Source: Deltaproteobacteria bacterium (lineage in GTDB: Bacteria; Lernaellota; Lernaellaia; JACKCT01). From it: a stretch of DNA of 64,000 nt. Both the position numbers and the translations under genes were made by a program. The notes under the pieces were generated by a model. That model worked only from the letters and a program-made list of their open reading frames with translations, made no database searches and was not told where the DNA came from. Each line of letters begins with the position of its first letter. Within the stretch, counting starts at the first letter, position 1. Of the stretch, positions 1 through 64,000 are shown piece by piece. The stretch spans positions 13,073 to 77,072 of the forward strand of contig JADLEX010000047.1 in the NCBI GenBank assembly GCA_020845895.1, written 5' to 3'.

Positions 1-669
1 GCCGTGCCCGTGCCCGACGACTTTCACACGCAGCTCGGCGGCGCGGGGGCAACGGTGCGCGTGACGACGCCGGACGGCGACACGATCGAGGCGAAAAGCC
101 CGATCTACGCCGTCGAGGACAACGGGTTCGGCGGGCGGACGAGCGAGCCGGGGTGGGGGATGCTCGGCACGGTTTACGCCCTCGTGCAGGGCGCGCCGCA
201 ACTGCCCGACCACGACGATCCCTGCGACGATCCCCTCGTGCCAGAGGTTCCGTATGAGTGCCCGTACACGACCATGCTCGTGCCGAATTTCGCGGTTCCC
301 GTCACGCCTTTCGATCAGGGCTTTCCGGGCCTGTCCGCGAATCTCAAGGAGTGGTTCGGAATCTGGTTCGACGGCTACCTTGTCGCCTCGGAATCGGGAA
401 GTTACGAACTCGGACTGTGCTCGGACGACGGATCGCGTCTTTACCTGCCCGGCGTGTCCGACGACCCCGTGATCGTGAACGACGGCCAGCATTCGTACCA
501 GTGCGTCGGCGCGGAGGTCGAGTTGGATGCGGGTCGAAACCGATTCAAACTGGACTATTTTCAGGGGCCGGCCAACGAAATCGCGCTGGAAATGTACTGG
601 ACGCCGCCCGGAGGCGCGTCCGCGATCATCCCGGCGACGCAGTTCCGTCTGTTCGACGAGGACTTCTAA
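1..669 (+). CDS. PA14-domain protein, C-terminal fragment (5' end lies outside window)
   Basis: ORF open to window edge; motif blocks GIWFDGYLV / SYELGLCSDDGSRLYL / RFKLDYFQG / LEMYW typical of PA14 (GLEYA-like) beta-sandwich; recognised by eye, no search run. Confidence 0.55.
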   Translation, partial: AVPVPDDFHTQLGGAGATVRVTTPDGDTIEAKSPIYAVEDNGFGGRTSEPGWGMLGTVYALVQGAPQLPDHDDPCDDPLVPEVPYECPYTTMLVPNFAVPVTPFDQGFPGLSANLKEWFGIWFDGYLVASESGSYELGLCSDDGSRLYLPGVSDDPVIVNDGQHSYQCVGAEVELDAGRNRFKLDYFQGPANEIALEMYWTPPGGASAIIPATQFRLFDEDF

Positions 670-814
670 CCCGGGACCGTCCCGCGGTCGCCCGGTCGAG
701 ATCGCCCGTCACCGGAGTGTCGTCCGGCACTCCGAAAAACGCATTTCCTATGGCAAATGGGTTGTCCATCTGTTATAAATACGTGTCCTTGCCGGACGCT
801 TCCGGCAGGACCGA

Positions 815-2761
815 ATGGGGAGAGGTTTTGTCATGGGGGATGATCGAAAACGTAGGCGTCGTTTCGGTCGCGCGCTGGTCGCCGCGGTTGTCACTTTCGT
901 TGTCCTGGCGGCATTCGCCCCGGCCGCTTTCGCCCAGACGCAGGATCAGCGCACGCTCTTCGTGATCGGCAACATCAACTCGGCCTTCGGCACGTTCCCG
1001 CTGCGGGCCTACAACATCGTCGACGACACGATCGTTCTCGCGAACACCTGGTACCCGGCCGCGCGCGACGACGGCGCGGTGGGTATCGGCGTCGATCCCG
1101 TCAACGCGCACATGTTCGTCACGTACGAGAACCTCGACCTCACGGTCGGCGTGGTGGACGTGTACGACGCCACCGACGCCACGCCGCTCGGACAGATTTC
1201 GCTCGTCGGCACCACGAATCTCGCGGGCATCGACGTGCACGCGGGGCGCGGGGTCATGTACGTCGTCGACCGCTGCATGCCGACCATCTACACCTTTGAC
1301 ACGGACACGTTCCAGCCGATCGACTCGTGGGACATGCCGACCAGCAGTTGCGCCTATGGCATCGACGTGATCGACGAGGAAGACCTGATCTTCGTCGCCG
1401 ACGCGTCCAACACGGTGCACTGGTATGATATCGACACCCACGAAGAGGTCGGCAGCGCCACGCTCACGTACCCCTCCGCGTCCATCGCCGTCGACTATTC
1501 CGAGGGCTACCCGGTCATTTACACCTCATGCGTCGATGGACAGTCTGAAATCGCGCCGCCCGGCGACGTGCCTTATCTGGTGAAGTACAACACCAACACC
1601 GACACGCAGACCACGTATTATCTCGGCGCGAATCAGTCGGGGCGCGGCATCGGTCTCGACGTCGTCAATCGCCGGGCGTACATCGCGGCGGGCGTCGTGG
1701 GCGGCCTCGCGAGCGGCACCATCCGCGTCGTGGACATGGACACGATGACGGAGCTGTCGCGTTCGCAGCTCCCCGGCGGCTTCGGCACGCCGTGGAGCCC
1801 GACGGATCTCGAAACCACGTGGCTCGCGTTCGGCAGCAACATCCAGAAGACCTCGCCGACGCATCCCGACGGCGAGATTGAGGTTGGCCAGCAGATCACG
1901 TTCGAGATCACCATCGAGAACCGCTACAGCCGGCCGATCCACGTATTACCGTTCAAGGACGATTACGACCCCGCGCACCTGACCTTCGTGTCGGCTACAC
2001 CGACCCCCGACAACGTGGACACGGTCAACGGCGTGGTCGAGTGGAATGATCTGATTCCGTCCGTCGGCCACGATATGGAGTTCGAGGAAACGTACACCGT
2101 CACGGTCGTGTTCGAGGCGAATCCGCCCGACTCGTGCGAGACGTGGGTGGACGGCACCAACACCGGCATCATGTCCGGCGCGGAAAACGACCGCGGCGAC
2201 GTACTCGATGAGTCCTCGGGCTCGATGGCTTATCGCATCTGGTGCACCTGCCAGAACGACGAGGAGTGTGACAACGGCCTGTGGTGCGACGGCGAAGAGC
2301 AGTGTCTCAACCGCGAGTGCGTGTCGCTCGGCAACCCGTGCCCCATCGACGACGGCATCTTCTGCAACGGCGAGGAGACGCTGGTGTGCGTGGAGGAGAC
2401 GCAGGAATGCGGCCACTCCGGCGACCCGTGCGCCGATGACGGCAACCTGTGCAACGGCGTCGAGTCGTGCAACGAAGAAGCAGGCCAGTGCGAAAACACC
2501 GGCGACCCGTGCACGGACGACGGCGAGTATTGCAACGGCGACGAGTTCTGTGACCCGACGAAGGTGGATTGCCGGCACAGTGGCAATCCCTGCGACGAGG
2601 ACGAGACGTGTAACGAGCCGACGGACGAGTGTCTTGCGCCCGGCGAGGACCCCGGCCTCGACAAGGAGCCCGGCGGCGACAAGGACGAAGACGCCGGCTG
2701 GCCCGAGGGTCAGGTGACCGGCGGTTGCTGCGGCTGCGGCGACAACGGCAAGGACGACTGA
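815..2761 (+). CDS. secreted surface protein: signal peptide, LVIVD/YVTN-like beta-propeller repeats, DUF11-like domain, tandem Cys-rich (CNG..E.C) repeats, acidic Gly/Cys C-terminal tail
   Basis: 648-aa ORF; N-terminal basic-hydrophobic-AFAQ signal peptide; repeated VxxxD/YVVD blocks; ITFEITIEN...LTFVSATP segment resembles DUF11; C-terminal repeats C.DG.(F/L)CNG.E.C x6; ends GGCCGCGDNGKDD; paralog of 4212..5771. Confidence 0.7.
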   Translation: MGRGFVMGDDRKRRRRFGRALVAAVVTFVVLAAFAPAAFAQTQDQRTLFVIGNINSAFGTFPLRAYNIVDDTIVLANTWYPAARDDGAVGIGVDPVNAHMFVTYENLDLTVGVVDVYDATDATPLGQISLVGTTNLAGIDVHAGRGVMYVVDRCMPTIYTFDTDTFQPIDSWDMPTSSCAYGIDVIDEEDLIFVADASNTVHWYDIDTHEEVGSATLTYPSASIAVDYSEGYPVIYTSCVDGQSEIAPPGDVPYLVKYNTNTDTQTTYYLGANQSGRGIGLDVVNRRAYIAAGVVGGLASGTIRVVDMDTMTELSRSQLPGGFGTPWSPTDLETTWLAFGSNIQKTSPTHPDGEIEVGQQITFEITIENRYSRPIHVLPFKDDYDPAHLTFVSATPTPDNVDTVNGVVEWNDLIPSVGHDMEFEETYTVTVVFEANPPDSCETWVDGTNTGIMSGAENDRGDVLDESSGSMAYRIWCTCQNDEECDNGLWCDGEEQCLNRECVSLGNPCPIDDGIFCNGEETLVCVEETQECGHSGDPCADDGNLCNGVESCNEEAGQCENTGDPCTDDGEYCNGDEFCDPTKVDCRHSGNPCDEDETCNEPTDECLAPGEDPGLDKEPGGDKDEDAGWPEGQVTGGCCGCGDNGKDD

Positions 2762-2887
2762 CGAAACCACGAATCGAGCGAGCCCGGGGCGGCGGTTCCG
2801 GGCTCGTTTCATTTCCCGGCCGCACTCGAAAAATTTCGACTCGTGCGTCCGGTTCATCGCGGGCTCTGCCCGCGCGGGAGCGATGCG

Positions 2888-3994
2888 ATGAATTTTGCGA
2901 AGGTTTCCGTTTGGCGATTCGCGATGCTCGCGACCTTGCTCGCGTCCGTGACGATCGGTTGCGGCGACGATGACGACGACGATTCCGAGCCCGGCGATGA
3001 CGACGCTGCCGACGACGATGTGTCCGATGACGATACGGAAGACGACGACACGGGGGACGACGACACGGCGGACGACGATACGACAGATGACGACACCGGC
3101 GACGACGACACGGCGGACGACGATACCGACGACGACACGGCCGACGACGACACGGCCGATGACGACACGACCGACGACGACACCGGTGACGACGACACGC
3201 AGATCGCGTGCGAAGACCTGATCACACCCGAACTCGTCGAGCCCGAGGTTGTGGAAATTCCCGCGGGGACGTTCACGCAGGGCAGCCCCGAGGAAGAACT
3301 CGGCCACTCGAGTCTGGAAGAACAGCGCGAGGTCACGATCTCGAAGGCATTCTACATGATGAAGTATGAGGTCACGCAGTCGCTGTGGCTCGCGGCGATG
3401 GGCGAGATCAATCCCTACCAGGTGGAGTGCGGCGACAACTATCCGGTCACGGTGGTGCGTTGGATGGACGCGGTCGAATTCGCGAACCTGCTTTCGGTCG
3501 AATTCGGCTACACCGAGTGCTACGAGATCGGCGAGACGAGCGCGACGTGGGACACCGACTGCACCGGGTTTCGCCTGCCCACCGAGGCCGAGTGGGAATA
3601 CGCCGCGCGCGCGGGCACCGACACGGCGTTTTACAACGGTGACATCGTCGATCCCGGCTGCGCCGACGAGGGGTTGCTGGACATCGCATGGTACTGCGGC
3701 GCGGGATACTCCGCGCATGAGGTCGGCCTGAAGGATCCCAACGCGTGGGGCCTGTACGACATGCTGGGCAACGCTTGGGAGTGGGCGTTCGACGGCTACG
3801 ATGCCGAGCCGTACAATTACGACCCCGCGGGCCCGGTGACCGACCCCGTCGCGCCGGGCACGTTGGCGCGCATCTATCGCGGAGGTTCGATGTACGCTTA
3901 CGCGGCCAACTGCCGCGCGGCGTATCGGCGGCTCGCGCTATCGACCTACATGGACGAGGACAACGGCGTGCGGCTCGCGCGCAACAAGCCGTAG
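2888..3994 (+). CDS. lipoprotein with poly-Asp/Thr linker and FGE-sulfatase (SUMF1/DUF323) family catalytic domain
   Basis: ATG at 2888 follows in-frame upstream ORF start at 2843; lipobox TIGC; ~75-aa (DDDTx)n linker; C-terminal domain has RWMDAVEF..., GFRLPTEAEWEYAARAG, GNAWEW, RGGS motifs characteristic of formylglycine-generating-enzyme fold. Confidence 0.75.
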   Translation: MNFAKVSVWRFAMLATLLASVTIGCGDDDDDDSEPGDDDAADDDVSDDDTEDDDTGDDDTADDDTTDDDTGDDDTADDDTDDDTADDDTADDDTTDDDTGDDDTQIACEDLITPELVEPEVVEIPAGTFTQGSPEEELGHSSLEEQREVTISKAFYMMKYEVTQSLWLAAMGEINPYQVECGDNYPVTVVRWMDAVEFANLLSVEFGYTECYEIGETSATWDTDCTGFRLPTEAEWEYAARAGTDTAFYNGDIVDPGCADEGLLDIAWYCGAGYSAHEVGLKDPNAWGLYDMLGNAWEWAFDGYDAEPYNYDPAGPVTDPVAPGTLARIYRGGSMYAYAANCRAAYRRLALSTYMDEDNGVRLARNKP

Positions 3995-4077
3995 GGAGAG
4001 GCGTGAGGCGTGAGGCTTGGGTCTTTGGGCTTGGGGCTTGGGGCATGAAGCGGGGGTAGATCCTTCGCTTCGCTCAG

Positions 4078-4168
4078 GATGACAGATGCGAGGGTGCAAT
4101 TCGTCGCCCTGAGCGTGTCTTTGTCACCCTGAGCGCAGCGAAGGGTCTGTTCGCGGCAGACAATGGTT
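4078..4168. repeat. REP/MITE-like palindromic element (family A): inverted arms CCTTCGCTTCGCTCAGG / CCTGAGCGCAGCGAAGGG around a GTCACCCTGAGCG core
   Basis: inverted repeat seen directly at 4081-4097 and 4148-4165; related copy with tandem expansion at 54949..55158. Confidence 0.6.
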
Positions 4169-4211
4169 TAACGGCAAACGGCTCGCAAGAGTCGGGCGGG
4201 AGAGACAGCAC

Positions 4212-5771
4212 ATGAATCGTTTTCGCATGTTCGTGACGGTGATGGCGGCGTTGGCCCTGGTTGCGTCGTTCGCGGCAACGGCCGGGGCGCAGAGCGTTCC
4301 TTCGGAGCCGCGCGTCGTCTACGCGCTGGGCAACGTCAACGCCACCTTCGCATATCCCGTCAATGTCTTTCTGATCTGGGACGACGAACTTATTCCCGCC
4401 GAAACTCTGTTGATCGATCCGGAGGACGAATTCGAGCCCGTGGGAATCACCGTCGATTCGCTGAACAAGCGTGTATTCATCGCGCCGGAACACGGCGATG
4501 CACTCGGCGTGCTCAACGCGGAAAACGGTGAATTGCTTTCTCCCTTCACGATCGAGAGTGCGGGCGGGCTCGCGGGTCTGGAAGTCGTGGAGAATCAGGG
4601 CGACTTCTACGTCGCCGACCTGACGGACTACGACATGTTCGTTTACGATCTCGAAACGCTCGATCGCATCGATGAGTGGGTCGTTTCCGGCGGCTCCGCG
4701 GCGTTCGGCGTCGCGGTCTCGAGCGGACTGCTTTATCTCGGCAACGGCTCGAACGTCGTGCCGATCTATAACGTCTACACGCACGAGCAGGTCGGCGATT
4801 TCGAGATCGCCGACATGGCGCTCGCCATCGACGTGTGGGAGATGGACCCGCCGCGCGTCTTCACCTCGCCGGGGTTCACCACCAACTTCGTCACGCGATA
4901 CGACCTGGGGACGGGCGTGGAGACGCAGCTCGATCTCGGCACGATCGCCAAGGGACTCGCGGTCAACTCCGACGCCGGACTCCTCTATCAGCTCGCCGGT
5001 TCGGGCATCCTGCCGGAGACAAGCCTTCGCGTGATCGACGCCGAAACGCTCACCGAGCTGTCGAGCCACCCGCTCGGCGACGGCACATGGAGCCCGACCG
5101 ACGTCAAGATCGGCAGCAACTCCTTCGGCCGCCGCGTGGCGGTCGATCTGATCGGCGTGACCGAGCGCGTCTTCGATTCCGGTCAGACGGTGACATTCGA
5201 GATCATCGTGACGAACGATGCGGATTCGGCGATCGAAACGATGCCCTTCGAGGTGCTGTTCCATTCGGACACGCTGACCTACGTGAGCGCGACGCCGGCT
5301 TCCGACGCGTCCGATCCCGCCGGTTCGGTGACGTGGACCGACATCACCGCGAACCAGGGCGAGAACCTCGCGCCGGGCGAGAGCTTCACGATCATCGTGG
5401 AATTCACCGCACAGGTCCCGCCGGGCTGCGCGGGCAGCGAAGGCGACATGGTGATCGCGCGGATGGTGGGAGCGTCGCTCGGCGGCGGCGGCACCGTCGA
5501 GGACTCGGCGGGCAGCACGCGCTTCGCGGTGCTGTGTCCCTGCGCCGACAGCGCGGTTTGCGACGACGGCCTCTTCTGCACGGGTGTCGAGATCTGCGAC
5601 TCCACGAACCAGTGCGAGGACGGCGACCAACCGTGCGAGATCGACGAGATCTGCAACGAGGAGACCGACTCGTGCGATCCGCTTCCCGGTGCTGATGACG
5701 ACGACGACCTGCCCGAGCCCGAGGCCGACGACGACGACGATTCGTCCGGCCAGGGCGGATGCGGGTGCTGA
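4212..5771 (+). CDS. secreted surface protein, paralog of 815..2761 (beta-propeller repeats, DUF11-like domain, Cys-rich repeats, poly-Asp stretch, C-terminal GGCGC)
   Basis: 519-aa ORF with signal peptide (MNRFRMFVTVMAALALVASFAATAGAQ); YALGNVNATFA vs FVIGNINSAFGTF parallels paralog; TFEIIVTND...LTYVSATP DUF11-like; Cys-rich repeats; ends DDDDDSSGQGGCGC; the opposite-strand 635-aa ORF 4074..5981 is treated as a shadow. Confidence 0.7.
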   Translation: MNRFRMFVTVMAALALVASFAATAGAQSVPSEPRVVYALGNVNATFAYPVNVFLIWDDELIPAETLLIDPEDEFEPVGITVDSLNKRVFIAPEHGDALGVLNAENGELLSPFTIESAGGLAGLEVVENQGDFYVADLTDYDMFVYDLETLDRIDEWVVSGGSAAFGVAVSSGLLYLGNGSNVVPIYNVYTHEQVGDFEIADMALAIDVWEMDPPRVFTSPGFTTNFVTRYDLGTGVETQLDLGTIAKGLAVNSDAGLLYQLAGSGILPETSLRVIDAETLTELSSHPLGDGTWSPTDVKIGSNSFGRRVAVDLIGVTERVFDSGQTVTFEIIVTNDADSAIETMPFEVLFHSDTLTYVSATPASDASDPAGSVTWTDITANQGENLAPGESFTIIVEFTAQVPPGCAGSEGDMVIARMVGASLGGGGTVEDSAGSTRFAVLCPCADSAVCDDGLFCTGVEICDSTNQCEDGDQPCEIDEICNEETDSCDPLPGADDDDDLPEPEADDDDDSSGQGGCGC

Positions 5772-6544
5772 CGGCCGCGCGCCGGGTATTCGACACGATC
5801 TTTCCGCCGGTGTGCGTGCTGTGCGGCGGTCTCGCCGCCGGCCCGGACACGGGCGTTTGCGCGCGGTGCGACGCCGCGCTGCCGCGCATCCTTCCGCCGT
5901 ATTGCCGGGTTTGCGGAGCGCCTTTCGAGTCCGGTCTCGCGTCGCGCGCATGCCTCGACTGCATGAGCGACCCACCGCCATACGCCCTCGCGCGGGCGCC
6001 GCTGCGCTACGAGGGCGAGGCGCGCCGTTCGATCCTCGCGTTCAAGTTCCGGCTCGGCGTGCATCGGGCTCGCGGCTTCGCCGACCTGCTCGCATCCGTC
6101 GTGTCCATGGGTGTGACCTGGAGCGATTTCGACATCGCCGCGCCGGTGCCGCTGCACCCGCGCCGCCTGCGCGAAAGGGGCTACAACCCGCCGCTGCTCA
6201 TCGCGCGTCGGCTCTTGCGCCAAACGCCCGTCGCGCTGCGTCCGGAGCTGATGCAGCGCGTGCGAGATACGCCGCCCCAGCGCGGCCTGTCACGGGCGGG
6301 GAGACGAGACAACGTGCGTAGCGCGTTCGCCGTGCGCGACGGCGAAACCGTCGCGGGTCTGCGCGTGCTGCTCATCGATGATGTCCTCACGACAGGTGCG
6401 ACCGCCGCCGAGTGCGCGCGCGTGCTGATGCGCGCCGGGGCCGCGCGCGTCGGCGTCGTCACGCTCGCCCGGGCAACGCGCGGACGCCCGGTGCTGGACG
6501 AGGACCCCATCGACGAGACGGACGAAGACTCCCCATCGTCCTGA
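5759..6544 (+). CDS. comF: ComF/GntX-family phosphoribosyltransferase (double zinc-ribbon N-terminus + PRTase domain)
   Basis: CVLCGG...CARCD...CRVCGAPF...CLDC zinc ribbons followed by PRTase signature VLLIDDVLTTGAT; start overlaps upstream stop by 13 nt. Confidence 0.75.
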   Translation: MRVLTAARRVFDTIFPPVCVLCGGLAAGPDTGVCARCDAALPRILPPYCRVCGAPFESGLASRACLDCMSDPPPYALARAPLRYEGEARRSILAFKFRLGVHRARGFADLLASVVSMGVTWSDFDIAAPVPLHPRRLRERGYNPPLLIARRLLRQTPVALRPELMQRVRDTPPQRGLSRAGRRDNVRSAFAVRDGETVAGLRVLLIDDVLTTGATAAECARVLMRAGAARVGVVTLARATRGRPVLDEDPIDETDEDSPSS

Positions 6545-6557
6545 AAATCCCGCCCAC

Positions 6558-6617
6558 GACATGCGACGCCTTTCGCGTCATGCGACGCCCTTCGTGACAT
6601 GCGACCCCCGATGACGC
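6558..6617. repeat. three tandem ~20-bp direct repeats (C)ATGCGACGCCyTTCGyGwC spanning the annotated start of the HIRAN ORF
   Basis: read directly: 6558-6578, 6579-6598, 6598-6617. Confidence 0.6.
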
Positions 6618-7513
6618 ATGGCCGTCGTAATCTCGGAATCGTCACCGGGGGTTGCGCCATGTTGGTTATCGGAGTTTTTCGGGTGTACGACGTTCGGATT
6701 CGCATGTCGGGTACGGAACAGGAGTTCGTCTTCATCGAGTCGAACGGGGCGCTGACGCTCGTGTCGGATCTCGATGTGTCCCAATTTCACCTTCTCCTCG
6801 AGCGCGCGATTCGCCCGAAGACGGTCGATGCCGAGATCCGCATCCGGATGTACGGGACCGCGGGCGAGCGGCGGGATTTGCCGGCGCGTACCGATCCCGT
6901 TGCGCGGTTCGCCGCATTGTTTCTCGCCCTCGCGCACATCAAGGGCGGGGCGATCCTGCGCGGGCTCGAGATCGCGGACGGCTTCGACAAGGCGGACGAA
7001 CTCGATGTCGAAGTCGCCTCGAAGCTGCTGGATGAGGACGAACGGCAAAATGTGCTGGCCGAGGCGCTGTGGAGCCCGTGGCACGGACGGCCGCTGCCGA
7101 CGACCCACCCCCTACGCGCTCTCGCGAAGCTCACGGACGAATCGGACGAGGACCTGGTGCGCCGCCTGCGCGAGTGGTACGGCCGCGCGACGCGCTGGTC
7201 GAGCCGCGTGGTAGGTTTCGCGCACGTGAAGGAACACTTCATCCACCTGGAGCACGGGACCGAAGTGCGTCGCCTCGAAGCGGGCGATTCGTGCTGGCTC
7301 GTGCGCGAGCACGACAACCCCGTCGATCCCAACGCGGTGATGGTCATGCATGAAAGCGGGCAGAAACTCGGTTACCTGCGGCGCACGATTGCGCAAGTGC
7401 TGGCGACGCACCTCGACCGCGGCGCGATCTTCGATGCCCGCGTGTGCGCGTTCCTGCCGCGCGAGTATCCGCTCGACGAGCGCGTCTACCTGGAGATCCG
7501 CCGCGCGGCGTGA
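6599..7513 (+). CDS. hypothetical protein with C-terminal HIRAN domain
   Basis: C-terminal block CWLVREHDNPVDPNAVMVMHESGQKLGYLRRTIAQVLATHLD matches HIRAN (NP.D.NA..V....G..lGYlpr..A..la) architecture; N-terminal ~200 aa unassigned; start uncertain (lies in tandem repeat). Confidence 0.5.
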   Translation: MRPPMTHGRRNLGIVTGGCAMLVIGVFRVYDVRIRMSGTEQEFVFIESNGALTLVSDLDVSQFHLLLERAIRPKTVDAEIRIRMYGTAGERRDLPARTDPVARFAALFLALAHIKGGAILRGLEIADGFDKADELDVEVASKLLDEDERQNVLAEALWSPWHGRPLPTTHPLRALAKLTDESDEDLVRRLREWYGRATRWSSRVVGFAHVKEHFIHLEHGTEVRRLEAGDSCWLVREHDNPVDPNAVMVMHESGQKLGYLRRTIAQVLATHLDRGAIFDARVCAFLPREYPLDERVYLEIRRAA

Positions 7514-7533
7514 AGCCCCAAGTGCAAAATCGA

Positions 7534-7556
7534 AGGGCGCCCCGATCGGGCGCCCT
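7534..7556. terminator. GC-rich hairpin (AGGGCGCCC-loop-GGGCGCCCT) between convergent HIRAN gene and clpX
   Basis: perfect 9-bp stem read directly; T-run on minus-strand side (clpX) only partial. Confidence 0.45.
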
Positions 7557-7586
7557 GCGCGGTCTCAGTTGGTCGGAAATCTCGGC

Positions 7587-8858
<1,272 letters not shown>

Positions 8859-8902
8859 GCGTCCTCCTCACCCGGCGCTTCCGCGTGCGCCGGGGCGGGA
8901 AT

Positions 8903-9523
8903 TCATTTCGCCTCGCCCGGCTTGTCGCCCGGCTTTTCGCCCGGGGGCCGCTGCGCCAAAACCGCGTCGATCACGCCGTAGTTTTTCGCGTCCTCGGCGC
9001 TCATGAAATAGTCGCGGTCCGAATCGCTCTTGATCTTCTTCACCGTCTGTCCCGTGTGCGACGCCATGATGCGGGCAATCTCGTCCGCGGTCTTAATGAT
9101 CTCGCGGGCGTGAATGTCGATGTCGCTCGCCTGACCTTGCATGCCGCCCATCGGCTGGTGGATCATCACCCGCGCGTGCGGGAGGGCGAACCGCTTGCCC
9201 GGCGCGCCGGAGGCCAGCAGCACCGCGCCCATGCTCATCGCCTGGCCCATGCAGATCGTCGAAACCGCCGGCTTCACGAACTGCATCGTGTCGTAGATGG
9301 CGAGCCCGGCCGAAACCGAACCGCCCGGCGAGTTGATGTAGAAGTGAATGTCGGCCGCGGGGTCTTCGCTCTCCAGAAACAGCATCTGCGCGATGATGAG
9401 ATTCGCCACGTTGTCGTCCACCGGCGAGCCCAGCATCACCACGCGGTCCTTGAGCAGGCGCGAATAGATGTCGTACGCGCGTTCGCCCCGGTTCGTCGAT
9501 TCGATCACCATCGGAATCAGCAT
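8903..9523 (-). CDS. clpP: ATP-dependent Clp protease proteolytic subunit ClpP
   Basis: 206 aa; catalytic Ser context [11 protein letters not shown], His motif MIHQP; tig-clpP-clpX order. Confidence 0.95.
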
Positions 9524-9675
9524 CGTGCCACGGCCCCTTCGGCGTTTTCGCGTTCGCTCACCGTTCCAGTCTCGAAACCAATCTAGCGCACGAACGCGAA
9601 AAAGCGAACACCTCGGCGGCGGCGCATTTATGCGTTCTCCAATGTTTTCGTCGTTTTTTCGGCGGACTTGACGAC

Positions 9676-11007
9676 TTATTCGTCCGCGTCGCCCGCATCC
9701 GGACCGACCTCGGCCTCGGGGGCGTCAACCCACTCGACGTTCGCGCGCTCGAGCAGGAAATCGACCGTCTTGTCCTCGACGATCTGGTGACGCAGGCCGT
9801 GCACCATCTCGTTCTTCTGGTAGTACGCGGCGAGCTCCGCGGCCGACTGCCGGTACGCCTTCGCGCGGTCTTCGTAGTAGGCCTGAAGATCCTCGTCGGA
9901 GCACGCGATGCCCTCGGCCGTGGCGATGGCGTCGAGCAGCAGCACGGCCTTGACCTCTTTCACGGCCTCGGGGCGCATCCGCTCGTCGTAGCCGCGCAGC
10001 AGTTCCTCCGCGCCGTCGCCCTGCACGCCCGAATACATCAGGCTGTAGCGCGCGCGTTCCTTCATCGATTCGAGCTGCTTGCCCACCATCGAATCGGGCA
10101 CGTCGAAGTCGTTCGACGCGAGCAACGCGGCGACGAGCTCGCCACGGTCGTGGTCCTTTGCCCGGCGCTCGGCGTCCTTCATCAACAGGCCGCGCTCGTA
10201 AGCACGCAGTTCGTCGAGCGATTGGTACTCGCCGAGATCCTTGGCGAATTCGTCGTCGATCGCGGGCTCTTGCCGCGTCTTGAGCGACTTGACCGTCACG
10301 GTGAACACGGCCGCTTTTCCCGCGAGGTGCGCCGCGCCGTATTCCTCGGGAAACGACACGTTCACGTCGAGCGTCTGGCCGGCGCGCGCGCCGACCACCT
10401 GATCCTCGAATCCCGGAATGAACGAGTTGCTGCCCAGTTCGAGCAGGTGATTTTCACCCTTGCCGCCGTCGAAGGCCACGCCGTCTACCTTGCCTTCGTA
10501 GTCGATCTCGGCCACGTCGCCCTTTTGCGCCGGGCGGTCGTCCTCGATCGGCACGAGCTGGGCGCGCGACTTGGCGAGCTGCGCGAGCCGGCGGTCGATC
10601 AGCGCTTCGTTCACCGCCGGCCGGCGGCGCTTCACGCCCACGCTTTGGTAGTCTTTCGGCGCGATCTCGGGCGACACCTCGACCACCGCCACCGCGCCGA
10701 ACGCGCCATCGGGGTCGAACGCGCTCGATTCGATCTCCGGCCGCGCCACGAGTTTCAGGTGGTGTTCCTCGACCGCCTTGTCGAGCGCCTCCTGGAGCAG
10801 GTCGCCCTTGAGTTCCTCCATCACGTGCTCGCCGTAGTGGCGCTCGATCATCGACATCGGCGCCTTGCCCGGGCGAAACCCGCGAATCTGGGCATGGCGA
10901 CGGACGTCATTGAGCATGTTCCGGCGGCCGCTCTGAACGCGTTCGGCATCGACCTGAATGTGAATACGCTGCTTGACCGGCGAGACGGCTTCGACCCGGA
11001 TGTCCAT
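9676..11007 (-). CDS. tig: trigger factor (ribosome-associated chaperone / PPIase)
   Basis: GFRPGKAP ribosome-binding signature near N-terminus, FKBP-like middle domain; start placed at MDIRVEAV (ORF continues upstream to 11118 but likely untranslated). Confidence 0.85.
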
Positions 11008-11446
11008 GGCGATCCCCAAGCCCGCAGAGGGCGCGTGACGGCCCCGCGCGCGCGCAATCCGGCGGTCGGCGGGGCGAAAAGACGCGATTGGCGCCGCGTT
11101 GGCCGGGCGCCGCGCCATCGTCTAACCCAAGGGCCGAAAAACGTCAACGCTCCCCGCGTGTGACCGAAGTGTGAGGAACTTCCGGTGAAGTGTGAAATTT
11201 TTATGTGTACTCAGAGTTTTTTTGTGCGATAATCAAGGTGTGTCGGCTGCATGCCGATGGGAAGTATTGGAAGATGAACGCGCACGGGCCGCCGGAAGGG
11301 GCATGGCTCGGGGGATGCGGATTTGAAATGCGCCGAACGTCCGGGAGTAGCGGACGGTTTCATTCGGCGAAATGTCATGAATCGTTGGAAAATGAGTGAA
11401 TTGAGCGGTTTTCGCGGGATGTGCGGCCCCGCGGGGGAGCGTGACA

Positions 11447-11860
11447 ATGGCAAAAATCGTTGTGATCGACGATGAGGAGTCGATTCGGACGTTACTCGCC
11501 CGGATTCTGGCTCACGCGAATCATCAGGTTCGCACGGCCGCGAACGGCAAGGCGGGGTTTCGTCTGCTCAAGGACGAATCGGCCGACCTGGTCATCACCG
11601 ACATCCTCATGCCGGAGATGGACGGTCTCGAGGTCCTGATGGAGTTGCGGCAGCTTTACCCCGACCTGCGTTTCATCGCGATCTCGGGCGGCGGCGATCA
11701 CCGCGTGCTCACGCACCTCATCACAGCCAAACGGCTGGGCGCGGTCCGCACGCTCTCGAAGCCGTTTGAGATCGACGACCTTCTGCACGCGGTGGATGAA
11801 ACGCTTTCCGCGCCCGCGATTCCTCCGATGCACTCCAAACCTGTCCGCCGTTACGCCTGA
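11447..11860 (+). CDS. single-domain response regulator (CheY-like receiver)
   Basis: IVVIDDEESIR...DLVITDILMPEMDG...K receiver motifs; RBS GGGGGAG 7 nt upstream of ATG 11447 (GTG at 11441 alternative). Confidence 0.8.
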   Translation: MAKIVVIDDEESIRTLLARILAHANHQVRTAANGKAGFRLLKDESADLVITDILMPEMDGLEVLMELRQLYPDLRFIAISGGGDHRVLTHLITAKRLGAVRTLSKPFEIDDLLHAVDETLSAPAIPPMHSKPVRRYA

Positions 11861-12951
11861 TCGACCTCGTCCGCCCCGATCGCGTCCGTGATCGACGTCA
11901 CGCCCGTTCGATCCAGCTCCGCCGACAAGCCGCGACATAGCCCTCGCACCATCGCCGGCCCCGCGTAGATGAATCCCGTGTAAACCTGAACGAGCGACGC
12001 ACCTGCGCGGATGCGATCCCATGCGTCGCGCGAATCCATGATGCCGCCGGCCGCGACGAGCACGATGTGTGAGCCGACCCTTGCGCGCAGGCGGCGCAGC
12101 ACTTCGAGCGAGCGCTCGCGCAATGGCGCGCCGGAGAGTCCGCCCGCGCCGAGCCTCGCCACCGCATCCACATCCGTCGATAGATTCGTCCGCGCGATCG
12201 TCGTGTTGGTGGCGATGATGCCGTCGAGCCCGAGGCGCCGCGCGAGGTCGCCGATATCGTCGATGTCCTCGTCGGCGAGATCGGGCGCGATCTTGACGAG
12301 CAGCGGCACGCGCCGCGCCGGGCACGCCGCGTCGGCCGCCCCGCGCACCGCGACCAGGATTGTCTCGAGCGATTCCACCGATTGCAGGTCGCGCAGTCCC
12401 GGCGTGTTGGGCGAGCTGACATTGACCGCGAGGTAGTCGGCAAACGGGGCGACCGCGGTCGCGCATCGGGCGTAATCCGCCGGGGCTTCCTGCAGCGGCG
12501 TCACCTTGGCCTTGCCGATGTTGACGCCGACGATCGTATTACGCCGCCGGCGAAGTCGCGCGACGGCGTCGTCGACGCCCGCGTTGTTGAAACCCATGCG
12601 ATTGACGAGGGCGCTGTCGGCGGGCAGGCGGAACAGGCGCGGTCGGTCGTTGCCCGGCTGCGCGCGCGAGGTGAGCGTGCCGACCTCGATCGCGCCGAAG
12701 CCGAGCGCCCCCAGCGCTCCGATGCCCTCGGCGTCTTTGTCGAAACCCGCGGCGAGTCCGATGGGGTTCGGAAAATCGATTCCGAACGCGCGAACGCGAA
12801 GTCGCGGATCATCCGAGCCGAGCACGCGCCGCGCCGGCGCCGCAACGCCGGGAATCGCCATCAGGAAACGAAGTGCCGCGAAGGCGAAACGGTGGACGGA
12901 TTCGGGATCGAAGAGAAAGAGGAACGGGCGGATCAGAACGCGGTAGAGCAT
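11851..12951 (-). CDS. pyrD: dihydroorotate dehydrogenase (quinone), class 2
   Basis: N-terminal membrane-association helix, [30 protein letters not shown] motifs; 366 aa. Confidence 0.9.
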
Positions 12952-13016
12952 GGCGGGCGCAACCTACCAAGTTCGCCGGGCGCGGGCAAGGAAATTCGCT
13001 GAAGGGTCCCGAGAAT

Positions 13017-13197
13017 GCGGGGACACGCACCGCTGCGCGCTGCATGTCCCCGACTTCGCTCGGCACCCCTCTCGGGAACACGGGGACACGCACCGCTGCG
13101 CGTTGCATGTCCCCGACTTCGCTCGGCACCCCTCTCCCGCCTGGCGGGAGAGGGGCAGGGGTGAGGGCCGCGCGGGCAGGGGTGAGGGCCGCGCCGA
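13017..13197. repeat. intergenic repeat cluster (family B): 63-bp tandem duplication, perfect 13-bp inverted repeat CCCCTCTCCCGCC/GGCGGGAGAGGGG, and CAGGGGTGAGGGCCGCG x2
   Basis: read directly between qor-like gene stop and pyrD start; related hairpin at 42281..42340. Confidence 0.6.
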
Positions 13198-14184
13198 TCA
13201 CGGCGCGATCAGCAGCTTGCCCCGCGTGCGCCGCGCCTCGATGTCGGCGTGCGCCAAGGCGACCTCGTCCAGCGCATACACCCGATGGATCGGCAAGTGA
13301 ATCTCGCCTGATGCGAGCCACACGATCATGCGCTCCGCTCCGGCTTCGTGCTCGGCGTGTGCGGCGGTCATGCTGGAAAACAGGTGGTAGAGCCGCAGCG
13401 CCGGGCTCTTCATAAACGCGCGCATGAGGGCGACGTAGAGCCCCTTGGGGCTCGGCGGGCCCGCCGCCTGACCATACATCACGATCGTGCCGAAGGTCGC
13501 GACGCCCGCGAGGTCGCCTTCCAGCGTTCGCTCGCCGACGCAGTTGTAAATTACGTCCGCGCCGCGTCCCCCGGTCATCTCGAGCACGCGTTCCGAAATG
13601 CTTTCGCGCGAATACACAACGGTATCGTCCGCGCCGAGTCCGCGCGCGAACGCGGCCTTTTCGTCGTCGCCCACGAGACCGATCACGCGCGAGCCGGACC
13701 GCCGCAGCAATTGGCACAGCAGCGATCCCACGCCGCCCGCCGCGGCGTACACCACCGCCGTTCCGCCGTCAGGCGGCGGCGCGACCGTGTGCGAGAGGTG
13801 ATACGCCGTCATGCCCGCCACGGGCAGGCCCGCCGCCGTCGCGAGATCGAGACGCTCGCCGAGCGCAATTACCGCGCCCTCGCGCGCGATCGCATACTCG
13901 GCGTAGCCCCCGCCGGAGTGCGTGGCGCATACGCGGTCGCCTTCGCGCAGATGCGCGACGCATTCACCCACGGCGTCGACCGTGCCCGCGGTCTCGACGC
14001 CCGGAACGAACGGCAGGTCGGGCTGCCCGAGATAGCGCCCCGCGCGCGTCATGACGTCGGCGAAATTCACGCCCGCCGCCTCGACGCGAATCCGCACCTC
14101 GCCGGGCCCGGGGTCGGGGATCGACGCTTCGCGCACGGCGAGGACCTCGGGGCCGCCGGTGCGCTCGATGACGACCGCGCGCAT
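13198..14184 (-). CDS. zinc-type/MDR-superfamily NAD(P)H:quinone oxidoreductase
   Basis: MRAVVIERTGGPEVL...GEVRIRVEAAGVNFAD N-terminal GroES-like fold; GAAGGVG Rossmann motif; start MRAVVI (ORF extends to 14223). Confidence 0.75.
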   Translation of the reverse strand: MRAVVIERTGGPEVLAVREASIPDPGPGEVRIRVEAAGVNFADVMTRAGRYLGQPDLPFVPGVETAGTVDAVGECVAHLREGDRVCATHSGGGYAEYAIAREGAVIALGERLDLATAAGLPVAGMTAYHLSHTVAPPPDGGTAVVYAAAGGVGSLLCQLLRRSGSRVIGLVGDDEKAAFARGLGADDTVVYSRESISERVLEMTGGRGADVIYNCVGERTLEGDLAGVATFGTIVMYGQAAGPPSPKGLYVALMRAFMKSPALRLYHLFSSMTAAHAEHEAGAERMIVWLASGEIHLPIHRVYALDEVALAHADIEARRTRGKLLIAP

Positions 14185-14279
14185 GGTCGGGCTTTCGGAA
14201 TCGACCGGCGTTTCTTGCGTCATCGGGGTCTCCGTGTTAGGCGGGAACGATCATTTCGCGACGCGGGCGGGGGCGCAAG

Positions 14280-14720
14280 ATGGCGACGCGCAAAAAGGCG
14301 CAGGCCGAATATAAACCCAAGTACCTGGGAAAGCCGGTCAAAGGGCCGATCGACCGCGTGGAGCTGATCCCGTGGACCGGCGGCGAGATCCGCGTGCGTC
14401 TCGACTGCGCCGAATTCACCTCGATGTGCCCCGTGACCGGGCAGCCCGATTTCGGCGCGCTCGACATCGAGTACGTGCCCGATTGTTACCTCGTCGAGAC
14501 AAAATCGCTGAAGCTGTTCCTGCAGGGTTATCGCGACCGCCGCGCCTTCAACGAGCAGATCGTCGCTGAGCTCTCCCTGACGCTCTTCCAGCAGCTTCGC
14601 CCGCTGTGGCTGCGCGTCACGGGACGATACAACCGACGCGGCGGAATCGCCCTGACGTGCGCCGCGGAGCACGGCAAGCAGCCCGACGCCTGGGATCTCG
14701 CGAACGATTCCGCCGACTGA
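14280..14720 (+). CDS. queF: NADPH-dependent 7-cyano-7-deazaguanine reductase QueF (type I)
   Basis: 146 aa; EFTSMCPVTGQPDFG catalytic Cys motif and downstream conserved segments typical of unimodular QueF. Confidence 0.85.
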   Translation: MATRKKAQAEYKPKYLGKPVKGPIDRVELIPWTGGEIRVRLDCAEFTSMCPVTGQPDFGALDIEYVPDCYLVETKSLKLFLQGYRDRRAFNEQIVAELSLTLFQQLRPLWLRVTGRYNRRGGIALTCAAEHGKQPDAWDLANDSAD

Positions 14721-14760
14721 ATCCGTGACGGAGTGAAAAATGGATTGACAGGTCGTTTTT

Positions 14761-14774
14761 CGCGGCGTATTGTG
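14761..14774. promoter_or_regulatory. perfect 14-bp palindrome TGTGCATATGCACA ~30 bp upstream of DUF134 gene; candidate operator
   Basis: read directly; position relative to start 14803. Confidence 0.35.
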
Positions 14775-14802
14775 CATATGCACATAATAGAAGGCTTTTG
14801 CG

Positions 14803-15102
14803 ATGTGCGCCCGACCGATGAAACCCCGATTCTGCCGCTGCCCGTGGGGCGGTCGCGCCTTCAAACCGACGCAGACCCCGATGCACGCGCTCGACAAGAT
14901 CCCTCTTGCCCACGACGAGCTCGAGGTGCTGCGGCTTTGCGATCTGCTCGGAAAAACACAGGAGGAAGCCGGGCAGGAGATGGGCGTTTCGCGCGGGACG
15001 GTTCAACGGTTGGCGACATCGGCTCGCGCCAAGGTCGCACGCGCACTGGTCGAAGGCTGCGCACTGATCCTGGGGGATTCCCCCATCACTGAGGAGAATT
15101 GA
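14803..15102 (+). CDS. DUF134 (UPF0251) family predicted DNA-binding protein
   Basis: ARPMKPRFCRCP...FKP...LDELEVLRLCDLLGKTQEEAGQEMGVSRGTVQRL...AR.KVARALVEG fits DUF134 consensus; adjacent to NifX-like gene as is usual. Confidence 0.7.
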   Translation: MCARPMKPRFCRCPWGGRAFKPTQTPMHALDKIPLAHDELEVLRLCDLLGKTQEEAGQEMGVSRGTVQRLATSARAKVARALVEGCALILGDSPITEEN

Positions 15103-15103
15103 C

Positions 15104-15499
15104 ATGAATATCTGTATTCCGGTCGAACAGGACAACGGTCTCGACAGCGCGGTTTGCGCGCACTTCGGCTCCGCGCCGTTTTTCCTCATGGTCGATACCG
15201 ACACGCAGGCATGCCGCGCGATTCCCAATCGCAATCAGCATCACGCGCACGGGATGTGCCAGCCGCTCGCGGCACTCGCCGGCGAGCATCCCGACGCGAT
15301 CGTCGTCGGCGGAATCGGCCGCGGCGCGTTGATGCGCCTGGTCGAAGGTGGTCTGCGCGTATACCGGGCTGCTCCGGGGACGGCTCGACAACTCACCGAG
15401 GCGCTGATCGCCGGGCGGCTCGCTCCGATGAGCGAATTGGAGACGTGTGGCGGGCACGGGCATGCGCATCAACACGGGCACGGCCAGATGTCGTCGTAG
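15104..15499 (+). CDS. NifX/NafY/NifB-C-like (dinitrogenase FeMo-cofactor biosynthesis domain) protein with His-rich tail
   Basis: MNICIPVEQDNGLDS...HFGSAPFF..VD...IVVGGIGRGAL pattern of Nitro_FeMo-Co fold; C-terminal GGHGHAHQHGHGQ. Confidence 0.7.
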   Translation: MNICIPVEQDNGLDSAVCAHFGSAPFFLMVDTDTQACRAIPNRNQHHAHGMCQPLAALAGEHPDAIVVGGIGRGALMRLVEGGLRVYRAAPGTARQLTEALIAGRLAPMSELETCGGHGHAHQHGHGQMSS

Positions 15500-15630
15500 C
15501 AATCGACCCGAAATTGACATTTCCCGCGACGCATGTGACATGGGCATGGGCTCTCATATCCTGATTCCATTGACCTGAGGCGGGCCGATTTGGGCAGCGG
15601 ACATGTGCCGCGCGCCATGATCGGCGCGGA

Positions 15631-16623
15631 GTGTGCGTGGCCGGCGACGACGATCTGCTCACCGCGTGGGGATACCGACCCGATCGGGAACCCGAACCTC
15701 CGCCTGCGTCGTCCGCCGCGACCCCGACTGTCGGCGAGCGTCGGCGGTTGGGCCCCGGTGGCCACATCGATCTCGAATTTCAGGAAAAGCGTGGGCTCAT
15801 CGCCGCCCTCGTATTCCTCGCCATCTACGGCATCTTCACCGGCGTGCAGTCGGTCGCCTTTCTCTACTTCGGCGACGATCAAAACATGCACCCGGGGTAC
15901 GCGCGGGCGGCCGTACTGATCAACGTCGGCGTGCTCGCGACATTCATCCTGCTCCTCACCACGCTGCTCGCCCTGCGGATGCATCGGGGCCGCCCCAGCC
16001 GCCGCCTCACCGCAGGCGCGCTGCACATCGCCATCTTCACCGTGTTCTCGGCGAACGTCGTCCACATGCATCTGGGCGGTACGCAGCACACCTTCCTGCC
16101 GCTCGTCAATCTCGGCGTCGGGATGGTGGCGGCGTGGCTGCTGGGCATGCGCGCGAGCTGGGCGTATTACGTGTTTTTTTCGCTCGCGTATCTGGGCCTG
16201 TCGTTGCTGGAAATGGCCGGTGCGCTGCCCTACGCACCGCTTTTTGTTTATGGCGACGAGCTCGGTCGAAATTTCACCGACGGTCGATTCATCGCGTTCA
16301 ACTATTTTCTCTACTGCACCGTATCGCTGATCGTGATGACGGCGATCGGTTTGTTCGAGCGCGACCGAGACCGACGCGGCCTGATGCTGCGCGAGGCGAC
16401 CGCAGCCGCGAAACGGGCGATCTCGCAGGTGCATGAACTTCAGAAGCTCATTCCCATGTGTTCGTCGTGCAAAAAGGTCCGCAACGATGAGGGCTTCTGG
16501 CGCGACGTGTCGCACTACGTGAACGAGATGGGACAGGGGATGGTGTCCCACGGAATTTGCCCCGAATGCACCGCGAAACTCTATCCGGATTTACAGATGC
16601 CGGAGCGGCCGGAGAGAGGCTGA
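15631..16623 (+). CDS. polytopic membrane protein with C-terminal CxxC-x25-CxxC module
   Basis: >=6 hydrophobic spans; C-terminus IPMCSSCKKVRNDEGFWRDVSHYVNEMGQGMVSHGICPECTAKLYP resembles a 4-Cys output module I recall from deltaproteobacterial sensor proteins; start uncertain. Confidence 0.5.
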   Translation: MCVAGDDDLLTAWGYRPDREPEPPPASSAATPTVGERRRLGPGGHIDLEFQEKRGLIAALVFLAIYGIFTGVQSVAFLYFGDDQNMHPGYARAAVLINVGVLATFILLLTTLLALRMHRGRPSRRLTAGALHIAIFTVFSANVVHMHLGGTQHTFLPLVNLGVGMVAAWLLGMRASWAYYVFFSLAYLGLSLLEMAGALPYAPLFVYGDELGRNFTDGRFIAFNYFLYCTVSLIVMTAIGLFERDRDRRGLMLREATAAAKRAISQVHELQKLIPMCSSCKKVRNDEGFWRDVSHYVNEMGQGMVSHGICPECTAKLYPDLQMPERPERG

Positions 16624-16726
16624 GGACTTCATGGCTGGAGGCAGCGGGAAGTGGCTGCTGGTTGTTGGTGGTTGGTTCTTGGTTATTGGTGAAGCGAGTA
16701 ATTGCGCGTCAGCCGCCATCTAGTCG

Positions 16727-17515
16727 TTACGGCGCCCAGTTCGTCCCGCCGCCGAATCCCACGATCACCTGCGCGAAGAACGCATTGAACGCGAAGTCGG
16801 GATTGTCGCCGTCCAGGTCGCGGCCCTCGATGCGCCATCCCGACGAAGCGATGTCGCCGATCACGCCCACGCGCAGACCGGTGAACGCCATCGCGTACGC
16901 GTTCGGCTCGCCGACGAAGGGGAAAAACCAATCGAGGTGCAGCGCGGCCATGCCCGAGAAGGCGTAGTAGTCGAGACGCACGTCCTGGTTCTCGGCGAGT
17001 GTCACGGTGCCGTCGGATTCGCGCGGACCGAGGTTCACGTAACGCAGTCCCGCCTGGCGCGCGAGGGGCAGCGCGGTGTAGTCACCTTCCAGATCGATGG
17101 TGAGGCTCGTCGCGCCGACGCCGAGCACGGGATACAGGCGTAGGCCGTGGAAATCGACCGCCACGAACCCGGCGTCGAAGAAGAATGTGTTGCCGATCAG
17201 GTCGGCGTCCACCCGCGGACCGCTCGCCTCATCGCGCAGCGCGAATCCCGAGAATCCGAACGTGAGTCGCTGAAAGACGAACCCGCGCAGCTCGCCGCCC
17301 GCGCACAGATAGCCGTCATCGAAGGCATCCGTGCCGATCGGTTCCAGATAGTCGGAGACGCCCGACAGGTCGAGCCCGGCGTAACCCACGGCGATCCCCA
17401 TCTGACCGCCGAAGGCCATATCCGTTTCAAAGGCCGCCGCGCCAGTGGCGCACACCGCGCAGATCGCCAGCGCCACCGCCGCCGCCACTCGGGGAGAAAA
17501 TGTTTCGCGAGTCAT
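16727..17515 (-). CDS. putative outer-membrane beta-barrel protein (signal peptide + amphipathic beta-strands)
   Basis: start taken at MTRETFSPRVAAAVALAICAVCATGAAAFE (signal peptide); alternating hydrophobic pattern; ORF extends upstream to 17785 but that part looks non-coding. Confidence 0.45.
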   Translation of the reverse strand: MTRETFSPRVAAAVALAICAVCATGAAAFETDMAFGGQMGIAVGYAGLDLSGVSDYLEPIGTDAFDDGYLCAGGELRGFVFQRLTFGFSGFALRDEASGPRVDADLIGNTFFFDAGFVAVDFHGLRLYPVLGVGATSLTIDLEGDYTALPLARQAGLRYVNLGPRESDGTVTLAENQDVRLDYYAFSGMAALHLDWFFPFVGEPNAYAMAFTGLRVGVIGDIASSGWRIEGRDLDGDNPDFAFNAFFAQVIVGFGGGTNWAP

Positions 17516-17610
17516 CGCAAGCTCCGCGCCGATTCGGTCCATCATGCCGAATCGTTTGGGGCGTGTCACGACGTGACGCGCCCGGATGTCGACCGTGACG
17601 CGTTCAAGTG

Positions 17611-19170
17611 TCAATTCGCGGCGGCGGCCTTGCGCGGAAATTTCGCCAGCCAGTAGCGTTCCCAGCGCACGCCGTGGGCGCGGCCCATGTCCGTACGTCG
17701 ATACCCCGCCTCGCCAAGCCATGCGCGGGCGAGCGCCGCGCCTCGGTCCCCGCCGTCGCGCGTGCCGTGGCTTTCGACGATCCAAACCTCGTGAGCGCCG
17801 CCGAGAGACGCGAGCAACGCATCGCGCGCCGACGCCGGCATGATCGCGGCCGATTCGCGCGGCAGCGGGTCGAATCCCGGCAGGTCGGTCGGCAAGGCGA
17901 TCGCGGCGTCCGACCGTTTCGAATAAACGAGGAACGCGTCCTTGACGAAGTGCGCGACCACCAGCGCCTTCGCGTCCGACCGCGCGGTTCGGTCGAATCG
18001 ACGCACGACCTCGCGCAGGTCTTCGCGGCCCTCGCCGCGGGTGATCGCACCCATCAGCAGTTGCGCCGCGAGCACAATCATCACGAGCGCGTTTCGCATC
18101 GCGCCCTCACCGAGTGACGAGATCGCCATCAGAAACAACGCCAGGATCGGCGCGGCGAGCAGCGCGAAGTAGTGCGTGGCGATGAAGACGCAGAACACGA
18201 AATGTGCCGCGAGCGCCGTAGCGATCGTGACGGCGACGACCGCGAGCGGAAATCCCGCGCCCATGCGCCCCCCGCTGTCCATGAGCGCGAATCCACCCAA
18301 ATCCGCGCCCCGGCGCCGCGCCGCTCGCCAGGCGCCCCAGACGATCGCTCCCGCGCCGACCACGGCGCTCGCCGCGCCGAGCCGCGCGCTCGCGAGATAG
18401 GCGCTTTTCATGAGACCCGAGACGGGGCTGTGCTGCACGAAAATCTGGATGGACCGGCGCGCAATCTGGTAAGGCGTCGCGTCCCAGCGCACCCATCCGG
18501 AATCGGGGCCGAGGCGCGCGAACTGCCCCACCGCCGCCACGAGCCAGGGCGCGAACAGCGCGAGCGCGGCGACATTCGCAATCGCAATTGACCGCGCGGT
18601 CATGCGCGACCGACGCCACGCCATCGCGGCGATAGCGAGCTGCGCGATGCACAGATACCCCGCGTAGTAGAACGTGTAGAGCCCAAGCGCGTTCGCGAGC
18701 GCGAGCGCCGCCATGCGTTTGCGGCACTCGGGGCGACGGATCACTTCCCACAACGCGAGAAAAGCCGCCGCGCCCAGCATTGCCGACAGGCTGTAGCTTC
18801 GCGCGAGGCGCGACATCGAGATCAGCGAGGGATCGAGAAACGAGACGAGCACGCCGAGCAGCGCGCCCGCCTCGCCCGCGATGACGAATCCGACGAGGGC
18901 GAACAAGGCGACGAGGATCGTCCCCGCCAACACGGGAACGATTCGGACGCGTCCCTCGATCGTCATCCCCAGATCGAACGAGGCGACAAGACGTTCAAGC
19001 GCGGGGAAGAGCGGCGGGTGGACGTCGTCCGCCAGGCTCGGCGCGTCAACGGCCAGGGCATAACGGGCGACGTAGAGTTCGTCGGTGTTCAGCCCGGGTT
19101 GGCTGAGCAGCGCCACGCGGGCCACCGCCGCCAACACGATCACCGCCGCCACAAGCGCCCGCACGCGCAT
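17611..19170 (-). CDS. GT-C fold membrane glycosyltransferase, family 39/83-like (PMT/ArnT-type)
   Basis: >=10 TM helices; first periplasmic loop carries DE motif (NTDELYVARYA); start MRVRALVAAV at 19170; paralogs at 55180..56808 and 60530..62128. Confidence 0.6.
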   Translation of the reverse strand: MRVRALVAAVIVLAAVARVALLSQPGLNTDELYVARYALAVDAPSLADDVHPPLFPALERLVASFDLGMTIEGRVRIVPVLAGTILVALFALVGFVIAGEAGALLGVLVSFLDPSLISMSRLARSYSLSAMLGAAAFLALWEVIRRPECRKRMAALALANALGLYTFYYAGYLCIAQLAIAAMAWRRSRMTARSIAIANVAALALFAPWLVAAVGQFARLGPDSGWVRWDATPYQIARRSIQIFVQHSPVSGLMKSAYLASARLGAASAVVGAGAIVWGAWRAARRRGADLGGFALMDSGGRMGAGFPLAVVAVTIATALAAHFVFCVFIATHYFALLAAPILALFLMAISSLGEGAMRNALVMIVLAAQLLMGAITRGEGREDLREVVRRFDRTARSDAKALVVAHFVKDAFLVYSKRSDAAIALPTDLPGFDPLPRESAAIMPASARDALLASLGGAHEVWIVESHGTRDGGDRGAALARAWLGEAGYRRTDMGRAHGVRWERYWLAKFPRKAAAAN

Positions 19171-19426
19171 TTTCGCCCCGTCCCGTTTCGCTTTGAAGCC
19201 CAAAGATGGAAGGCGACCGCCAGTATGAAACGTCCACCAATCGGCACGCAAGCGGCGTGCGTCGATCCGGCGGTCCGCGCCACAAATCGACGGGCGGATT
19301 GCGCCGCAAATCGGCAGGAAAGGAAACCCTGAAAAATTTTAGGAAGCGATAAATATCTTGACGAATTCGTCGCCATGGAATAAAAGCCCATTCCGAAGCG
19401 TGGCTCTGAGCCCGCTTTGAGTCGGA

Positions 19427-20053
19427 GTGCGAATGGTGCGGACGCGGAAAACCGAGGAAGTCGAGTTCACACGGGGGCAATTCGCCCGCGCCTCGCTCAA
19501 GGTTTTTCTGGAAAAGGGCTTTTTCGGCGCGACGATGGAGGAGATCTCGAGGGCGGCCGGGTACTCGACGACCGCCATTTATAAATATTTCCACGCAAAG
19601 GACGAGGTCTTTCACGCCGCGCTCGCGTCGATTTCCCGCGATTTTCTGGAGATTCTCGACGAATCGGTGCCGGCGAGCCTCGATTTTCGGGCGTTTCTGA
19701 CTTGGAAGATGACTCGGGCGCTGGGCAAAGCCGACAAGGATCGGGACGTCTTCATCGGCTTCATGACGCAGATCGCGATGGGTCCGTGGCATACGGCCAC
19801 GCACGAAAATATCCGCGAGGCGCACATGGAATTCATGCGGCGGTTCGAGGACTACATGCGGCGCGGGATCGCCGAGGGGGCGCTGGCGCCCGGCGATCCG
19901 TCGATCTATGCGTCGGCGCTCGACGGGCTCACGCACGCGTTTATCGAGCGTTGGCTGTTCGCGGGGGCGAACTACGCCCTGACGGACCACGTGGAGACCA
20001 TCATCGAGCTGTTCCTGAACGGGGTCGGCGCGAGGGGCGGTGTGGCATCATGA
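19427..20053 (+). CDS. TetR-family transcriptional regulator
   Basis: HTH block ATMEEISRAAGYSTTAIYKYFHAKDEVF. Confidence 0.8.
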   Translation: MRMVRTRKTEEVEFTRGQFARASLKVFLEKGFFGATMEEISRAAGYSTTAIYKYFHAKDEVFHAALASISRDFLEILDESVPASLDFRAFLTWKMTRALGKADKDRDVFIGFMTQIAMGPWHTATHENIREAHMEFMRRFEDYMRRGIAEGALAPGDPSIYASALDGLTHAFIERWLFAGANYALTDHVETIIELFLNGVGARGGVAS

Positions 20054-20184
20054 CTCCGATTCTTGCCGGGTTTTCCTCGAACTTTTCGTCTCATGACGCG
20101 TGGTTTCCATTGACATTTCAAGATCTTCATGGACAATGTGACCACCTGACCGCGGCGGTCAACGGTTTCCATGATGGGTCGCTC

Positions 20185-20766
20185 ATGAGCAACAAGGAAG
20201 AACGGATTCTCGAGGCCGCCGGCCGGCTTTTCAGCCGCTACGGGCTCAAGAAGACGACGGTCGACGAAATCGCCCAGGAAGCGGGGGTCGGCAAGGGCAC
20301 GATCTACCTGTATTTCGAGAGCAAGGAAAAGATCTTCACCAAGCTCGCTTATCAGAACGCCGGCCGGGTGCTGCACAAGATGGCGGACGCGGTGGGCGGG
20401 GCGACGAGCGTCGTCGACCAACTCTATAATCTGATTTTGGCGCGTTTTCGATATGTTGATGAACTCGTGAAGTATCATGATGTGAACCTGGAGTACGTGA
20501 CAAAGGAGCTGAAACCCAGCACGGCCGAGGTCACGGCCGAGTTTCGCAAGCACGAGCTGGAACTGCTGGAACGCGTCATTCGCGACGGCGTCCGCGGCGG
20601 CGAGCTCGAAGTCTCGGAACGAGAAATCCCGGTCGTGAGCCTGGCCCTGTCGGCGAGCCTCGAAGCCCTGGAAATGCCCTGGGTCGTCGAGGGGCGCGAG
20701 CTCCCCATCGAGCGCAAAGCCGAAGTGCTCGTGCGTTTGTTCATTAAAGGACTGCAGAGAACCTGA
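20185..20766 (+). CDS. TetR-family transcriptional regulator (second, tandem)
   Basis: start MSNKEERILEAAGRLFSRYGLKKTTVDEIAQEAGVGKGTIYLYFESKEKIF; upstream part of ORF 19702.. is in GC-shadow. Confidence 0.8.
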   Translation: MSNKEERILEAAGRLFSRYGLKKTTVDEIAQEAGVGKGTIYLYFESKEKIFTKLAYQNAGRVLHKMADAVGGATSVVDQLYNLILARFRYVDELVKYHDVNLEYVTKELKPSTAEVTAEFRKHELELLERVIRDGVRGGELEVSEREIPVVSLALSASLEALEMPWVVEGRELPIERKAEVLVRLFIKGLQRT

Positions 20767-20810
20767 TTCTTCAGCTCCGCGGTTTTCCGGCGACCGGACT
20801 TGCCGGTCGT

Positions 20811-22256
20811 GTGACGGAGGTGTCCGCCGTGCGTGAGCGCGCCCGTGCGTCTTTTTCCCGGTTTCTGACGGTCGTTCTGATCGTCACAGCGTTCGGTTGG
20901 GCCGACCCCGCCATCGCGCAGAACGCCCCGGCGGCGGCGACCGACGAGGCCAAACTCGGCGCGCTGACGCTCGCCGAAGCGATCAAATTGGCCGTCGCGA
21001 ATGGCGAGTCCGCCAAGATCGCCGAAGCGAACACCGAGGCTGCGCGGCTCACGGTGCGCGAGAGCGAGGCCGGCGCGTATCCGCAGGTCACCGGTATCGT
21101 CGGCTACACCTACAACATCAACCAGCCCAAGCAGGAGATGGAGTTCGCCGAGGCGTTCAATCCGCTGATGCAGGCCATGGGCCTGCCGCCGATGGAGAAC
21201 CCCGAGATCCCGCTTGTGTACCGTCACGACTGGGCGATGACGCTCGACGTGCAGCAGACGCTCGCCGTCGGACGCGTGTCGAAGGCGATCCGCCTCGCGA
21301 AGATGTACGAGGAGTCGAGCCGCCTCGGCGCGGACGTGACGAATCGCGACACCGCGCTCGAAACCGCGCGGGCGTATTACGACGTGGTGCTCGCCGAGGA
21401 ATTTCTGAAAGTCTCGCAGATGTTCCTCACGCTTTCGCAAAACCACCACGACGACACGAAGCGCAAGTACGAGGCGGGACTCAAGAGCGAGTTCGACCTG
21501 CTTCAGGCGCAGGCCGATCTCGCCGCCGCCGCGCCGAACGTGACCGACATGCAACAACGCGTCGCCCTCGCCAAGAAAAATCTGCTGCGTCTGGTGGGCA
21601 TGCCGCTCGATCGCGAAGTCACTTGCGCCGAGAGCTTTTCGGAGGAAACGGTTCAGACGGCGACCGACGCATGGCGCGAGGAGGCGTTCTCCGAGCGCGA
21701 GGAACTGCGCATGTTGACCCTCGGTCGGCAGATGAAGCGCACTGAGAGCAATTTGTACTTCTCGAACATGCTTCCCGCGTTTTCCGCGAACATGGCGTAC
21801 ACCTACGCGGGACAGAGCATCACGGAAGAAAACGATTTCTGGCCCGTCGAGGATGACTGGAACACGTTCTGGTCGGTGGGCATCCAGATGCAGTGGCCGA
21901 TCTTCGACGGCCTGGGCAACTGGCAACGCGGTCGCCGCGCGCGCGTCGAGGAGCGCATCGCCGCTCTCAACGCCGCCCGCACGGCGAAAGGCATCGATCT
22001 GGAGATCGAACAGGTTTCGACGACGTTGCGCACCGCCGGAGAAAAGCTCGCCGCGCGCAAGGAGGCGATGCAGGTCGCCGACCGCGCCTTCCATCTGGCG
22101 AGCGTGCGTTACGAAAACGGCCTCGGCACCGCGCTCGAAAAGATGGACGCCAAGGCCGTGTGGACGCAGGCCCGCGTCGCATACCTGCAAACGCTCTACG
22201 AACTGAACGTTGCGCGCTACCAGCTCGCGCACGCGCTCGGAAAGGAAACGTGGTGA
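20811..22256 (+). CDS. TolC-family outer membrane efflux protein
   Basis: signal peptide, two tandem helical/beta-barrel repeats with Q/A/L-rich coiled segments; first gene of efflux operon; exact start uncertain (GTG 20829 alternative). Confidence 0.8.
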   Translation: MTEVSAVRERARASFSRFLTVVLIVTAFGWADPAIAQNAPAAATDEAKLGALTLAEAIKLAVANGESAKIAEANTEAARLTVRESEAGAYPQVTGIVGYTYNINQPKQEMEFAEAFNPLMQAMGLPPMENPEIPLVYRHDWAMTLDVQQTLAVGRVSKAIRLAKMYEESSRLGADVTNRDTALETARAYYDVVLAEEFLKVSQMFLTLSQNHHDDTKRKYEAGLKSEFDLLQAQADLAAAAPNVTDMQQRVALAKKNLLRLVGMPLDREVTCAESFSEETVQTATDAWREEAFSEREELRMLTLGRQMKRTESNLYFSNMLPAFSANMAYTYAGQSITEENDFWPVEDDWNTFWSVGIQMQWPIFDGLGNWQRGRRARVEERIAALNAARTAKGIDLEIEQVSTTLRTAGEKLAARKEAMQVADRAFHLASVRYENGLGTALEKMDAKAVWTQARVAYLQTLYELNVARYQLAHALGKETW

Positions 22257-22257
22257 G

Positions 22258-23382
22258 ATGAAACGCAGCGTGCTTCTCGTCGTGGGGATCGGCGTCGCGG
22301 CCGCGGCGCTCGTGGGATACCGCTTCGCCAAGGGCAAGCCCGTTCCGCAAAAAAGCATCGAAGAGATCCAGAAGGAGCAGGGCGTACCCGTTGAGGCGCT
22401 GCCGGTCGAGGCCGGACGCTTCGAACGCTGGCGTCGCTTTTCGGGCGAAATGCAGGGCAAGGAACAGGCCGTGCTGTACGCCAACGCACCGGCGCGCGTG
22501 TCAAAAGTCGCCGCCGCGCAGGGCGACACGGTCGGACGCGGGCGCGTCATCATCCGTCTCGATCCGCTCTCGGCGACGCAGTCGTATTCGTCGATTTCCG
22601 CGGCGCGCATCCAGGCCGACGACGCGAAGCGGTTTTACGAGCGCCTCGCGCCGCTCCACGAAGCGGGTGCGGTGGCCAAGGAAGACTTCGACCGCGCGAA
22701 AAGCGCTTACGACATGGCGCGCGCGGCGCTGACCGATGCCAGCGGGTCGATGACGCTCTCGTCGCCGATCAAGGGAACCCTCACCGACGTGCGCGTGCGC
22801 GAGGGCGACCGCGTCGATCCGCTCCAGACGCTCGCGGTGGTCGCCGACCTCTCCGGCGCGAAATTCGTCGCGGATGTCGCGCAGGGCGACGTGGAGGAAC
22901 TGCGAACCGGTCAGACCGTCGCCGTGTGCGACGACGGCGTGGCGATCGCCGACTGCAACGTGCGCGGGACGATTTCGCGCGTGAGCTTGTCCGCCGATGC
23001 GTCGTCGCGGCTGTTCCGCGTCGAGGCCGAGTTGCCGTCGATGGAGAGCCCGCGCCTCGGCACCATGCGTTACGCGCGGGTGCTCGTGTACGAAAAAGAC
23101 GGCGCGCTGGCGGTGCCGATCGAGTCGGTCATCACCCGCGGGGGAAAGACGAGCGTCTTCGTGGTCGAGGGCGACATCGCGAAGCGGCGCGAGGTGACCA
23201 TCGGCAAAAACGACGAGCGGCGCGTCGAGATCGTGGCCGGTCTGTCGCCGGGCGAACGCGTGGTGGTGTGGGGCGCAAACCGCATCGCCGACGGCGCGAA
23301 GGTGAAGGTCGTCCCGGCGGCGGGCGAGGCCGCGCCGGTCGCGAGTGCCGAAGCGACCCCCGAAGCCCCCGCCGCGAACTGA
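22258..23382 (+). CDS. efflux RND transporter periplasmic adaptor (HlyD/MFP family)
   Basis: N-terminal TM anchor MKRSVLLVVGIGVAAAALVG; lipoyl and beta-barrel segments; ATG at 22258 overlaps TolC stop. Confidence 0.85.
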   Translation: MKRSVLLVVGIGVAAAALVGYRFAKGKPVPQKSIEEIQKEQGVPVEALPVEAGRFERWRRFSGEMQGKEQAVLYANAPARVSKVAAAQGDTVGRGRVIIRLDPLSATQSYSSISAARIQADDAKRFYERLAPLHEAGAVAKEDFDRAKSAYDMARAALTDASGSMTLSSPIKGTLTDVRVREGDRVDPLQTLAVVADLSGAKFVADVAQGDVEELRTGQTVAVCDDGVAIADCNVRGTISRVSLSADASSRLFRVEAELPSMESPRLGTMRYARVLVYEKDGALAVPIESVITRGGKTSVFVVEGDIAKRREVTIGKNDERRVEIVAGLSPGERVVVWGANRIADGAKVKVVPAAGEAAPVASAEATPEAPAAN

Positions 23383-23391
23383 GGACACGCC

Positions 23392-26300
23392 ATGTCGCTC
23401 ATCAGCACCTCCGTCGACCGCCCGGTGCTCACCACGATGGTGGTGGGATCGCTGATCGTGTTCGGTCTGTTCTCGTTCACGCAGCTCTCGCAGGATCTCG
23501 TGCCCAAGGTCGAGTTTCCCTTCGTCGTCGTCACCACGATCTACCCCGGCGCGGGCCCGAAGGAGATCGAGAGCCAGGTCACGGAGAAGCTGGAGGACGA
23601 GGTCGGCTCGGTGGCCGGGCTCAAGCGAATGGAGTCGCAGAGTCTCGAAAGCCTCTCGCTTGTCCTTCTGGAATTCGAACTCGACGTGGATGCGGATCTC
23701 GCCGCGATCGAGGTGAAGGACAAGGTCGATCTGGCGATGATCAACCTGCCCGACGATGTGCAGCCGCCCATCGTGCAGCAGTACAGCTTCGACAGCTTTC
23801 CCGTGCTCAACGTCGCGGTCTATTCCGACCGACCGCTGCCCGAGATCACGCAGCTCGCCGACACGCGCGTCAAGGATGCGGTCTCGCGCGTGGACGGCGT
23901 GAGCAAGGTCGACCTGATCGGCGGTCTGCAACGCGAAATCCACGTGGCGTGCCGCGCCGATCGGCTGCGAGCCTACGGCCTGTCGATCATGGAAGTCGTC
24001 GGATTGATCCAGGCGGAGAATTTCAACTTCCCCACGGGCCGCATCATCGGTTCGGCCAGCGAGTATTCGTTGCGCATGGTCGGCGAGATGAACGACCTCG
24101 AACGGCTGAAGGGGATGCGCATACCGGTCGCGGACGGGGCGACGATCCGCCTGCGCGACGTGGCCGACGTGACCGACGCGTGGGAGGAACCCCGTGCCGA
24201 GGCGCGTTTCCAGGGCAAACCCGCCGTGTCGCTTCAGGTGATGAAAAAGAACGACGCCAACTCGGTCGAGGTCAGCGCCGGCGTGCACGATGCGGTGGCG
24301 AAGCTCGCGCCGTGGATCGCGCAGGAGAACCTGATCGTCGAGATCATCAACGACCGGGCGAAGTACATCGAGGACTCGGTCGCCGACGTGACGGGCAATA
24401 TCTGGGTCGGCGTGATCCTCACCTCGATCCTGCTCTACCTGTTCCTGCACGACTACCGGCAGACGTTCATCGTCGCCGCGGTCATGCCCGGCAGCGTCGT
24501 GGCCACCTTCGCGCTCATGAACTTCGCGGGGTTCACGCTCAACATCATCTCCCTAATGGCGCTCGGCATCAGCGTGGGCACCATCGTCACCAACTCCATC
24601 GTCGTGCTCGAAAACATCACCACCAAACTGCACGCCGGTCTCGACAGCCGCGAGGCGGCCATCGAGGGCACGTCCGAGGTGGCGGTCGCCGTCGCGGCGA
24701 GCACCCTGACGAACATCGTCGTCTTCACGCCCATCGCCTTCATGAAGGGCATCATCGGCCAGTTCTTTTACCAGTTCGGCCTCACGGTCGTGTTCGCCAC
24801 GATCGTGTCGCTCATCATTTCCTTCACGCTCGTGCCGATGCTCGCGCGGCTCGTGCTCGCGCGCCCCAAGGGGCATCTCACGCACCACGACAACCGAAAT
24901 CCCACGATTCTGGAACGCTTCGCGAAAGCGTGGGACCGCTTCTACGACGAACTTGCGAGCGACTACGCCGCGTCGCTGCGCGCGGCGCTCAAAAAAAGAT
25001 GGCTGGTGGTGGTGGTCTCGGTGCTGTCGCTCGCCGGCGGTTGCGGACTGCTGACGCAGGTGGGTGCGGAGTTTTTCCCGGAGGGCGACGAGGGCATTTT
25101 TCGGATCATCGCCAAGCTACCGCCGGGTACGAGCCTCGCGCAGACCGACCGCACGCTGCGCGACATCGAAAGTCGCCTGACCGGCGTCGCCGAATTGAAG
25201 TCCATGCTGTCCGAGGTGGGCGGCGCGGGAAAGGGCGTCGAGGACGGACAGGTCACCGTACAGCTCGTCGATCACGAGCTGCGCGAACGCACCGTGGCGC
25301 AGGTGATGGACGAGATCCGCCCGCGCCTCGTCGATATCCCGGCGGCGGAAATCCAGCTCGTGGTGGGCGACGGCGGCGGCGGACCGGGCCAGGGTGTGCA
25401 GGTCGAGGTCACCGGACCCGAGCTCGCCGAGGTCAATCGCATCGCCGGCGAGGTGTTGACGCTCGCGCGCGGCGTGCCGGGCATCATCGACCTTCGTTCC
25501 ACGTACGAAGCCGGCAAGCCGGAGCTGTCCTTCACCCCCGACCGGCAGCAACTCGCGTCGTACGGCATCACCTCACAGCAAGTGGCGTACGCGCTGCGAA
25601 CCGCCTTCGAGGGACAGGAGGTCACGTACTTTCGCGAGCACGGCGAGGACTACGACATCCGCGTGCTGCTCGACAAGACGGAGCGGGCCGACGTCACCGC
25701 GTTCGGAGACGTGCTGATTCGTGCGGGCGACCACCAGGTTCCGCTGGGCCAACTCGGCGAGATCCGCTACACGCAGGCCGAAACGAAGATCGAGCGCAAG
25801 GATAAACAGCGCATCGTGAAGGTGCTGGGCAACGTGTCGGGCATCACCACGGGCGAGGCGGTCGACGCGCTCCAACCGATCCTCGACAAGAACATTCGCG
25901 TGCCGGAGAGCTACGACATTCACTTCGGCGGCGAGGCCGAGAGCATGGCCGAGGAATTCGGCTATATCTTCCAGGCCCTGATTCTCGCCATCATCCTGAC
26001 GTATATGCTGCTCGCGGCGATTCTCGAGGACTTCGTCCACCCCTTCACCATCATGCTCACGTTGCCGCTCGGCATGATCGGCGTGGCGATGGCGCTGTTC
26101 ATCGGCGGCGTGTCGATCAACATGATGAGCCTGATGGGCATCGTCATGCTCGTCGGCATCGTCGTGAACAATGCGATCCTGATCCTCGATTACGTGCGCG
26201 TGCTGCGCGAACAGGGCATGCCGATCGGCGAAGCGCTCATCGAGGCGTCGGCGTCCCGGCTTCGCCCCATCATCATGATGAATCTCGCGATCGCGCTGTC

Positions 26301-26472
26301 GGTGCTTCCGCAGACGCTTTCCGGCGCGGGCGCGGAGTTCCGGCGTGCGCTGGCCGTTGTCACGATGGGCGGCGTGCTCGTCAGTGCGATCTTCACGCTC
26401 TTTCTGGTCCCCGCGATCTACACGGCCTTCGACCGCTTCGCGATCAAGCCGAAGGTCAAGTCGGGGGCGTAG
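23392..26472 (+). CDS. RND efflux permease (AcrB/HAE1-type), 12 TM
   Basis: 1026 aa; characteristic two large periplasmic loops and conserved TM4/TM10 segments. Confidence 0.9.
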   Translation: MSLISTSVDRPVLTTMVVGSLIVFGLFSFTQLSQDLVPKVEFPFVVVTTIYPGAGPKEIESQVTEKLEDEVGSVAGLKRMESQSLESLSLVLLEFELDVDADLAAIEVKDKVDLAMINLPDDVQPPIVQQYSFDSFPVLNVAVYSDRPLPEITQLADTRVKDAVSRVDGVSKVDLIGGLQREIHVACRADRLRAYGLSIMEVVGLIQAENFNFPTGRIIGSASEYSLRMVGEMNDLERLKGMRIPVADGATIRLRDVADVTDAWEEPRAEARFQGKPAVSLQVMKKNDANSVEVSAGVHDAVAKLAPWIAQENLIVEIINDRAKYIEDSVADVTGNIWVGVILTSILLYLFLHDYRQTFIVAAVMPGSVVATFALMNFAGFTLNIISLMALGISVGTIVTNSIVVLENITTKLHAGLDSREAAIEGTSEVAVAVAASTLTNIVVFTPIAFMKGIIGQFFYQFGLTVVFATIVSLIISFTLVPMLARLVLARPKGHLTHHDNRNPTILERFAKAWDRFYDELASDYAASLRAALKKRWLVVVVSVLSLAGGCGLLTQVGAEFFPEGDEGIFRIIAKLPPGTSLAQTDRTLRDIESRLTGVAELKSMLSEVGGAGKGVEDGQVTVQLVDHELRERTVAQVMDEIRPRLVDIPAAEIQLVVGDGGGGPGQGVQVEVTGPELAEVNRIAGEVLTLARGVPGIIDLRSTYEAGKPELSFTPDRQQLASYGITSQQVAYALRTAFEGQEVTYFREHGEDYDIRVLLDKTERADVTAFGDVLIRAGDHQVPLGQLGEIRYTQAETKIERKDKQRIVKVLGNVSGITTGEAVDALQPILDKNIRVPESYDIHFGGEAESMAEEFGYIFQALILAIILTYMLLAAILEDFVHPFTIMLTLPLGMIGVAMALFIGGVSINMMSLMGIVMLVGIVVNNAILILDYVRVLREQGMPIGEALIEASASRLRPIIMMNLAIALSVLPQTLSGAGAEFRRALAVVTMGGVLVSAIFTLFLVPAIYTAFDRFAIKPKVKSGA

Positions 26473-26519
26473 GCGGCGTCTCGAGGCGATGACTCCGATG
26501 GATTGCTGACAAAAGCTTC

Positions 26520-26560
26520 AACGCGCCGCGTCGTGACCCTTCTCGCGCGGCGCGTTTCTT
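26520..26560 (+). terminator. rho-independent terminator after RND operon
   Basis: stem AACGCGCCGCG / CGCGGCGCGTT followed by TCTTCC. Confidence 0.55.
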
Positions 26561-26588
26561 CCTAAAATAATCTGTTTGACGGCGCCGC

Positions 26589-26661
26589 GGGCGGATAGCT
26601 CAGTTGGCAGAGCAGCGGCTTTACACGCCGCGGGTCGCAGGTTCGAGCCCTGTTCCGCCCA
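26589..26661 (+). tRNA. tRNA-Val (anticodon TAC)
   Basis: cloverleaf folded by hand: acceptor GGGCGGA/TCCGCCC, D-arm GCTC-AGTTGGCA-GAGC, anticodon stem GCGGC/GCCGC with loop TTTACAC, T-loop TTCGAGC, discriminator A; CCA not encoded. Confidence 0.85.
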
Positions 26662-26706
26662 TGCACCGCGCGGGCGGATTCGCCGTCGGCGGGGAGGATT
26701 GTTTTC

Positions 26707-27399
26707 ATGCGCGTCGAAGCGTTTCGCACGCGAGTTCTGCGCACCAACACCTACGTCGTTGGGCCCGAGACGGGTCGAGATGTGGCCGTCATCGACCCGG
26801 GCGCGCCAGGGCCCGTGCTGGATTTCGTGCTTCGCGAGAATCTGCGCGTCGTCGCGATCATCAACACGCACGCGCATCTCGACCACGTCTGGGGGAATCA
26901 CCCGCTGGCGGCGGCGACCGGCGCGCCGGTGATGATCCACGCCGACGATGCGGCGAAGGCGACGCGCGCGCATCCGTTGGCGTGGGCGGTGCGCGGCAAG
27001 CGCGCGTGGAGCCCCACCCCCGCGCGGCTGCTCGTGGGCGGCGATGTCATCAGCGTGGGGACGATCGACCTCGAGGTCATCCACACGCCGGGGCACACGC
27101 CGGGCGGCATCTGCCTGAAATACAAGAAGACGCTCTTCACCGGCGACTCGCTCATGGCCGGGGCGATCGGCAATACGGACAAGCCCGAGGACTGGAAGCG
27201 GCTCTCGACGGCGATTCAGGACCACCTCTTTGTCCTCTCGGACGACATCGCGGTGTGGCCCGGCCACGGCCCGCGCACGACCATCGAACGTGAACGCAAA
27301 CTCAACATCTTCGTCCGCCACAGCCCCGAATTGATCGAACGCTGGCTGCTCGATTCGCTGCGCAGACCGCGAAAACGCAAGGACGCCGAAGTCTCGTGA
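26707..27399 (+). CDS. MBL-fold metallo-hydrolase (glyoxalase II-like)
   Basis: THAHLDH metal-binding motif plus downstream His/Asp ligands. Confidence 0.8.
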   Translation: MRVEAFRTRVLRTNTYVVGPETGRDVAVIDPGAPGPVLDFVLRENLRVVAIINTHAHLDHVWGNHPLAAATGAPVMIHADDAAKATRAHPLAWAVRGKRAWSPTPARLLVGGDVISVGTIDLEVIHTPGHTPGGICLKYKKTLFTGDSLMAGAIGNTDKPEDWKRLSTAIQDHLFVLSDDIAVWPGHGPRTTIERERKLNIFVRHSPELIERWLLDSLRRPRKRKDAEVS

Positions 27400-29216
27400 A
27401 AAATTTGAATCCGGAACGGAATCATTCATCGCGGCCGGGACGACGATTGCGCCCCGTTGCCGTTGCGCTGCTGTTCGCCGCGTTTTTTGCGACCGCGTGC
27501 CGGCAGGACCCGGCGGCGCAACTCGTCGGCGACATGTACGGACTGATCGAGGAGTTCTACATCAGCGCCTCGTCGCCCGCGGACCTGACGGCGAATGCAT
27601 TGCAGGGACTGGAGCGCTCGCTCGCGGCGAAAGCGTATCGCGAGAAGCTGGAGAAGGAGAAAGCGGAGAAGGACGCGGCGAAGGAGGCGGGGGAAGCCGC
27701 GCCATCGCCGGAACCTGAGACATCGCCCTCGCCCGCGCCGGCGGAGACGCCGCCCAGTCCCCATGGCCCGAACGCGGACCCGTCGGTCGGCGTGCCCGAA
27801 GAGCCGCCGCCCGAAGGCTCGCTCGACCCCTACGCGTTGCCCGAGGACGAGAACGGCGATCTTCCGCCAGGGCCGCTGCGCGTCGAGATCGACGGCCGTC
27901 GCGCGGTGCTGGCCATCGCGAACGAGACGCTCGCCATCGACATTCCCGAAGACCGCCGCGGCGCGGTGGACGCGTTCCTGCGCGCCTACGTTTTCGTGCG
28001 CGGAAAGCTCGACGACGGCGATCCCGAGGAGGAGCTGTTCAACGACGCGCTCGGCTTCATGACGTTCCGCCTCGATCCGCACTCACAGTACATGGCCGCG
28101 AGCCAATACACGCGACTGCGCGACGAAACGTCGGGGCATTTCGGCGGCGTGGGTATCGAAGTCGGCATGCGCTCCGATCAACTCACCGTCATCGCGCCGA
28201 TCCCGGGCACGCCCGCCGCCAACGCCGGTCTGAAGCCGATGGACCGCATCGTTAAGGTGGACGGCGTCGAAACGCTCGGCCTGTCGCTCAACGAGGCGGT
28301 GGATATGATCCGCGGCGAGATCGGCACGAGCGTCACGCTCACCATGAAGCGCGCCGACGATCCGCCCTTCGAGGTGAAGCTTCTGCGAAGCGACATTCCC
28401 GTGAACACGATCAAGGCGGAACGCGTCGAAGGCGACATCGCGTGGATCCGGGTCTATTCGTTCAATCAAAACACCGGCGCGGATCTGCGTAAGGCGCTCG
28501 GGGAATTCGATCGCAAAGCCCCGCCGCTGCGCGGCGTCATTCTCGACATGCGCAACAATCCGGGCGGCCTGCTCGACCAGGCGGTCGAGGTGGCCGACGA
28601 ATTCCTCTCGGCCGGCATCATCGTCAACACCATCGGCCGTGGTCGCCTGCGCGAAACCGAAAAATTCGCGACGATGCCCGGAGCCCGCGGCAACACGCCC
28701 GTCGTCGTGCTCATCAACAGCGTTTCGGCGAGCGGCACCGAAATCGTCGCCGGCGCGTTGCAGGACCACAAACGTGCGCTCATCCTCGGTACGCGCAGCT
28801 TCGGCAAGGGCAGCGTGCAGTCGATCTTCAAGCTTCGCGAGGACGCGGGGCTGCGTCTCACCACCGCGCTCTACTACACCCCCTCGGGCCGGTCGATTCA
28901 GGCGCAGGGCATCGTGCCCGACGTGCTGGTGAAACTCTCGCCCGAAGAAGAGCGCATGCTCGCGATGTACTGGTCCGAATCGGCGCTCTCGGGTCACCTC
29001 AAGAGCCAGGCCACGACCGAGAGCGAGGCCGACGTGGTGTGCGAGGCCGAGAAAATGCGCGCGCACTACCTCAAGACGGGCGCCATCGTCGAGGACGAGA
29101 ACTTTCCCGAAAAAAGCGACTGGCTGCTCGTCTTCGCCCGCGAAATTCTCGACGGCGACGACCGGTCGATCCCGGCCATGACCGAGCGCGCACGCGGGAT
29201 CGTGAACGGACTTTAA
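27396..29216 (+). CDS. ctpA: S41-family carboxyl-terminal processing protease with PDZ domain
   Basis: PDZ block GIEVG...GTPAANAGLKPMDRIVKVDG; S41 catalytic region VILDMRNNPGGLL...SASGTEIVAGALQD...SFGKGSVQ. Confidence 0.85.
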   Translation: MKNLNPERNHSSRPGRRLRPVAVALLFAAFFATACRQDPAAQLVGDMYGLIEEFYISASSPADLTANALQGLERSLAAKAYREKLEKEKAEKDAAKEAGEAAPSPEPETSPSPAPAETPPSPHGPNADPSVGVPEEPPPEGSLDPYALPEDENGDLPPGPLRVEIDGRRAVLAIANETLAIDIPEDRRGAVDAFLRAYVFVRGKLDDGDPEEELFNDALGFMTFRLDPHSQYMAASQYTRLRDETSGHFGGVGIEVGMRSDQLTVIAPIPGTPAANAGLKPMDRIVKVDGVETLGLSLNEAVDMIRGEIGTSVTLTMKRADDPPFEVKLLRSDIPVNTIKAERVEGDIAWIRVYSFNQNTGADLRKALGEFDRKAPPLRGVILDMRNNPGGLLDQAVEVADEFLSAGIIVNTIGRGRLRETEKFATMPGARGNTPVVVLINSVSASGTEIVAGALQDHKRALILGTRSFGKGSVQSIFKLREDAGLRLTTALYYTPSGRSIQAQGIVPDVLVKLSPEEERMLAMYWSESALSGHLKSQATTESEADVVCEAEKMRAHYLKTGAIVEDENFPEKSDWLLVFAREILDGDDRSIPAMTERARGIVNGL

Positions 29217-29308
29217 GGTCCGGCGTTCAGACGCCCCGCCTTCCGGCGCCCCTCGTCCTTGTCACGCCCGCGCGCGCTCCCTAAGATGCCGCGAAACGGG
29301 AGCTTCGG

Positions 29309-29836
29309 GTGCCGCTTCACGATATTCTGCTCATTTCGGCGGTCGCGTCATTCGCGGTATCGATGCTGCTGGTCGCCGTGCGTCTGCTCGCGCCCGACGG
29401 CACGAAACGCATCGTTTATCCCGGCGAGATCGTCGGTCAGGCCGACGAACCGGCGTCGGCGCTGCCGCTCGAAGATCGCTACCGCGAGCTGATCGAGCTG
29501 GGCATGATTCAGCTCGAACCCGAGGAGCACGTCGTGACCGGGTGCGGCATGCGTGGCGAGATCGAGGAGATCCTGATCGTCACGAACCGACGCGCGTTCA
29601 TCCTGAATCGTCGATCCGGTGCGACGTTCTTCGCCAAGCACACGTTCAACATCGAAGATCTCAAGCCCGTGCCGTCGTCCGCGGGTCTGGTCGGCAACAA
29701 GATGATCCTGACCGACGGCGCGCAGACCCGCGCGATCGACTCGCCGGGGTCCGGCGGTTATCTGGCCGATGCGCAGGTGGTGGTGCGCGAACTCAACAGC
29801 CGCATTCGCGCGGCGAAACACGGCGTGACGCTGTAA
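29309..29836 (+). CDS. hypothetical membrane-anchored protein (possible bacterial PH-like domain)
   Basis: N-terminal TM helix; no confident family. Confidence 0.45.
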   Translation: MPLHDILLISAVASFAVSMLLVAVRLLAPDGTKRIVYPGEIVGQADEPASALPLEDRYRELIELGMIQLEPEEHVVTGCGMRGEIEEILIVTNRRAFILNRRSGATFFAKHTFNIEDLKPVPSSAGLVGNKMILTDGAQTRAIDSPGSGGYLADAQVVVRELNSRIRAAKHGVTL

Positions 29837-29866
29837 CGCGCGCCGCGCGAACACTCGTGGGGTGAA

Positions 29867-30226
29867 GTGATGAAACGCTCGTTCCTTGGGGTCCTGTCGG
29901 TCTGCGTCGTTGCGCTCTCGATCGGCGTCTTCGCGTGCGATGGCGGCGACGGCGACGGCGAGACGTCGTGGGATCAGCTTTCGGGTCAGGATGACGCGAT
30001 CGATCAGTGCATCGCGCTGTGCGAATACGCGCTCGCCGACGAGCTGGATCTCTCCGACGGCCCGTGCCTGTCGGAAGAGGTGGTCGAGGACTGGGTGTGC
30101 GACGTGGCGCACAATCCGCGCACCGACGTGGATGACCTCGACACGAATCAGTGCGACAACTTCGGCGAGGGCGCGGCGCACTTCGTCGAGGTGACGCCCG
30201 ATTGCGAATTCATCAAGGCCGGTTGA
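29867..30226 (+). CDS. small acidic Cys-rich lipoprotein
   Basis: lipobox GVFAC followed by DGGDGDGE; 10 Cys in 119 aa. Confidence 0.5.
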   Translation: MMKRSFLGVLSVCVVALSIGVFACDGGDGDGETSWDQLSGQDDAIDQCIALCEYALADELDLSDGPCLSEEVVEDWVCDVAHNPRTDVDDLDTNQCDNFGEGAAHFVEVTPDCEFIKAG

Positions 30227-30274
30227 GCGGGCGAGGCGGCGCCGGGTCGCCGTTATCGAGATCGGAGTCGCGCC

Positions 30275-31942
30275 ATGCTTCGAAATGACCTCACGTCGAT
30301 TCTCGCAGTCCTCGCGTTCGCGTGTTTCGCGGCGGGATGCGGCGGCGGTTCGTCGTCGGATTCCGGCGACGGTGCTGACGGCGACGCAGTCGATGACGAT
30401 TCGGTTACCGATGACGACGCGGCCGACGACGACGACACGTCGGTCGATGACGATACGACGGATGACGATTCATCCGATGACGATACGACGGACGATGACA
30501 CGTCGGATGATGACGCCGACGACGACACGTCCGACGACGACGACGACGATACGGGGGATGATGACACGACACCGTGCCCCGACGCGGATGGCGATGGATA
30601 CACCGACGCGGCCTGCGGCGGCGAGGATTGCAACGACGCCGATGACGCGGTGAATCCCGACGCGCTCGATGTGTGCGGCGACGACATCGACAATGACTGC
30701 GACGACACGGTCGACAATCCTGAAAATCCGCCGGTGGACCTGCCGGGATTCCTGCTTGGCGTGTGCGGCAGCGGCGGCGATCCCAAGGTGCTGTTGCCGG
30801 AACTGGGTATCGCATGGCACCGGCCCACGTTTTCGTGGATCTCGTTCGAACCGGAAGTCACCGATCCCGATCTGACGATGGCCGAGATCGAAGCCGATCC
30901 CACGATCATCGACGATTACATCGACGCGAAGAACTGGACGGGGATCGACGCGAACGCGAAATCCATGCTCGATGCGGGACTGACGCTCATGCCCATCGTC
31001 GGTCACGGCTACACGACCACGCTGCCCTATATCGATGGTGATCGCGCAACGCCGGATCGACTCGGCCGCGAGCAATACCTGGCGCAGCAATACCGCGAGG
31101 TGCGCGCGCTGGTGGAGCGCTACGACGGCGACGGCTACAAGGACGCGACCGACATCGTCATCAAATTCTGGCAGACCGAAAACGAACTGAATCAGGCGAT
31201 GCTGACGGGCATCTACGGCTGGCGCTCACCGGAATGGTTCGACGCGTTCGCGTCGGCGTGGGGCGATTGGGATTTCATCACCGAGCTGCTCGCCACCCTT
31301 TACCGCGCCGTCCACGACGCCGATCCCGACGCGATCACCACGCAGAACCTGCACACCGACATCCATCCGAACTACTCGGCGCTACTGGGCCAGCCGTCGT
31401 GGATCGAGGCCGCGACCCTGTGGCGCGATTACGTCGACCTCATGGGCTTCGATGCCTACCCCAACTATTACGTGGCCGAGCCGGTGATGGGCGAGGTGGT
31501 GGGTGAGCGGGCCGAGACGATCGCCGAGGCGTCGTGCGGTAAGCCGGTGATCGCGATGGAGATCGGCTATCCCAAGGGACCGGTCGAATTGGGCTTTTCG
31601 GCCGAGTCGCAGGCCGATTTCATCGACGAGGCATTTCACGCGGCTTACGACGCCGGCGTGGTCGGGTACTTTCATTTTGGGTTGCAAAGCGCCGATGCCG
31701 ACAGCGTGGACATCACGCCGGACGACATCGCGGCCCTCGCGGCGATCGGCCCGGATTTCACCGACGGACGCATCCTGCCCGTGCTCGCGTACCTGATCGC
31801 ACACCCCGAGGTGATCGATCCGCATTTCCTCGATGTTCTTCAGAGCGTCGAGACCTACTGGGGCGTCGTCCACAACGACGGCACACATCAACCGGGCTTT
31901 GACGTTCTCTCCGATATCGCCGACGAGATCGCCGGGCGCTAA
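30275..31942 (+). CDS. lipoprotein: poly-Asp/Ser/Thr linker, MopE-like putative metal-binding Cys motif, TIM-barrel glycoside-hydrolase-like domain
   Basis: lipobox FAAGCGGG; ~75-aa D-rich linker; CPDADGDGYTDAACGGEDCNDADDAVNPDALDVCGDDIDNDCDD; WQTENELN resembles GH catalytic NE(L/P) motif. Confidence 0.55.
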   Translation: MLRNDLTSILAVLAFACFAAGCGGGSSSDSGDGADGDAVDDDSVTDDDAADDDDTSVDDDTTDDDSSDDDTTDDDTSDDDADDDTSDDDDDDTGDDDTTPCPDADGDGYTDAACGGEDCNDADDAVNPDALDVCGDDIDNDCDDTVDNPENPPVDLPGFLLGVCGSGGDPKVLLPELGIAWHRPTFSWISFEPEVTDPDLTMAEIEADPTIIDDYIDAKNWTGIDANAKSMLDAGLTLMPIVGHGYTTTLPYIDGDRATPDRLGREQYLAQQYREVRALVERYDGDGYKDATDIVIKFWQTENELNQAMLTGIYGWRSPEWFDAFASAWGDWDFITELLATLYRAVHDADPDAITTQNLHTDIHPNYSALLGQPSWIEAATLWRDYVDLMGFDAYPNYYVAEPVMGEVVGERAETIAEASCGKPVIAMEIGYPKGPVELGFSAESQADFIDEAFHAAYDAGVVGYFHFGLQSADADSVDITPDDIAALAAIGPDFTDGRILPVLAYLIAHPEVIDPHFLDVLQSVETYWGVVHNDGTHQPGFDVLSDIADEIAGR

Positions 31943-32103
31943 CGCGGAACTAAAAATAACCTTTGGCTTTCCGCACGCGCGGCCAAGGCCGAGATTTTTC
32001 TTTTTTCCAAGTCAAAATTGTGATATTCGATACACACTAGATCCGGCGCGAAAGTGTGCGTTGGTCGATGTTTTGGATGTTTCCAAACTCTGGAGGTGGT
32101 GCG

Positions 32104-32892
32104 ATGCGCGAGTGGATGTTGGTGCTGCCGGCGATTTGCACTGCGCTGTTCCTGCTCAGCGGATGCGGCGACGATGATGACGACAACGACACGGCTCCCT
32201 CCGATGACGATGTCGATGACGACGCCGATGATGACGCGGACGACGATGCCGATGACGACGTCGACGACGATGTCGATGACGATGCGGACGACGACTCGGC
32301 CTTCCCCGATCCCTTCACGGAAGACTTCGAGAGTTACGACTTGGGGACAACGCCCAACGGTCCGTGGTCGCCGGAGTATATCGAAGGCGCCCTCGCCTTC
32401 ACTATCGTCGAGGCCGTGACCAAGGACGGATCCGGCCACGTTGTCGAATTCGACGATCCGGACGGATCTTCCTGGGGCGAGCTGCACGCGAATTTCCCCG
32501 AACAGACGAGCATGTTCACGCTGTCGTGGGATTGGTACTGGCTGTCGGGAGAAATGGCCTGCGTATCGGCGACGCACTCGGGCGGCGGCGGTTGGACCAG
32601 CCTGTTCGACGTGTGTCTCAATATCGCGCCCGACGCACACGTCGAGGCGATCAACGGCGAAGGACAGTGGATCGGCTGCGGCCTGACCGCCCTTGAAACG
32701 TGGCAGACGGTCAGCATGGTTGTGGACTCGTCCTCCATGACCTACTCGGTGCTGATCGACGGCGCGCCGAGCAGTTGCACCGACTTCGACTGGTACATGC
32801 AGAGCGGCCCCGTCGACAGCTTTTCGCTGATGGCGATCGGCGTTTACGACGGTCTTGCGCATTTCGACAACATAGCGCTCACGCACGACTGA
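32104..32892 (+). CDS. lipoprotein with poly-Asp linker and domain of unknown function
   Basis: lipobox LLSGC then DDDDDND...(DDDAx)n; AT-rich promoter-like region upstream. Confidence 0.55.
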   Translation: MREWMLVLPAICTALFLLSGCGDDDDDNDTAPSDDDVDDDADDDADDDADDDVDDDVDDDADDDSAFPDPFTEDFESYDLGTTPNGPWSPEYIEGALAFTIVEAVTKDGSGHVVEFDDPDGSSWGELHANFPEQTSMFTLSWDWYWLSGEMACVSATHSGGGGWTSLFDVCLNIAPDAHVEAINGEGQWIGCGLTALETWQTVSMVVDSSSMTYSVLIDGAPSSCTDFDWYMQSGPVDSFSLMAIGVYDGLAHFDNIALTHD

Positions 32893-32905
32893 CGCGGAGG
32901 TTGCG

Positions 32906-33436
32906 ATGATGAAACCGTTGGCATTGGCCGCGGCGGCCTTCATGGTTCTCGGAATCGTGCTCGCGGGGTTTGCCACCGCGCCGGAGGACGCCGGCGACTG
33001 CCCCGACGTCAACAGCCTCTGCTTCGACAAGGTCATGTACCTCTACGTCGAGTGCAATCTCTTTCTATACGACCCGGAGTCGGGAGAGCCGATCGACGTG
33101 GAGGATCTCGTCGCCGATTGTCAGGCGGGGACGAACGACTGGGTCAACGCCGTCATGAACTGCATCGCGGTTTTCTGCGGCGATGGGTGCGAGAAAGTCG
33201 GCGAGTGCATCGAGGAGGTGATTGGCGACGATGACGAAACCGCCGATGACGACGCCACCGATGACGACACCGACGACGACTGGCTGAATGACGACGAAAC
33301 GGACGACGATGGCGACGACGACTCCGACGACCTGTGGGACGACGATGACGAAGGCGACGACGACACGACCGCGCCGACCCCCGCGCCGAAGTCGGACGAC
33401 GATGATGACGACGATCCCTATGCCTGGTGCGCGTAA
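32906..33436 (+). CDS. secreted Cys-rich protein with poly-Asp C-terminal region
   Basis: signal peptide; 9 Cys in N-terminal half; C-terminal DDDETADDDATDDDTDDD... Confidence 0.5.
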   Translation: MMKPLALAAAAFMVLGIVLAGFATAPEDAGDCPDVNSLCFDKVMYLYVECNLFLYDPESGEPIDVEDLVADCQAGTNDWVNAVMNCIAVFCGDGCEKVGECIEEVIGDDDETADDDATDDDTDDDWLNDDETDDDGDDDSDDLWDDDDEGDDDTTAPTPAPKSDDDDDDDPYAWCA

Positions 33437-33518
33437 GCGCGAATGTGTTTGAAGAGAAGTTCGGCCGCTTCGGGAAACCGGAGCGGTCGATTCGCTTTTC
33501 AAGAGCAGGGGGCGCCGG

Positions 33519-35768
33519 TCAGTCGTCGCGAAAGGCGATGTCGGTGCCGGAAACCGGGCGCGCGAGAATCTCGAAGACGTGATCGCGCGCGACCTGCGCG
33601 TCGCGGTCCTGATAGAGCCGCTGATACATCTCCCAGTTGCGCAGAATCACTTTGACGTAGTGCCGCGTCTCGTCGAACGGGATGCGCTCGATGACCTCGT
33701 CATAGCGCCGCCCCGCGTTTTCGCCCCACCAGCGCGTGGCGCGCCCCGGTCCGGCGTTGTAGCCCGCCAGCGTGCGCGGCACGTCGCCTCCGGTTCCGTG
33801 GTAGGCGCGGGCGAAATACCACGTGCCGAAATCGACGTTGGTCTCGATGTCGTACAGATCGACCGAGCCCTTGATGCCGCGCTGTTTGGCGATGTAGCGC
33901 CCGGTCGAGGGGATCACCTGCATGAGTCCGCGCGCGGCCGCCCAGCTCTGGGCGTGCGTCTGAAACGCCGACTCCTGCTTCACGAGCGCGAGCATCAGAA
34001 ACGGATCGAGATTCTTCTCGCGGGCATTCCGTTCGATCACGTCGGCGTGCAGCATGGGGAATTGCCGCCGCGCGACGAGCTCGTGCGGGTCGACGAGCGC
34101 CCCCGCGCGGATGTGCCGCGCCGCGAGATCGGCCATGCGGATCGAATCGAGTTGCTCGCCGCATAACGCGTAGGCCACTGAGAGCGGGTAGGGCAGCGTC
34201 GAGTCCTTCTCCGCGAGCGTCCGGACGAGATCAGCATGGCGCTTGAGCGACTCGCGCTGATCGGTCTCGGCGAAAGCGCGCATGGCCGCGAAGGCTCCGC
34301 GCGTCGACTTCGACGCGGTTTGCGCCGCGCCGCCCAGCGCCGCGAGCGCGCCTGCGTCCACGGCATCGCCGCCGCCGCCCGACTGCTCTGCGTTTTCGGG
34401 CAACGTCGGTAACCCGAGCCACGAACCCCACGCCTCGGCGAGAAAACGGTTGTCGAGCCAGCGCCGTGCGCGGAAATCGCCGTGCCCCATCGCCTCCAGG
34501 CGCGCCTCGGCGGCGAGCCCGTAGTACGTGCGCGGATATCGGTCGGCGAGATCGAGGTACACGCGCTCGGCCTCGTCCGGCATCTTCGCGCCTTCGGCGG
34601 AGCGGCCCCACCAGTAGAGCGCCCGGTCGGCGTCGGCGTGGTCGGGGTCGAATCGGTAGAGCGATTCGAGCAGGCGGCGCGCATTCTTGTCGTCGCCGCC
34701 CAAGTGCGCCGCGAATCCGCCGAACCACAGCGATTCGCGCGCGATCCATCCGGTCTTCGCCACCTGATGCGCGCGTTCGAAGTCCTGCGCCGCGACGCGG
34801 AAACGATCTTCGTTGAGCGCCATGTTTCCCGACGCCCACAGCGCCTCCGCCTCGACATATGACCCCGGCGCCACGCGGGCCGCGCCGAGCAGCAGCGCGC
34901 GGCGCATGTCGAAGTCGTCCTTCGCCGCCGCGCCCACCCGTGTGTCGTAGATCGTCGCGAGCGCCCGGGCGATCTCGGAGGTCGGGTTGCTTTTCTTCGC
35001 CGAGGCGAGCGCCGAGGTCGCCTGCTTCCAGCGCCCGCGATACATCACGCATCCCACCGCGCGCATTTCCAGGATCTGCGCGGTGTCGGAGCCCGGCGCC
35101 ATGGCCTGCACGCGGTCCGCGATCCACCCGGCGGTCTGGAACCAGCCGTCGTCGAAATAGCGGTCGAACAACGCGGCCATCTCGCCCTGCGTTGGTGTGC
35201 GGGCAGATGCGCCCTTCGCGCGCAGTTCGTCCGCGAGTTGCCGCGCGTCTTTGACCACGGCGCTCTTGAATCCTTCGTGCGTTACAAGGTAAGCGTCGGC
35301 GAGCGCCTCGTGGATTCGTCCGGCGTCGGCGAGCGCTCGGGCGCGGCGAAGTGTCCAGATGTCCGGCGAGTCCTCCGGTCGGTCCGTGAGTCGGGAATCG
35401 ATCACCGCGAAGGCGTCCGCGCCGCGATGCGCCCCAATCAGAGCGTCGGCGAGATATCCCCGAACGAGATCGGCGTAAACCGAATCGGCGTGGCGGCCGA
35501 GGAACTCGCGCGCTTCCTCGATGGTCTGCGCGCCGCCTTGATCCGCCATCAGGCGCACCTGCTCGAAGTGCGCCGCCTCGGCGAGCTCGCCGCCCGCCCG
35601 CGCGACGCGGTCGAACCCGGCGAGCGCGCTCGTCGTGTCGCCCGCCGCCAGCGCTTCGCCCGCGCGCACGAACTCGTCGTCGGCGATCACGGGCGCCGCC
35701 GCGCACACGAGCGCCAACGAAATCGTCATCGCTGCGATCGACGGGACGAGCGTGTGGAGCCGAATCAT
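33519..35768 (-). CDS. slt: soluble lytic murein transglycosylase (Slt70-like: superhelical N-domain + C-terminal SLT domain)
   Basis: signal peptide; C-terminal ES..Q...S.AGA.GLMQ(V/I)...YNAGPG motifs of family-1 lytic transglycosylases. Confidence 0.8.
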   Translation of the reverse strand: MIRLHTLVPSIAAMTISLALVCAAAPVIADDEFVRAGEALAAGDTTSALAGFDRVARAGGELAEAAHFEQVRLMADQGGAQTIEEAREFLGRHADSVYADLVRGYLADALIGAHRGADAFAVIDSRLTDRPEDSPDIWTLRRARALADAGRIHEALADAYLVTHEGFKSAVVKDARQLADELRAKGASARTPTQGEMAALFDRYFDDGWFQTAGWIADRVQAMAPGSDTAQILEMRAVGCVMYRGRWKQATSALASAKKSNPTSEIARALATIYDTRVGAAAKDDFDMRRALLLGAARVAPGSYVEAEALWASGNMALNEDRFRVAAQDFERAHQVAKTGWIARESLWFGGFAAHLGGDDKNARRLLESLYRFDPDHADADRALYWWGRSAEGAKMPDEAERVYLDLADRYPRTYYGLAAEARLEAMGHGDFRARRWLDNRFLAEAWGSWLGLPTLPENAEQSGGGGDAVDAGALAALGGAAQTASKSTRGAFAAMRAFAETDQRESLKRHADLVRTLAEKDSTLPYPLSVAYALCGEQLDSIRMADLAARHIRAGALVDPHELVARRQFPMLHADVIERNAREKNLDPFLMLALVKQESAFQTHAQSWAAARGLMQVIPSTGRYIAKQRGIKGSVDLYDIETNVDFGTWYFARAYHGTGGDVPRTLAGYNAGPGRATRWWGENAGRRYDEVIERIPFDETRHYVKVILRNWEMYQRLYQDRDAQVARDHVFEILARPVSGTDIAFRDD

Positions 35769-35831
35769 CCGTCTAAGGTACCGATTTTCCGCGCTCGGGC
35801 AAGGCGCGGGCGCGCGAACGATCCCGCTACG

Positions 35832-36365
35832 CTATTCGAGATCGTGAACCGCGAGCGCTGACTGGAAGCCGGCGTTGCTTCGCAGGATCGACCCCGCGTA
35901 CGCGCCCGCCTCGGTGAGAAAACTCACGTAGTACGCTTTCTGATTATCCGAGGGATCGAGTTCGCCCGACCACAGGTCGGTCTTCGTGACCTCGAAGGGT
36001 TCGCGAATGTACGCCGTGACGGCGGTGTCCGTGCCCGTGTAAGGCCGATCGAGATCGTACAGCGCAATGAGTTCATCGACGGTCGGAAGCCGCCAGTCGG
36101 ACTTGTCCGCCTCGTCGAGACCCTCGGCCCAATCCCGCGCGTCGTCCCACGTGAGCGCCGCGCCATTGTCCTGCGTCTTCCAAAGCAGGCATTCGCAGGT
36201 CATCGTGCCGTCGCCGTTATCCTCGCAGCCGTCCACGCACTCGGTTTGTTCTTCCTCGGCCGCGTCGTCGTCATCGTCGTCATCGCCGCCGCCGCCACAT
36301 CCGATGGCGATCGTCGTCGCCGTCGCGAATACAAAAAGAATGCCGAACAGCGTGCGCATCGTCAC
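35832..36365 (-). CDS. DUF1566 (Lcl C-terminal-like) lipoprotein with poly-Asp linker
   Basis: lipobox IAIGCGGGGDDDDDDD; LWKTQDNGAALTWDDARDWAEGL...SDWRLPTVDELIALY matches DUF1566 core. Confidence 0.6.
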   Translation of the reverse strand: MTMRTLFGILFVFATATTIAIGCGGGGDDDDDDDAAEEEQTECVDGCEDNGDGTMTCECLLWKTQDNGAALTWDDARDWAEGLDEADKSDWRLPTVDELIALYDLDRPYTGTDTAVTAYIREPFEVTKTDLWSGELDPSDNQKAYYVSFLTEAGAYAGSILRSNAGFQSALAVHDLE

Positions 36366-36514
36366 GGATACCCCCGGGATTTCGAAGTGGAAAAAACAAT
36401 CTAATGGAAGGCGGCGTTCGCGGGCAATAGCGGTCCGCGCGGAGCGTGGCGCGCGTTGCCTTTTGACGGTCGCCTGCTTATGATCCGCGCTTCCTTGGAC
36501 CCCGGTTTGGGATC

Positions 36515-38146
36515 ATGAAGAAAATCCGTCTCACCCCCGAACGGCGCGAGGCCCTGCGCGAGTCGTGGCCTGCGCTGGTCACGGCGCTGCTGTACGTTCT
36601 CGCGTTTCCCTCGGCGGGGTTGTGGCCGCTCGCCTTCGTGGCGCTTGCGCCCACGCTGGCGATCGCGCAGGGCGCGAAGACGACCGAACGCACGTGGTGG
36701 TTCGGTTTTGTCGCGGGGTTCGTCGGCAATGCGGGCAAGCTCTATTGGCTTGTCTACACCATCAATCATTACGGGCACTTCCCGCTGCCCGCGGCGCTCG
36801 TCGTGTTCTCGCTATTGTGCGGATTCCTCGGCGTCTTCTGGGGCTACACGTTTTGGCTCACCCGGCGCGTCGGCGAGCGCGTCGCCTTGCCGCTCTCCGT
36901 CGTCTTTCCTCTCGCATGGATGACGCAGGAGTGGGTGCTGACGTGGTTCCTCACGGGCTTTCCGTGGTCGATGATCGGCCATGCGCTCGTGGGTTGGCTG
37001 CCGATGGCGCAGGCCGCGGATGTCATCGGCGGCCTCGGGCTTTCGTTCCCCGTCGCCCTTGGCAACGCGGTGATCTACGAAATCTGGAAATTCGCCCGCG
37101 AACGCCAATCGCGGCCGGATCGCCGATTCCCCGTCGGCGAATTCGTCACCTTCGCGATGTGGGTCGTCGCGCTGGCCGTTTACGGCTTCCTGCGCATCCC
37201 CGCCATCGATCAGCAGATGGCGTCGGGACGCGCAATTCGCGTCGGGATGACGCAGGGAAACATCGACCAGAACGAGAAGTGGAACCCCGGCAATCAGGAT
37301 CGCACCTTCGAGACCTACCTCGCGCAGGCGAAGAAGACCGTTGTGGACGGCGCGTCGCTCGTCCTGATGCCCGAAACCGCGCTGCCCTACTGGCAGACGC
37401 AGGGCCGCGCGTTGAAATCCGATCTGCGCGAATTCGTGGACGGCGTCGGCGCGTGGACGCTCATCGCGGTGCCGACGAAGGTGGAGAATCCCGACGATCC
37501 GGAGTGGCCCTACAAGTACAACTCGGTGGTGCTGGCGTCGCCCGACGGCGATTTGTCGGACTGGTACAACAAGCACCGTCTCGTGCCTTTCGGCGAGTAC
37601 CTGCCGCTGAAAAAACTCTCCGTGCCGTTGGTGAAGTGGCTGCGCTCAATCCCGGCGCTGTCCAAGCTGCGCCTCAGCGCGGGATTTTACCCCGGCGAGG
37701 AGTACATCGTCTTTCCGCACCCCGAAGGCCGCTTCGGCATGGCGATCTGCTACGAGATCATCTACCCGGGCATCGTGCGCAAGGTCGTGAACCTCGGCAC
37801 CGACTTCATGGTGACGATCACCAACGACGCGTGGTTCGGCGACACCAGCGCGCCGCATCAACACTGGGATCAGGTGCGCATGCGCGCCATCGAGCACCGC
37901 AAATATTTCGCGCGCTCGGCGAACACGGGCATCTCGGGCGTGATCGACGCGGCGGGCCGCACCAAGTCCGCGACCGGAACCTACGTGCCCGCCGCCGTGA
38001 CCGACGACGTGCGTACGATGAATGTGCAAACGATCTACTCGCGCCTCGGCGATTGGTTTCAATGGGTGTGCGTGTTAGCATTCCTGGCGTTTTCGGCCAT
38101 CGCGTATGCGCGGGCTCGCCGCGCGCGCGCCGCCGACGGAGTCTGA
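36515..38146 (+). CDS. lnt: apolipoprotein N-acyltransferase
   Basis: N-terminal multi-TM region + CN-hydrolase domain with catalytic E...K...C (ICYEIIYPG). Confidence 0.9.
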   Translation: MKKIRLTPERREALRESWPALVTALLYVLAFPSAGLWPLAFVALAPTLAIAQGAKTTERTWWFGFVAGFVGNAGKLYWLVYTINHYGHFPLPAALVVFSLLCGFLGVFWGYTFWLTRRVGERVALPLSVVFPLAWMTQEWVLTWFLTGFPWSMIGHALVGWLPMAQAADVIGGLGLSFPVALGNAVIYEIWKFARERQSRPDRRFPVGEFVTFAMWVVALAVYGFLRIPAIDQQMASGRAIRVGMTQGNIDQNEKWNPGNQDRTFETYLAQAKKTVVDGASLVLMPETALPYWQTQGRALKSDLREFVDGVGAWTLIAVPTKVENPDDPEWPYKYNSVVLASPDGDLSDWYNKHRLVPFGEYLPLKKLSVPLVKWLRSIPALSKLRLSAGFYPGEEYIVFPHPEGRFGMAICYEIIYPGIVRKVVNLGTDFMVTITNDAWFGDTSAPHQHWDQVRMRAIEHRKYFARSANTGISGVIDAAGRTKSATGTYVPAAVTDDVRTMNVQTIYSRLGDWFQWVCVLAFLAFSAIAYARARRARAADGV

Positions 38147-38147
38147 C

Positions 38148-39267
38148 GTGGAATACGATCTCAAGGTTCGCGTGGATGGTGTCATCGATCGCATCGAGGA
38201 CATCCGGAGGTATCTTTGACCTCGACGGGCAGCGAGGAGAACTCGCGCGGATCGAGGAACAAACCACCGTGCCGGAATTCTGGAGCGACGTGAAAGCCGC
38301 GAACGCGGTGATGAAGCGGAAAAAAGACCTCGAAGGGTCGATTCGCAAGGTCGAAAACCTCCTTTCCAAAAGAGAAGACCTCCTGGCCGGTTTCGAGTTG
38401 CTCGAAGCCGATCCCGATCCCGGTCTCATGGCCGAGAATCTGGCGCTTCTCGATCAGATCGAGATCGACGTCACCGCCGCCGAAGTCGCGATGCTGTTCA
38501 GTGCCGAGGCCGACAAGGCGCCGGCGCTGTGCGAAATCAACGCGGGAGCGGGCGGAACCGAGGCGCAGGACTGGGCGCAGATGCTGCTGCGCATGTATCT
38601 GCGCTGGGCCGAGGGGCGCGGATTCCAAACCGAGATCTTCGACGAGCAGCCGGGCGAAGAGGCGGGCATCAAGTCGGTGACCTTCGCCGTGCGCGGAGAA
38701 AACGCCTACGGGCTTCTCAAGGCCGAGGCGGGCGTGCATCGGCTCGTGCGCATCAGCCCATTCGACTCCAACGCGCGGCGGCATACGAGCTTTGCGAGCT
38801 TCTTCGTGTATCCCGACATCGAGGACGAGATCGAGGTCGAGATCGAGGACAAGGACCTGCGCATCGACACCTTCCGCGCCTCGGGGGCTGGCGGCCAGCA
38901 CGTCAACAAGACCTCGTCGGCCATCCGCATCACGCACTTCCCCTCGGGCATCGTCGTGCAGTGCCAGAACGAACGCAGCCAGCACAAGAACAAGGCTTAC
39001 GCGATGAAGATGCTCAAGGCGCGGCTCTACCAGTTGGAAGAGCAGAAGCGTCAGACCGAACGCGACAAGGTCAACGAGCAGAAGACCGATATCGCGTGGG
39101 GCAATCAGATCCGGTCGTACGTGCTCCAGCCGTACCGCATGGCGAAGGACCACCGCACGAATCACGAAATCGGCGACGTGGACAAGGTGCTGAACGGCTA
39201 TCTCGACGAGTTCATCAACGAGTTCCTCATCACGCGCAAGAAGAAGGAATCCACGGCGCACGGCTAG
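38148..39267 (+). CDS. prfB: peptide chain release factor 2 with programmed +1 ribosomal frameshift
   Basis: GTG 38148; frame-0 encodes VEYDLKVRVDGVIDRIEDIRRYL then in-frame TGA at 38217-38219 within canonical GGAGG-TAT-CTT-TGA-C site; +1 frame continues DLDGQRGELARIEEQ...SGAGGQHVNKT (GGQ motif)...; ORF-track 900-aa ORF 36565..39267 is an artefact of this frame. Confidence 0.9.
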
Positions 39268-39308
39268 CCGGGATCGCCGGCGCCGACGCGCGGCATTGTT
39301 TCGTCGCC

Positions 39309-40802
39309 ATGAATCACGAGTCGCAAAACGGCGTCGTTCCGCATTCCGCGCTTCCCGCCGCGGTCCCGGATTACGTGAGCGTGTGGCGCGTCGCGCGCCA
39401 CCTTCACCGGCTCAATCGACTGCGCCGGCGCGGCGATCGCGAGGCGGTGCTCGCCCTGCAGCGGCAAAACACGCAGCGCCTGCTGCGTTTCGCGCTCGAA
39501 CGTTGCGGCCATTACCGCGACCGCTTCCGCGGCGACGCCGCGTCACCACGCCTTGCCGATTTCGAACCGACGTCGAAGACGGCGCTGATGAACGACTTCG
39601 ACCGCGTTGTCACCGATCCGCATCTGCGCCTCGCGGACCTGCGCCGCTTCGTCGAGGACCCCGGGCGCGTCGGCGAAATCTATCGCGGGCTCTATGTCGC
39701 GGCCCACACGTCGGGCTCGTCGGGGGAGCGCGGCGTCTTCGTCATCGATCAGTTCGGTTGGGAACTCGGGCAGGCGCTCGCCGTCAGCGGCACGGGAATC
39801 CCCGATTTCCGGTGGGGTTGGGCGCGCGCGATGCTCGCCCCGCTGTGGCCGCTCCACGCCGCCACCGTCATTCCGACGGGCGGGCATTTCGCCAGCGTGC
39901 TCATGCCGCGAATCCGCTCGACCTGGACGGATCGCATCGTTCGGATGGACGAGATCGAGATCAGCGAACCCTTCGACGAGATCATCACGAAGATCAACGC
40001 CATGCGTCCCTTCGCGCTCCACTCGTATCCGACGATGCTCGCGGAGCTCGCCAACGCGCGCCTCGACGGACGGCTGAAGGCGCGCCCGTGGATTCTCACC
40101 GCGGGCGGCGAGCCGTTTACGCCCGAGATCGTCGCGCGCGTGCGCCGCGCGTGGCCGGGCATCGTGATCTTCGACATCTACGCCTGCACCGAGGTGCTCT
40201 CGATCGCGCGTTCGTGCCCGCAGGGACGCTATCACGTCAATGAGGATTGGGTCGTCGTCGAAAACGTCGACCACAAAGGCCGCCCGGTGCCCGCGGGCGA
40301 ACGCGGCGACAAGGTCCTGCTCACGCACCTGTTCAACTATCTCATGCCCATCGTTCGTTACGAGATGTCCGACTCGGTGACGTGGGACGAGACGCCCTGC
40401 CCGTGCGGATCGCCGCTCGCCCACGTGCGCATCGAGGGACGAACCAACCACACCCTCGTTCTACCCGGGCAAACCGGCGGCGATGCGCGCCTCGTGCCGC
40501 TGCCGATCCTCGTGGCGTTTCTCGAAGTGCCGAATCTGCGCACCTATCAGGTCGTGCAGACGGGTCCGGGCGCGATCGAAGTGCGTTACGTGCCCGATGT
40601 CGGCGCGTCGCCCGAGCGCGTGGAGGCCGACATCGACCGCGTGCTGCGCGCTCACCTGCGCCGCAACGGCGCGGACGATCGCCGCGTCGCCATGACGAGT
40701 CTGCGCGTCGAGACGATCGAGCGCGACCCGCGAACGCACAAGATCACCCAGGTCGTCAACATGACGGCCGCCGGGACGACGCCGGAGCGGGGGATCGCAT
40801 GA
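39309..40802 (+). CDS. PaaK/coenzyme-F390-synthetase-like adenylate-forming enzyme
   Basis: AHTSGSSGERG phosphate-binding loop analogue of PaaK T(S/T)G(T/S)TGxPK; ~500 aa. Confidence 0.65.
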   Translation: MNHESQNGVVPHSALPAAVPDYVSVWRVARHLHRLNRLRRRGDREAVLALQRQNTQRLLRFALERCGHYRDRFRGDAASPRLADFEPTSKTALMNDFDRVVTDPHLRLADLRRFVEDPGRVGEIYRGLYVAAHTSGSSGERGVFVIDQFGWELGQALAVSGTGIPDFRWGWARAMLAPLWPLHAATVIPTGGHFASVLMPRIRSTWTDRIVRMDEIEISEPFDEIITKINAMRPFALHSYPTMLAELANARLDGRLKARPWILTAGGEPFTPEIVARVRRAWPGIVIFDIYACTEVLSIARSCPQGRYHVNEDWVVVENVDHKGRPVPAGERGDKVLLTHLFNYLMPIVRYEMSDSVTWDETPCPCGSPLAHVRIEGRTNHTLVLPGQTGGDARLVPLPILVAFLEVPNLRTYQVVQTGPGAIEVRYVPDVGASPERVEADIDRVLRAHLRRNGADDRRVAMTSLRVETIERDPRTHKITQVVNMTAAGTTPERGIA

Positions 40803-40821
40803 GCGTGAGGCGGGCGAAAAC

Positions 40822-41277
40822 ATGAGCGTGGGGCGGGTTCTCGCCGTGGATCTCGGCCGCGCGCGAATCGGCATCGCCGTGTCCGACGGACTGCGCCTCG
40901 CGGCGAATCCCGTGTGCGTCGTTCCCTCGCGCGGCGATGAAGCCGATCTGGAAAACGTCGCGCGGCTCGCGAACGAACACGAAGCCGTCGAAATCGTCGT
41001 GGGGCTTCCGCTCAACATGGACGGCACCGAGAGTACGGGGTCGGCGCACGCGCGCGCGTTCGCATTGCGACTCGCCGCGCAAACCGGCAAACCCGTGTGG
41101 CTGATGGATGAGCGCCTCACAAGCGCGGCGGCGGAAAATCTGTTGCTGGCCGAGGGCGTGCGCGGCAAGAAGCGCAAGGCGCGCGTGGACAAGGTGGCCG
41201 CGGCGTTCATCCTTCAGGCGTTCTTGGATCGCCCCGGCGAGGCGGTGCCGACATTCGCGAGCGGAGTGGGATCGTGA
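40822..41277 (+). CDS. ruvX: Holliday-junction resolvase-like RuvX/YqgF
   Basis: VLAVDLGRARIGIAVSD...VGLPLNMDGTES. Confidence 0.85.
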   Translation: MSVGRVLAVDLGRARIGIAVSDGLRLAANPVCVVPSRGDEADLENVARLANEHEAVEIVVGLPLNMDGTESTGSAHARAFALRLAAQTGKPVWLMDERLTSAAAENLLLAEGVRGKKRKARVDKVAAAFILQAFLDRPGEAVPTFASGVGS

Positions 41278-42278
41278 CGGCGCGGCGATTCTTCGCGGGC
41301 GCGCTGGCGCTGGCGGGCTTGCTGGTCGTCGTGACAGGCGTCGCCGCGCATCTGCTCGTCGGTCCCACGGCGCCGGGCGAGCCGGTGCTGGTGGAGATCG
41401 AGCCGGGCACATCGTTCATGCAGATCGCCGCGCGTCTTGAAGACGCTCGGCTCATCCGGTCGCGCACCGGTTTCCTGCTCGTCGCCAAGCTGCGCGGCCA
41501 GGCCGCGCGGCTGCGCGCGGGGGAGTTCGAAATCGCGCGCGGCCAGAGCGCGCTCGCCGTGCTCGAGCACCTCGTGACCAGTCCGGTCGTGCAGCGACGA
41601 CTGACGATCCCCGAGGGCTGGACGGTCCGGCAGATCGCGACGGCGATGATTGACCAGCGCGTGGACGACGCCCCGGCCGTGCGTGCCGCGCTCGCGGACG
41701 GCGCGTTCGCGCGTGCGATGGATGTTCCGGCGGATTCCTTCGAGGGCTACCTGTTTCCCGACACGTATCAGTTCACCAAGGGCTATGGCGCGCGGCGGAT
41801 GATCGAGGCGATGGTTCGGCGATTCTTCGATGTGTACGGCGGGGAGTTTCGCGCGCGCGAACGCGCCGCCGGCCTGACGACGCACCAGGTCGTCACGCTT
41901 GCGAGCATCGTCGAAAAAGAGACCGGCGCGCCGGCGGAACGCCCACTCGTGTCCCGCGTGTTCCTCAACCGCCTCGCGCTCGGGATGCCGCTGCAATCCG
42001 ATCCAACGGTGATCTATGGTCTTGGCGAGCGCTATACGGGCAAGCTTCGGCGCACCGATCTGAGCGAAGCGACGCCGTACAACACCTATCGCATCCCAGC
42101 TCTGCCGCCCGGGCCGATCGCGAGCCCGGGGCGCGAGTCGCTGCGCGCCGTGCTCTGGCCCGCGGAGTCGAACGCGCTTTACTTTGTTTCGCGCAACGAC
42201 GGCACGCACGCGTTTTCGGCGACCTACGCCGAGCACCGCGTTCTTGTCGATCGCTATCAACGGTCGGGGGCGAAGTGA
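41274..42278 (+). CDS. mltG: endolytic murein transglycosylase MltG (YceG family)
   Basis: N-terminal TM helix then YceG domain with LTIPEGW and YLFPDTY motifs. Confidence 0.85.
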   Translation: MTARRFFAGALALAGLLVVVTGVAAHLLVGPTAPGEPVLVEIEPGTSFMQIAARLEDARLIRSRTGFLLVAKLRGQAARLRAGEFEIARGQSALAVLEHLVTSPVVQRRLTIPEGWTVRQIATAMIDQRVDDAPAVRAALADGAFARAMDVPADSFEGYLFPDTYQFTKGYGARRMIEAMVRRFFDVYGGEFRARERAAGLTTHQVVTLASIVEKETGAPAERPLVSRVFLNRLALGMPLQSDPTVIYGLGERYTGKLRRTDLSEATPYNTYRIPALPPGPIASPGRESLRAVLWPAESNALYFVSRNDGTHAFSATYAEHRVLVDRYQRSGAK

Positions 42279-42280
42279 CC

Positions 42281-42340
42281 CTCACCCCGCCTCCGGCACT
42301 CCTCTCCCGTCTGACGGGAGAGCGGACGGGGGTGAGGGCA
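42281..42340. repeat. nested inverted repeat (family B): CCCTCACCCC...CTCTCCCGTC-TGA-GACGGGAGAG...GGGGTGAGGG
   Basis: read directly in mltG / CN-hydrolase intergenic; shares motifs with 13128..13191. Confidence 0.55.
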
Positions 42341-42406
42341 TCGAACTCCTCGACTCCAAGTTCGCTTGCCGCTAATTTGTCGGCGATTCGATTCGGGGAG
42401 CGTGCG

Positions 42407-43249
42407 ATGGCTGATGTGGTGACGGTGGCGGTAGTACAGCAGCGGACGAGCGGCGATTGGGAGAAGGACCGCGACCGGGCCGCGCAGCGGCTGGAATACG
42501 CCGCGTCGCAGAACGCGGTGCTCGCCGTATTCCCGGAACTCTTCGGTTGGAATTGGTTCGCGGACGGGATGGATAAGAACGCGTTTCGTCTCGCCGAAAC
42601 CCTCGACGGGCCGCGCGTCGAGAACTGGCGCGAGCTTGCCCGCGCGCACAAAATCGCGGTCGCCGCGCCGTTGTTTTTGCACGACGGGCAGGGGCTCTAT
42701 CACAATGCCGTGGCCGCAATCGACGCGACCGGCGAGATCCAGGGTGTATATCGCTCGGTGCACGTGCCGCAGATTCCCGGATGGGAAGGAAAATTTTATT
42801 TCGCCGACGGCGACGACTTTCCGGTCTTCACGTTCGACGGCATCCCCATCGGGTTCCTGATCTGTTGGGACTCGTTTTTTCCCGAGGCGTTTCGGGCGCT
42901 CGCCCTGCGCGGCGCGCGCGCGATCGTCGTGCTGACCAGCGCGACCGGCGGCAACGAGGACCTGTGGACGCGCTCGCTCATGGCGAACGCCTTTTTCAAC
43001 GGCGTGTACGTGCTGCGCGCGAACCGCGTGGGCGAGGAGGAACACGTGTCGTTTTGCGGCGCGTCGTTCGCCGCCGCGCCGACCGGCGATCTGCTCGGCG
43101 AGCCGATGGGCGAGGTCGAAGGCGTGGGCCTGTATTCCATCGACCGCAAAGCGGTCGAACTCACGCGGCGCGAATTTCCCTTCCTCAAAGACCGGCGCAC
43201 GCGGGCGTATTTCGATCTCGCCGAATTGGTGGTGAGACGGCGGGAGTAG
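42407..43249 (+). CDS. carbon-nitrogen hydrolase family protein (nitrilase/amidase superfamily)
   Basis: start MADVVTVAVVQQ; catalytic triad context FPELF, K, ICWDSFFPE. Confidence 0.8.
   Translation: MADVVTVAVVQQRTSGDWEKDRDRAAQRLEYAASQNAVLAVFPELFGWNWFADGMDKNAFRLAETLDGPRVENWRELARAHKIAVAAPLFLHDGQGLYHNAVAAIDATGEIQGVYRSVHVPQIPGWEGKFYFADGDDFPVFTFDGIPIGFLICWDSFFPEAFRALALRGARAIVVLTSATGGNEDLWTRSLMANAFFNGVYVLRANRVGEEEHVSFCGASFAAAPTGDLLGEPMGEVEGVGLYSIDRKAVELTRREFPFLKDRRTRAYFDLAELVVRRRE
43197..43241. repeat. left copy of ~45-bp imperfect direct repeat (3' end of CN-hydrolase gene) flanking vapBC
   Basis: CGCACGCGGGCGTATTTCGATCTCGCCGAATTGGTGGTGAGACGG vs right copy CGTACGCGCGCCTATATCGATCTCGCCGAGTTGGTGGTGAGACGC. 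Confidence 0.6.
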
Positions 43250-43275
43250 GGGAGCGGCGGTTCCGCCGCGCGCCC

Positions 43276-43671
43276 TCACACCTTCATAAAACGCCGATCG
43301 GCATGAAGGGCGCGGTCGAAGGTTGCGACGCGCTCGCACCCGGTGGCGATGGCCGATTCGGCGATCAGATAGTCGGAGAAGTCCCCACGCTTCGCGGTGT
43401 AGTTGTCGAGCGCCGTACGCACGCGCCCGGCCGACTCCATCACCACGTGGCGCGCGGCGACGAGGGCGCGGAGCACGCCCGCGATCTCGGCGCGCGAGAA
43501 CCCGTACGCGCGATCGAGCACCCACACGGTTTCGCACAGCACGATGTCGGCGACGAAAAAGCGCTCGCCCGCGGCGATGCCCCGCTCGATCAATGCGCGC
43601 GCCCGGCGCGATTGCGCCGCGTCGTCCGCGACCAGAAAACGGACGAGCACGTTCGTGTCGAGGGCTATCAT
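43276..43671 (-). CDS. vapC: PIN-domain ribonuclease toxin VapC
   Basis: MIALDTNVLVRF...D...E...D acidic PIN residues; 131 aa; overlaps antitoxin gene by 4 nt. Confidence 0.8.
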   Translation of the reverse strand: MIALDTNVLVRFLVADDAAQSRRARALIERGIAAGERFFVADIVLCETVWVLDRAYGFSRAEIAGVLRALVAARHVVMESAGRVRTALDNYTAKRGDFSDYLIAESAIATGCERVATFDRALHADRRFMKV

Positions 43672-43925
43672 CGTTGATCCGCGCCGCCGCGAATCGCCGC
43701 ATCCATCCCCGCGAGCGTGACGCCCTTTTTTCGCGGTCGCAGTTTGCCGTGAAGATCCCGCAGATCGACGGATCCCGCCGCCATTTCCGCCACGCCGTCA
43801 TCGCGCAGTCGAAATGTCACGCGGTCGCCGGTGCCGAGCCGCATCGCGTCGCGAACCGTCTTCGGAATCGTGATCTGCCCCTTGACCGTGAGCTTTGCGC
43901 TCGATGTCGTCCGCGCGTTCGCCAT
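43668..43925 (-). CDS. vapB: AbrB/SpoVT-MazE-type antitoxin VapB
   Basis: KLTVKGQITIPKTVRDAMRLGTGDRVTF swapped-hairpin motif; start MANARTTS preceded by AGGAGG. Confidence 0.7.
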   Translation of the reverse strand: MANARTTSSAKLTVKGQITIPKTVRDAMRLGTGDRVTFRLRDDGVAEMAAGSVDLRDLHGKLRPRKKGVTLAGMDAAIRGGADQR

Positions 43926-44046
43926 GGGAATCCTCCTGGTCCGGTACGTTCTCATGAAATAGTAAGGAATATAGTAAGGAAACGCAAGAACCGTCGGGCT
44001 TGAAGTGTAGCCGGCGGCCTCAATCGTCCATTCGGCCAAGGACACC

Positions 44047-44091
44047 GTACGCGCGCCTATATCGATCTCGCCGAGTTGGTGGTGAGACGCA
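44047..44091. repeat. right copy of direct repeat flanking vapBC; retains coding remnant ...RAYIDLAELVVRRRD*
   Basis: alignment by eye to 43197..43241 (4-5 mismatches); weaker similarity extends ~15 bp further upstream. Confidence 0.6.
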
Positions 44092-44113
44092 GAGATTGAG
44101 CGTCGGTTGTGCG

Positions 44114-46102
44114 TCAGTCGACGAGTTGCCCCAGGACATCGGTGCTGGTGATTTCGCCCGAAAACGGGATCGAGGCCAGCGCGTCGGCCACATCAGGCGG
44201 AATCTGAAACTTGAGCGCCACGTTGCGTTCGTTGACGCCTCCGTAGCCGTGGAATCCGCCGCCGTCGTAACCCAGTTGCAGGTAGTTTTCAAAACCGAGT
44301 TCGCGGCCCTTTTGGGCGAGGATGTCGGCGTTGTCGCCGTCGATCGGCCAGTGGTCGAACAGCGTGGAATAGACCGTGCCGGTGCCGTCGCGGTTGTCGA
44401 CGATCTCGAAAATCCGCGCCTGCTGGGGGAATGAACAGATCGAGGGCGTCTGCACCTCCCAGTATCCCGCGCCCGGATCGCCGCCCGGCTTTGGGTAAGC
44501 CGTCACGTCATTGACGTGGCCGTGGCCAACGAGATGCAGGATCACGTTGGGATGCGCGTTGAGGACGTCCGACATGCGCTGCGTGCCCACAAGCATCAAT
44601 TCCGCGGGGTGGTGGGACGCGACGACGACCAGGACCTTGTCGGCTTCGGCTTCGTCGAGTTCGTCACGCAGCCACTCGAGCTGGCGAATGCTCATTCCGC
44701 CTTCCGAAACGATGGCCGCGTCCATGGTGTCCAGCACGAGCATACGAAGCGGCACGTCGCCGCCGAGATCCACGCGATACCATCCTCCGTCTTGGGCATC
44801 GACGACGTCGTCGCCGTTGTTGTCGGAAAACCCGTGGCCGTGTGCGGCAAAAAGCGGAATGACCCCTTCGGGTCCGAGAAACTCGCGGGCCGAATCGGCG
44901 GCCACATCCACGCCGTCGTCGGTCGGATCCTCGGGAGTGCCCGCGGTGTACAGATCCACGTCGAAACGCGGGTCGATGTCGTTCGTCCATTCGGGATCGA
45001 AGGTCATCAGCCAAAGAATCGATCGCCAATTGATCGGGATGCCGTAAAGGCCGCCCCACGTGTTCACGGTGGCATCGGGATTGTCGATCAGGTATTGCGC
45101 GAGTGCGCCGACGCCGGGGATGAAGCCGAAGCGCGAGCGCGTCCCCACATATTCGGCTGCGGAAAAATATCCAAGCCGCCCGCCGGGCGTGAAACCGCCG
45201 TTGTTGAGGACATCGTGATTGCCGATGGCGAAATACCACGGCAGGGGCTCGCCGTTCGCGCGGCGCAGTCCGCCCGCGCGGAAGTCGGCGTTGGAATTCG
45301 GAAGACCCGCGCGTTCGAAATGGTTGATGTTGTTGCCGTCGGCGTCGGTTTCCTGCGCGCCGAAATGGCGTTCGCCCCGGTTGCGTCCGGTGTCGGGATT
45401 GATGTCGAGATCGCCGCTGTCAGGCCGCGCCCAGCCCGGCATGCCGGAGATGAGGCCCGTGCCGTCGAGGATATCGATCATCAGTTCGATCTCGTTACGC
45501 TGCGCGTTGTCCGCGCCGTCGCCGAGAACGAGGGCGAGATCGAAGTCGCGATCGTAGTCCGTCTGGATTCGGTTGGAGGTTCGGACGATGGCATTGAATT
45601 GCTGCGCCGTCAGATCTTCCTGCGGGCGGAAGACGTATTCGAACATGCCGAAGAGCACCCACCAGGCGTCGAAAAATGTCAGCCGGGTCGGCGATTCCTC
45701 GTCCACGATCTGCGGGTCGGCGATGGAAAGAAAATAGGTGATGGAAAGCGGTTCGGCGCCGCCGGGATCGCGCGTGGGCAAGGCGCCGAGGTCGTTGCGT
45801 TCGATGTGGGGCTCGCCGGGTCCTTCGCCGAGCGCCCACGTGTCGCCGGACTCCGTGGGGATGATGGTCTTGTCGAGGGTCGTGGGAACGATCCCATCAA
45901 AGGGGTCGCCGGTGTCGTCATCGCCCGCATCGTCGTCGATCACATCATCGTCGCTCTGATCGTCGTCGGCCTGGTCGTCATCCACGGTGTCGTCGTCCGC
46001 GTCGTCGTCGGCGTCCGGCGAGTCGTCGTCAGACGAATCGCGTTCGCCGCAACCGGCCGGAATGACGAAACACGCGGCGAGAAAAACGACTGCAAAGCGC
46101 AT
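44114..46102 (-). CDS. lipoprotein with poly-Asp linker and calcineurin-like metallophosphoesterase domain
   Basis: start MRFAVVFLAACFVIPAGCGERDSSDDD... at 46102 (ORF open upstream to 46564); D-rich linker; GHGH/VASHHP/LHLVGHGH metallophosphoesterase-type motifs. Confidence 0.65.
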   Translation of the reverse strand: MRFAVVFLAACFVIPAGCGERDSSDDDSPDADDDADDDTVDDDQADDDQSDDDVIDDDAGDDDTGDPFDGIVPTTLDKTIIPTESGDTWALGEGPGEPHIERNDLGALPTRDPGGAEPLSITYFLSIADPQIVDEESPTRLTFFDAWWVLFGMFEYVFRPQEDLTAQQFNAIVRTSNRIQTDYDRDFDLALVLGDGADNAQRNEIELMIDILDGTGLISGMPGWARPDSGDLDINPDTGRNRGERHFGAQETDADGNNINHFERAGLPNSNADFRAGGLRRANGEPLPWYFAIGNHDVLNNGGFTPGGRLGYFSAAEYVGTRSRFGFIPGVGALAQYLIDNPDATVNTWGGLYGIPINWRSILWLMTFDPEWTNDIDPRFDVDLYTAGTPEDPTDDGVDVAADSAREFLGPEGVIPLFAAHGHGFSDNNGDDVVDAQDGGWYRVDLGGDVPLRMLVLDTMDAAIVSEGGMSIRQLEWLRDELDEAEADKVLVVVASHHPAELMLVGTQRMSDVLNAHPNVILHLVGHGHVNDVTAYPKPGGDPGAGYWEVQTPSICSFPQQARIFEIVDNRDGTGTVYSTLFDHWPIDGDNADILAQKGRELGFENYLQLGYDGGGFHGYGGVNERNVALKFQIPPDVADALASIPFSGEITSTDVLGQLVD

Positions 46103-46188
46103 CGTCACGCGAACCAACCCCAACAGTGATGTGGTTTGATTGTCCCGGTCGTTGGAATCGATGTCAATTGAGCTGGGCGGGTTGATTC

Positions 46189-46992
46189 TTAGATCAACAT
46201 CCGTACGGGATCGTTCTCCACGACATTCGCGAGCGTCCCGATGCCCTCGACCGTAATCTCGACTCGGTCGCCCGCGACAAGCGGGCCGACGCCCGCGGGC
46301 GTGCCCGAGGCGATCACGTCGCCGGGCATGAGCGTCATGACGCGCGAGATGAAGGCGACGAGTTTGGGCACGTCGTGGATCAGGTCGCGTGTGCGGCCGG
46401 ACTGCCGAATTTCGCCGTTCACGCGCGCCTCGACGCCGAGATCCGCGGGGTCGAGTTCGGTTTCGATCCACGGCCCGAATGGGCAGAAGGTGTCGAAACT
46501 TTTCGCTCGGGAAAACTGCACGTCCTTTCGCTGCAGATCGCGGGCGGTCACATCGTTCACGCACGTGTAGCCGAAGATCACCTCGCGCGCGCGGTCCGCG
46601 GGTACGTGTCGGCAGGGTCGCCCGATCACCACGCCGAGTTCCGCCTCGTGATCCACGCGTTCGGAATCCGGCGGACGCAGGATCGTTCCGCCGTGGTTGA
46701 GAACCGCCGACGGGGATTTGAGAAAGATCATTGGTTCCGCCGGCGCGGCCTTGCCCATCTCCGCTGCGTGAGCGTGATAGTTGACGCCGATGCAGACAAT
46801 CTTCGAAGGACGGCAGGGCGTGAGCAACTGCACGGCGGCGAGTTCCAGATCATTCGCGCCGACGGGCTCGGGGCGGTAGACCGGCGCATCGGGCGCGCTC
46901 CACATGAAGGGGTCCTTCACCGGCGCGATCCGATCGCCCGTCAAAATCCCATAGCCCGATCCCGATTCGTGTCGGTAACGAACGATCCGCAT
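46189..46992 (-). CDS. fumarylacetoacetate hydrolase (FAH) family protein
   Basis: 267 aa from MRIVRY; conserved FAH C-terminal fold residues (E..E..D metal site pattern); enclosing 664-aa ORF is GC shadow upstream. Confidence 0.8.
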   Translation of the reverse strand: MRIVRYRHESGSGYGILTGDRIAPVKDPFMWSAPDAPVYRPEPVGANDLELAAVQLLTPCRPSKIVCIGVNYHAHAAEMGKAAPAEPMIFLKSPSAVLNHGGTILRPPDSERVDHEAELGVVIGRPCRHVPADRAREVIFGYTCVNDVTARDLQRKDVQFSRAKSFDTFCPFGPWIETELDPADLGVEARVNGEIRQSGRTRDLIHDVPKLVAFISRVMTLMPGDVIASGTPAGVGPLVAGDRVEITVEGIGTLANVVENDPVRMLI

Positions 46993-47012
46993 CGTGTGCT
47001 CCTTCGGCGGAT

Positions 47013-47852
47013 CTAAAGACCGAGGACGTCGCGCATCGAGTGCAGACCCGGTTCGCGGTTTTGCAGCCACAGCGCCGCGCGCAGCGCGCCGCGCACGAAG
47101 GTCTCGCGGCTCGACGCCCGGTGCGTGAGCGTGACGCGCTCGCCGTCGCCGAGGAAATGCAGATCGTGGTCGCCGACCACGTCGCCGCCGCGCACCGCGA
47201 GCACGCCGATCTTGCCGCTTGATCGTGGGCCGACGTGGCCCTCGCGGCCGAAGACGAAGGCGTCGTCGCCGAGTTCGAGCGACTCGGCCACGGCCCGGGC
47301 GAGCGCGAGCGCGGTGCCTGACGGTGCGTCGACCTTGTGCCGATGATGGGCCTCGACGATCTCCACGTCGAAGTCCTCGCCCAGCACACGCGCGGCGCGT
47401 TTGGCGAGGGCGATGAGCAGATTCACGCCCACCGAGAAATTCGGCGCAAAGACCGTTCGCGTCCCTGCCGCGATGCGCTCGAACTCCGCGAGCTGGTCGC
47501 CCGCGAATCCGGTGGTGCCGCAGACGTAAGGGATATTTCGGTCGGCGCAGATTTTCACGTGCGTCAGCGACGCGTCGGGCGAGGTGAAGTCGATAACGAC
47601 GTTCGCCGCGACGACGCAGTTGAGCAAATCGTTTTCGAGCGAGCAATTGATCGGACGACCGAAGAGTTCGAGGCCGATGTCCTTGCCGACGTGCGGATGG
47701 TCGTGGCGCTCGGTCGCGCCGTAGAGCGCGTAACCGGGCGTTGTGTGCAGCGCGGTGGCGAAGAGCCGCCCCATGCGCCCCAGCGCGCCCGTCACGACGC
47801 CCTTGATGCGCGGTGCCTCGCTCTCGTCCCGCTCGATTTCCATGCTCGACAT
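47013..47852 (-). CDS. dapB: 4-hydroxy-tetrahydrodipicolinate reductase
   Basis: GALGRMG NAD(P)-binding motif, E(A)HHRHKVDAPSGTA signature; start at MSSMEIE with GAGGGG RBS. Confidence 0.85.
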   Translation of the reverse strand: MSSMEIERDESEAPRIKGVVTGALGRMGRLFATALHTTPGYALYGATERHDHPHVGKDIGLELFGRPINCSLENDLLNCVVAANVVIDFTSPDASLTHVKICADRNIPYVCGTTGFAGDQLAEFERIAAGTRTVFAPNFSVGVNLLIALAKRAARVLGEDFDVEIVEAHHRHKVDAPSGTALALARAVAESLELGDDAFVFGREGHVGPRSSGKIGVLAVRGGDVVGDHDLHFLGDGERVTLTHRASSRETFVRGALRAALWLQNREPGLHSMRDVLGL

Positions 47853-47944
47853 GATGAACCCCTCGCGGCGCGGATTTTCCGAAACGGCGCAAAATGTGTC
47901 GGGTTTGGGCTGGCGGGTCAAGTGCGTTCGAAAAGTCGCGAGCG

Positions 47945-49285
47945 CTATTTGCCGATGCAGAACCGGCTGAAAATCGCGCCGAGCACGTCGTCGGGCGTCG
48001 TCTCGCCGACGATCTCGCCCAGCGCGCGCGCCGCGTCCGCGATTTCGAGCGCGGTGATGGCGGGGGACGAGCCCGCGGCGAGTGCGGCGAGCGCGGCGTC
48101 GAGGTGCGCGATCGCGTCGAGCGTGCGTTGCTCGTGCCGCTCGCTCGCGAGCAGCGCCTCGTCGCGCCCCGAGGCCGCGTCACCCAACGCCGCGCGGGCC
48201 ATTTCGGCGGCCAGCGCGTCGAGCCCCGCGCCGGTCATCGCGCTGACGTTGAGCACGCCCGGCAGCGCGGCGAGGTCGCATTTGTTGGCGACGGCGACGA
48301 TCGGCACGGACGGCAGCGCCTCGCGCAGCGCGCGGTCCTCTTCCGTCTCGCCCGCGGATGCATCGATCACGAAAACGACCAGGTCGGCTTCGGCGATGCG
48401 CTCGCGGGTGATCTCGATGCCCTGCGCTTCCAGGCGTTCGGCCTCGCGCCGAAGTCCCGCGGTGTCCACCAGCCGAAACGGGACATCGGCCAGCACCGCG
48501 TCATCCTCGATCGCGTCGCGCGTGGTGCCCGGTTCCTCGGAGACGAGCGCGCGCCGCCGGCCCACCAGGGCGTTGAGCAGGCTCGACTTGCCGACGTTCG
48601 GCCGCCCCGCGATGACGGCGAGCGCGCCGTCGCGGAAGACGCGCGATCGCGTGTATCCGGCGGCGAGTGCCGCCAAATCGCGCCGCGCCGACTCGATCGG
48701 CTCTACGATCGACGCGGTTTGAACGTCGCCCACGTCGGCGTCCTCAAAGTCGATCTGCGCCTCGACGAGCGCCTTGGCCGAGATCAGCCGTTCACGCAAG
48801 TCGCGCAGCCGCCCGGAGAGCGCGCCCGCGAGCCTCGCGCTCGCCGCCCGCAACGAGGCCTCCGATCGCGCGTGAACGACGTCGAGAATCGCCTCGGCCT
48901 GCGCGAGATCGATGCGCCCCGATTCGAGCGCCCGCCTCGTGAACTCCCCCGGCTCGGCCATGCGCGCGCCCAGCTCGCGCAGCCTCGCGAGCATCGTCGC
49001 GGGGGCGGCGCGTCCGCCGTGCGTGTGCAGTTCGACGACATCTTCACCGGTGAAACTCGCGGGGGCGGGGAAGTGGACGAGATACCCGTCGTCGAACGTG
49101 CGGTCGTCGGCGTCGATGAATCGGCCGTACGTCATCGCGCGCGGTTCGATTGGGCTGGGCCGGGCCGTGCGAAACGCGCCCATGGCCAGGGCCAGGCACC
49201 CCGGTCCCGAAAGGCGGACGATCGCCACACCGGCCACGCCGGACGCCGTGGCGACGGCCGCGATGATGTCCCGTGATGCGCTCAT
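47945..49285 (-). CDS. mnmE: tRNA modification GTPase MnmE
   Basis: start MSASRDIIAAVAT; G-domain GRPNVGKSSLLNAL, DTAGLR; C-terminal CIGK. Confidence 0.9.
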   Translation of the reverse strand: MSASRDIIAAVATASGVAGVAIVRLSGPGCLALAMGAFRTARPSPIEPRAMTYGRFIDADDRTFDDGYLVHFPAPASFTGEDVVELHTHGGRAAPATMLARLRELGARMAEPGEFTRRALESGRIDLAQAEAILDVVHARSEASLRAASARLAGALSGRLRDLRERLISAKALVEAQIDFEDADVGDVQTASIVEPIESARRDLAALAAGYTRSRVFRDGALAVIAGRPNVGKSSLLNALVGRRRALVSEEPGTTRDAIEDDAVLADVPFRLVDTAGLRREAERLEAQGIEITRERIAEADLVVFVIDASAGETEEDRALREALPSVPIVAVANKCDLAALPGVLNVSAMTGAGLDALAAEMARAALGDAASGRDEALLASERHEQRTLDAIAHLDAALAALAAGSSPAITALEIADAARALGEIVGETTPDDVLGAIFSRFCIGK

Positions 49286-49428
49286 GCGGGATTCGGGGAG
49301 TTTCGGCGGCGAAGAGGGCGGACGAAGGGCAATGGTCAATAGAGCGTTGTGAGAGGAGGCTGAATCACTCGGGCCACTGTCCTTCGTCCATTTCGTTCTG
49401 ATTCATCCCGCCCGGCGTCGGGGCAGGC

Positions 49429-51018
49429 TCACTTTGCCGCCGGTCCGTATTGTGCCACGGAATCGGCGATCTCGCCAGAAAATTGTTCGTAATTCTTGAT
49501 GAAACGTCCGGCCAGATCACGGGCTTTGCGGTCGTAGGCTTCAGGGTCTTTCCACGTGGCGCGCGGATCGAGCACATCTTTCGGCACGCCGGGCACTTCC
49601 AGCGGCACCTCGAATCCGAACGTGGGATCGACGCGCGTCGGGACCGCCGCGAGGCTGCCGTCGAGCGCGAAATTCACCAGCGCACGGGTGTGTTCGATTT
49701 TCATGCGCTTGCCCTCGCCGTAGGGACCGCCGGACCAGCCGGTATTGACGAGCCAGCAATGCGTGTCGTGCGTTTCGATGTATCTCTTCAGCAGCAGCGC
49801 GTAGGTCGTGGGGTGGTGGACCATGAAGGGCGCGCCGAAACAGGTCGAGAACGTCGCCTGCGGTTCCTTGCCGAGCCCCTTTTCGGTCCCGGCGACCTTG
49901 GCGGTATATCCCGAGAGGAAATGATACATCGCCTGGCCGGTGGTGAGGCGCGAGATCGGCGGCATCACGCCAAACGCGTCGCACGCGAGCATGAGGATGT
50001 TCTTGGGGTGCTCGTACACACCCCCGATGAGCGCGTGTGGGATGTGCGTCAGCGGGTAAGCCGCGCGCGTGTTTTCGGTCAGCGAATCGTCTTCCAGATT
50101 CAGACGGCGCGTGTTCGGGTCGGCGAAGCCGACATTCTCGAGAATCGTGCCGAACGTGCGCGTGGTCTGGTAGATCTCGGGCTCGGATTCCTTCGAGAGC
50201 TTGATGACCTTGGCGTAGCAGCCGCCCTCGAAATTGAAGATGCCGTCGGGTGCCCATCCGTGTTCGTCGTCGCCGATCAGATCGCGGCGTGGGTCCGCCG
50301 AGAGGGTCGTCTTTCCCGTGCCCGAGAGCCCGAAGAAGAGCGCCGTGTCGCCGTCCGGGCCGCGATTCGCCGAGCAGTGCATCGGCATGACGCCCTTGGT
50401 GGGCAGCAGGTAATTGAGCAGCGTGAAGACGCTCTTCTTGATCTCGCCGGCGTAGCTGGTGCCGCCGATCAGGATCAGCTTTTTCGCGAAGTTGAGGATG
50501 ATGAAGGTCTCGCTGCGCGTGCCGTCCACGTCGGGTTTCGCGTGGAAATTCGGAGCGTTGATGATCGTGTAGTCGGGCTCGAAGTTTTCGAGCTCCTCGC
50601 CCCGGCACTGGATGAACATGTTGCGCGCGAAGAGGCTGTGCCACGCCGTCTCGGTGATGACGCGGATGTAGGCCCTGTGGTCGGGATGCGCGCCCGCCCG
50701 GCAATCCTGCACGAACAGGTCTTTGCCCTGCAGATACGCGGTCATGCGGTGGAAGAGCGATTCGAATCGGTGTTCGTCGAACGCCTTGTTGACGTCGCCC
50801 CACCACACCTCGCCCTGGGTGGACGCTTCGCGGACCACGAATTTGTCGTTGGGCGAACGCCCGGTGTGACCGCCCGTGCGTACGACGATCGGCCCCCTGT
50901 GCGCGATGATGCCTTCGCGGTGCCGCACCACCTGCTCGTAGAGCGCGGGGGTGCCGAGGTTCCAGTATTCATGACCGACGTTGACGATGCCGTGAAGGCT
51001 CAGATCGTAGCGAGGCAC
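49429..51018 (-). CDS. pckA: phosphoenolpyruvate carboxykinase (ATP)
   Basis: GRSPNDKF, kinase-1a GLSGTGKTTLS, CYAKV, NTGW motifs; GTG start at 51018 preceded by GAAGGGG; length 529 aa. Confidence 0.9.
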   Translation of the reverse strand: MPRYDLSLHGIVNVGHEYWNLGTPALYEQVVRHREGIIAHRGPIVVRTGGHTGRSPNDKFVVREASTQGEVWWGDVNKAFDEHRFESLFHRMTAYLQGKDLFVQDCRAGAHPDHRAYIRVITETAWHSLFARNMFIQCRGEELENFEPDYTIINAPNFHAKPDVDGTRSETFIILNFAKKLILIGGTSYAGEIKKSVFTLLNYLLPTKGVMPMHCSANRGPDGDTALFFGLSGTGKTTLSADPRRDLIGDDEHGWAPDGIFNFEGGCYAKVIKLSKESEPEIYQTTRTFGTILENVGFADPNTRRLNLEDDSLTENTRAAYPLTHIPHALIGGVYEHPKNILMLACDAFGVMPPISRLTTGQAMYHFLSGYTAKVAGTEKGLGKEPQATFSTCFGAPFMVHHPTTYALLLKRYIETHDTHCWLVNTGWSGGPYGEGKRMKIEHTRALVNFALDGSLAAVPTRVDPTFGFEVPLEVPGVPKDVLDPRATWKDPEAYDRKARDLAGRFIKNYEQFSGEIADSVAQYGPAAK

Positions 51019-51232
51019 GCGGCTAGCCCCTTCGGGTAGAGAGGAAGGATTTTCCGGGCGAGACGCGACCCAATTCCATTCGCCCGCCCGTTCAATAACA
51101 TAGTTCGCCGCGTGCCGACAATTCGTTTTCGCCGGTTTCGCGCGGGCGCGCGTTTTGACACGCCCCATGGCCGCGACTAATATACGGCCCGTTTTCAGCA
51201 AGCCGCCTTTCGCGGCGATTTCAGGGCACGCC

Positions 51233-52138
51233 ATGGCACGTTTCAGGTTCATCGCGACCGCGGTCGCGGTCGTCATCGGGTTTGCGCCCGCCGGATGCTC
51301 CAAACTCGTCCAGAGCCGTGTCTCGGGGATTGTCGATAACCTGTCGACGGCGGTCCAAAAACAGAAGGACCCCGAGCTCGTCCGCGACGGCGCCCCGGCG
51401 TTCCTGCTGGTCGTCGACGGCGTGCTCGAAGGCGATCCCGATAACGAACGCTACCTGTCCGGCGCGGCGCAGATCTACTCGGCGTATACGTCGGCGTTCC
51501 TCGTCGGCAAGGAGCCGGAGCGGGCGAAAATCCTCTCCGACAAGGCCCGCGACTATGCGATTCGCGCCATGGCCCTGCGCAACCCCACGTTTGCGGCGCT
51601 GCACGATCGTCCGTACACCGAATTCGCGCCGTGCCTGTCGACGTTCACCAAGGTCGATGTCCCCGCGCTCTTTCTCGTCGTGAGCACGTGGGCGACATGG
51701 ATTCAGGCGCACGCCGACGACATGAACGCCATCGCCGATCTCGCCAAGGTCCAATCGATGACGCAGCGCCTGCTGGAACTCGACGACGCATACTCGTACG
51801 GCAGCCCCCACCTCTACATGGGCGTCCTGCACACGCTCATTCCGGCAGCGCTCGGCGGACGGCCCGAAGACGGCAAAAAGGAATTCGAGGCGGCCCTGCG
51901 GCTCGGTCGCGGAAAATTCGTGATGACCTATGTTCTCTACGCGAAGCAGTATGCCCGCCCGGCTCTCGATCGCGAATTGCACGACCGGCTGCTGACCGAG
52001 GCGCTCGCGATTCCGGCCGACGTGGTGCCCGAACTCACGCTTGTGAACACGCTCGCCCAGCGCGAGGCGAAAACCCTGCTCGACGGTTCATCCGACTGGT
52101 TCGGTGAGCCCATGGCCGAAGAAGGAGAAACCCCGTGA
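51233..52138 (+). CDS. TatT-like TPR lipoprotein associated with TRAP transporter (TPAT-type T component)
   Basis: lipobox APAGCS; helical/TPR-like composition; stop overlaps dctP start by 4 nt; assignment rests mainly on context. Confidence 0.5.
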   Translation: MARFRFIATAVAVVIGFAPAGCSKLVQSRVSGIVDNLSTAVQKQKDPELVRDGAPAFLLVVDGVLEGDPDNERYLSGAAQIYSAYTSAFLVGKEPERAKILSDKARDYAIRAMALRNPTFAALHDRPYTEFAPCLSTFTKVDVPALFLVVSTWATWIQAHADDMNAIADLAKVQSMTQRLLELDDAYSYGSPHLYMGVLHTLIPAALGGRPEDGKKEFEAALRLGRGKFVMTYVLYAKQYARPALDRELHDRLLTEALAIPADVVPELTLVNTLAQREAKTLLDGSSDWFGEPMAEEGETP

Positions 52139-53145
52139 AAAGACCCGTCGTTGTTTTCGTCGCGGTACTGGCGCTTTGCGCCCTCGTCGCGCCCGCATAC
52201 GCCCAGACCGTTCTCAAGATCGCGACGCTCGCCCCCGAGGGCACCGACGCCGTGAAGGCCATCAACGCCGCGGGACAGGAGATCGCCACCGCCACGCAGA
52301 ACCGCGTGAAGATCCAGGTGTTTCCCGGCGGCACGCAGGGCAAGGACGACACGATTCTGAAGAAGATGAAGATCGGCCAGATCGACGGTGCGACGTTCAC
52401 GGCGGGCGGCATCTCGTCGGTCTATCGCGATTTCCAGATCATGAGCCTGCCGCTTCTGTTCCGCTCCTACGACGAGGTCGATCACGTCCGTCCGCAGATC
52501 GAGCCGGTCATCATGGCGGGACTCGAAAAAGCGGGCTACGTCCCGGTCGGCAATATCGAGGTGGGCTTCGCCTACCTGATGTCGAAGTCGCCAATCAAAA
52601 CGCTTGGCGATCTGAAGGGCAAAAAAATCTGGGTCCCGGAAAATGACCCGATCAGCAAGACGGTCTTCGAGGAGATGGGCGTGCCGGCGATCCCTCAGCC
52701 GATTTCCGACGTGTTCACGAGCCTCAAGACCGGCATTCTCGACACCTACGCCAACCCGCCCGTCGGCGCGGTGACGTTGCAGTGGTACACGGAATCGAAA
52801 TACGTCGGCAAAAAGCCGCTCATCTACATCTACAGCACGCTGGCCTTCGCCAAGCCACGATTCGACAAGCTCTCGCCCGAGGATCAGGCGACCGTGCGCA
52901 CGGTCTTCGCCAAGCACATGAAGGCGCTGGACGTCAGTGTGCGCAAGTCGAACGATGCGGCGATGCAGACGCTCGCCAAGCAGGGACTGCAATTCACGGA
53001 CGTCACGCCCGAGGGCGATCAGCAGATGACCGATGTCGCGCAGAAAGCTACGACGAAGCTGACGTCGATGAAGGAATTCTCACCGGAGATGGTGCAGAAG
53101 GTACAGGGCATCCTCGACGCCTATCGGAAATCCAAAGGCCAGTAA
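52135..53145 (+). CDS. dctP: TRAP transporter substrate-binding protein (DctP family)
   Basis: signal peptide + DctP-type periplasmic binding fold; operon with dctQM. Confidence 0.85.
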   Translation: MKRPVVVFVAVLALCALVAPAYAQTVLKIATLAPEGTDAVKAINAAGQEIATATQNRVKIQVFPGGTQGKDDTILKKMKIGQIDGATFTAGGISSVYRDFQIMSLPLLFRSYDEVDHVRPQIEPVIMAGLEKAGYVPVGNIEVGFAYLMSKSPIKTLGDLKGKKIWVPENDPISKTVFEEMGVPAIPQPISDVFTSLKTGILDTYANPPVGAVTLQWYTESKYVGKKPLIYIYSTLAFAKPRFDKLSPEDQATVRTVFAKHMKALDVSVRKSNDAAMQTLAKQGLQFTDVTPEGDQQMTDVAQKATTKLTSMKEFSPEMVQKVQGILDAYRKSKGQ

Positions 53146-53146
53146 C

Positions 53147-53683
53147 TTGAGCGTGACCCAAAAGAAAACGGGCCTCGCGCGCGCGCTCGCATTCGTGCAC
53201 GCGGCGGAGGACATGATCCTCGCCGCACTGCTCGGCGCGATGATGCTGCTCGCCGTGGGGCAGATCGTCCTGCGCAACCTGTTCGACACCGGCTTCCTGT
53301 GGGCCGACCCGATGCTGCGCCACCTGGTGCTGTGGGTTGGCCTGCTCGGTGCGGCCATCGCCACCCGCGAGGACAAGCACATCACCGTCGATGTCGTCTC
53401 GCGGTTTGCGCCGCCGCGAATGCGGGCCGCCATCCGTGTGGCCACCGACGCATTCGCGGCTTGTGTGGCCGGTCTGGTCGCCTACGCGGGGACGGTCCTG
53501 ATCAAAAACGAAATCGAGTTCGGGTCGAAAACGTTTCTCGACCTGCCTTCCTGGACGGTGGAAATCGTGATCCCATTCGCGTTTGCCGTCATTTCGATTC
53601 GCTATGCGCGATACGCCGTAATCCACGCGATCGAAGCCGCACGTCCCGCGCCCGCCGACGCAGAGCCGGAGGCGGGCCGCTGA
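53147..53683 (+). CDS. dctQ: TRAP transporter small permease
   Basis: 4 TM, 178 aa, between dctP and dctM. Confidence 0.8.
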   Translation: MSVTQKKTGLARALAFVHAAEDMILAALLGAMMLLAVGQIVLRNLFDTGFLWADPMLRHLVLWVGLLGAAIATREDKHITVDVVSRFAPPRMRAAIRVATDAFAACVAGLVAYAGTVLIKNEIEFGSKTFLDLPSWTVEIVIPFAFAVISIRYARYAVIHAIEAARPAPADAEPEAGR

Positions 53684-54930
53684 TGCCGGTCATCATTCTC
53701 GTCTTCGCCCTGCTTGGCGCGCCGCTATTCACCATCATCGCGGCGACCGCCCTGCGCGGCTTTCACAAGTCGGGGATCGACCTGTCCGCGGTCGCGATCG
53801 AGATCTACCGCATTGCCGACACGCCCGTGCTGCTCGCGATCCCGCTCTTCACGTTCGCGGGCTACATCATGGGCGAAAGCGGAGCGCCCGGGCGCATCGT
53901 GCGCGCGTCGAAGGCGCTGCTGGGCTGGATGCCCGGCGGTCTGCCGATCGTCGCGCTGGTCGCCTGCGCCATGTTCACCGCGCTCACCGGCGCGTCGGGC
54001 GTCACCATCGTCGCCCTCGGGGCGCTGCTTTTCCCCGCGATGGCGAGCGAGGGTTATCGCGAAAACTTCAACCTCGGTTTGCTCACGACGGCGGGGAGCC
54101 TGGGCTTGCTGTTCGCGCCGTCGATTCCGCTGATTCTCTACGGCATCGTCGCCGAGGTCAGCGTCGATCACATGTTCCTGGCGGGCATCCTTCCGGGCCT
54201 GCTGATGATCACCCTGCTGGCGGCTTACGCGATGTACCAAGGCAAGGTGCAGAAAATCCCCTTGCAGAAATTCACGTGGCCCGAGGTGTGGGCGGCGCTG
54301 CGCGGGTCGGCGTGGGAAGCGCCGCTGCCGCTGGTCGTGTTCGGCGGCATCTACAGCGGATTTTTCGCCGTCAGCGAGGCCGCGGCCGTCACGGCCGTCT
54401 ACGTGCTCATCGTCGAGGTCTTCATCTACCGCGAGATCTCGCTACGCCGCCTGCCGGGCGTCATGCGCGATTCGATGGTCCTCGTCGGCGGCATTCTCAT
54501 CATTCTCTCCGTTTCATACGCCTCGACGAACTACCTCATCGACGCGCAGGTCCCCGTCAAACTGCTCGAGTTCACGCAACAGCACGTGTCGAGCCCGCTC
54601 ACGTTCCTGCTGCTGCTCAACCTCTTTCTGCTCGTGCTGGGCTGCCTGCTCGACATCTTCTCGGCGCTCGTCATTGTGCTTCCGCTCATGTTGCCCATGG
54701 CCGATCTGTACGGCATCGACCGCGTACACCTGGGCATTATCTTCCTCGCCAACATGCAGATCGGCTATTGCACGCCGCCGGTGGGCATGAACCTGTTCAT
54801 TGCGTCGTTCCGGTTCGAGCGGCCCGTCGTGCAACTCTACGTGGCGACGATTCCGTTCCTGATCCTGCTGCTGCTCACCGTCGCGCTCATCACGTATTGG
54901 CCGTCTCTGTCGCTCATGCTGGTGCGCTGA
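53683..54930 (+). CDS. dctM: TRAP transporter large permease
   Basis: ATGA overlap with dctQ stop; 12 TM 415 aa with typical DctM segments. Confidence 0.9.
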   Translation: MPVIILVFALLGAPLFTIIAATALRGFHKSGIDLSAVAIEIYRIADTPVLLAIPLFTFAGYIMGESGAPGRIVRASKALLGWMPGGLPIVALVACAMFTALTGASGVTIVALGALLFPAMASEGYRENFNLGLLTTAGSLGLLFAPSIPLILYGIVAEVSVDHMFLAGILPGLLMITLLAAYAMYQGKVQKIPLQKFTWPEVWAALRGSAWEAPLPLVVFGGIYSGFFAVSEAAAVTAVYVLIVEVFIYREISLRRLPGVMRDSMVLVGGILIILSVSYASTNYLIDAQVPVKLLEFTQQHVSSPLTFLLLLNLFLLVLGCLLDIFSALVIVLPLMLPMADLYGIDRVHLGIIFLANMQIGYCTPPVGMNLFIASFRFERPVVQLYVATIPFLILLLLTVALITYWPSLSLMLVR

Positions 54931-54948
54931 CCGGGCGAGTGAGGTCGC

Positions 54949-55158
54949 AGGAGAGCGAAGCGAAGGGCCTTGCGTGAGCTGGTACAAGATCCTTCGCTTC
55001 GCTCAGTATGACAGCGGAAATGAGCGCTCGGAGTGACCGCCACGGATTGCGGCCCTGAGCCCGCTTCTTGTCACCCAGAGCCGCTTCTTTTCACCCAGAG
55101 CCGCTTCTTGTCACCCTGAGCCGCTTCTTGTCACCCTGAGCGAAGCGAAGGGTCTGGC
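54949..55158. repeat. REP/MITE-like element family A, expanded copy: inverted GAGCGAAGCGAAGG / CCTTCGCTTCGCTC arms plus 4 tandem 20-bp units AGCCGCTTCTTGTCACCC(A/T)G
   Basis: read directly after dctM stop; shares GATCCTTCGCTTCGCTCAG..ATGACAG and CTTGTCACCCTGAGCG.AGCGAAGGGTCTG ends with 4078..4168. Confidence 0.6.
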
Positions 55159-55179
55159 TCCGACCGCCGCGGTATCCCG

Positions 55180-56808
55180 TCAAGGCAGCAACGATCGCTC
55201 GAACAGCGCGTACTCCCGGTCGAGGTGGCGATACGTCCCCGCGACGCTCCACGCATCGCCTTGCCCCAAAAACGCGGGTGCGTCGAAGTCCTGCGGCGCG
55301 ATCAAATACGCCGCGTCCTCGATCCACTTCTCGGGCGGGCGCAGCGTTTCCGACGCCCAGTACATCGCGAGGCGTCCGTCGGTCTCGAATTTCACATCCT
55401 TGATCTCGACGTTCGCGCCGTCGCGCAGCAGCGTATACGTCAGCGGAAACGCGAAGGGGTGCTCCACGTCGCTCACGCCAGTCGGAACATTCAGGAAACG
55501 CACCACGATCATCGGGCGCTCGCGCCCGCGCGCCGCGTCGCCGAGCCGCGAGCACACTTCGTCGATTTGCGTCGATTCCCACGTGCGCGGCGGGCCGATG
55601 TGCAGATCCTGCTGGTAGTCGAACGCCGTCCAACGCACGCCCATCGGGTTTGCCCACCAGCCGTTCTGATTAAGCCAGTCGCGGGGAATCGCGTTCGTCG
55701 CCATGCCGAGCCACCCCGCGAGCGCGACACCGACCACCGCGATGTGCGCACCCGTCCGCCATCTCGCGCGAGGAATCGCCGCGAGGCCGGCCGCCATGAC
55801 CGCCGCGAATCCGCACGCCCACGGGGCGACGTAGTGCGCGAGTTTCCAGTCGAGGCATGAAAACACGAGCCACGGCAGGGCGAAGAACGCCGCGAGGTGC
55901 GCCCGCGCGGGACTTCGCCGCGCGAAAACCCAGATCGCGGCGACGACAAAAATCGGAAACAGCCACGGCCCGAGGCCGATGTCCGCCACCGTGAACGGAT
56001 AGAACATCGCGTTGTTCCACGACCAGATCGGCTCGCCCGCGAGATTGCCCGCGAGCGTGACGCGAATCGCGCCACCGCGGATCTTGTTCGCGAAGTTCAC
56101 GCCGTACCACGTCAACGCAATCGCGACGGAGACGCCCGCCGCGATGGCGAGGTTCGCGAACTTCGCGCGTCGGCGCGTCGGACTCGTCTCGCAGATCATG
56201 GCGACGAATTCGACGAGCGACGGCCCCAGCAGCAGAATCGGGAAGTTGTCGCGCGTCAGCGTGCCGAGCCCCGCCGCGACGCCGAACGCGAGCGCGCGGC
56301 GCCGGTCGGAAAAGGACTGCGTTTCGAGAAGCAGACGAAACGCCATCGCCACCATGCCGATCGACGCAAAGTCGAGCATCGCCATGCGCGAAAGACCCCC
56401 CGCGAGGGGGAGCGTGGTGACGAGAATCGCCGCGACCACGCCCGCGCGGCTCGAGCGCGTCAGGTGTCGCGCGATGCCGTGCGCGCCCCACACGAGCGCC
56501 GCGTGAAACGGGATGTTCGCGGCGATGTCCACCTGAATCGACGGCCCGAAGACGTGATGCAGCGCCGTGGCGACGAGGTAGTAGAGCGGCGTATAAACCC
56601 CGCCCCAGATCTGCCCCGGGCCGTGCCGCCACGTCCACATGATCGTCTGAAGGTGGCCGACCTCGTCACCGTACAGCCGCGTGGCCATGTGCGACGTGAA
56701 CCACGCGTTGACAAGCGCCTGCGCGGCGACGATCGCGACGAGGGCGATCCACGCGCGGTCCGGCGTGGGCGCGGACTCGTCAGGTGGTGGGGGGATCGCC
56801 TTCGTCAT
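55180..56808 (-). CDS. GT-C fold membrane glycosyltransferase, family 39/83-like (PMT/ArnT-type), paralog 2
   Basis: multi-TM; loop-1 YGDEVGH motif; similar topology to 17611..19170. Confidence 0.6.
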   Translation of the reverse strand: MTKAIPPPPDESAPTPDRAWIALVAIVAAQALVNAWFTSHMATRLYGDEVGHLQTIMWTWRHGPGQIWGGVYTPLYYLVATALHHVFGPSIQVDIAANIPFHAALVWGAHGIARHLTRSSRAGVVAAILVTTLPLAGGLSRMAMLDFASIGMVAMAFRLLLETQSFSDRRRALAFGVAAGLGTLTRDNFPILLLGPSLVEFVAMICETSPTRRRAKFANLAIAAGVSVAIALTWYGVNFANKIRGGAIRVTLAGNLAGEPIWSWNNAMFYPFTVADIGLGPWLFPIFVVAAIWVFARRSPARAHLAAFFALPWLVFSCLDWKLAHYVAPWACGFAAVMAAGLAAIPRARWRTGAHIAVVGVALAGWLGMATNAIPRDWLNQNGWWANPMGVRWTAFDYQQDLHIGPPRTWESTQIDEVCSRLGDAARGRERPMIVVRFLNVPTGVSDVEHPFAFPLTYTLLRDGANVEIKDVKFETDGRLAMYWASETLRPPEKWIEDAAYLIAPQDFDAPAFLGQGDAWSVAGTYRHLDREYALFERSLLP

Positions 56809-57022
56809 CCTCTTCCGCGTGTTCTTCCCGTTTCTGTTCGATGACGTGCCGCTTGGCCGGTGAAATGATGGATTCGAGTTCGAGCATGGCGAGCGCCGCC
56901 GTGCCCGGCGACGCCTTCCTCTTTCGCCAGTAGATCCAACCGCGCGCCTCCGCGGCCAGCAACAGGCGGTCCAGTACGAATGCCGCGGCGAGCACGGCGA
57001 TCACGATCAGCGCGGTCCTCAT
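56780..57022 (-). CDS. small membrane protein (80 aa) overlapping start of GT39-like gene
   Basis: MRTALIVIAVLAAAFVLDRLLL TM helix then acidic tail; 29-nt overlap suggests translational coupling; weak. Confidence 0.35.
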   Translation of the reverse strand: MRTALIVIAVLAAAFVLDRLLLAAEARGWIYWRKRKASPGTAALAMLELESIISPAKRHVIEQKREEHAEEDDEGDPPTT

Positions 57023-57130
57023 GACGCACCCCGCCCGGCGCGAACCGCGCCGACACGAAAGCATAATCACGGACCGGCGCATTGGCCACCGGTGGGAAAA
57101 GATTTTGGCCCGCGCGCCTCGCAAGCCACG

Positions 57131-57162
57131 AAAAAAGTTCTTGACAATATGGGGGGGGGGGG
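57131..57162 (+). promoter_or_regulatory. sigma70-like promoter with G12 homopolymer in the -35/-10 spacer (TTGACA-atat-G12-cgtt-TATTAT)
   Basis: read directly; spacer 20 nt as assembled; 60 bp upstream of RBS AAGGAGAG + ATG 57224. Confidence 0.4.
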
Positions 57163-57223
57163 CGTTTATTATCGAAAAAGTCAAAACGGCAGCCGGGCGC
57201 AAGACCCGAGAAGGAGAGCGGCG

Positions 57224-57502
57224 ATGACGGTGCATATTTATTCGGACTTCGCGGCGGGCAACGACGCGTGGGACGGCAGTCAGGCCACCTCCGGCGGAGG
57301 CAGCATCGGCCCGAAAAAGCACATCAACGCCGCGAAAGCCTTGGTGACGAACCCCGTGGAGGATGAGGTCATTATCCACGTCGCGGGCGACACGGCAAAC
57401 CCCGGTAACCGGAACCCCCAGCGTCCCACAGGCACCAAGATCAATACTCTCATGGCAGACCACACTACCAACGATAAGGATGATTGCTATGAAAGCGCGT
57501 AA
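57224..57502 (+). CDS. short ORF resembling only the N-terminal ~60 aa of right-handed beta-helix (pectate-lyase-like) proteins; possible gene remnant
   Basis: YSDFAAGNDAWDGS...P..INAAKALV...GD.VIIHVAG matches beta-helix N-cap consensus; strong RBS; only 92 aa; low-GC. Confidence 0.4.
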   Translation: MTVHIYSDFAAGNDAWDGSQATSGGGSIGPKKHINAAKALVTNPVEDEVIIHVAGDTANPGNRNPQRPTGTKINTLMADHTTNDKDDCYESA

Positions 57503-58235
57503 TCATGCTATATTGTTATGTGTGACGGCCATTGCGATTCTTACTTGTGCAAAAACGAGCGCTTGGGCCACGTCATGGGCTGCAAGTACAGATGAGCTGA
57601 CGTCACCCTCGTTTCTAGCATCGCATTCCGTCGGTGTATTTCGTGGAACCGTTGTCTCGATCGATTATCGGACCGTTGCCACCCCTTCCGGAGGAAGTTA
57701 CGCGTATACCATAGTCCGATTTACTGTTACTGAACAGTACGCCGGATCGGATACGGGTCGAGAAAAGATCATCTACGTTGCTGGCGGGCAGAACGGCGAA
57801 CGTCGTCAGGCCATAGCTGGCGCACCTTCTTTTAACGTAGATGATGATGTTGTGGTTTTCGAAGGAAGTTCAAACCATTGGTTGTTCGGCTCCTCGTTCG
57901 GTATGCATGGGGTATTCCGATTCATTAAGGGCGAAACCGACTTGATCGTCCTAAACAACAATGGTTTTCCAGTCACTGCTATCAACAACGCAAACATTTC
58001 TGTCAAAGAGGACTACCGGTGCGAGTTGTCTCTGGATAGGAAACACTGTGACGCATGGACTTCAGCAGACGCATTGGATACCAAGACAACCAAAGAGCTT
58101 GAGCCCATGTTGGTCAACGCTACGGACTTCGAAAATGACATCCGCGATATTGCAAAAAACACCGCTCTGGCTCCCTCCCGGCCACTGTCGGGGACAGAAT
58201 TCGTCGAATTCCTTAAGCATTTTGTTGCGAATTGA
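57489..58235 (+). CDS. secreted hypothetical protein
   Basis: signal peptide MKARNHAILLCVTAIAILTCAKTSAWA; start overlaps previous ORF by 14 nt; low GC. Confidence 0.5.
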   Translation: MKARNHAILLCVTAIAILTCAKTSAWATSWAASTDELTSPSFLASHSVGVFRGTVVSIDYRTVATPSGGSYAYTIVRFTVTEQYAGSDTGREKIIYVAGGQNGERRQAIAGAPSFNVDDDVVVFEGSSNHWLFGSSFGMHGVFRFIKGETDLIVLNNNGFPVTAINNANISVKEDYRCELSLDRKHCDAWTSADALDTKTTKELEPMLVNATDFENDIRDIAKNTALAPSRPLSGTEFVEFLKHFVAN

Positions 58236-58259
58236 CACACTCACAGAACGAAGGAGGAA

Positions 58260-59405
58260 ATGTCCATGCGAGCACCTAATGCGAAAATCGTCGCGTTGTC
58301 ATTCGCGTTGTGTGTGCTGTCAATTCTATTGTCTCCACAATCGGCCGCTGCTTGGGTGTGGTGGACAATCGACGGTTGTCCGGTCGCTTGGGATGCGAAT
58401 CCGACAATCCAAATAGACGTCGGCCCCGGGGATTTTTATAATATGATTCAACGAGAGGCGGTGAGCCATCCGGCAGCGAGAATCGGCGCGGTGAACGATT
58501 CTTGGATCGACATCAATTTGGTAACCACGACATCAACCGGCTCGGATAACGGTGAAAGCGAAATTTGGATGGCACCTCTTCCGGATGGTACGCTCGGCCT
58601 GACGATGATGGATATCGGCGCATATTGCGAAATTTGGGAAATGGATATCAAGATCGCCGATGACGTCGATTGGATATGGGGCATTCCAACAACCGTCAGG
58701 GATCCGTATCCGTTTGGCGACGGTGGCGACTTTTATGCCAGACCCGTCATTATCCACGAGTTGTTGCACGGCGTTGGACTCGATCATACGACCTCTGACT
58801 TTGGATACATGCATCCCACTGTTTCGTCTGGTTCAGTGCTTTTCACAAATAGGGACGACAACAAACGCGTGGAGCCCGCGCCTAAAGAACGTCAAGGACT
58901 TCGGACGATTTACCCCCAAAGCGAAACCGAAACCGATCTGGCGATAGCAAACAACATTTGGCCGAATGACGTTGGGACTGGCGACATCAAAAATTATAAA
59001 CTTTGCAGACCCGCATATGGCTTACATTGGGCTGGCAAATTCGATCAATATTGCACGACTGCGGAAATCCACTCAAATCTCTGCCCTGGCGATTTTGTCA
59101 AGGTTCGCGTCCCCGTCATGAACTACGGCCACAGTTCTGCAACCTACAATTTGGAAATGTGGTTTTCAATCAACGACCCTTGGGGGTCCGGTACGGACCA
59201 GGAATCGCCGACAGTCCGCTCGGCGACGACCGGCGCTGTTAGCACCACACTCGTAGAGACCTCGTTTGAGATCCCATCGACCGTCTCAAACGGACAAAAC
59301 TACTACATAATCATGCGAGTCAAGCCGATCGCCAACGAGGAATCCACTATGAACAACTGGATGCCGATGCGCGGGTTGATCGGCATCGGAACCGAATGTC
59401 CATGA
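58260..59405 (+). CDS. secreted metzincin zinc metalloprotease (HExxHxxGxxH + Met-turn)
   Basis: signal peptide; VIIHELLHGVGLDHT zinc-binding consensus and downstream SDFGYMHP Met-turn; low GC. Confidence 0.75.
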   Translation: MSMRAPNAKIVALSFALCVLSILLSPQSAAAWVWWTIDGCPVAWDANPTIQIDVGPGDFYNMIQREAVSHPAARIGAVNDSWIDINLVTTTSTGSDNGESEIWMAPLPDGTLGLTMMDIGAYCEIWEMDIKIADDVDWIWGIPTTVRDPYPFGDGGDFYARPVIIHELLHGVGLDHTTSDFGYMHPTVSSGSVLFTNRDDNKRVEPAPKERQGLRTIYPQSETETDLAIANNIWPNDVGTGDIKNYKLCRPAYGLHWAGKFDQYCTTAEIHSNLCPGDFVKVRVPVMNYGHSSATYNLEMWFSINDPWGSGTDQESPTVRSATTGAVSTTLVETSFEIPSTVSNGQNYYIIMRVKPIANEESTMNNWMPMRGLIGIGTECP

Positions 59406-59431
59406 CAAGCGGTCTAAGACAGGAGAAGATC

Positions 59432-59722
59432 ATGAAATATGCCATTTTGACGGCGGCACTGACCATAGTTTTGATCGGCTGTGACAGCGGCGACGACGAT
59501 GACGACGACCAAGCCGCCTGCAGCGGACTGTCCCAGGAGGGCGAAGAATGCCTTGATCGATGCGGTGAGGAACGTGAAGCGTGCGAGAAGGATTGCGCAG
59601 AGACCGCAGAAGATGTTTTGATGTGCGAGTCAGAATGTGGGCCTGTCTACGATAAATGTTATAATGAATGCTACGAAAAATTCCCTGCCGCAGAGCAATG
59701 TGTGGACACAATTGCCACATGA
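59432..59722 (+). CDS. small Cys-rich lipoprotein with poly-Asp linker
   Basis: MKYAILTAALTIVLIGC-DSGDDDDDDQ; 12 Cys in ~75 mature residues (CxxxC / ExC pattern). Confidence 0.5.
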   Translation: MKYAILTAALTIVLIGCDSGDDDDDDQAACSGLSQEGEECLDRCGEEREACEKDCAETAEDVLMCESECGPVYDKCYNECYEKFPAAEQCVDTIAT

Positions 59723-60085
59723 GTGTGGCGGAAAATGTGAGACAGAAACCGCCACGACCGGTGCGACCTTTTTGGATCTGTACAGCAGCCACTTCAACCA
59801 AATCCTGAACCGGCGGCACGAGCGGATTCAGGTCGACAAGGCCATCGACGCAACGATCGTTGGGCAGAAGATTGGTACCGTGCCTACGCGGCTTGCCCTT
59901 GCGTCGATTGGCGCAAATCGGTGAAAGTCAATAGTCGCCCCTGAAAAATGGCATTAACTGGCTGAAATCACTGGACAAAATATCGTTTTCGTGCTGGTTC
60001 TTTTCACCGGGAATAAGGCATATCAACGCACGAAACCTGCGATTCGACGGGCTCACCACGTCCTGAGGTTCTCGAAGAACGGTGG

Positions 60086-60460
60086 GACGATTCCTAGGAC
60101 GATTCTTGACGATTCTTGGACGATTCTTGGGACAAGATACAGAACTCGTCGAACCGAACCGCCGGGCTACGACGAACGCGTGTTTCGCCGCGACGAACGA
60201 CGGCTTGAACGCGTAGCATTCCTTGACGGGCTTCCGGCTGCACCGCGAGTGGCGACGGCGGCACACGCAACGGCCCGCGCGCTGCCCCTGCGGCACGGAC
60301 GTCGTGGCGACAGCCCGCGCGCTGCCCCTTGCGGCACGGACGTCGTGGCGACAGCCCGCGCGCTGTCGCTTGCGGCACTGACATCGCAACGCGCACGGGC
60401 GCTTGTGGCACTGATGTCGCAACGCGCACGTTCGCTCGCGGCACGGATGCCGCAATAGAG
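60086..60460. repeat. tandem repeat block at right edge of low-GC island: 4x GACGATTCyTrG (60086-60131) then five degenerate 35-45-bp units CTTGCGGCAC(G/T)GA...
   Basis: read directly; opposite-strand ORF 59928..60506 here is not considered coding. Confidence 0.55.
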
Positions 60461-60529
60461 ATCCCGTAGCGCGGCGCGGCGATTTCCGCTTGAATCGCGG
60501 CTCCACGTTTTTCGCGCGCAGGATCGCCT

Positions 60530-62128
60530 TTGGCCGACGCCGCCCGACCCCGATACACCCTCGAAGCGGCCCTCGCGTTCGTCCTGTTCGCGTGCGCGGG
60601 CCTCGCGATCATCTGGGCCACACGCACGCACCTCGTCGTCGGCTGCGAATCGGACGGCCACTACATCATGGCCGGGTACGTGCGTTGCGGGGAGATGGGC
60701 CTGTACGTGCAGATGGGCAAGGGCACGTGGCCGTGGCTGTATCCGTTTGTCGTCGGCCATCTCGCGGGAATCATCGGCGCGGCCACGTACTGGGTCGGCA
60801 AGTTCGTGACGCTCGCGGCGGGGGCGGGGATCGTGGCGCTCGTCGCACACGCCGCGTCGCGCGAGATTCCCGGTCGCGCGCGGTGGATCGCGCCCGTCGT
60901 CGTCGCCGCCAATCCGCAGTTCCTGATGTATTCGACGCTCGCGTCCACCGACGTCTTCGCGGCGCTGTTCGTGGCGCTCGGGCTGTGGTTCGGCGCGCGC
61001 GCGGCGGCGCACGACGGCGGCCCGCGCGACGCGGCGCTCGCGGGAGCGGCCTGGGCGATCGCGGGGCTCGCGCGCTACCAATACGTGCCGCCCGCGCCGT
61101 TCGCCCTCGCGGCGATCGCCTTGGCCGTTCCGAGCGTCCGCCGCCGTGGGCCGATGATGGCCGGCGCGTTCGCGCTGGCGTGGCTCGGTGTCTCGTCGAT
61201 CGGTCTCGTCGGCGGATTTGCAAACCTGTCCGATGCGTTCGGTTGGTCGCAGGTGCTCGGGCGCGCGGAGAACATCCCCAACAGCGTGGGCGCGCTGGAT
61301 TGGTCTTTGAATTCCGCATGGCGCGTGGTGAAGGCGTACGCGCTGGCCGTCGATTTCGTCGCGTGGCACGTGGCGTATTACCCGTTGCTCGGGCTCGTCG
61401 CGTTTAGCGTGGCGGCGCGGCGAAACGTCTGGCGGCTGCGTCAGCTCGCGGCGGTCGGCATTCCGCTCACGGCGTATTTCGTGGCCGTTGGGTGGTTCGT
61501 GTCGATGGACGGCAACACCGATCTGCGCCGCGTGTTCTTGCCCTTCATCCCCGCGACGGCGGTGGTTTTCGCGGCGGGGGCCGAGCGGGTATTGCGGTCT
61601 TCCGGCGCGCGGTTCGTCGGCTGGCTGCTCGTGCCCACGCTCGTCGCGTTTCACGTCAACGGCTTTTTTATCGAATACCCGCTTCTGCATGTCTGGCCCG
61701 AGGGGCACCCGGTGGCGGCGCGGCACGCGTGGACCGGCCAGTGTCTTGTGCGCAGCATTCAGTGCCCGGCGCCGACGGAGGAGATCGAGGAGGTTCGCAT
61801 CGCGCGCGAGTTCGCCCGGCGTGAGCAACCCGGTTGTCGGCTCACGGTGACGAACTCGGTTCCGGCCTCGATTGAGCTGCCGCTCGCCTACGCGTGCCCG
61901 CCGGGCAGCCCGCCGTGCGAAAAGGACACCGGCCTCGACAACGCGGCGATGGGCAAGCTCGTCGAGCACTTCGCGTCGCGCGAGCCGGCGCGTTTCGTCC
62001 TCGAGTTTCCGCAAGAGGGGACGACGCGATTGACGCCTGGCGAGGCGATCGGATCGCGCGGACTATTCGAGCTGACCGAAAAGCCGCCGGTTCCCCCGGC
62101 GCGCGTGTTCGAGATCGATCCGCGCTGA
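60530..62128 (+). CDS. GT-C-like polytopic membrane protein, paralog 3 of PMT/ArnT-type glycosyltransferases
   Basis: multi-TM N-terminal half with CESDGHY loop motif, soluble C-terminal domain as in other two paralogs. Confidence 0.55.
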   Translation: MADAARPRYTLEAALAFVLFACAGLAIIWATRTHLVVGCESDGHYIMAGYVRCGEMGLYVQMGKGTWPWLYPFVVGHLAGIIGAATYWVGKFVTLAAGAGIVALVAHAASREIPGRARWIAPVVVAANPQFLMYSTLASTDVFAALFVALGLWFGARAAAHDGGPRDAALAGAAWAIAGLARYQYVPPAPFALAAIALAVPSVRRRGPMMAGAFALAWLGVSSIGLVGGFANLSDAFGWSQVLGRAENIPNSVGALDWSLNSAWRVVKAYALAVDFVAWHVAYYPLLGLVAFSVAARRNVWRLRQLAAVGIPLTAYFVAVGWFVSMDGNTDLRRVFLPFIPATAVVFAAGAERVLRSSGARFVGWLLVPTLVAFHVNGFFIEYPLLHVWPEGHPVAARHAWTGQCLVRSIQCPAPTEEIEEVRIAREFARREQPGCRLTVTNSVPASIELPLAYACPPGSPPCEKDTGLDNAAMGKLVEHFASREPARFVLEFPQEGTTRLTPGEAIGSRGLFELTEKPPVPPARVFEIDPR

Positions 62129-62581
62129 TTTTCCGGCCCCGCCCGCGCCATTTCGGCAACCGTTTCGACCTCGGGGACGAAGTCCCCAGCACGTTCGGAT
62201 ACTTGCGGGGAAAACCGAAGAATCGTTCTTAAGGGTTGTCGGTCAACACCTTGAAAAGGGGAGGAAATTTCTCGCTGAGCCTTCGTTCATTCTGGACCTC
62301 GAATATCCAAGGAATCCGTTTGAATCGTCGCTCAAATGCAACACTGGTGTTGCAAAAAAGCGACAGCGGCCGAAAATCAGCCGGAAACGGTTTTAGGAAG
62401 CCCATGTGGACAGGGTTCGTAAGGGCATGGAATCGCCCATGAATCCGGGATCGGCGGGCTGGACGATCAAACCAATCGGTATGGCACGCGGATTGCTCAG
62501 TCCCTTAAACCGTTGGATTTTGAATTTTCGGGATTTGCCTTTTTCGGGAGCGGTGGAGAGATGCGAATCGCAGGGGCTCGA

Positions 62582-63493
62582 ATGAACGGGCAACACACGC
62601 TGAACGCCTCGGTGACCTGCCGCGGCGTTGGGCTTCACACGGGCTGCCCGGTGAATCTGACGGTTCACCCGGCGCCCCCCGATACCGGCATTCAGTTCGT
62701 CCGCACGGATCTGGAAGGCCGCCAGCGGGTCAAGGCGGGTCCCGAGACCGTCACGAGCACCAGCTTCGCGACGACCGTTTCGGGCCGCGGCTTTTTCATC
62801 TCCACGGTGGAGCACCTCATGTCGGCTCTTGTCGGCATGGGCATCGACAACGCCACGGTCGAAATTGACGCCGAGGAAGTGCCGATCATGGACGGCTCCG
62901 CCGCCCCGTTCGCGCACCTGTTCGCGGGCGTCGGACTCAAGACCCAGTCCAAGCTTCGCCGCTACATGATGATCACCAAGCCGGTCGTCATTCGCGAGGC
63001 CGACAAACACGTCGCGCTCTATCCCTACGACGGCTTCCGCGTCGAATACGAGATCGAATTCGACCACGCCTTCATCGGTCGCCAGTCGTACGCGATCGAC
63101 TTGGACCCGGATGCGTATTTGCGCGAGGTCGCCCCGGCCCGTACGTTCGGGTTCCTCAACGAACTCGCGATGATGAAGGCCAACGGCTTCGCCGCCGGCG
63201 GCAGCCTGGACAACGCGATCGTGCTCGGCAACTTCAACGTCATCAACAAGGGCGGACTGCGTTACCCGGACGAGTTCGTTCGCCACAAGATTCTCGACGC
63301 GGTGGGCGATCTGTTCATGACGGGTCTGCCGGTGCTGGGACGCCTCGTGGCGTTTCGCAGCGGGCACGGCCTCAACAATCGCCTCGCGCGCCGCTTGATG
63401 ACTGAAACCGGAAGCTGGCGCATCGCCGAATTCCCGAGCGAGCGTGAGCAATCCTTTGCCGCCGAGGTGGCCGTCGCGGCCTGGGCGCGCTGA
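62582..63493 (+). CDS. lpxC: UDP-3-O-acyl-N-acetylglucosamine deacetylase
   Basis: GVGLHTG, STVEHL, MDGSA, RTFGF, HK(I/M)LDA(V/I)GDL motifs; start MNGQHT chosen by alignment to E. coli LpxC N-terminus. Confidence 0.9.
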   Translation: MNGQHTLNASVTCRGVGLHTGCPVNLTVHPAPPDTGIQFVRTDLEGRQRVKAGPETVTSTSFATTVSGRGFFISTVEHLMSALVGMGIDNATVEIDAEEVPIMDGSAAPFAHLFAGVGLKTQSKLRRYMMITKPVVIREADKHVALYPYDGFRVEYEIEFDHAFIGRQSYAIDLDPDAYLREVAPARTFGFLNELAMMKANGFAAGGSLDNAIVLGNFNVINKGGLRYPDEFVRHKILDAVGDLFMTGLPVLGRLVAFRSGHGLNNRLARRLMTETGSWRIAEFPSEREQSFAAEVAVAAWAR

Positions 63494-63535
63494 TCCTCCG
63501 AATTTCGCCGATCGACTGAATTTCGCCGATCAACA

Positions 63536-63563
63536 AGGCCCGCTCCGGCGGGCTTTGTTTTTT
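63536..63563 (+). terminator. rho-independent terminator after lpxC
   Basis: GGCCCGC-TCCG-GCGGGC stem followed by TTTGTTTTTT. Confidence 0.55.
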
Positions 63564-63669
63564 CGGAATTCCCGTTAGAACACCCGCCGTCCGGTAGAAA
63601 CACCCGCGCCGCCGGCATCCGTCCGGCGGCGCGAGGTTTCAGGCCCGCGGGCGACGCCCGCGTTCTCGC

Positions 63670-64000
63670 TCAGAGCTTCTCGTACTCCACGATTCCCACG
63701 AAGATCGTCTCAGCGGCCTGCGCGGCGTAGGCGGCCTTGTAGTAACGTCCGGCCTGCCACTGCGACCACGCGTAGTCGAGCAGCGCGCTGGCCTTCTTGA
63801 ACCAGAATCCGCTCTTGAAGGTCACGCCGCCGATGGTGATGTCTTCCGAGCCGTCGAGATCGCCGGGGTTCGGATCCCAGCCGGGGGCCGGCGTGATGAA
63901 GCGGTCGTAGGCCGCCTCTTCCATTCCGACCGCATCGACGAGCATGCCGTACGACGACCGCTTGAGCTGCGGGTTCTTGTCGGGTGCCATCGAGTAGTCG
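63670..64000 (-). CDS. hypothetical protein, 3' part (5' end outside window)
   Basis: ORF open to window edge; no family recognised. Confidence 0.35.
   Translation of the reverse strand, partial: DYSMAPDKNPQLKRSSYGMLVDAVGMEEAAYDRFITPAPGWDPNPGDLDGSEDITIGGVTFKSGFWFKKASALLDYAWSQWQAGRYYKAAYAAQAAETIFVGIVEYEKL

Follow-up and report, generated by a model that had tools for sequence, protein, structure and literature searches.

The window, by which we mean the whole 64-kb stretch of DNA analysed here, carries a vapBC toxin-antitoxin cassette between an intact CN-hydrolase gene and a second, decaying copy of the 3' end of that gene. Our preferred reading, to which we give roughly two chances in three, is a single insertion of vapBC with a long target duplication between convergent hydrolase and metallophosphoesterase genes, the duplication being made by host repair or replication. 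The initial annotation had likewise proposed that the module inserted at the hydrolase 3' end and duplicated its target, and this proposal gains support from the vapBC-free site of a related genome, in which one segment matches both copies. The locus is a rare documented footprint of a transposase-free toxin-antitoxin cassette settling in a chromosome.

Anatomy of the locus and of its direct repeat

The gene identities assigned at the outset agree with profile matches to CN_hydrolase (E=1e-44), PIN (E=3e-14) and MazE/AbrB antitoxin (E=2e-8) domains (Table 1). The hydrolase is 100% identical to NCBI protein MCC6157597.1, and its C-terminal REFPFLKDRR..Y motif is kept in orthologues of 59-95% identity. 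Between the copies lie only vapC, vapB and their putative operator, in an insert of ~754 nt. The vapB gene stands upstream of vapC, its stop overlapping the vapC start by 4 nt, and the VapC acidic residues D5, E47, D100 and D119 are invariant in an alignment of 12 homologues; with its PIN domain, acidic residues and coupled antitoxin, the pair is predicted to be a type II toxin-antitoxin system of the VapBC type. The G+C content of the coding sequences equals that of the genome, and both genes are under purifying selection (vapC dN/dS about 0.2 vs L002, a related genome described below). The direct repeats upstream of vapB, at 43960-43969 and 43972-43981, are kept as a pair in four cassettes, and TCTTGnnnTTCCTTACTnnnnTCCTTAC is conserved across the clade's four cassettes, so this stretch probably acts as the operator.

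Table 1. Features of the vapBC locus, in window coordinates
Feature	Position	Strand	Evidence or remark
CN-hydrolase gene, N-carbamoylputrescine-amidase-like, intact; 3' end duplicated	42407..43249	+	Pfam PF00795, E=1.2e-44
Left, functional copy: final ~73 nt of hydrolase sequence, stop codon at 43247-43249, ~13 nt of spacer	43177..43264	+	
vapC, PIN-domain toxin, 131 aa	43276..43671	-	PF01850, E=2.7e-14
vapB, AbrB/MazE/SpoVT-type antitoxin, 85 aa	43668..43925	-	PF04014, E=1.7e-8; TIGR01439 AbrB domain, E=4e-10
Putative vapBC promoter/operator	43960..43989	-	Two direct repeats TAGTAAGGAA and conserved TCTTG (minus-strand reading)
Spacer between cassette and relic	43990..44018	.	Homology with L002 ends at 43989
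Right copy, decaying relic of the hydrolase 3' end	44019..44110	+	Core 44046-44099 reads RTRAYIDLAELVVRRRD and a stop, then ~11 nt of original spacer
Metallophosphoesterase lipoprotein gene, TIGR03767/8-like, convergent to the hydrolase gene	44114..46102	-	

The hydrolase gene's final 54 nt (43196-43249) are found again at 44046-44099, with 43/54 positions identical, and local alignment of the vapBC flanks (43196-43262 vs 44046-44108) scores 65, against 17.6 +/- 2.3 and a maximum of 28 for shuffled sequences. The repeat reported by the initial annotation at 43197-43241 and 44047-44091 is thus present as placed and far above chance, with 7 mismatches rather than the 4-5 counted there and with a length exceeding the 45-60 bp given. 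A repeat search of the window delimits it at 43177-43239 and 44027-44089 (63 nt, 79% identity, spacing 850), and its ungapped extent reaches 73 nt (54/73 identical). Weaker in-register similarity carries the right copy upstream to 44019 (14/27 identical, P about 0.014) and 11 nt more match beyond the stop codon (GAGCGGCGGTT and GAGCGTCGGTT), so the duplication totals about 85-90 bp, as it also does when one gap is allowed; overall, we place its length at about 75-90 bp. The 32-nt core TATNTCGATCTCGCCGARTTGGTGGTGAGACG has exactly two copies in the 64-kb window, where shuffles lead one to expect 0 matches, which over these 64 kb distinguishes the repeat from a high-copy dispersed element. Among the long direct repeats of the window at kb-scale spacing, it is the sole one that is neither tandem nor of low complexity. 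Small tandem duplications occur elsewhere in the window.

Both copies encode the hydrolase C-terminal end followed by a stop codon, as first described, their translations ending in RTRAYFDLAELVVRRRE (left) and RTRAYIDLAELVVRRRD (right), and tblastn with the hydrolase matches residues 258-280 a second time at 44028-44096. In the right copy, the FLKDRR residues that are near-invariant in the family read FGQGHR, so this copy is a decaying relic. Collinear with the hydrolase end of another genome (L082, below), it does not belong to an unrelated conserved gene. Its overall identity to the functional copy, about 70-74%, is close to the neutral decay expected at a dS of about 0.3 per lineage (an estimate), but its 5' third has decayed more than its core (14/27 against 43/54 identical), an unevenness not expected from uniform neutral decay. 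A role as regulatory RNA or terminator was rejected, the relic having no Rfam match as a regulatory RNA and the repeat no terminator-like site. Differences between the copies by codon position number 2, 1 and 8; this third-position excess is not significant (by estimate) against a neutral relic paired with a constrained functional copy, so it was dropped as evidence, and with it the idea of two alleles diverged under selection.

Empty site, shared position and age of the insertion

A hydrolase gene directly followed by the phosphoesterase gene, the empty site predicted by the initial annotation, exists in L082 (GCA_023382855.1, about 88% nucleotide identity), where the two genes are convergent, 9 bp apart and without vapBC. 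Window positions 44037-46108, which hold the right copy and the phosphoesterase gene, align unbroken to L082 10062-7995, and positions 42397-43248 align to L082 10851-10000; the two alignments cover the same L082 stretch, and therefore one segment (10000-10062) matches both copies. The flanks are collinear with L082 on either side of the insert, and the relic is contiguous with the phosphoesterase gene, in the arrangement of the empty site. All genomes compared are metagenome-assembled genomes (MAGs) or short metagenome contigs, and the junction at 43990-44046 is seen in this one assembly only.

Synteny of the neighbouring core genes extends to four relatives. In L002, 84% identical to the window genome, a homologous vapBC occupies the same position in the same orientation, with hydrolase and vapC stop codons 24 nt apart (26 nt in the window), and the relic has been lost. 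Residual homology of the spacers flanking the cassette was rejected as proof of a single event: similarity between the window and L002 is not significant there, so the two insertions are identified as one event by position and orientation only. The insertion would be old rather than recent, because L002, which shares the vapBC position, is only 84% identical to the window genome.

The same cassette lineage is found at different loci in two further lineages, L091 and L096, assigned to the L001-like and L082 genomes through shared samples and shared assembly rather than linkage. The cassette tree, (L002,(W,(L091,L096))) with W for the window, has bootstrap values of 88% and 97% and agrees with housekeeping-gene distances, a topology that would fit a cassette long resident in the clade, having entered it at its base or earlier. 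A single ancestral insertion is burdened by the later vapBC losses that it needs in L082, where the loss must have been precise, and in the L001-like lineage; these are required because the window hydrolase is closest to L082 and L001 (92-97% identical, 3' half included) and furthest from L002.

Under the preferred reading, a cassette of about 715 bp, comprising promoter/operator, antitoxin and toxin, would have inserted once in the ancestor of this group of MAGs, landing between the convergent hydrolase and metallophosphoesterase genes, whose stop codons would have lain about 9-14 bp apart. Some 75-90 bp of target would have been duplicated, namely the last ~25 hydrolase codons with their stop codon and the greater part of the spacer. 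The vapC-side copy would then preserve a full-length hydrolase, its counterpart upstream of the vapB promoter would have stayed with the phosphoesterase gene and decayed since, and in other lineages the cassette would have been lost or relocated. Host repair or replication may have produced the duplication, by switching template or by filling in a widely staggered break that enclosed the incoming fragment. Since the hydrolase end was copied during insertion, both neighbouring genes would have remained intact, and we propose that the insertion was retained by selection because the duplication spared them. Such duplications, which keep both reading frames whole, could account for the survival of insertions between tightly packed convergent genes.

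Mobility signatures and competing explanations

The absence of a recognisable transposase, noted from the start, extends to other signatures. No integrase or transposase lies between or near the repeats among the ORFs of the window and L002, the window insert holding vapB and vapC only, and no terminal inverted repeats were found at the insert ends, nor any tRNA or Rfam match at the locus. A DNA transposon, insertion sequence or MITE was rejected on the lack of inverted repeats at the ends and on a duplication of about 75-90 bp vs 2-14 bp, and an integron cassette on the lack of an attC-like inverted repeat. A site-specific integrative element was set aside, as there is no tyrosine or serine recombinase gene and the repeats of independent vapBC sites (window, L091, L146 and L131) have no common recombination core. 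The microhomology CGGCGG near both junctions was discounted as too common in 65% G+C DNA.

Comparison of the metagenome-assembled genomes suggests that the cassette is mobile. It is conceivable, though doubtful, that this vapBC lineage is a transposase-free mobile unit that enters with 70-100 bp duplications, can leave precisely via the repeats and re-inserts at other sites of its genome lineage. If so, the genome-matching cassette tree at three loci and the clean L082 empty site would be explained, and stand-alone toxin-antitoxin modules would have a testable life cycle that resembles the proposal made for restriction-modification genes but requires no DNA cutting by the cargo. An excised circle formed through the repeats and carrying a hydrolase 3' fragment elsewhere was rejected, no such fragment being found with the cassettes at other loci.

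Somewhat less credible than such a unit is one-sided homologous import, in which a relative's hydrolase-vapBC segment recombined via the hydrolase gene and upstream sequence while its other end joined illegitimately within the recipient's hydrolase 3' end; the relic, with the same low likelihood, would be the recipient's own leftover gene end. Import would explain the shared site in the window and L002 without later precise losses, and the relic-free arrangement does exist in L002. The duplicated segment comes from the gene abutting vapC in both the window and L146, as an anchor gene predicts, and several synonymous differences between the copies are also polymorphic among relatives. However, the affinity of the window hydrolase to L082 and L001 rather than L002 holds through its 3' half, sliding-window identity reveals no donor signature in this gene, and the window cassette is not specially close to that of L002. 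The third-position excess is, by the same estimate, not significant against in-situ decay, and a donor with vapBC already beside the same gene is required.

Integrative elements often insert at the 3' end of a gene, which they restore, and toxin-antitoxin modules are common among their cargo. This general behaviour would suit degenerate attL and attR sites of an element at the hydrolase 3' end, whose integrase was deleted and whose vapBC was left as a stabilising module. Direct repeats of 45-90 bp do fall within the att range of tRNA-targeting elements (PMC2853133). Yet the 754-nt window insert, like L002, holds neither an integrase nor a remnant ORF, tRNA and other RNA genes are absent, the repeats at other loci of related cassettes share no core sequence, and both the window and L002 must have inherited an already minimal island; we find such an element improbable, and equally its supposed cargo of a replacement hydrolase gene end.

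Fainter still is the chance that vapBC came later between tandem copies of the hydrolase end and spacer that already existed, or landed by chance between dispersed repeats, as at L091. Furuta et al. recognise a class of 'chance insertions between repeated sequences' (PMC2853133), the L091 repeat is one of a dispersed family of palindromes, and the small tandem duplications of the window could be cited in the same sense. Two events would nevertheless be needed at one spot, a duplicated hydrolase end without vapBC is seen in 0/5 lineages that have the gene, and the window repeat is unique sequence rather than a dispersed element.

Finally, an assembly artefact in this MAG, linking a hydrolase-vapBC contig of one strain to a hydrolase-phosphoesterase contig of another that co-occurs with it, is highly improbable: both parental arrangements exist in relatives (L002 and L082) and the junction is confined to this assembly, but the copies are only ~80% identical, so there is no long shared k-mer for a false join, the substitutions at invariant hydrolase residues show that the right copy is not a functional allele, and the same architecture occurs independently in L146.

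Recurrence at other sites and comparison with known systems

The layout of the window recurs at L146, where the repeat flanking vapBC measures 97 nt and copies 3' coding sequence from a convergent MBL-fold gene. The neighbouring gene pairs are BNR/PKD-DUF362 at L091, ACT-ArsA at L096 and, at L146, a 141-aa gene with the MBL-fold gene; the window lacks the genes that flank these three cassettes and the one at L131. Flanking repeats also accompany related cassettes at L091 (~70 nt, a member of a dispersed palindromic, REP-like family) and L131 (89 nt), and the repeats of the four sites have no mutual similarity (z <= 2.1). Such repeats flank 3/69 vapBC sites vs 4/1498 random placements, a control not matched for gene boundaries (Fisher P=0.0025). 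The footprint of the locus is complete: a target duplication, an empty site, further loci occupied by the same cassette lineage, and an independent second example of the layout.

The spread of stand-alone chromosomal toxin-antitoxin modules has been described only as 'horizontal transfer, independently or on islands' (PMC7167474), and our literature search returned no report of insertion with long target duplication for such modules. As in the chromosomal pairs covered by reviews, the window has a minimal pair at a variable intergenic site flanked by core genes, patchy among relatives, and REP elements lie near some reviewed cases, as at L091; the reviews give no insertion footprint or mechanism, whereas the window displays a target duplication and an empty site. 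Integrative elements that target 3' ends share the repeats of a gene 3' end and the insert-side copy that keeps the gene intact, but the window has no integrase, shared att core or RNA gene, and its insert measures only ~0.75 kb. Homology-facilitated illegitimate recombination, reportedly described by de Vries and Wackernagel in 2002 in naturally transformable bacteria and combining one homologous anchor with one illegitimate joint, resembles our case in needing no element-encoded enzyme; it usually deletes recipient DNA, whereas the window shows a duplication and no donor-like signature in the hydrolase gene. From family knowledge, we take the PIN-domain toxin to be an RNase that is not expected to cut DNA.

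Restriction-modification genes insert with target duplications of >30 bp and without mobility genes, the repeats often spanning a stop codon (PMC2853133). Furuta et al. 2010 looked for repeats >30 bp, a single-copy empty site, an insert <20 kb without mobile genes and a non-dispersed repeat (PMC2853133); the window offers a 63-73 nt ungapped repeat, the match at L082 10000-10062, an insert of ~754 nt and two copies of the repeat, and departs from the class in that its cargo is vapBC, which leaves the insertion signature unaffected. Common to both (Nobusato et al. 2000, Gene 259:99; PMC2853133) are an addiction-type unit between >30 bp repeats, an empty site matching both repeats, the lack of mobility genes, site-to-site variation in repeat length and a repeat that spans the stop codon, so that the target gene stays intact (PMC2853133). 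The restriction-modification repeats are near-perfect, whereas those of the window are old and ~74-80% identical. The authors of that work see a possible driver of insertion in double-strand breaks made by the restriction enzyme (PMC2853133). The window cargo is a type II toxin-antitoxin pair with a PIN toxin and lacks a DNA-cutting enzyme, so this drive cannot apply to its insertion. Toxin-antitoxin modules are hereby tied to the class of 'insertion with long target duplication' known from restriction-modification genes, and, with a toxin presumed to act on RNA, the comparison suggests that the host, and not the cargo, gives rise to this class of insertion.

A second copy of the hydrolase 3' end beside vapBC

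The window derives from a MAG labelled Deltaproteobacteria bacterium, and its CN-hydrolase and metallophosphoesterase are 100% identical to MCC6157597.1 (IT350_06050) and MCC6157600.1 (IT350_06065), respectively. This gap in locus tags fits only two genes (presumably 06055 and 06060), and the second copy of the hydrolase 3' end is therefore unannotated. The G+C content (0.65-0.68) and GC3 of vapBC are those of the genome. The convergent stop codons of hydrolase and vapC are 26 nt apart, and this spacer holds a G+C-rich hairpin (43251-43272, GCGGCG-GTTC-CGCCGC), which lacks a T-run and was not called a terminator.

Features of the locus and of two recurrent repeat types (window coordinates unless a related locus is named)
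Feature	Coordinates	Strand
RuvX	40822-41277	+
YceG	41274-42278	+
CN-hydrolase, N-carbamoylputrescine-amidase type	42407-43249	+
vapC (PIN)	43276-43671	-
vapB (AbrB/MazE type)	43668-43925	-
Promoter region, short, A+T-richer, two TAGTAAGGAA repeats	43960-43981	
Second copy of hydrolase 3' end	about 44019-44110	+
Metallophosphoesterase lipoprotein gene	44114-46102	-
FAA-hydrolase and DapB genes	beyond phosphoesterase	-
REP-like element copies	42280-42337; 13007-13190; L002 4910-4980, 9701-9764; L091 2023-2090, 2845-2914	
Asp-rich linker DNA	45900-46050, 2954-3228, 30374-30700, 32167-32325, 33212-33330; L002 6700-6920	

A repeat search of the window returned a direct repeat of 63 nt at 79% identity (43177-43239 / 44027-44089), and local alignment of the vapBC flanks scored 65, far above shuffled sequences (17.6 +/- 2.3, maximum 28), while spanning 43196-43262 / 44046-44108 and thus running beyond the hydrolase stop codon. 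The 32-nt core of the repeat occurs twice in the window, none being expected by chance, and no other kilobase-spaced long direct repeat was found in the 64 kb besides tandem and poly-Asp coding repeats. The initial annotation, which had claimed this repeat and proposed the shuffled control, was right about its existence and understated both its length (45-60 bp) and its divergence (4-5 mismatches over 45 nt, where there are 7): ungapped, 54 of 73 positions are identical, with in-register similarity back to 44019 and over 11 nt past the stop codon.

The final 18 codons encode RTRAYFDLAELVVRRRE in one copy and RTRAYIDLAELVVRRRD in the other, each followed by a stop. The right-hand copy lacks a start codon. 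Its in-frame reading is RPFGQGHRTRAY, against FPFLKDRR.R.Y in all orthologues, in which F, L, K, D and R are near-invariant; it is a relic of the hydrolase 3' end. By our estimate, its overall identity of about 70-74% is roughly what would be expected from neutral decay since the base of the clade.

The repeat output for the window is dominated by GAC/GAT repeat DNA encoding long Asp-rich low-complexity linkers (DDDxxDDD..) in many predicted secreted proteins and lipoproteins. Short tandem repeats lie at 55061-55140 and 60285-60366 (a 20-nt unit, CCGCTTCTTGTCACCCAGAG, about four times; a 41-nt unit twice).

The empty site and the history of the cassette

The nearest homologue of the phosphoesterase, P0121 (93% identical), is encoded on a 20.5-kb contig of GCA_023382855.1 (locus L082). 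There, 9 bp separate the end of the hydrolase gene from the convergent phosphoesterase gene and vapBC is absent, which is the empty site that had been predicted. Window 42397-43248 aligns to L082 10851-10000 at 91% and window 44037-46108 to L082 10062-7995 at 89.6%; since the two segments overlap on L082, the last 63 nt of its single gene end match both window copies. The junction between relic and phosphoesterase in the window is the same as that between true gene end and phosphoesterase in L082, and the 788 extra bases of the window amount to vapBC plus one additional target copy. The flanks are collinear over ~14 kb (39802-51416), with the exception of three L082 genes between phosphoesterase and FAA-hydrolase that are absent from the window.

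Another relative, L002 (CAZPJD010000014.1, about 84% nucleotide identity to the window over 6.6 kb), carries a homologous vapBC after the hydrolase gene in the same orientation, the stop codons being 24 nt apart versus 26 nt in the window. Homology between the two ends at 43989, and vapBC in L002 is followed by a GH43 gene, relic and phosphoesterase both being absent. L001 and seven Logan/ENA contigs (L084-L090) have the hydrolase, a 413-aa gene and then GH43, without vapBC, and neither vapBC nor phosphoesterase adjoins the more distant hydrolase orthologues of L003-L006.

The stretch from hydrolase to FAA-hydrolase, with four arrangements in four lineages, is an indel hotspot among lineages about 85-90% identical: vapBC and phosphoesterase (window 43250-46190), phosphoesterase with genes of 100, 302 and 386 aa (L082 5257-9998), 413-aa gene and GH43 (L001 1869-4391), or vapBC and GH43 (L002 5892-7925). 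Within the hydrolase gene, the centre and 3' part (window 42650-43070) are 92-97% identical among window, L082 and L001, and the 5' part, like the flanking genes, 79-90%, a mosaic that could reflect recombination or strong constraint. The phosphoesterase family (about 650 aa) is largely unannotated, with weak Pfam Metallophos matches only; a 53%-identical paralogue (P0129, IT350_06985) is encoded in the same MAG (IT350_) outside the window, on a different contig of 150,049 bp.

Only three other VapC proteins are more than 70% identical to that of the window: the one from L002; P0172 (locus L096), on a 2.4-kb contig of the empty-site genome's assembly, with an ACT-domain gene on one side and an ArsA-like gene on the other; and P0171 (L091-L095), found in the sequencing runs that also yielded the L001-like contigs and flanked by BNR/PKD and DUF362 genes, the assignment of L091 and L096 to their genomes resting on co-occurrence. 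The four cassettes can be aligned only between TCTTGnnnTTCCTTACTnnnnTCCTTAC and the stop codon of vapC; at a synonymous divergence among them of 0.74-1.14, any neutral flank moved with them would be past recognition, so that the alignable extent does not fix the ends of the mobile segment. The neighbour-joining tree of VapB+VapC, (L002,(W,(L091,L096))) with W for the window (bootstrap 88% and 97%), agrees with housekeeping genes, which place L002 farthest away (dS 0.46-0.69) and W, L001 and L082 at similar distances from one another (dS 0.31-0.51); the two lineages that branch first still have vapBC at the hydrolase site. On the simplest reading, the cassette would have resided in the clade since its base, at the hydrolase site in the ancestor, and would have left that site in two lineages, with loss there and relocation elsewhere. 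This reading needs a precise loss of vapBC in L082, which recombination between then-fresh repeats would have provided. At the ACT/ArsA locus, the vapB promoter is immediately preceded by a 20-nt unit (GCGTGTGGCGATGTCGGTGG) in three tandem copies (L096 381-440).

Flanking repeats at other vapBC loci

JGI metagenome contigs were scanned with a VapC alignment, loci with usable flanks were kept, and the 400 nt upstream of vapB were aligned to the 400 nt downstream of vapC. Repeats were found at 3 of 69 vapBC sites, the window itself left out, versus four unrelated matches scoring at least 60 in 1498 random placements of same-size pseudo-cassettes (Fisher P=0.0025), a crude control with placements not matched to gene boundaries. 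In L146 the repeat spans 97 nt (573-669 / 1562-1657, score 116). Its downstream copy is coding sequence from the 3' part of a convergent MBL-fold gene (1534-2409, minus strand); its upstream copy, ahead of the vapB promoter, still reads in frame as DFDRLQKTAK.SQELFD.M.ELY..WV and directly adjoins the stop codon of a 141-aa gene that runs in the same direction. The arrangement is the one found in the window; the site is unrelated, and the two VapC proteins share only 43% identity.

The L131 repeat is 89 nt long and 95% identical, and the contig stops inside it; a motif of ~20 nt, CTAAAGnnCTGACCCC, stands twice directly after the upstream repeat and twice directly before the downstream one (128-210, 1040-1096), so these flanks are not a simple duplication. 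The ~70-nt repeat of L091 (score 61 vs 19.5 +/- 2.7) belongs to a dispersed palindromic family also present at window 42280-42337, and may therefore flank the cassette by chance. Flank alignment gave no repeat for L096, and the repeats of window, L091, L146 and L131 have no common sequence.

Intergenic REP-like palindromic elements of ~58-70 nt (CCCTCACCCC..CTCTCCCGTC..GACGGGAGAG..GGGGTGAGGG) recur in the clade, two of them flanking vapBC in L091; beside one window copy, a 63-nt unit is tandemly doubled (13007-13132).

Mode of insertion and known systems

The structure of the locus, its empty site, the missing mobility genes and the recurrent layout are observed, whereas the way in which the cassette entered is inferred. 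We favour a host repair or replication event filtered by selection, in which a break with a wide stagger might have been filled in around an incoming fragment, or a template switch might have occurred. The stop codons are 9-14 bp apart and the last 25 hydrolase codons include conserved residues, so that both genes stay whole only if the insertion duplicates the gene end. The chief alternative is a one-sided homologous import: the donor would be a relative already possessing hydrolase-vapBC, and the second joint would be illegitimate and inside the recipient's gene end. Such an import would account for the shared site without later losses, and for the duplicated piece being part of the gene that abuts vapC in both window and L146; however, neither the hydrolase nor the cassette of the window bears a donor signature.

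The initial annotation had recognised no transposase, and neither the insert nor its surroundings contain an ORF for a transposase or an integrase. The insert has no terminal inverted repeats, the locus no tRNA, tmRNA or Rfam family, the repeat no terminator-like site, and the repeats of the several loci no att-like common core; a decayed integrative element is an unlikely source of this arrangement, as are a pre-existing tandem duplication of the gene end and an assembly chimera.

The locus has its closest counterpart in the "insertion with long target duplication" described by Kobayashi's group for restriction-modification gene complexes (PMC2853133; PMC3874152). In that class, the repeats exceed 30 bp in length, which varies and is of the order of 100 bp, both align to one copy at the empty site, mobility genes are lacking, and the repeats often lie across a start or stop codon with the target gene kept intact (PMC2853133). 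The window locus displays every one of these signature features but differs in its cargo, which is vapBC and not restriction-modification genes. A PIN-domain toxin is an RNase by family, from which DNA double-strand breakage is not expected. Breakage of this kind by the restriction enzyme was suggested by the authors of the class as what might underlie the process (PMC2853133). Our literature searches found no report of such insertions for TA modules, and a recent review gives only horizontal acquisition, independently or on islands, as the origin of chromosomal TA modules (PMC7167474). The repeat first noted in the window is confirmed, and its interpretation as an insertion with target duplication is supported, once length, mismatch count and age are corrected. 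As a case of TA cargo in a known kind of insertion, the locus is a concrete and testable trace of how TA modules become established, and possibly of how they relocate.

Follow-up and report, generated by a model that had tools for sequence, protein, structure and literature searches.

Between two conserved glycosyltransferase genes, the window (the whole stretch of 64,000 nucleotides that was analysed, from an uncultured deltaproteobacterium) carries three genes of low GC content, termed B, C and D. According to the reading favoured here, to which somewhat better than an even chance is given, they form a foreign cassette in a variable slot, and B most likely is the cognate inhibitor (latency factor) of the protease C. 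Judged by predicted structures, the putative B-C-D operon resembles an MMP/TIMP pair in bacterial form. The features of the region are listed below (positions in the window).

55180-56808, minus strand: left-flank GT-C/PMT_2-family glycosyltransferase gene, conserved (identity 86% in L001, 81% in L002)
56780-57022, minus strand: left-flank gene for a small membrane protein of 80 aa, conserved, in both relatives
57096-60462, no strand: variable segment, 3367 bp, the slot content between the conserved flanks
57141-57172, plus strand: sigma-70-like promoter candidate read from the sequence, of presumed function
57224-57502, plus strand: ORF A, 92 aa, without signal peptide, strong Shine-Dalgarno sequence, orphan
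57489-58235, plus strand: gene B, 248 aa, Sec (SPI) signal peptide, cleaved between SAWA and TSW
58260-59405, plus strand: gene C, 381 aa, Sec signal peptide, divergent M10 (matrixin-like) metzincin
59432-59722, plus strand: gene D, 96 aa (alternative start 59396), lipoprotein
59723-60084, no strand: low-GC tail without a convincing gene
60085-60130, plus strand: 11-bp tandem repeat GGACGATTCTT in four copies, exactly at the transition from low to high GC
60267-60455, plus strand: degenerate tandem array, about five repeats of 41 or 33 bp that all contain GCGGCACKGAYRTCG
60530-62128, plus strand: right-flank gene for a second GT-C/PMT_2-family glycosyltransferase, conserved, read in the direction of the slot genes

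Base composition and genomic setting of the variable segment

The first-pass annotation had described a low-GC island of horizontally acquired genes outside the core genome, and both sliding-window GC and tetranucleotide usage agree with it. The GC content of 57400-60050 is 0.513, compared to a mean of 0.651 (sd 0.018) in 277 background windows of 2.6 kb each (z = -7.9), and the tetranucleotide distance of the low-GC core reaches z = 10.7. For 57400-60084, 51% GC (0.514) was measured against a background of 65%; the flanks, previously put at about 68%, also have about 65%. The dip is unique within the 64 kb: 1-kb bins over 57-60 kb range from 0.51 to 0.55 and all remaining bins from 0.60 to 0.73. 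Third codon positions are shifted towards A/T as had been noted, with GC3 values of 0.52 and 0.59 in the two long genes (background 0.80, sd 0.07, minimum 0.61), and GC, tetranucleotides and GC3 thus all deviate from the background. Within the variable segment GC is a mosaic of 0.595 (57096-57399), 0.514 (57400-60084) and 0.661 (60085-60462).

Two relatives with approximately 85% nucleotide identity (L001 and L002) are collinear on both flanks, and the homology ends at about 57095 and restarts at about 60463. The synteny comparison called for earlier showed that the cassette is missing at this position in both relatives and that other genes are found there instead, an FG-GAP protein in one and a 123-aa ORF in the other. 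The region between the GT-C genes is a hypervariable slot. With the deviant composition, the absence at this site in both syntenic relatives and the occurrence of the B-C pair in unrelated contexts elsewhere, it is well supported that the low-GC genes are horizontally acquired and not part of the core genome.

No integrase, transposase or other mobility gene was found in the variable segment (gene list, Pfam), no tRNA target near it (Rfam gave only the sole tRNA of the window, at 26589) and no terminal direct or inverted repeats of the kind that form transposon-like ends. Of the classical signs of a genomic island, deviant composition and absence from relatives are present, while integrase, tRNA and flanking repeats are lacking. 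The tandem repeats that had been regarded as bounds of the island do exist (60085-60455), but on the right side only and inside the variable segment. The 11-bp repeat is absent from the rest of the window and from all other loci, and the 33/41-bp array with its 15-bp core has no copies elsewhere in the window or at any locus. This array is located upstream of the GT-C gene, and two of its units match the sigma-54-like sequence GGCAC-N5-TCGCA.

It is hardly credible that the low GC is not a sign of transfer and that the segment is instead a chimera of the assembly, or native DNA kept low in GC by selection. The source is a MAG, the poly-G tract is close to the left junction, and the cassette is low in GC in several other hosts too, which could mean intrinsic constraints. 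A chimera, however, would require two exact joins precisely at the synteny breaks of two relatives, and since the cassette copies of L006, L007 and L010 have a near-native, host-like GC content, low GC is not intrinsic to the cassette genes. Moreover, the same MAG harbors a second, paralogous copy of B (fragment P0164), which is GC-richer and only 27% identical.

Upstream region and ORF A

The poly-G run previously seen in a promoter-like site was confirmed. The candidate promoter consists of TTGACA (57141-57146), a 20-nt spacer including 12 G (57151-57162) and TATTAT (57167-57172), and precedes ORF A as well as genes B, C and D; a promoter scan in which spacers of 16-18 nt were allowed did not call this site. 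The G12 tract is the sole homopolymer of at least 8 nt in 64 kb, the next longest G or C runs being 6. The long homopolymer within the -35/-10 spacer, one mark of phase-variable promoters, is suggestive of variable expression. The first-pass annotation had proposed a variably expressed surface or virulence-type module, which slippage of the poly-G would switch. This proposal is considered unlikely. Loss of two or three G from the 20-nt spacer would give the optimal 17-18 nt, G/C runs other than this one are strongly depleted, and every cassette product is exported. On the other hand, two-colour chemistry could have produced G12 as an artefact of sequencing or assembly, and no comparable tract is found at other cassette copies (none in L007, only a T-run in L003). 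The virulence part found no support: no link of the genes with a host or with virulence is seen, the MAG is environmental, and matches in phage, plasmid and defence libraries are lacking.

ORF A overlaps gene B by 14 nt, and the tight packing of the genes reported before holds, each being preceded by a Shine-Dalgarno sequence and all being encoded on the plus strand. The GC3 of ORF A is host-like (0.75). Its product (annotated as IT350_06120) forms a singleton cluster, no homologue was found at other cassette loci, and the cassettes of other genomes do not include ORF A. Possibly it is a 5' remnant or leader of an earlier slot occupant. The label "beta-helix remnant" given to it earlier was rejected for want of support: no Pfam match was obtained at E<=10 and no significant one in NCBIfam, matches among PDB sequences were limited to left-handed hexapeptide proteins at E 0.86, and there is no similarity to the beta-helix protein of L006.

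Gene C encodes a predicted MMP-like zinc protease

Gene C is predicted to encode a prodomain-less MMP-like (M10-type) zinc endopeptidase. That it is a secreted metzincin with an HExxHxxGxxH motif, as already stated in the first-pass annotation, is borne out by the signal peptide, the zinc motif HELLHGVGLDH (residues 166-176), the Met-turn and the M10-like fold. Residues H166, E167, H170, G173 and H176 are invariant or nearly so in 30 homologues, and the Met-turn (GYMHP; family consensus YSxMNY) is aligned to the Met-turn region of MMP-14. With Pfam Peptidase_M10, C itself reaches 16.8 bits, which is below the gathering cutoff of 24; of 30 members of the family, 24 reach E<=0.01 with this profile, the best one 2e-9. 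The family profile matches MMP-14/16/1/13 and serralysins in the PDB, and its alignment with the MMPs spans the zinc motif to the DDxxG(I/L)xxLY helix. In a Foldseek search with the AF2 model (pLDDT 88.8), target-normalised TM scores of 0.62-0.70 were obtained to the catalytic domains of MMP-9/10/13/16 and to karilysin; serralysins were also matched.

The stretch from the signal peptide to HExxH is only approximately 135 residues long and makes up the N-terminal subdomain. It does not represent a prodomain, and neither a cysteine-switch propeptide nor a PRCGxPD-like motif was found in C. The C-terminal domain is an Ig-like/CARDB-like beta-sandwich with conserved Cys. An exhaustive HMMER search gave 193 representatives of the protease family (best 40% identity), and these about 190 proteins are mostly labelled "hypothetical"; word-indexed protein searches with C and B returned only entries of the same MAG plus one homologue (B alignment). 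The myxosortase-dependent metalloprotease family of NCBIfam was matched at 15.6 bits (cutoff 250), and C was placed outside this family because the sub-cutoff match spans the zinc-motif region only.

Gene B encodes an exported protein with a TIMP-like predicted fold

The product of gene B had been listed merely as a secreted protein. The signal peptide agrees with this, but the protein is in addition the conserved partner of the protease and has a TIMP-like predicted fold; from genomic context and predicted structure, it is proposed to be a cognate inhibitor or regulator of C. The B family is unannotated and without a Pfam family. In the predicted structure, an N-terminal segment of about 20 residues is followed by a TIMP/NTR-like OB barrel, which corresponds to the architecture of OB-fold NTR modules, and then by C-terminal helices. 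The best 6 Foldseek matches are all TIMP-2 or TIMP-1, and TIMPs rank best in two methods. No TIMP or NTR family of Pfam matched any of 11 members of the B family even at E<=10, and the family profile gave nothing relevant among PDB sequences. Only two cysteines are conserved in the family (C178 and C187), both beyond the barrel. The predicted mature N-termini (TSW, LSF, VVW, HEF, MSW, DLC, VSY) do not show the Cys1-x-Cys3 that in TIMPs directly follows the cleavage site and is locked to the barrel by disulfides.

NTR modules can also be enhancers or binding modules, and the NTR domain of PCOLCE is an enhancer or substrate-recruiting module for BMP-1. B might be a protease partner other than an inhibitor, namely a cleaved substrate or pro-effector, an enhancer or substrate-recruiting module, or a folding or secretion chaperone replacing the prodomain. 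The NTR-fold matches of B include the non-inhibitory modules agrin NtA, PCOLCE and complement C345C, the N-terminal Cys of TIMPs is missing, Mtz cuts its partner Tim in Listeria, releasing a fragment with action on the cell wall, and C, being prodomain-less, may need a foldase. These alternatives are nevertheless rated somewhat unlikely, as an inhibitor gene just upstream with translational coupling is a documented pattern of cognate inhibitors (PMC9890683), and TIMPs themselves are the best matches by two methods.

Gene D and the B-C-D cassette in other genomes

The protein encoded by gene D has the lipobox LIGC, a poly-Asp linker and 11 cysteines with four CX3C motifs. Extracytoplasmic products, as claimed for the island before, are thus encoded by B, C and D. 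D is the conserved third gene in the nearest cassettes; its homologues in L007 (L007_D, E 1.5e-10) and L003 (L003_D, E 4e-9) both have the lipobox and the four CX3C motifs. A 95-aa ORF overlapping D (59637-59924) gave no matches.

In eight of nine contexts a B homologue is encoded directly upstream of the protease, frequently with overlapping stop and start codons (L003, L006 and L010; a 24-nt gap in the window). B and C hence show the adjacency, common strand and conserved pairing of cognate inhibitor-protease operons. In L013, which has the most distant of the protease homologues examined, B is missing from the upstream position. The cassette is conserved in at least two phyla, and the genes around it are different at every locus. 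In these unrelated contexts the pair is often a low-GC patch again, with GC values of cassette and flank of 0.544/0.648 (L003), 0.475/0.569 (L004) and 0.494/0.614 (L005). No terminator-like site was found between B and C; the single such site on the plus strand of this stretch is located inside B (57804-57822), and the total of the scan was not above shuffled expectation.

Comparison with known systems

Among the closest known systems is the Mtz-Tim pair of Listeria monocytogenes (LMRG_00713/00714; Boichis et al. 2021, PMC8235301), which is encoded in prophages with a CI/Cro switch. Tim is a substrate and not a demonstrated inhibitor of Mtz, and according to the authors no further TIMP-like proteins were found in bacteria (PMC8235301). 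As in Listeria, a secreted metzincin adjoins an exported protein that is TIMP-like in predicted structure and not in sequence, and the pair moves together between genomes. In contrast to Listeria, where the protease precedes the TIMP-like protein, B is located upstream of C. Furthermore, the TIMP-like protein itself is the lipoprotein in Listeria (Tim); here B is exported by an ordinary signal peptide, and it is D, an unrelated CX3C protein, that has the lipobox. No phage link like that of the prophage-borne Mtz-Tim was found for B and C, whose hosts are Gram-negative environmental lineages.

The sole bacterial metzincin/TIMP-like pair published in the literature searched being phage-borne (PMC8235301) and the cassette clearly being mobile, B and C might be a lysis-assisting pair derived from a phage as in Listeria, carried by a prophage remnant and acting on the cell wall of the producer. 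This is very improbable. Neither PHROG nor PADLOC matches were obtained for A to D, tblastn with C gave no match in 50,697 phage records or in plasmids, no relative of C was found in IMG/VR, and none of the nine cassette contexts contains phage genes. In addition, the gene order is reversed compared to Listeria, and B is not a lipoprotein.

With animal MMPs and TIMPs (MEROPS M10A and I35), C shares the zinc motif, the Met-turn and the C-terminal DDxxGxxxLY helix, and B the predicted OB-fold NTR module after its N-terminal segment. C has neither the cysteine-switch prodomain nor the hemopexin domain of animal MMPs and possesses the Ig-like C-terminal domain instead, while B differs from animal TIMPs by the lack of Cys1, the CxC motif, the six N-domain cysteines and any sequence homology, and by its helical C-terminal extension. 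Serralysin and Inh (AprA-AprI) are likewise a metzincin and a co-encoded periplasmic beta-barrel inhibitor, whose N-terminal trunk enters the active site. Both the structural and the profile searches with C matched serralysins; however, C lacks the RTX/T1SS domain, and Inh is an 8-stranded barrel and not an OB/NTR module. In apr operons the inhibitor gene is located downstream of the protease. In Tannerella forsythia, each potempin ORF lies just ahead of the gene for its peptidase, in one case the bacterial MMP karilysin, and is co-transcribed with it (PMC9890683). The potempin-KLIKK pairs (e.g. PotA-karilysin) resemble B-C in that the inhibitor ORF directly precedes a secreted peptidase with (near-)overlapping stop and start, and karilysin is an MMP-like enzyme among the fold matches of C. 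Unlike B, potempins are outer-membrane lipoproteins of 98-132 residues with other folds, and unlike C, the KLIKK peptidases possess a prodomain and, at the C-terminus, a T9SS domain.

Proposed inhibitor-protease module and its significance

In the favoured inhibitor reading, a foreign cassette of about 2.7 kb (B-C-D) would have been inserted into the slot and would probably share a transcript with the local ORF A, driven by a resident promoter carrying G12. C would be exported, while D would be anchored to the membrane as a lipoprotein with an acidic tether in front of its CX3C motifs. B, made in step with C from one transcript, would act as its periplasmic or extracellular inhibitor and protect the envelope of the producer until C is released, a mode of action that may be likened to TIMP/MMP, Inh/serralysin and potempin/karilysin. 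Several observations point away from inhibition by B: its sequence is not similar to those of TIMP or NTR families, the N-terminal Cys-x-Cys and the set of disulfides by which TIMPs chelate the catalytic zinc are missing from it, and the L013 protease is found without it; there are also no mobility genes, tRNA or flanking repeats to account for the movement of the cassette. If B is an inhibitor, the missing canonical N-terminal cysteine would therefore imply a new binding mode. It is possible, although with less than an even chance, that B represents a sequence-orphan TIMP-fold family of true tight-binding inhibitors of co-mobile prodomain-less MMP-like proteases, i.e. a prokaryotic MMP/TIMP system on an integrase-less cassette in Myxococcota-like bacteria and Gemmatimonadota.

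The locus reveals a small hotspot of recombination, flanked by two GT-C glycosyltransferase genes, which exchanges genes for exported proteins among close relatives without visible mobility machinery. TIMPs are treated as an animal family in the reviews consulted, and in the literature searched the phage-borne Tim of Listeria is the only bacterial TIMP-like metzincin partner reported. The B-C cassette adds an independent example from Gram-negative bacteria and provides a directly testable two-protein system, which may yield new MMP-directed inhibitor scaffolds. If the B family does inhibit its proteases, this could be relevant to how the NTR/TIMP module of metazoans originated in evolution.

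Gene content and composition of the low-GC segment

The genes of the low-GC island, whose positions agree with those given in the first-pass annotation, are the following:

57224-57502, plus strand: ORF A, an orphan overlapping B by 14 nt
57489-58235, plus strand: B, a secreted protein of TIMP/NTR-like predicted fold, signal peptide ending SAWA/TSW, predicted mature protein from T28
58260-59405, plus strand: C, an M10-like protease, signal peptide ending SAAA/WVW, predicted mature protein from W32, motif HELLHGVGLDH
59432-59722, plus strand: D, a lipoprotein with the lipobox LIGC followed by DSGDDDDDD, 11 cysteines in total

Ribosome-binding sites of the AGGA/GGAG type precede all four start codons. 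A Pel9A-like beta-helix protein is encoded 2.3 kb away from the homologous gene cluster in locus L006 (1571-2932); no similarity to it was found for ORF A, which had been labelled a beta-helix remnant.

The drop in GC content holds up upon calculation. The 1-kb bins from 57 to 60 kb have values of 0.55, 0.51 and 0.53, compared to 0.60-0.73 in the rest of the window, and a finer profile bounds the drop at about 57400 and 60050-60130. The core has a GC content of 0.513 versus a background mean of 0.651 (sd 0.018, z = -7.9, 277 size-matched background windows), and its strand-symmetrised tetranucleotide profile lies 10.7 sd off the background. GC3 of the two long genes is 0.52 and 0.59, compared to 0.80 (sd 0.07, minimum 0.61) in 36 other long frames. 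The variable segment as a whole (57096-60462) is a mosaic: its left 300 bp (0.595) and right 380 bp (0.661) look host-like, as does ORF A with a GC3 of 0.75, and only 57400-60084 is foreign. A second, smaller dip (0.52-0.57) is located at 62000-62600, between the right-flank GT-C glycosyltransferase gene and an lpxC-like gene. No Rfam match was obtained for it; its conservation at 84-88% identity in both relatives described below marks it as native DNA between genes, as opposed to a further insert.

Exchange of genes at a conserved position

Two syntenic relatives were retrieved with the glycosyltransferase of the left flank (55180-56808, minus strand), L001 from the genome collection (86% amino acid identity) and L002 from metagenomes (81%). 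Both are collinear with the window on either side at approximately 84-88% nucleotide identity, and homology to both ends at about 57095 and restarts at about 60463, ahead of the right-flank GT-C gene (60530-62128, plus strand). The slot between these breakpoints comprises 3367 bp in the window. In L001 it comprises 1836 bp (GC 0.62) encoding a 537-aa secreted protein with seven FG-GAP repeats (7958-9574, Pfam E 1e-49), and in L002 619 bp (GC 0.57) with a cytoplasmic-looking orphan ORF of 123 aa (3281-3652). All slot genes are oriented like the downstream GT-C gene. Unrelated genes are exchanged here between genomes that are about 85% identical, and the shared, precise breakpoints suggest replacement via homologous recombination in the conserved flanks.

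No homologue of B or C was found on the contigs of L001 and L002. The first-pass annotation would have been refuted by finding the island genes at an identical place in every relative; they are missing from the slot in both, and this absence, together with the deviant composition, bears out the horizontal acquisition proposed in the first-pass annotation. The variable segment includes the poly-G promoter candidate as well as ORF A and the tandem repeats. The foreign cassette would have landed in earlier slot content and thereby have come under a resident promoter, with ORF A left over as a local leader or a remnant.

The protease

A word-indexed search with C returned only C itself (IT350_06130, annotated in a 'Deltaproteobacteria bacterium' MAG); the exhaustive HMMER search yielded 193 cluster representatives. 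The best relatives, with full-length identities of 36-42%, stem from MAGs of Deltaproteobacteria/Myxococcota and from unnamed metagenome contigs. In the family alignment, a signal peptide is followed by a catalytic domain with the consensus HELLHxxGLxHE…YSxMNY…PLPDDRxGLRxLY and by a cysteine-containing C-terminal domain, whose motifs VCPGD…NYGT…WFSTD…EESxQNNWIPLRG are reminiscent of CARDB-type Ig domains. For this C-terminal region, Pfam gave GEVED only, below threshold. The Pfam M10 score of C itself is 16.8 bits, under the cutoff of 24 bits; Peptidase_M10 was matched by 24 out of 30 relatives. Compared with the PDB, the family profile matched MMP-14, -16, -1 and -13 as well as serralysins, aligned from the zinc motif over the Met-turn to the last helix. 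The AlphaFold model (pLDDT 88.8) gave TM values of 0.62-0.70 with MMP catalytic domains and also resembles karilysin and serralysins, its C-terminal half resembling Ig/Fn3-like sandwiches. No propeptide was found in C, the stretch between signal peptide and HExxH (about 135 residues) being the N-terminal subdomain only.

The protein encoded upstream of the protease

The surroundings of eight protease homologues were inspected (L003, L004, L005, L006, L007, L010, L013 and L014; L008 and L009 are identical copies of L007, L011 and L012 of L010). Directly 5' of the protease gene, a secreted protein of 244-271 aa is encoded in seven of these loci, frequently with overlapping stop and start codons. 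Including the window, B precedes the protease in eight of nine contexts, and the sole exception among the loci inspected is L013, with the most distant protease (23% identity). B is related to its counterpart in L003 (BLASTP E = 7e-22); an HMM built from five sequences recovered the counterparts in L007 (1e-49) and L010 (2e-41), and a later one the upstream fragment in L014 (5.6e-12). As L010 is annotated as Longimicrobium (Gemmatimonadota), the B-C pair spans phyla.

No family assignment for B was obtained in Pfam, NCBIfam, PHROG or PADLOC. The fold matches of B include C345C of complement C5, C4 and C3, the meteorin NTR and hookworm ES-2. B is TIMP-like in its predicted fold but stands outside the TIMP family, because no sequence link to TIMP or NTR proteins was found and both the N-terminal Cys-x-Cys and the TIMP disulfide framework are absent; the only cysteines conserved in the B family are C178 and C187.

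The third gene is less constant. Homologues of D are encoded 3' of the protease gene in L007 (E 1.5e-10) and in L003 (E 4e-9), and all three proteins carry four CX3C motifs in addition to a lipobox and an acidic tether. D may serve as an accessory tethered to the membrane or as a substrate that can be released. Other loci have different lipoproteins, or acidic proteins rich in cysteine, at this position, so that B-C forms the core of the cassette and the third gene is exchangeable. Just 3' of the L003 cassette, an 85-aa protease-like fragment (7503-7757, E 1.9e-12) hints at a second copy that has decayed or at a scar left by recombination.

Mobility of the cassette

The genes flanking the cassette are different in every locus, and the GC content of cassette and flanks indicates that both recent and ameliorated copies are present.

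GC content of the cassette and its flanks
Locus: cassette; flanks
Window: 0.51; 0.65
L003: 0.544; 0.648
L004: 0.475; 0.569
L005: 0.494; 0.614
L006: 0.547; 0.555
L007: 0.613; 0.652
L010: 0.708; 0.720

A second B gene is present on another contig of the MAG to which the window belongs. It is >90% identical to that of L007 and only 27% identical to B of the window, so that the low-GC copy is a xenologous second cassette and not the resident one of the lineage. This second gene is annotated as two fragments of 146 and 91 aa (P0163 and P0164; IT350_00280/00285), which could reflect a frameshift, pseudogenization or faulty assembly; the same gene is also split in a KJ042 MAG (47 and 228 aa). Neither an integrase nor a tRNA target nor flanking repeats were found for the segment, nor any link of the cassette to phages, plasmids or IMG/VR.

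Promoter region and tandem repeats

The poly-G tract noted at the promoter site is indeed present as 12 G (57151-57162), the sole homopolymer of at least 8 nt in the 64 kb, where other G/C runs do not exceed 6. It lies between TTGACA (57141-57146) and TATTAT (57167-57172), and the 20 nt spacing of this promoter candidate, which was not called in the promoter scan, is due to the tract. Loss of 2-3 G would give optimal spacing, and slipped-strand switches classically have this layout; the tract may also be a poly-G artefact. In a putative promoter 5' of the L003 cassette (5150-5195), TTGCCT and TACAAT are separated by a spacer with a run of 9 T, a second case of a homopolymer in a promoter spacer of this cassette type, which may be coincidental. 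The left breakpoint and the G12 promoter candidate are separated by a terminator-like hairpin (57106-57128, minus strand, 9 pairs and a T-run), which may act as an insulator for the divergent gene of the small membrane protein.

The tandem repeats reported for the right edge were likewise recovered, as 11-bp units and a 41/33-bp array. Four direct copies of GGACGATTCTT (60085-60130) lie exactly at the GC transition and were absent from all other loci. Their spacing of 10-12 bp is about one helical turn, as is typical of response-regulator sites, and the resemblance to an OmpR/PhoB-type binding array is taken as a lead only. The degenerate array (60267-60455) consists of five tandem units, each with GCGGCACKGAYRTCG, 75-260 bp upstream of the right-flank GT-C gene, whose own promoter must lie within the variable segment. 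Two of the units fit a sigma-54-like -24/-12 element (GGCAC-N5-TCGCA; 0.32 expected by chance) found nowhere else in the window, and these putative sites are likewise just a lead. The GT-C gene starts with ATG (MAAP…) in the relatives; the same codon is ATC in the window (60490-60535), which leaves TTG at 60530, 12 codons downstream, as the first canonical start.

Possible function of the B-C pair

Secreted metzincins are usually kept latent through a prodomain or a co-encoded inhibitor, and the serralysin/Inh pairs are a bacterial precedent for the latter. Potempin ORFs are located directly upstream of their own peptidases and co-transcribed with them, including PotA with the MMP-like karilysin (PMC9890683), the same order as B before C. 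In Listeria, the gene of a TIMP-like lipoprotein (Tim) adjoins that of a secreted metzincin (Mtz), by which the lipoprotein is cleaved (PMC8235301), a pairing similar to that of B with C. B would act as an inhibitor or latency factor of C, stoichiometric and coupled to it in translation, a role to which we give roughly even chances. This reading is favoured by the lack of a prodomain in C, the regular presence of an exported TIMP-fold protein ahead of it and the bacterial precedents; the main alternative, a role of B as substrate, enhancer or chaperone of C, appears less likely. The island as such is ordinary, and its content is an unannotated mobile cassette of an MMP-like protease and a protein of TIMP-like predicted fold. 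A secreted metzincin with a co-encoded partner or inhibitor is a known kind of system, of which the B-C pair would be a fresh version.

Follow-up and report, generated by a model that had tools for sequence, protein, structure and literature searches.

The window, i.e. the whole stretch of 64,000 nucleotides of DNA that was analysed, has a GC content of about 65%, and not the 68% given in a preliminary description of the site. It contains a divergent intergenic region of 201 nt (57023-57223), in which a run of twelve G residues is found. To the left of this region, on the minus strand, lie a gene for an 80-aa membrane protein (56780-57022) and a PMT_2/GT39-like gene (55180-56808); to the right, on the plus strand, follow four closely packed open reading frames that overlap or are separated by gaps of 26 nt at most, and all four have good ribosome-binding sites. 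The features are listed in Table 1. Comparisons were made mainly with a GTDB species-representative MAG (L001) and a metagenome contig (L002), both of which align collinearly to the window to the left and to the right of the slot described below (approximately 84-91% nucleotide identity), and with a contig of the same WGS set as L002 that represents another gene neighbourhood, with ferritin-like and DnaJ genes (L003; JAANMU010012709.1).

Table 1. Features of the G12 promoter, the downstream genes and the variable slot (positions in the window)
Feature	Position	Strand	Remarks
Strain-specific variable slot, 3.37 kb	57091-60462	.	synteny breaks in two relatives
GC-rich hairpin, 9 pairs, terminator-like on the minus strand	57106-57128	-	function inferred only
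A6 tract and GTTC, abutting the -35 hexamer upstream	57131-57140	+	direct reading; present in L003 as A7GTCC
-35-like hexamer TTGACA, 6/6	57141-57146	+	kept in the homologous promoter of L003 and in L008
Spacer ATAT-G12-CGTT, 20 nt	57147-57166	+	sequence reading
G12 homopolymer (C12 on the other strand)	57151-57162	+	direct reading; proposed slippage-prone element
-10-like hexamer TATTAT, 5/6, with A2 and T6	57167-57172	+	sequence reading
Strong Shine-Dalgarno AAGGAG, 7-nt gap and ATG (57224) of orf92	57209-57226	+	direct reading; 5' UTR and start kept in L003
orf92 (MCC6157611.1, IT350_06120), 92 aa	57224-57502	+	chimera: truncated 5' part of a right-handed beta-helix family gene, continuing into low-GC DNA
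Low-GC gene 1, 248-251 aa	57480/57489-58235	+	N-terminal signal peptide ..TSAWA/TS, read by eye
Low-GC gene 2 (MCC6157613.1, IT350_06130), 379-381 aa	58260/58266-59405	+	signal peptide; metzincin-like zinc protease motif
Low-GC gene 3, 96-aa Cys-rich acidic lipoprotein	59432-59722	+	lipobox LIGC, read by eye

The motif has the layout TTGACA-ATAT-G12-CGTT-TATTAT, and its exact string, TTGACAATATGGGGGGGGGGGGCGTTTATTAT, occurs once in the window, at 57141-57172. The preliminary description had recognized the motif and its 20-nt spacer correctly but had placed them 10 nt too far to the left, the motif at 57131-57162 and the tract at 57141-57152. It had also considered a 12-nt mononucleotide run improbable by chance, and this judgement is borne out by the counts: approximately 0.06 runs of at least 12 are expected in the window from base composition alone and approximately 0.002 from a first-order model, and the G12 tract is the sole G or C run longer than six (660 G3, 139 G4, 38 G5 and one G6 run, and none of 7-11). 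Its length is the consensus call of a metagenome-assembled genome, for which an error of one or two bases is possible. Twelve bases lie within the range (about 8-9 nt or more) in which slippage is expected of homopolymers in phase-variable promoters, and a 12-nt G:C run is inherently unstable.

The tract is placed between a perfect TTGACA and a TATTAT hexamer, both read from the sequence and both kept in L003; the distance to the start codon of orf92 is 61 nt from the end of the tract and 51 nt from the -10 hexamer. The A6 tract upstream of the -35 hexamer may act as a proximal UP-element, a role that is taken from the E. coli consensus. The anatomy of the site is that of a putative sigma-70-type promoter with a spacer made over-long by the tract. 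Other readings of the site were tried and rejected: the alternative -10 hexamers at 17-18 nt (GTTTAT, TTTATT) have no A at position 2; no sensible hexamers were found for a minus-strand promoter that would use the C12 tract; SigB-like, sigma-32-like and ECF-like readings of the G-run/TAT region were inconsistent across the four promoters of the family described below; and for a MerR-type long-spacer promoter the 20-nt length fits the 19-20 bp of that class, but ATAT-G12-CGTT contains no dyad. No gene for a MerR-family or other regulator was found in or beside the slot. The predicted fold of the 5' UTR was no better than that of shuffled sequence (z = -1.3), and the search of the window for known RNA families returned only one tRNA, 30 kb from the slot.

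The hairpin upstream of the A6 tract is located between the G12 promoter and the divergent leftward promoter, and may serve as an insulator. Its sequence is not conserved in L003 (7/21 identical); in L001, L002 and L003 its place is taken by non-homologous GC-rich sequence that follows a conserved GAAA..TTT..GG motif.

For reference, the window was searched on both strands for TTGACA followed by TAnnnT at a distance of 14 to 22 nt, and three sites were found, all intergenic and each directed at a downstream gene. The two sites other than the G12 promoter (14745-14773 and 51155-51183) have 17-nt spacers. The orthologue of the latter in L001 (15413-15385) has kept both hexamers and the 17-nt length, while only 8 of the 17 spacer positions are identical. 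As both other window sites and the L001 orthologue are at 17 nt, the lineage uses the canonical TTGACA-17-TAnnnT sigma-70 geometry, and the site at 57141 departs from it only through the tract. The spacer of the L001 orthologue contains a G6 run.

Between the G12 promoter and the second gene, no other consensus promoter was found on the plus strand; the G12 promoter is the only recognisable one upstream of the four co-oriented genes, which would be co-transcribed. It had been described as the promoter of the low-GC island, which is upheld insofar as it is the sole consensus plus-strand promoter found, but it does not directly adjoin the low-GC block, from which a host-like segment (57224 to about 57421) separates it. 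Within orf92, GC3 is 0.83 for 57224-57421 (codons 1-66, host-like) and 0.56 for 57422-57502 (the last 27 codons, cargo-like).

By eye, two Sec signal peptides (AWA/T and AAA/W) and one lipobox (LIGC) were recognized at the N-termini of the three cargo proteins. The cargo products are thus predicted to be located at the surface or secreted, as is characteristic of genes behind phase-variable promoters of this class. For low-GC gene 2, translation probably starts at the second ATG (58266). Its product carries the motif HELLHGVGLDH, then a GYMHP Met-turn, which align to HELGHSLGLSH..LMYP of MMP-1 and represent the HExxHxxGxxH signature and Met-turn of metzincins. The scores against Pfam M10 (PF00413) were 16.8-19.9 bits and hence below the cutoff of 24 for the family; the PDB matches were all weak and all to MMP catalytic domains aligned on the motif (best E 0.28), and an AF2 single-sequence model, generated without an alignment, was unusable (pLDDT 38.9). 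The metzincin label for this protein is therefore a motif-level prediction only. Of the operon of secreted proteins with a metzincin that had been proposed, the export signals can indeed be read, while the metzincin is represented by its motif with sub-threshold scores. No known family was found for low-GC gene 1, and low-GC gene 3 gave no family matches; searches of the cargo proteins against Pfam, NCBIfam, PHROGs and PDB returned no significant family. A word-indexed protein search for homologues of the metzincin-like protein returned essentially the query alone, and the promoter module and cargo had no match in plasmid and phage collections.

The strain-specific slot contains the G12 promoter with the stub, the low-GC cargo and tandem repeats. 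Homology to the window is lost at 57088/57090 and regained at 60463/60464 in both L001 and L002. The slot is flanked by the small membrane protein and PMT_2 genes on the left, and by a second PMT_2 gene and LpxC on the right, i.e. by two conserved, divergent envelope operons. The L001 slot (7880-9717; 1.84 kb) encodes a 538-aa FG-GAP protein with a signal peptide behind its own TTGCCA-17-TAGTGT promoter, and the L002 slot (3199-3817; 0.62 kb) contains one 123-aa ORF; hence the three relatives carry unrelated cargos, all on the same strand and between identical, sharp boundaries. By reading of the sequence, the break in homology on the left falls on the -35 of the leftward promoter, which is conserved, and the G12 promoter starts about 50 nt inside the strain-specific DNA. 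No convincing terminal direct or inverted repeats and no integrase were found for the slot or for the low-GC block; mobile-element ends were rejected for the lack of terminal repeats and integrase, with the only tRNA 30 kb away. The sharp boundaries, identical in three relatives, and the unrelated cargo resemble replacement-type flexible genomic islets, and the flanking glycosyltransferase-39-like genes and LpxC may be compared with flexible islets between conserved envelope genes; this comparison concerns the context of the slot and not the tract, and there is no integrase, tRNA or terminal repeat at the slot.

Near its right boundary, the slot carries two tandem arrays. The first (60273-60455) consists of 41-nt units that grade into 33-nt units, in about 5-6 copies, is GC-rich and contains the palindromes GCGACAGCCCG/CGCGCTGTCGC; in the other (60085-60130), the 11-nt unit GGACGATTCTT occurs four times in a row. 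A search of the window with the 41-nt unit returned this array only, and the 41/33-nt array folded no better than shuffled sequence. Beside the right boundary, the second PMT_2 gene begins with ATGGCGGCTCC in L001 (about 7849) and in L002 (about 3168), where the window has ATCGCGGCTCC (60496-60532); the start of this gene is lost or shifted in the window, with an ORF only from the TTG at 60530.

An exhaustive HMMER search identified 20 relatives of orf92; word-indexed homologue searches with orf92 and with an alignment of its N-terminal domain returned essentially the query proteins only. The N-terminal residues of orf92 (approximately 60) match the start of proteins of 200-234 aa, as well as internal or signal-peptide-preceded domains of large proteins, and one full-length relative (P0006) scores above the Pfam Beta_helix threshold. 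The similarity within the family stops at about residue 60-79 of orf92, with no continuation downstream in any frame. By these matches and by its GC3 profile, orf92 is a chimera, in which the truncated 5' part of a beta-helix gene is joined to low-GC cargo. On viral contigs, the N-terminal domain was present only inside larger proteins, with no promoters to compare.

The combination of promoter and beta-helix 5' stub recurs in three organisms (window, 57224-57502; L003, 224-862; L008, 3001-3381). The truncation of the stub differs by copy, with approximately 66-79 residues retained in the window, 34-39 in L003 and 100 in L008, and each stub is followed by unrelated DNA, which is of lower GC content in the window and in L008; in L008 this DNA comprises about 1 kb, with a cargo unrelated to that of the window. 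This suggests that the gene body has been displaced repeatedly behind a retained promoter.

The closest relative of orf92, P0003, is encoded on L003, to which the window is homologous at 57097-57330. Between the two, AAAAGATTTTGG is identical at 12/12 positions, the UP-like tract and -35 block (57130-57146) at 15/17, the -10 hexamer at 5/6 (TAGTAT in L003, at the same offset), the 5' UTR at 38/50 (76%) and codons 1-33 at 92/99. The spacer is identical at 2 of 20 positions, between flanks of 76-93%; in L003 it reads GCCGG-T5-A-T8-C, and is exactly 20 nt long. At 88% identity, the probability of three or fewer matches in 20 is about 1e-13. Set against the rate of the UTR, the 2/20 identity indicates slippage-driven turnover or replacement of the spacer and not point substitution.

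More distant members of the family, from other organisms and with 40-47% protein identity, also have G runs between a -35-like hexamer and TATG..: the promoters of L008 and L010 read TTGACA-TTGCGGGA-G7-TATGTTATAGG, and those of L006 and L007 read TTGAAA-GTCC-G6-TATGATATAGG. Each of the two lengths, G7 (L008, L010) and G6 (L006, L007), was found in two independent assemblies, as is expected of tracts so short; this agreement does not positively indicate instability. In L008, the TAT-type hexamer TATAGG likewise stands at +26. Counted from the start of the -35 hexamer, the ATG lies at a distance of 83 nt in the window, 82 nt in L003, 84 nt in L008 and 75 nt in L006; the spacer to the first TAnnnT in the four family promoters is 10, 15, 20 and 20 nt, i.e. 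in none of them 17±1. The tracts in the homologous promoters (G6, G7, G12 and T5AT8) represent variation between species. The tract thus sits at a recurrently homopolymeric, fast-evolving promoter position, as judged by these alignments, which fits slipped-strand control.

We give an even chance to the reading in which the G12 tract is the slippage-prone spacer of a sigma-70-type promoter and its length sets transcription of the operon. Gain or loss of G during replication would alter both the spacing of the hexamers and their rotational phase, and the operon as a whole would then be transcribed at a level set by tract length, heritably and reversibly; the outcome would be population heterogeneity in a set of secreted and surface proteins. 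The promoter is part of a small module, with the 5' UTR and about 66 initial codons of a beta-helix gene, at the left edge of the slot. In a homopolymer survey of Bordetella genomes, the class of tracts 21-80 nt from the start codon was rated likeliest to overlap a promoter (PMC1891110), and the 61 nt observed here fall in this class. Tract length is expected to vary within the population.

The preliminary description had proposed a candidate phase-variation switch of this kind, in which loss of 2-3 G would give an optimal spacer of 17-18 nt. The homopolymers that recur at homologous promoters, with varying length and base, speak for the switch itself, while the model in which G12 is the OFF state is weakened, and with it the optimal spacer after G loss, by the 20 nt of L003 and by the absence of any family promoter at 17±1 nt (0/4). 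The 20 nt of L003 and the +26 offset in L008 look more like a constraint on length than like an OFF state reached at random. An ON length of G9-G10 (17-18 nt) is the textbook expectation; as L003 is also at exactly 20 nt, the assignment of G12 to OFF and G9 to ON is an assumption here. The 20-nt spacer may be a working geometry with an activator or, as the alternative to a selected 20 nt, all family copies may have been caught in silent states. No second copy of this locus was on record when four proteins of the window were looked up by exact sequence, and none was matched in a metagenome scan that used the two flanks of the promoter and allowed the gap between them to vary. A scan of a genome collection and a second scan of metagenomes returned only L001 and L002, one each, both without the whole segment.

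Of the alternatives, an unlikely but substantial one is that 20 nt is the working geometry as such, in which TTGACA with the A tract is, or overlaps, an activator site, and the G tract is a filler whose length is held and which is at most incidentally a switch. As would then be expected, the conserved hexamers are exactly 20 nt apart in the window as well as in L003, with unrelated spacers, L008 has its TATAGG at +26, and 82-84 nt from TTGACA to the ATG are kept in three promoters; a normal orthologous pair, that of the 51155 promoter, likewise keeps its hexamers and 17 nt while the spacer drifts (8/17), and Bordetella fim promoters have been modelled with more than 22 bases from activator site to -10 (PMC1891110). 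On the other hand, the spacer has no MerR-type dyad and the slot no regulator gene, G12 and T5AT8 are physically opposite and have no evident structural role in common, and the L006 spacer is 5-10 nt shorter. The 2/20 identity is, furthermore, far below the near-neutral 76% of the adjacent UTR and calls for slippage or replacement, and a G12 tract would slip and alter the geometry regardless of its function. A decaying or silenced relic of the disrupted beta-helix gene, in which the tract grew by neutral slippage after selection on the promoter had relaxed and without adaptive switching, and in which the low-GC genes are silent or expressed from unrecognised signals, is just as unlikely. It would account for orf92 as a truncated chimera, for stubs cut at different points in L003 and L008, for the lack of an optimal spacer in any family promoter and for cargo genes that are orphans, with no homologues found; but the hexamers, the UP-like A tract, the Shine-Dalgarno sequence and the start codon are all intact, and so are the three cargo ORFs, with strong ribosome-binding sites and export signals. 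In addition, agreement with L003 is closer in the UP/-35 block (15/17) and in the -10 hexamer (5/6) than in the UTR (38/50), which argues for continued selection on the elements of the promoter.

A very improbable explanation is that the tract or its length is an artefact of sequencing or assembly, i.e. dark-cycle poly-G, a consensus error or a mis-join. The contig is of the short-read MAG type, homopolymers of 10 or more are error-prone and there is a single assembly; yet both flanks of the tract are collinear, with identical spacing, with the independent contig L003, and conserved synteny resumes after the slot. A chimeric join at poly-G was rejected on the same observations of collinear flanks and of synteny that is back after the slot. 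Dark-cycle poly-G is usually observed at the ends of reads or contigs; a run of 12 bases within a coherent promoter would not be typical of it.

The slippage-prone spacer may be compared with known systems. In Neisseria meningitidis, porA has a poly-G tract in its core promoter. Like the putative G12 promoter, porA (poly-G) and opc (poly-C) have a homopolymer of about 9-14 nt between the -35 and the -10, before a gene for a surface or outer-membrane protein; they differ in that their host is a host-adapted pathogen, whereas the G12 promoter is from an uncultured, high-GC environmental-type MAG, is known as one consensus length in a 20-nt state three steps from the optimum, and would control a four-gene operon of acquired genes as its unit. 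To our knowledge, promoter-homopolymer phase variation is documented almost only in host-adapted pathogens. For opc, the length of the homopolymer sets promoter strength via spacing, according to the statement in PMC6389960 that refers to Sarkari et al. 1994, and a change in the length of the poly-C tract was seen in 5 of the 17 clones analysed (PMC6389960).

The promoters of fim2, fim3 and fimX bear C-stretches (PMC1891110), and those of Bordetella pertussis and B. bronchiseptica resemble the G12 promoter in the high-GC genome and in a long G:C tract that separates an upstream recognition element from the -10. The tracts of the paralogous fim promoters range from C7 to C19, and the active distance is larger than the canonical 17-nt spacer (PMC1891110). 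These promoters need BvgA and a conserved 'fim box', whereas no activator or box was identified at the G12 promoter; unlike them, the G12 promoter has a perfect sigma-70 -35 hexamer as its upstream element, and in one of its homologues the tract consists of T and not of G.

The class of mechanism is well known, and the switch at this locus is credible but unproven; if it holds, the points of interest are the G versus T tract at the same 20 nt, and a promoter-plus-stub module in front of acquired cargo in a hypervariable envelope slot. If it works, phase variation would extend to an uncultured, high-GC environmental-type lineage and beyond immune evasion, with the added interest of a control of horizontally acquired secreted proteins in a hypervariable slot among envelope genes, and consensus sequences of MAGs would hide functionally important heterogeneity in tract length. 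A further and decidedly unlikely reading is that promoter and stub form a recurrent expression platform, in which the spacer is kept homopolymeric in several uncultured lineages and low-GC cargo of foreign origin is recurrently installed downstream. Environmental bacteria would in that case gain a stochastic, tract-length-gated trial of acquired genes for secreted proteins, and the 20 nt would point to a non-canonical, possibly activator-assisted promoter with an output tuned by tract length.

One more relative of orf92, P0005, is carried by a contig from Logan SRR32934021 (L005), at the start of which (1-45) a run of at least nine T leads into TTGACA, with GATAAT 21 nt downstream; a long T tract beside the -35 element may be the reason why the assembly of this contig ended here.
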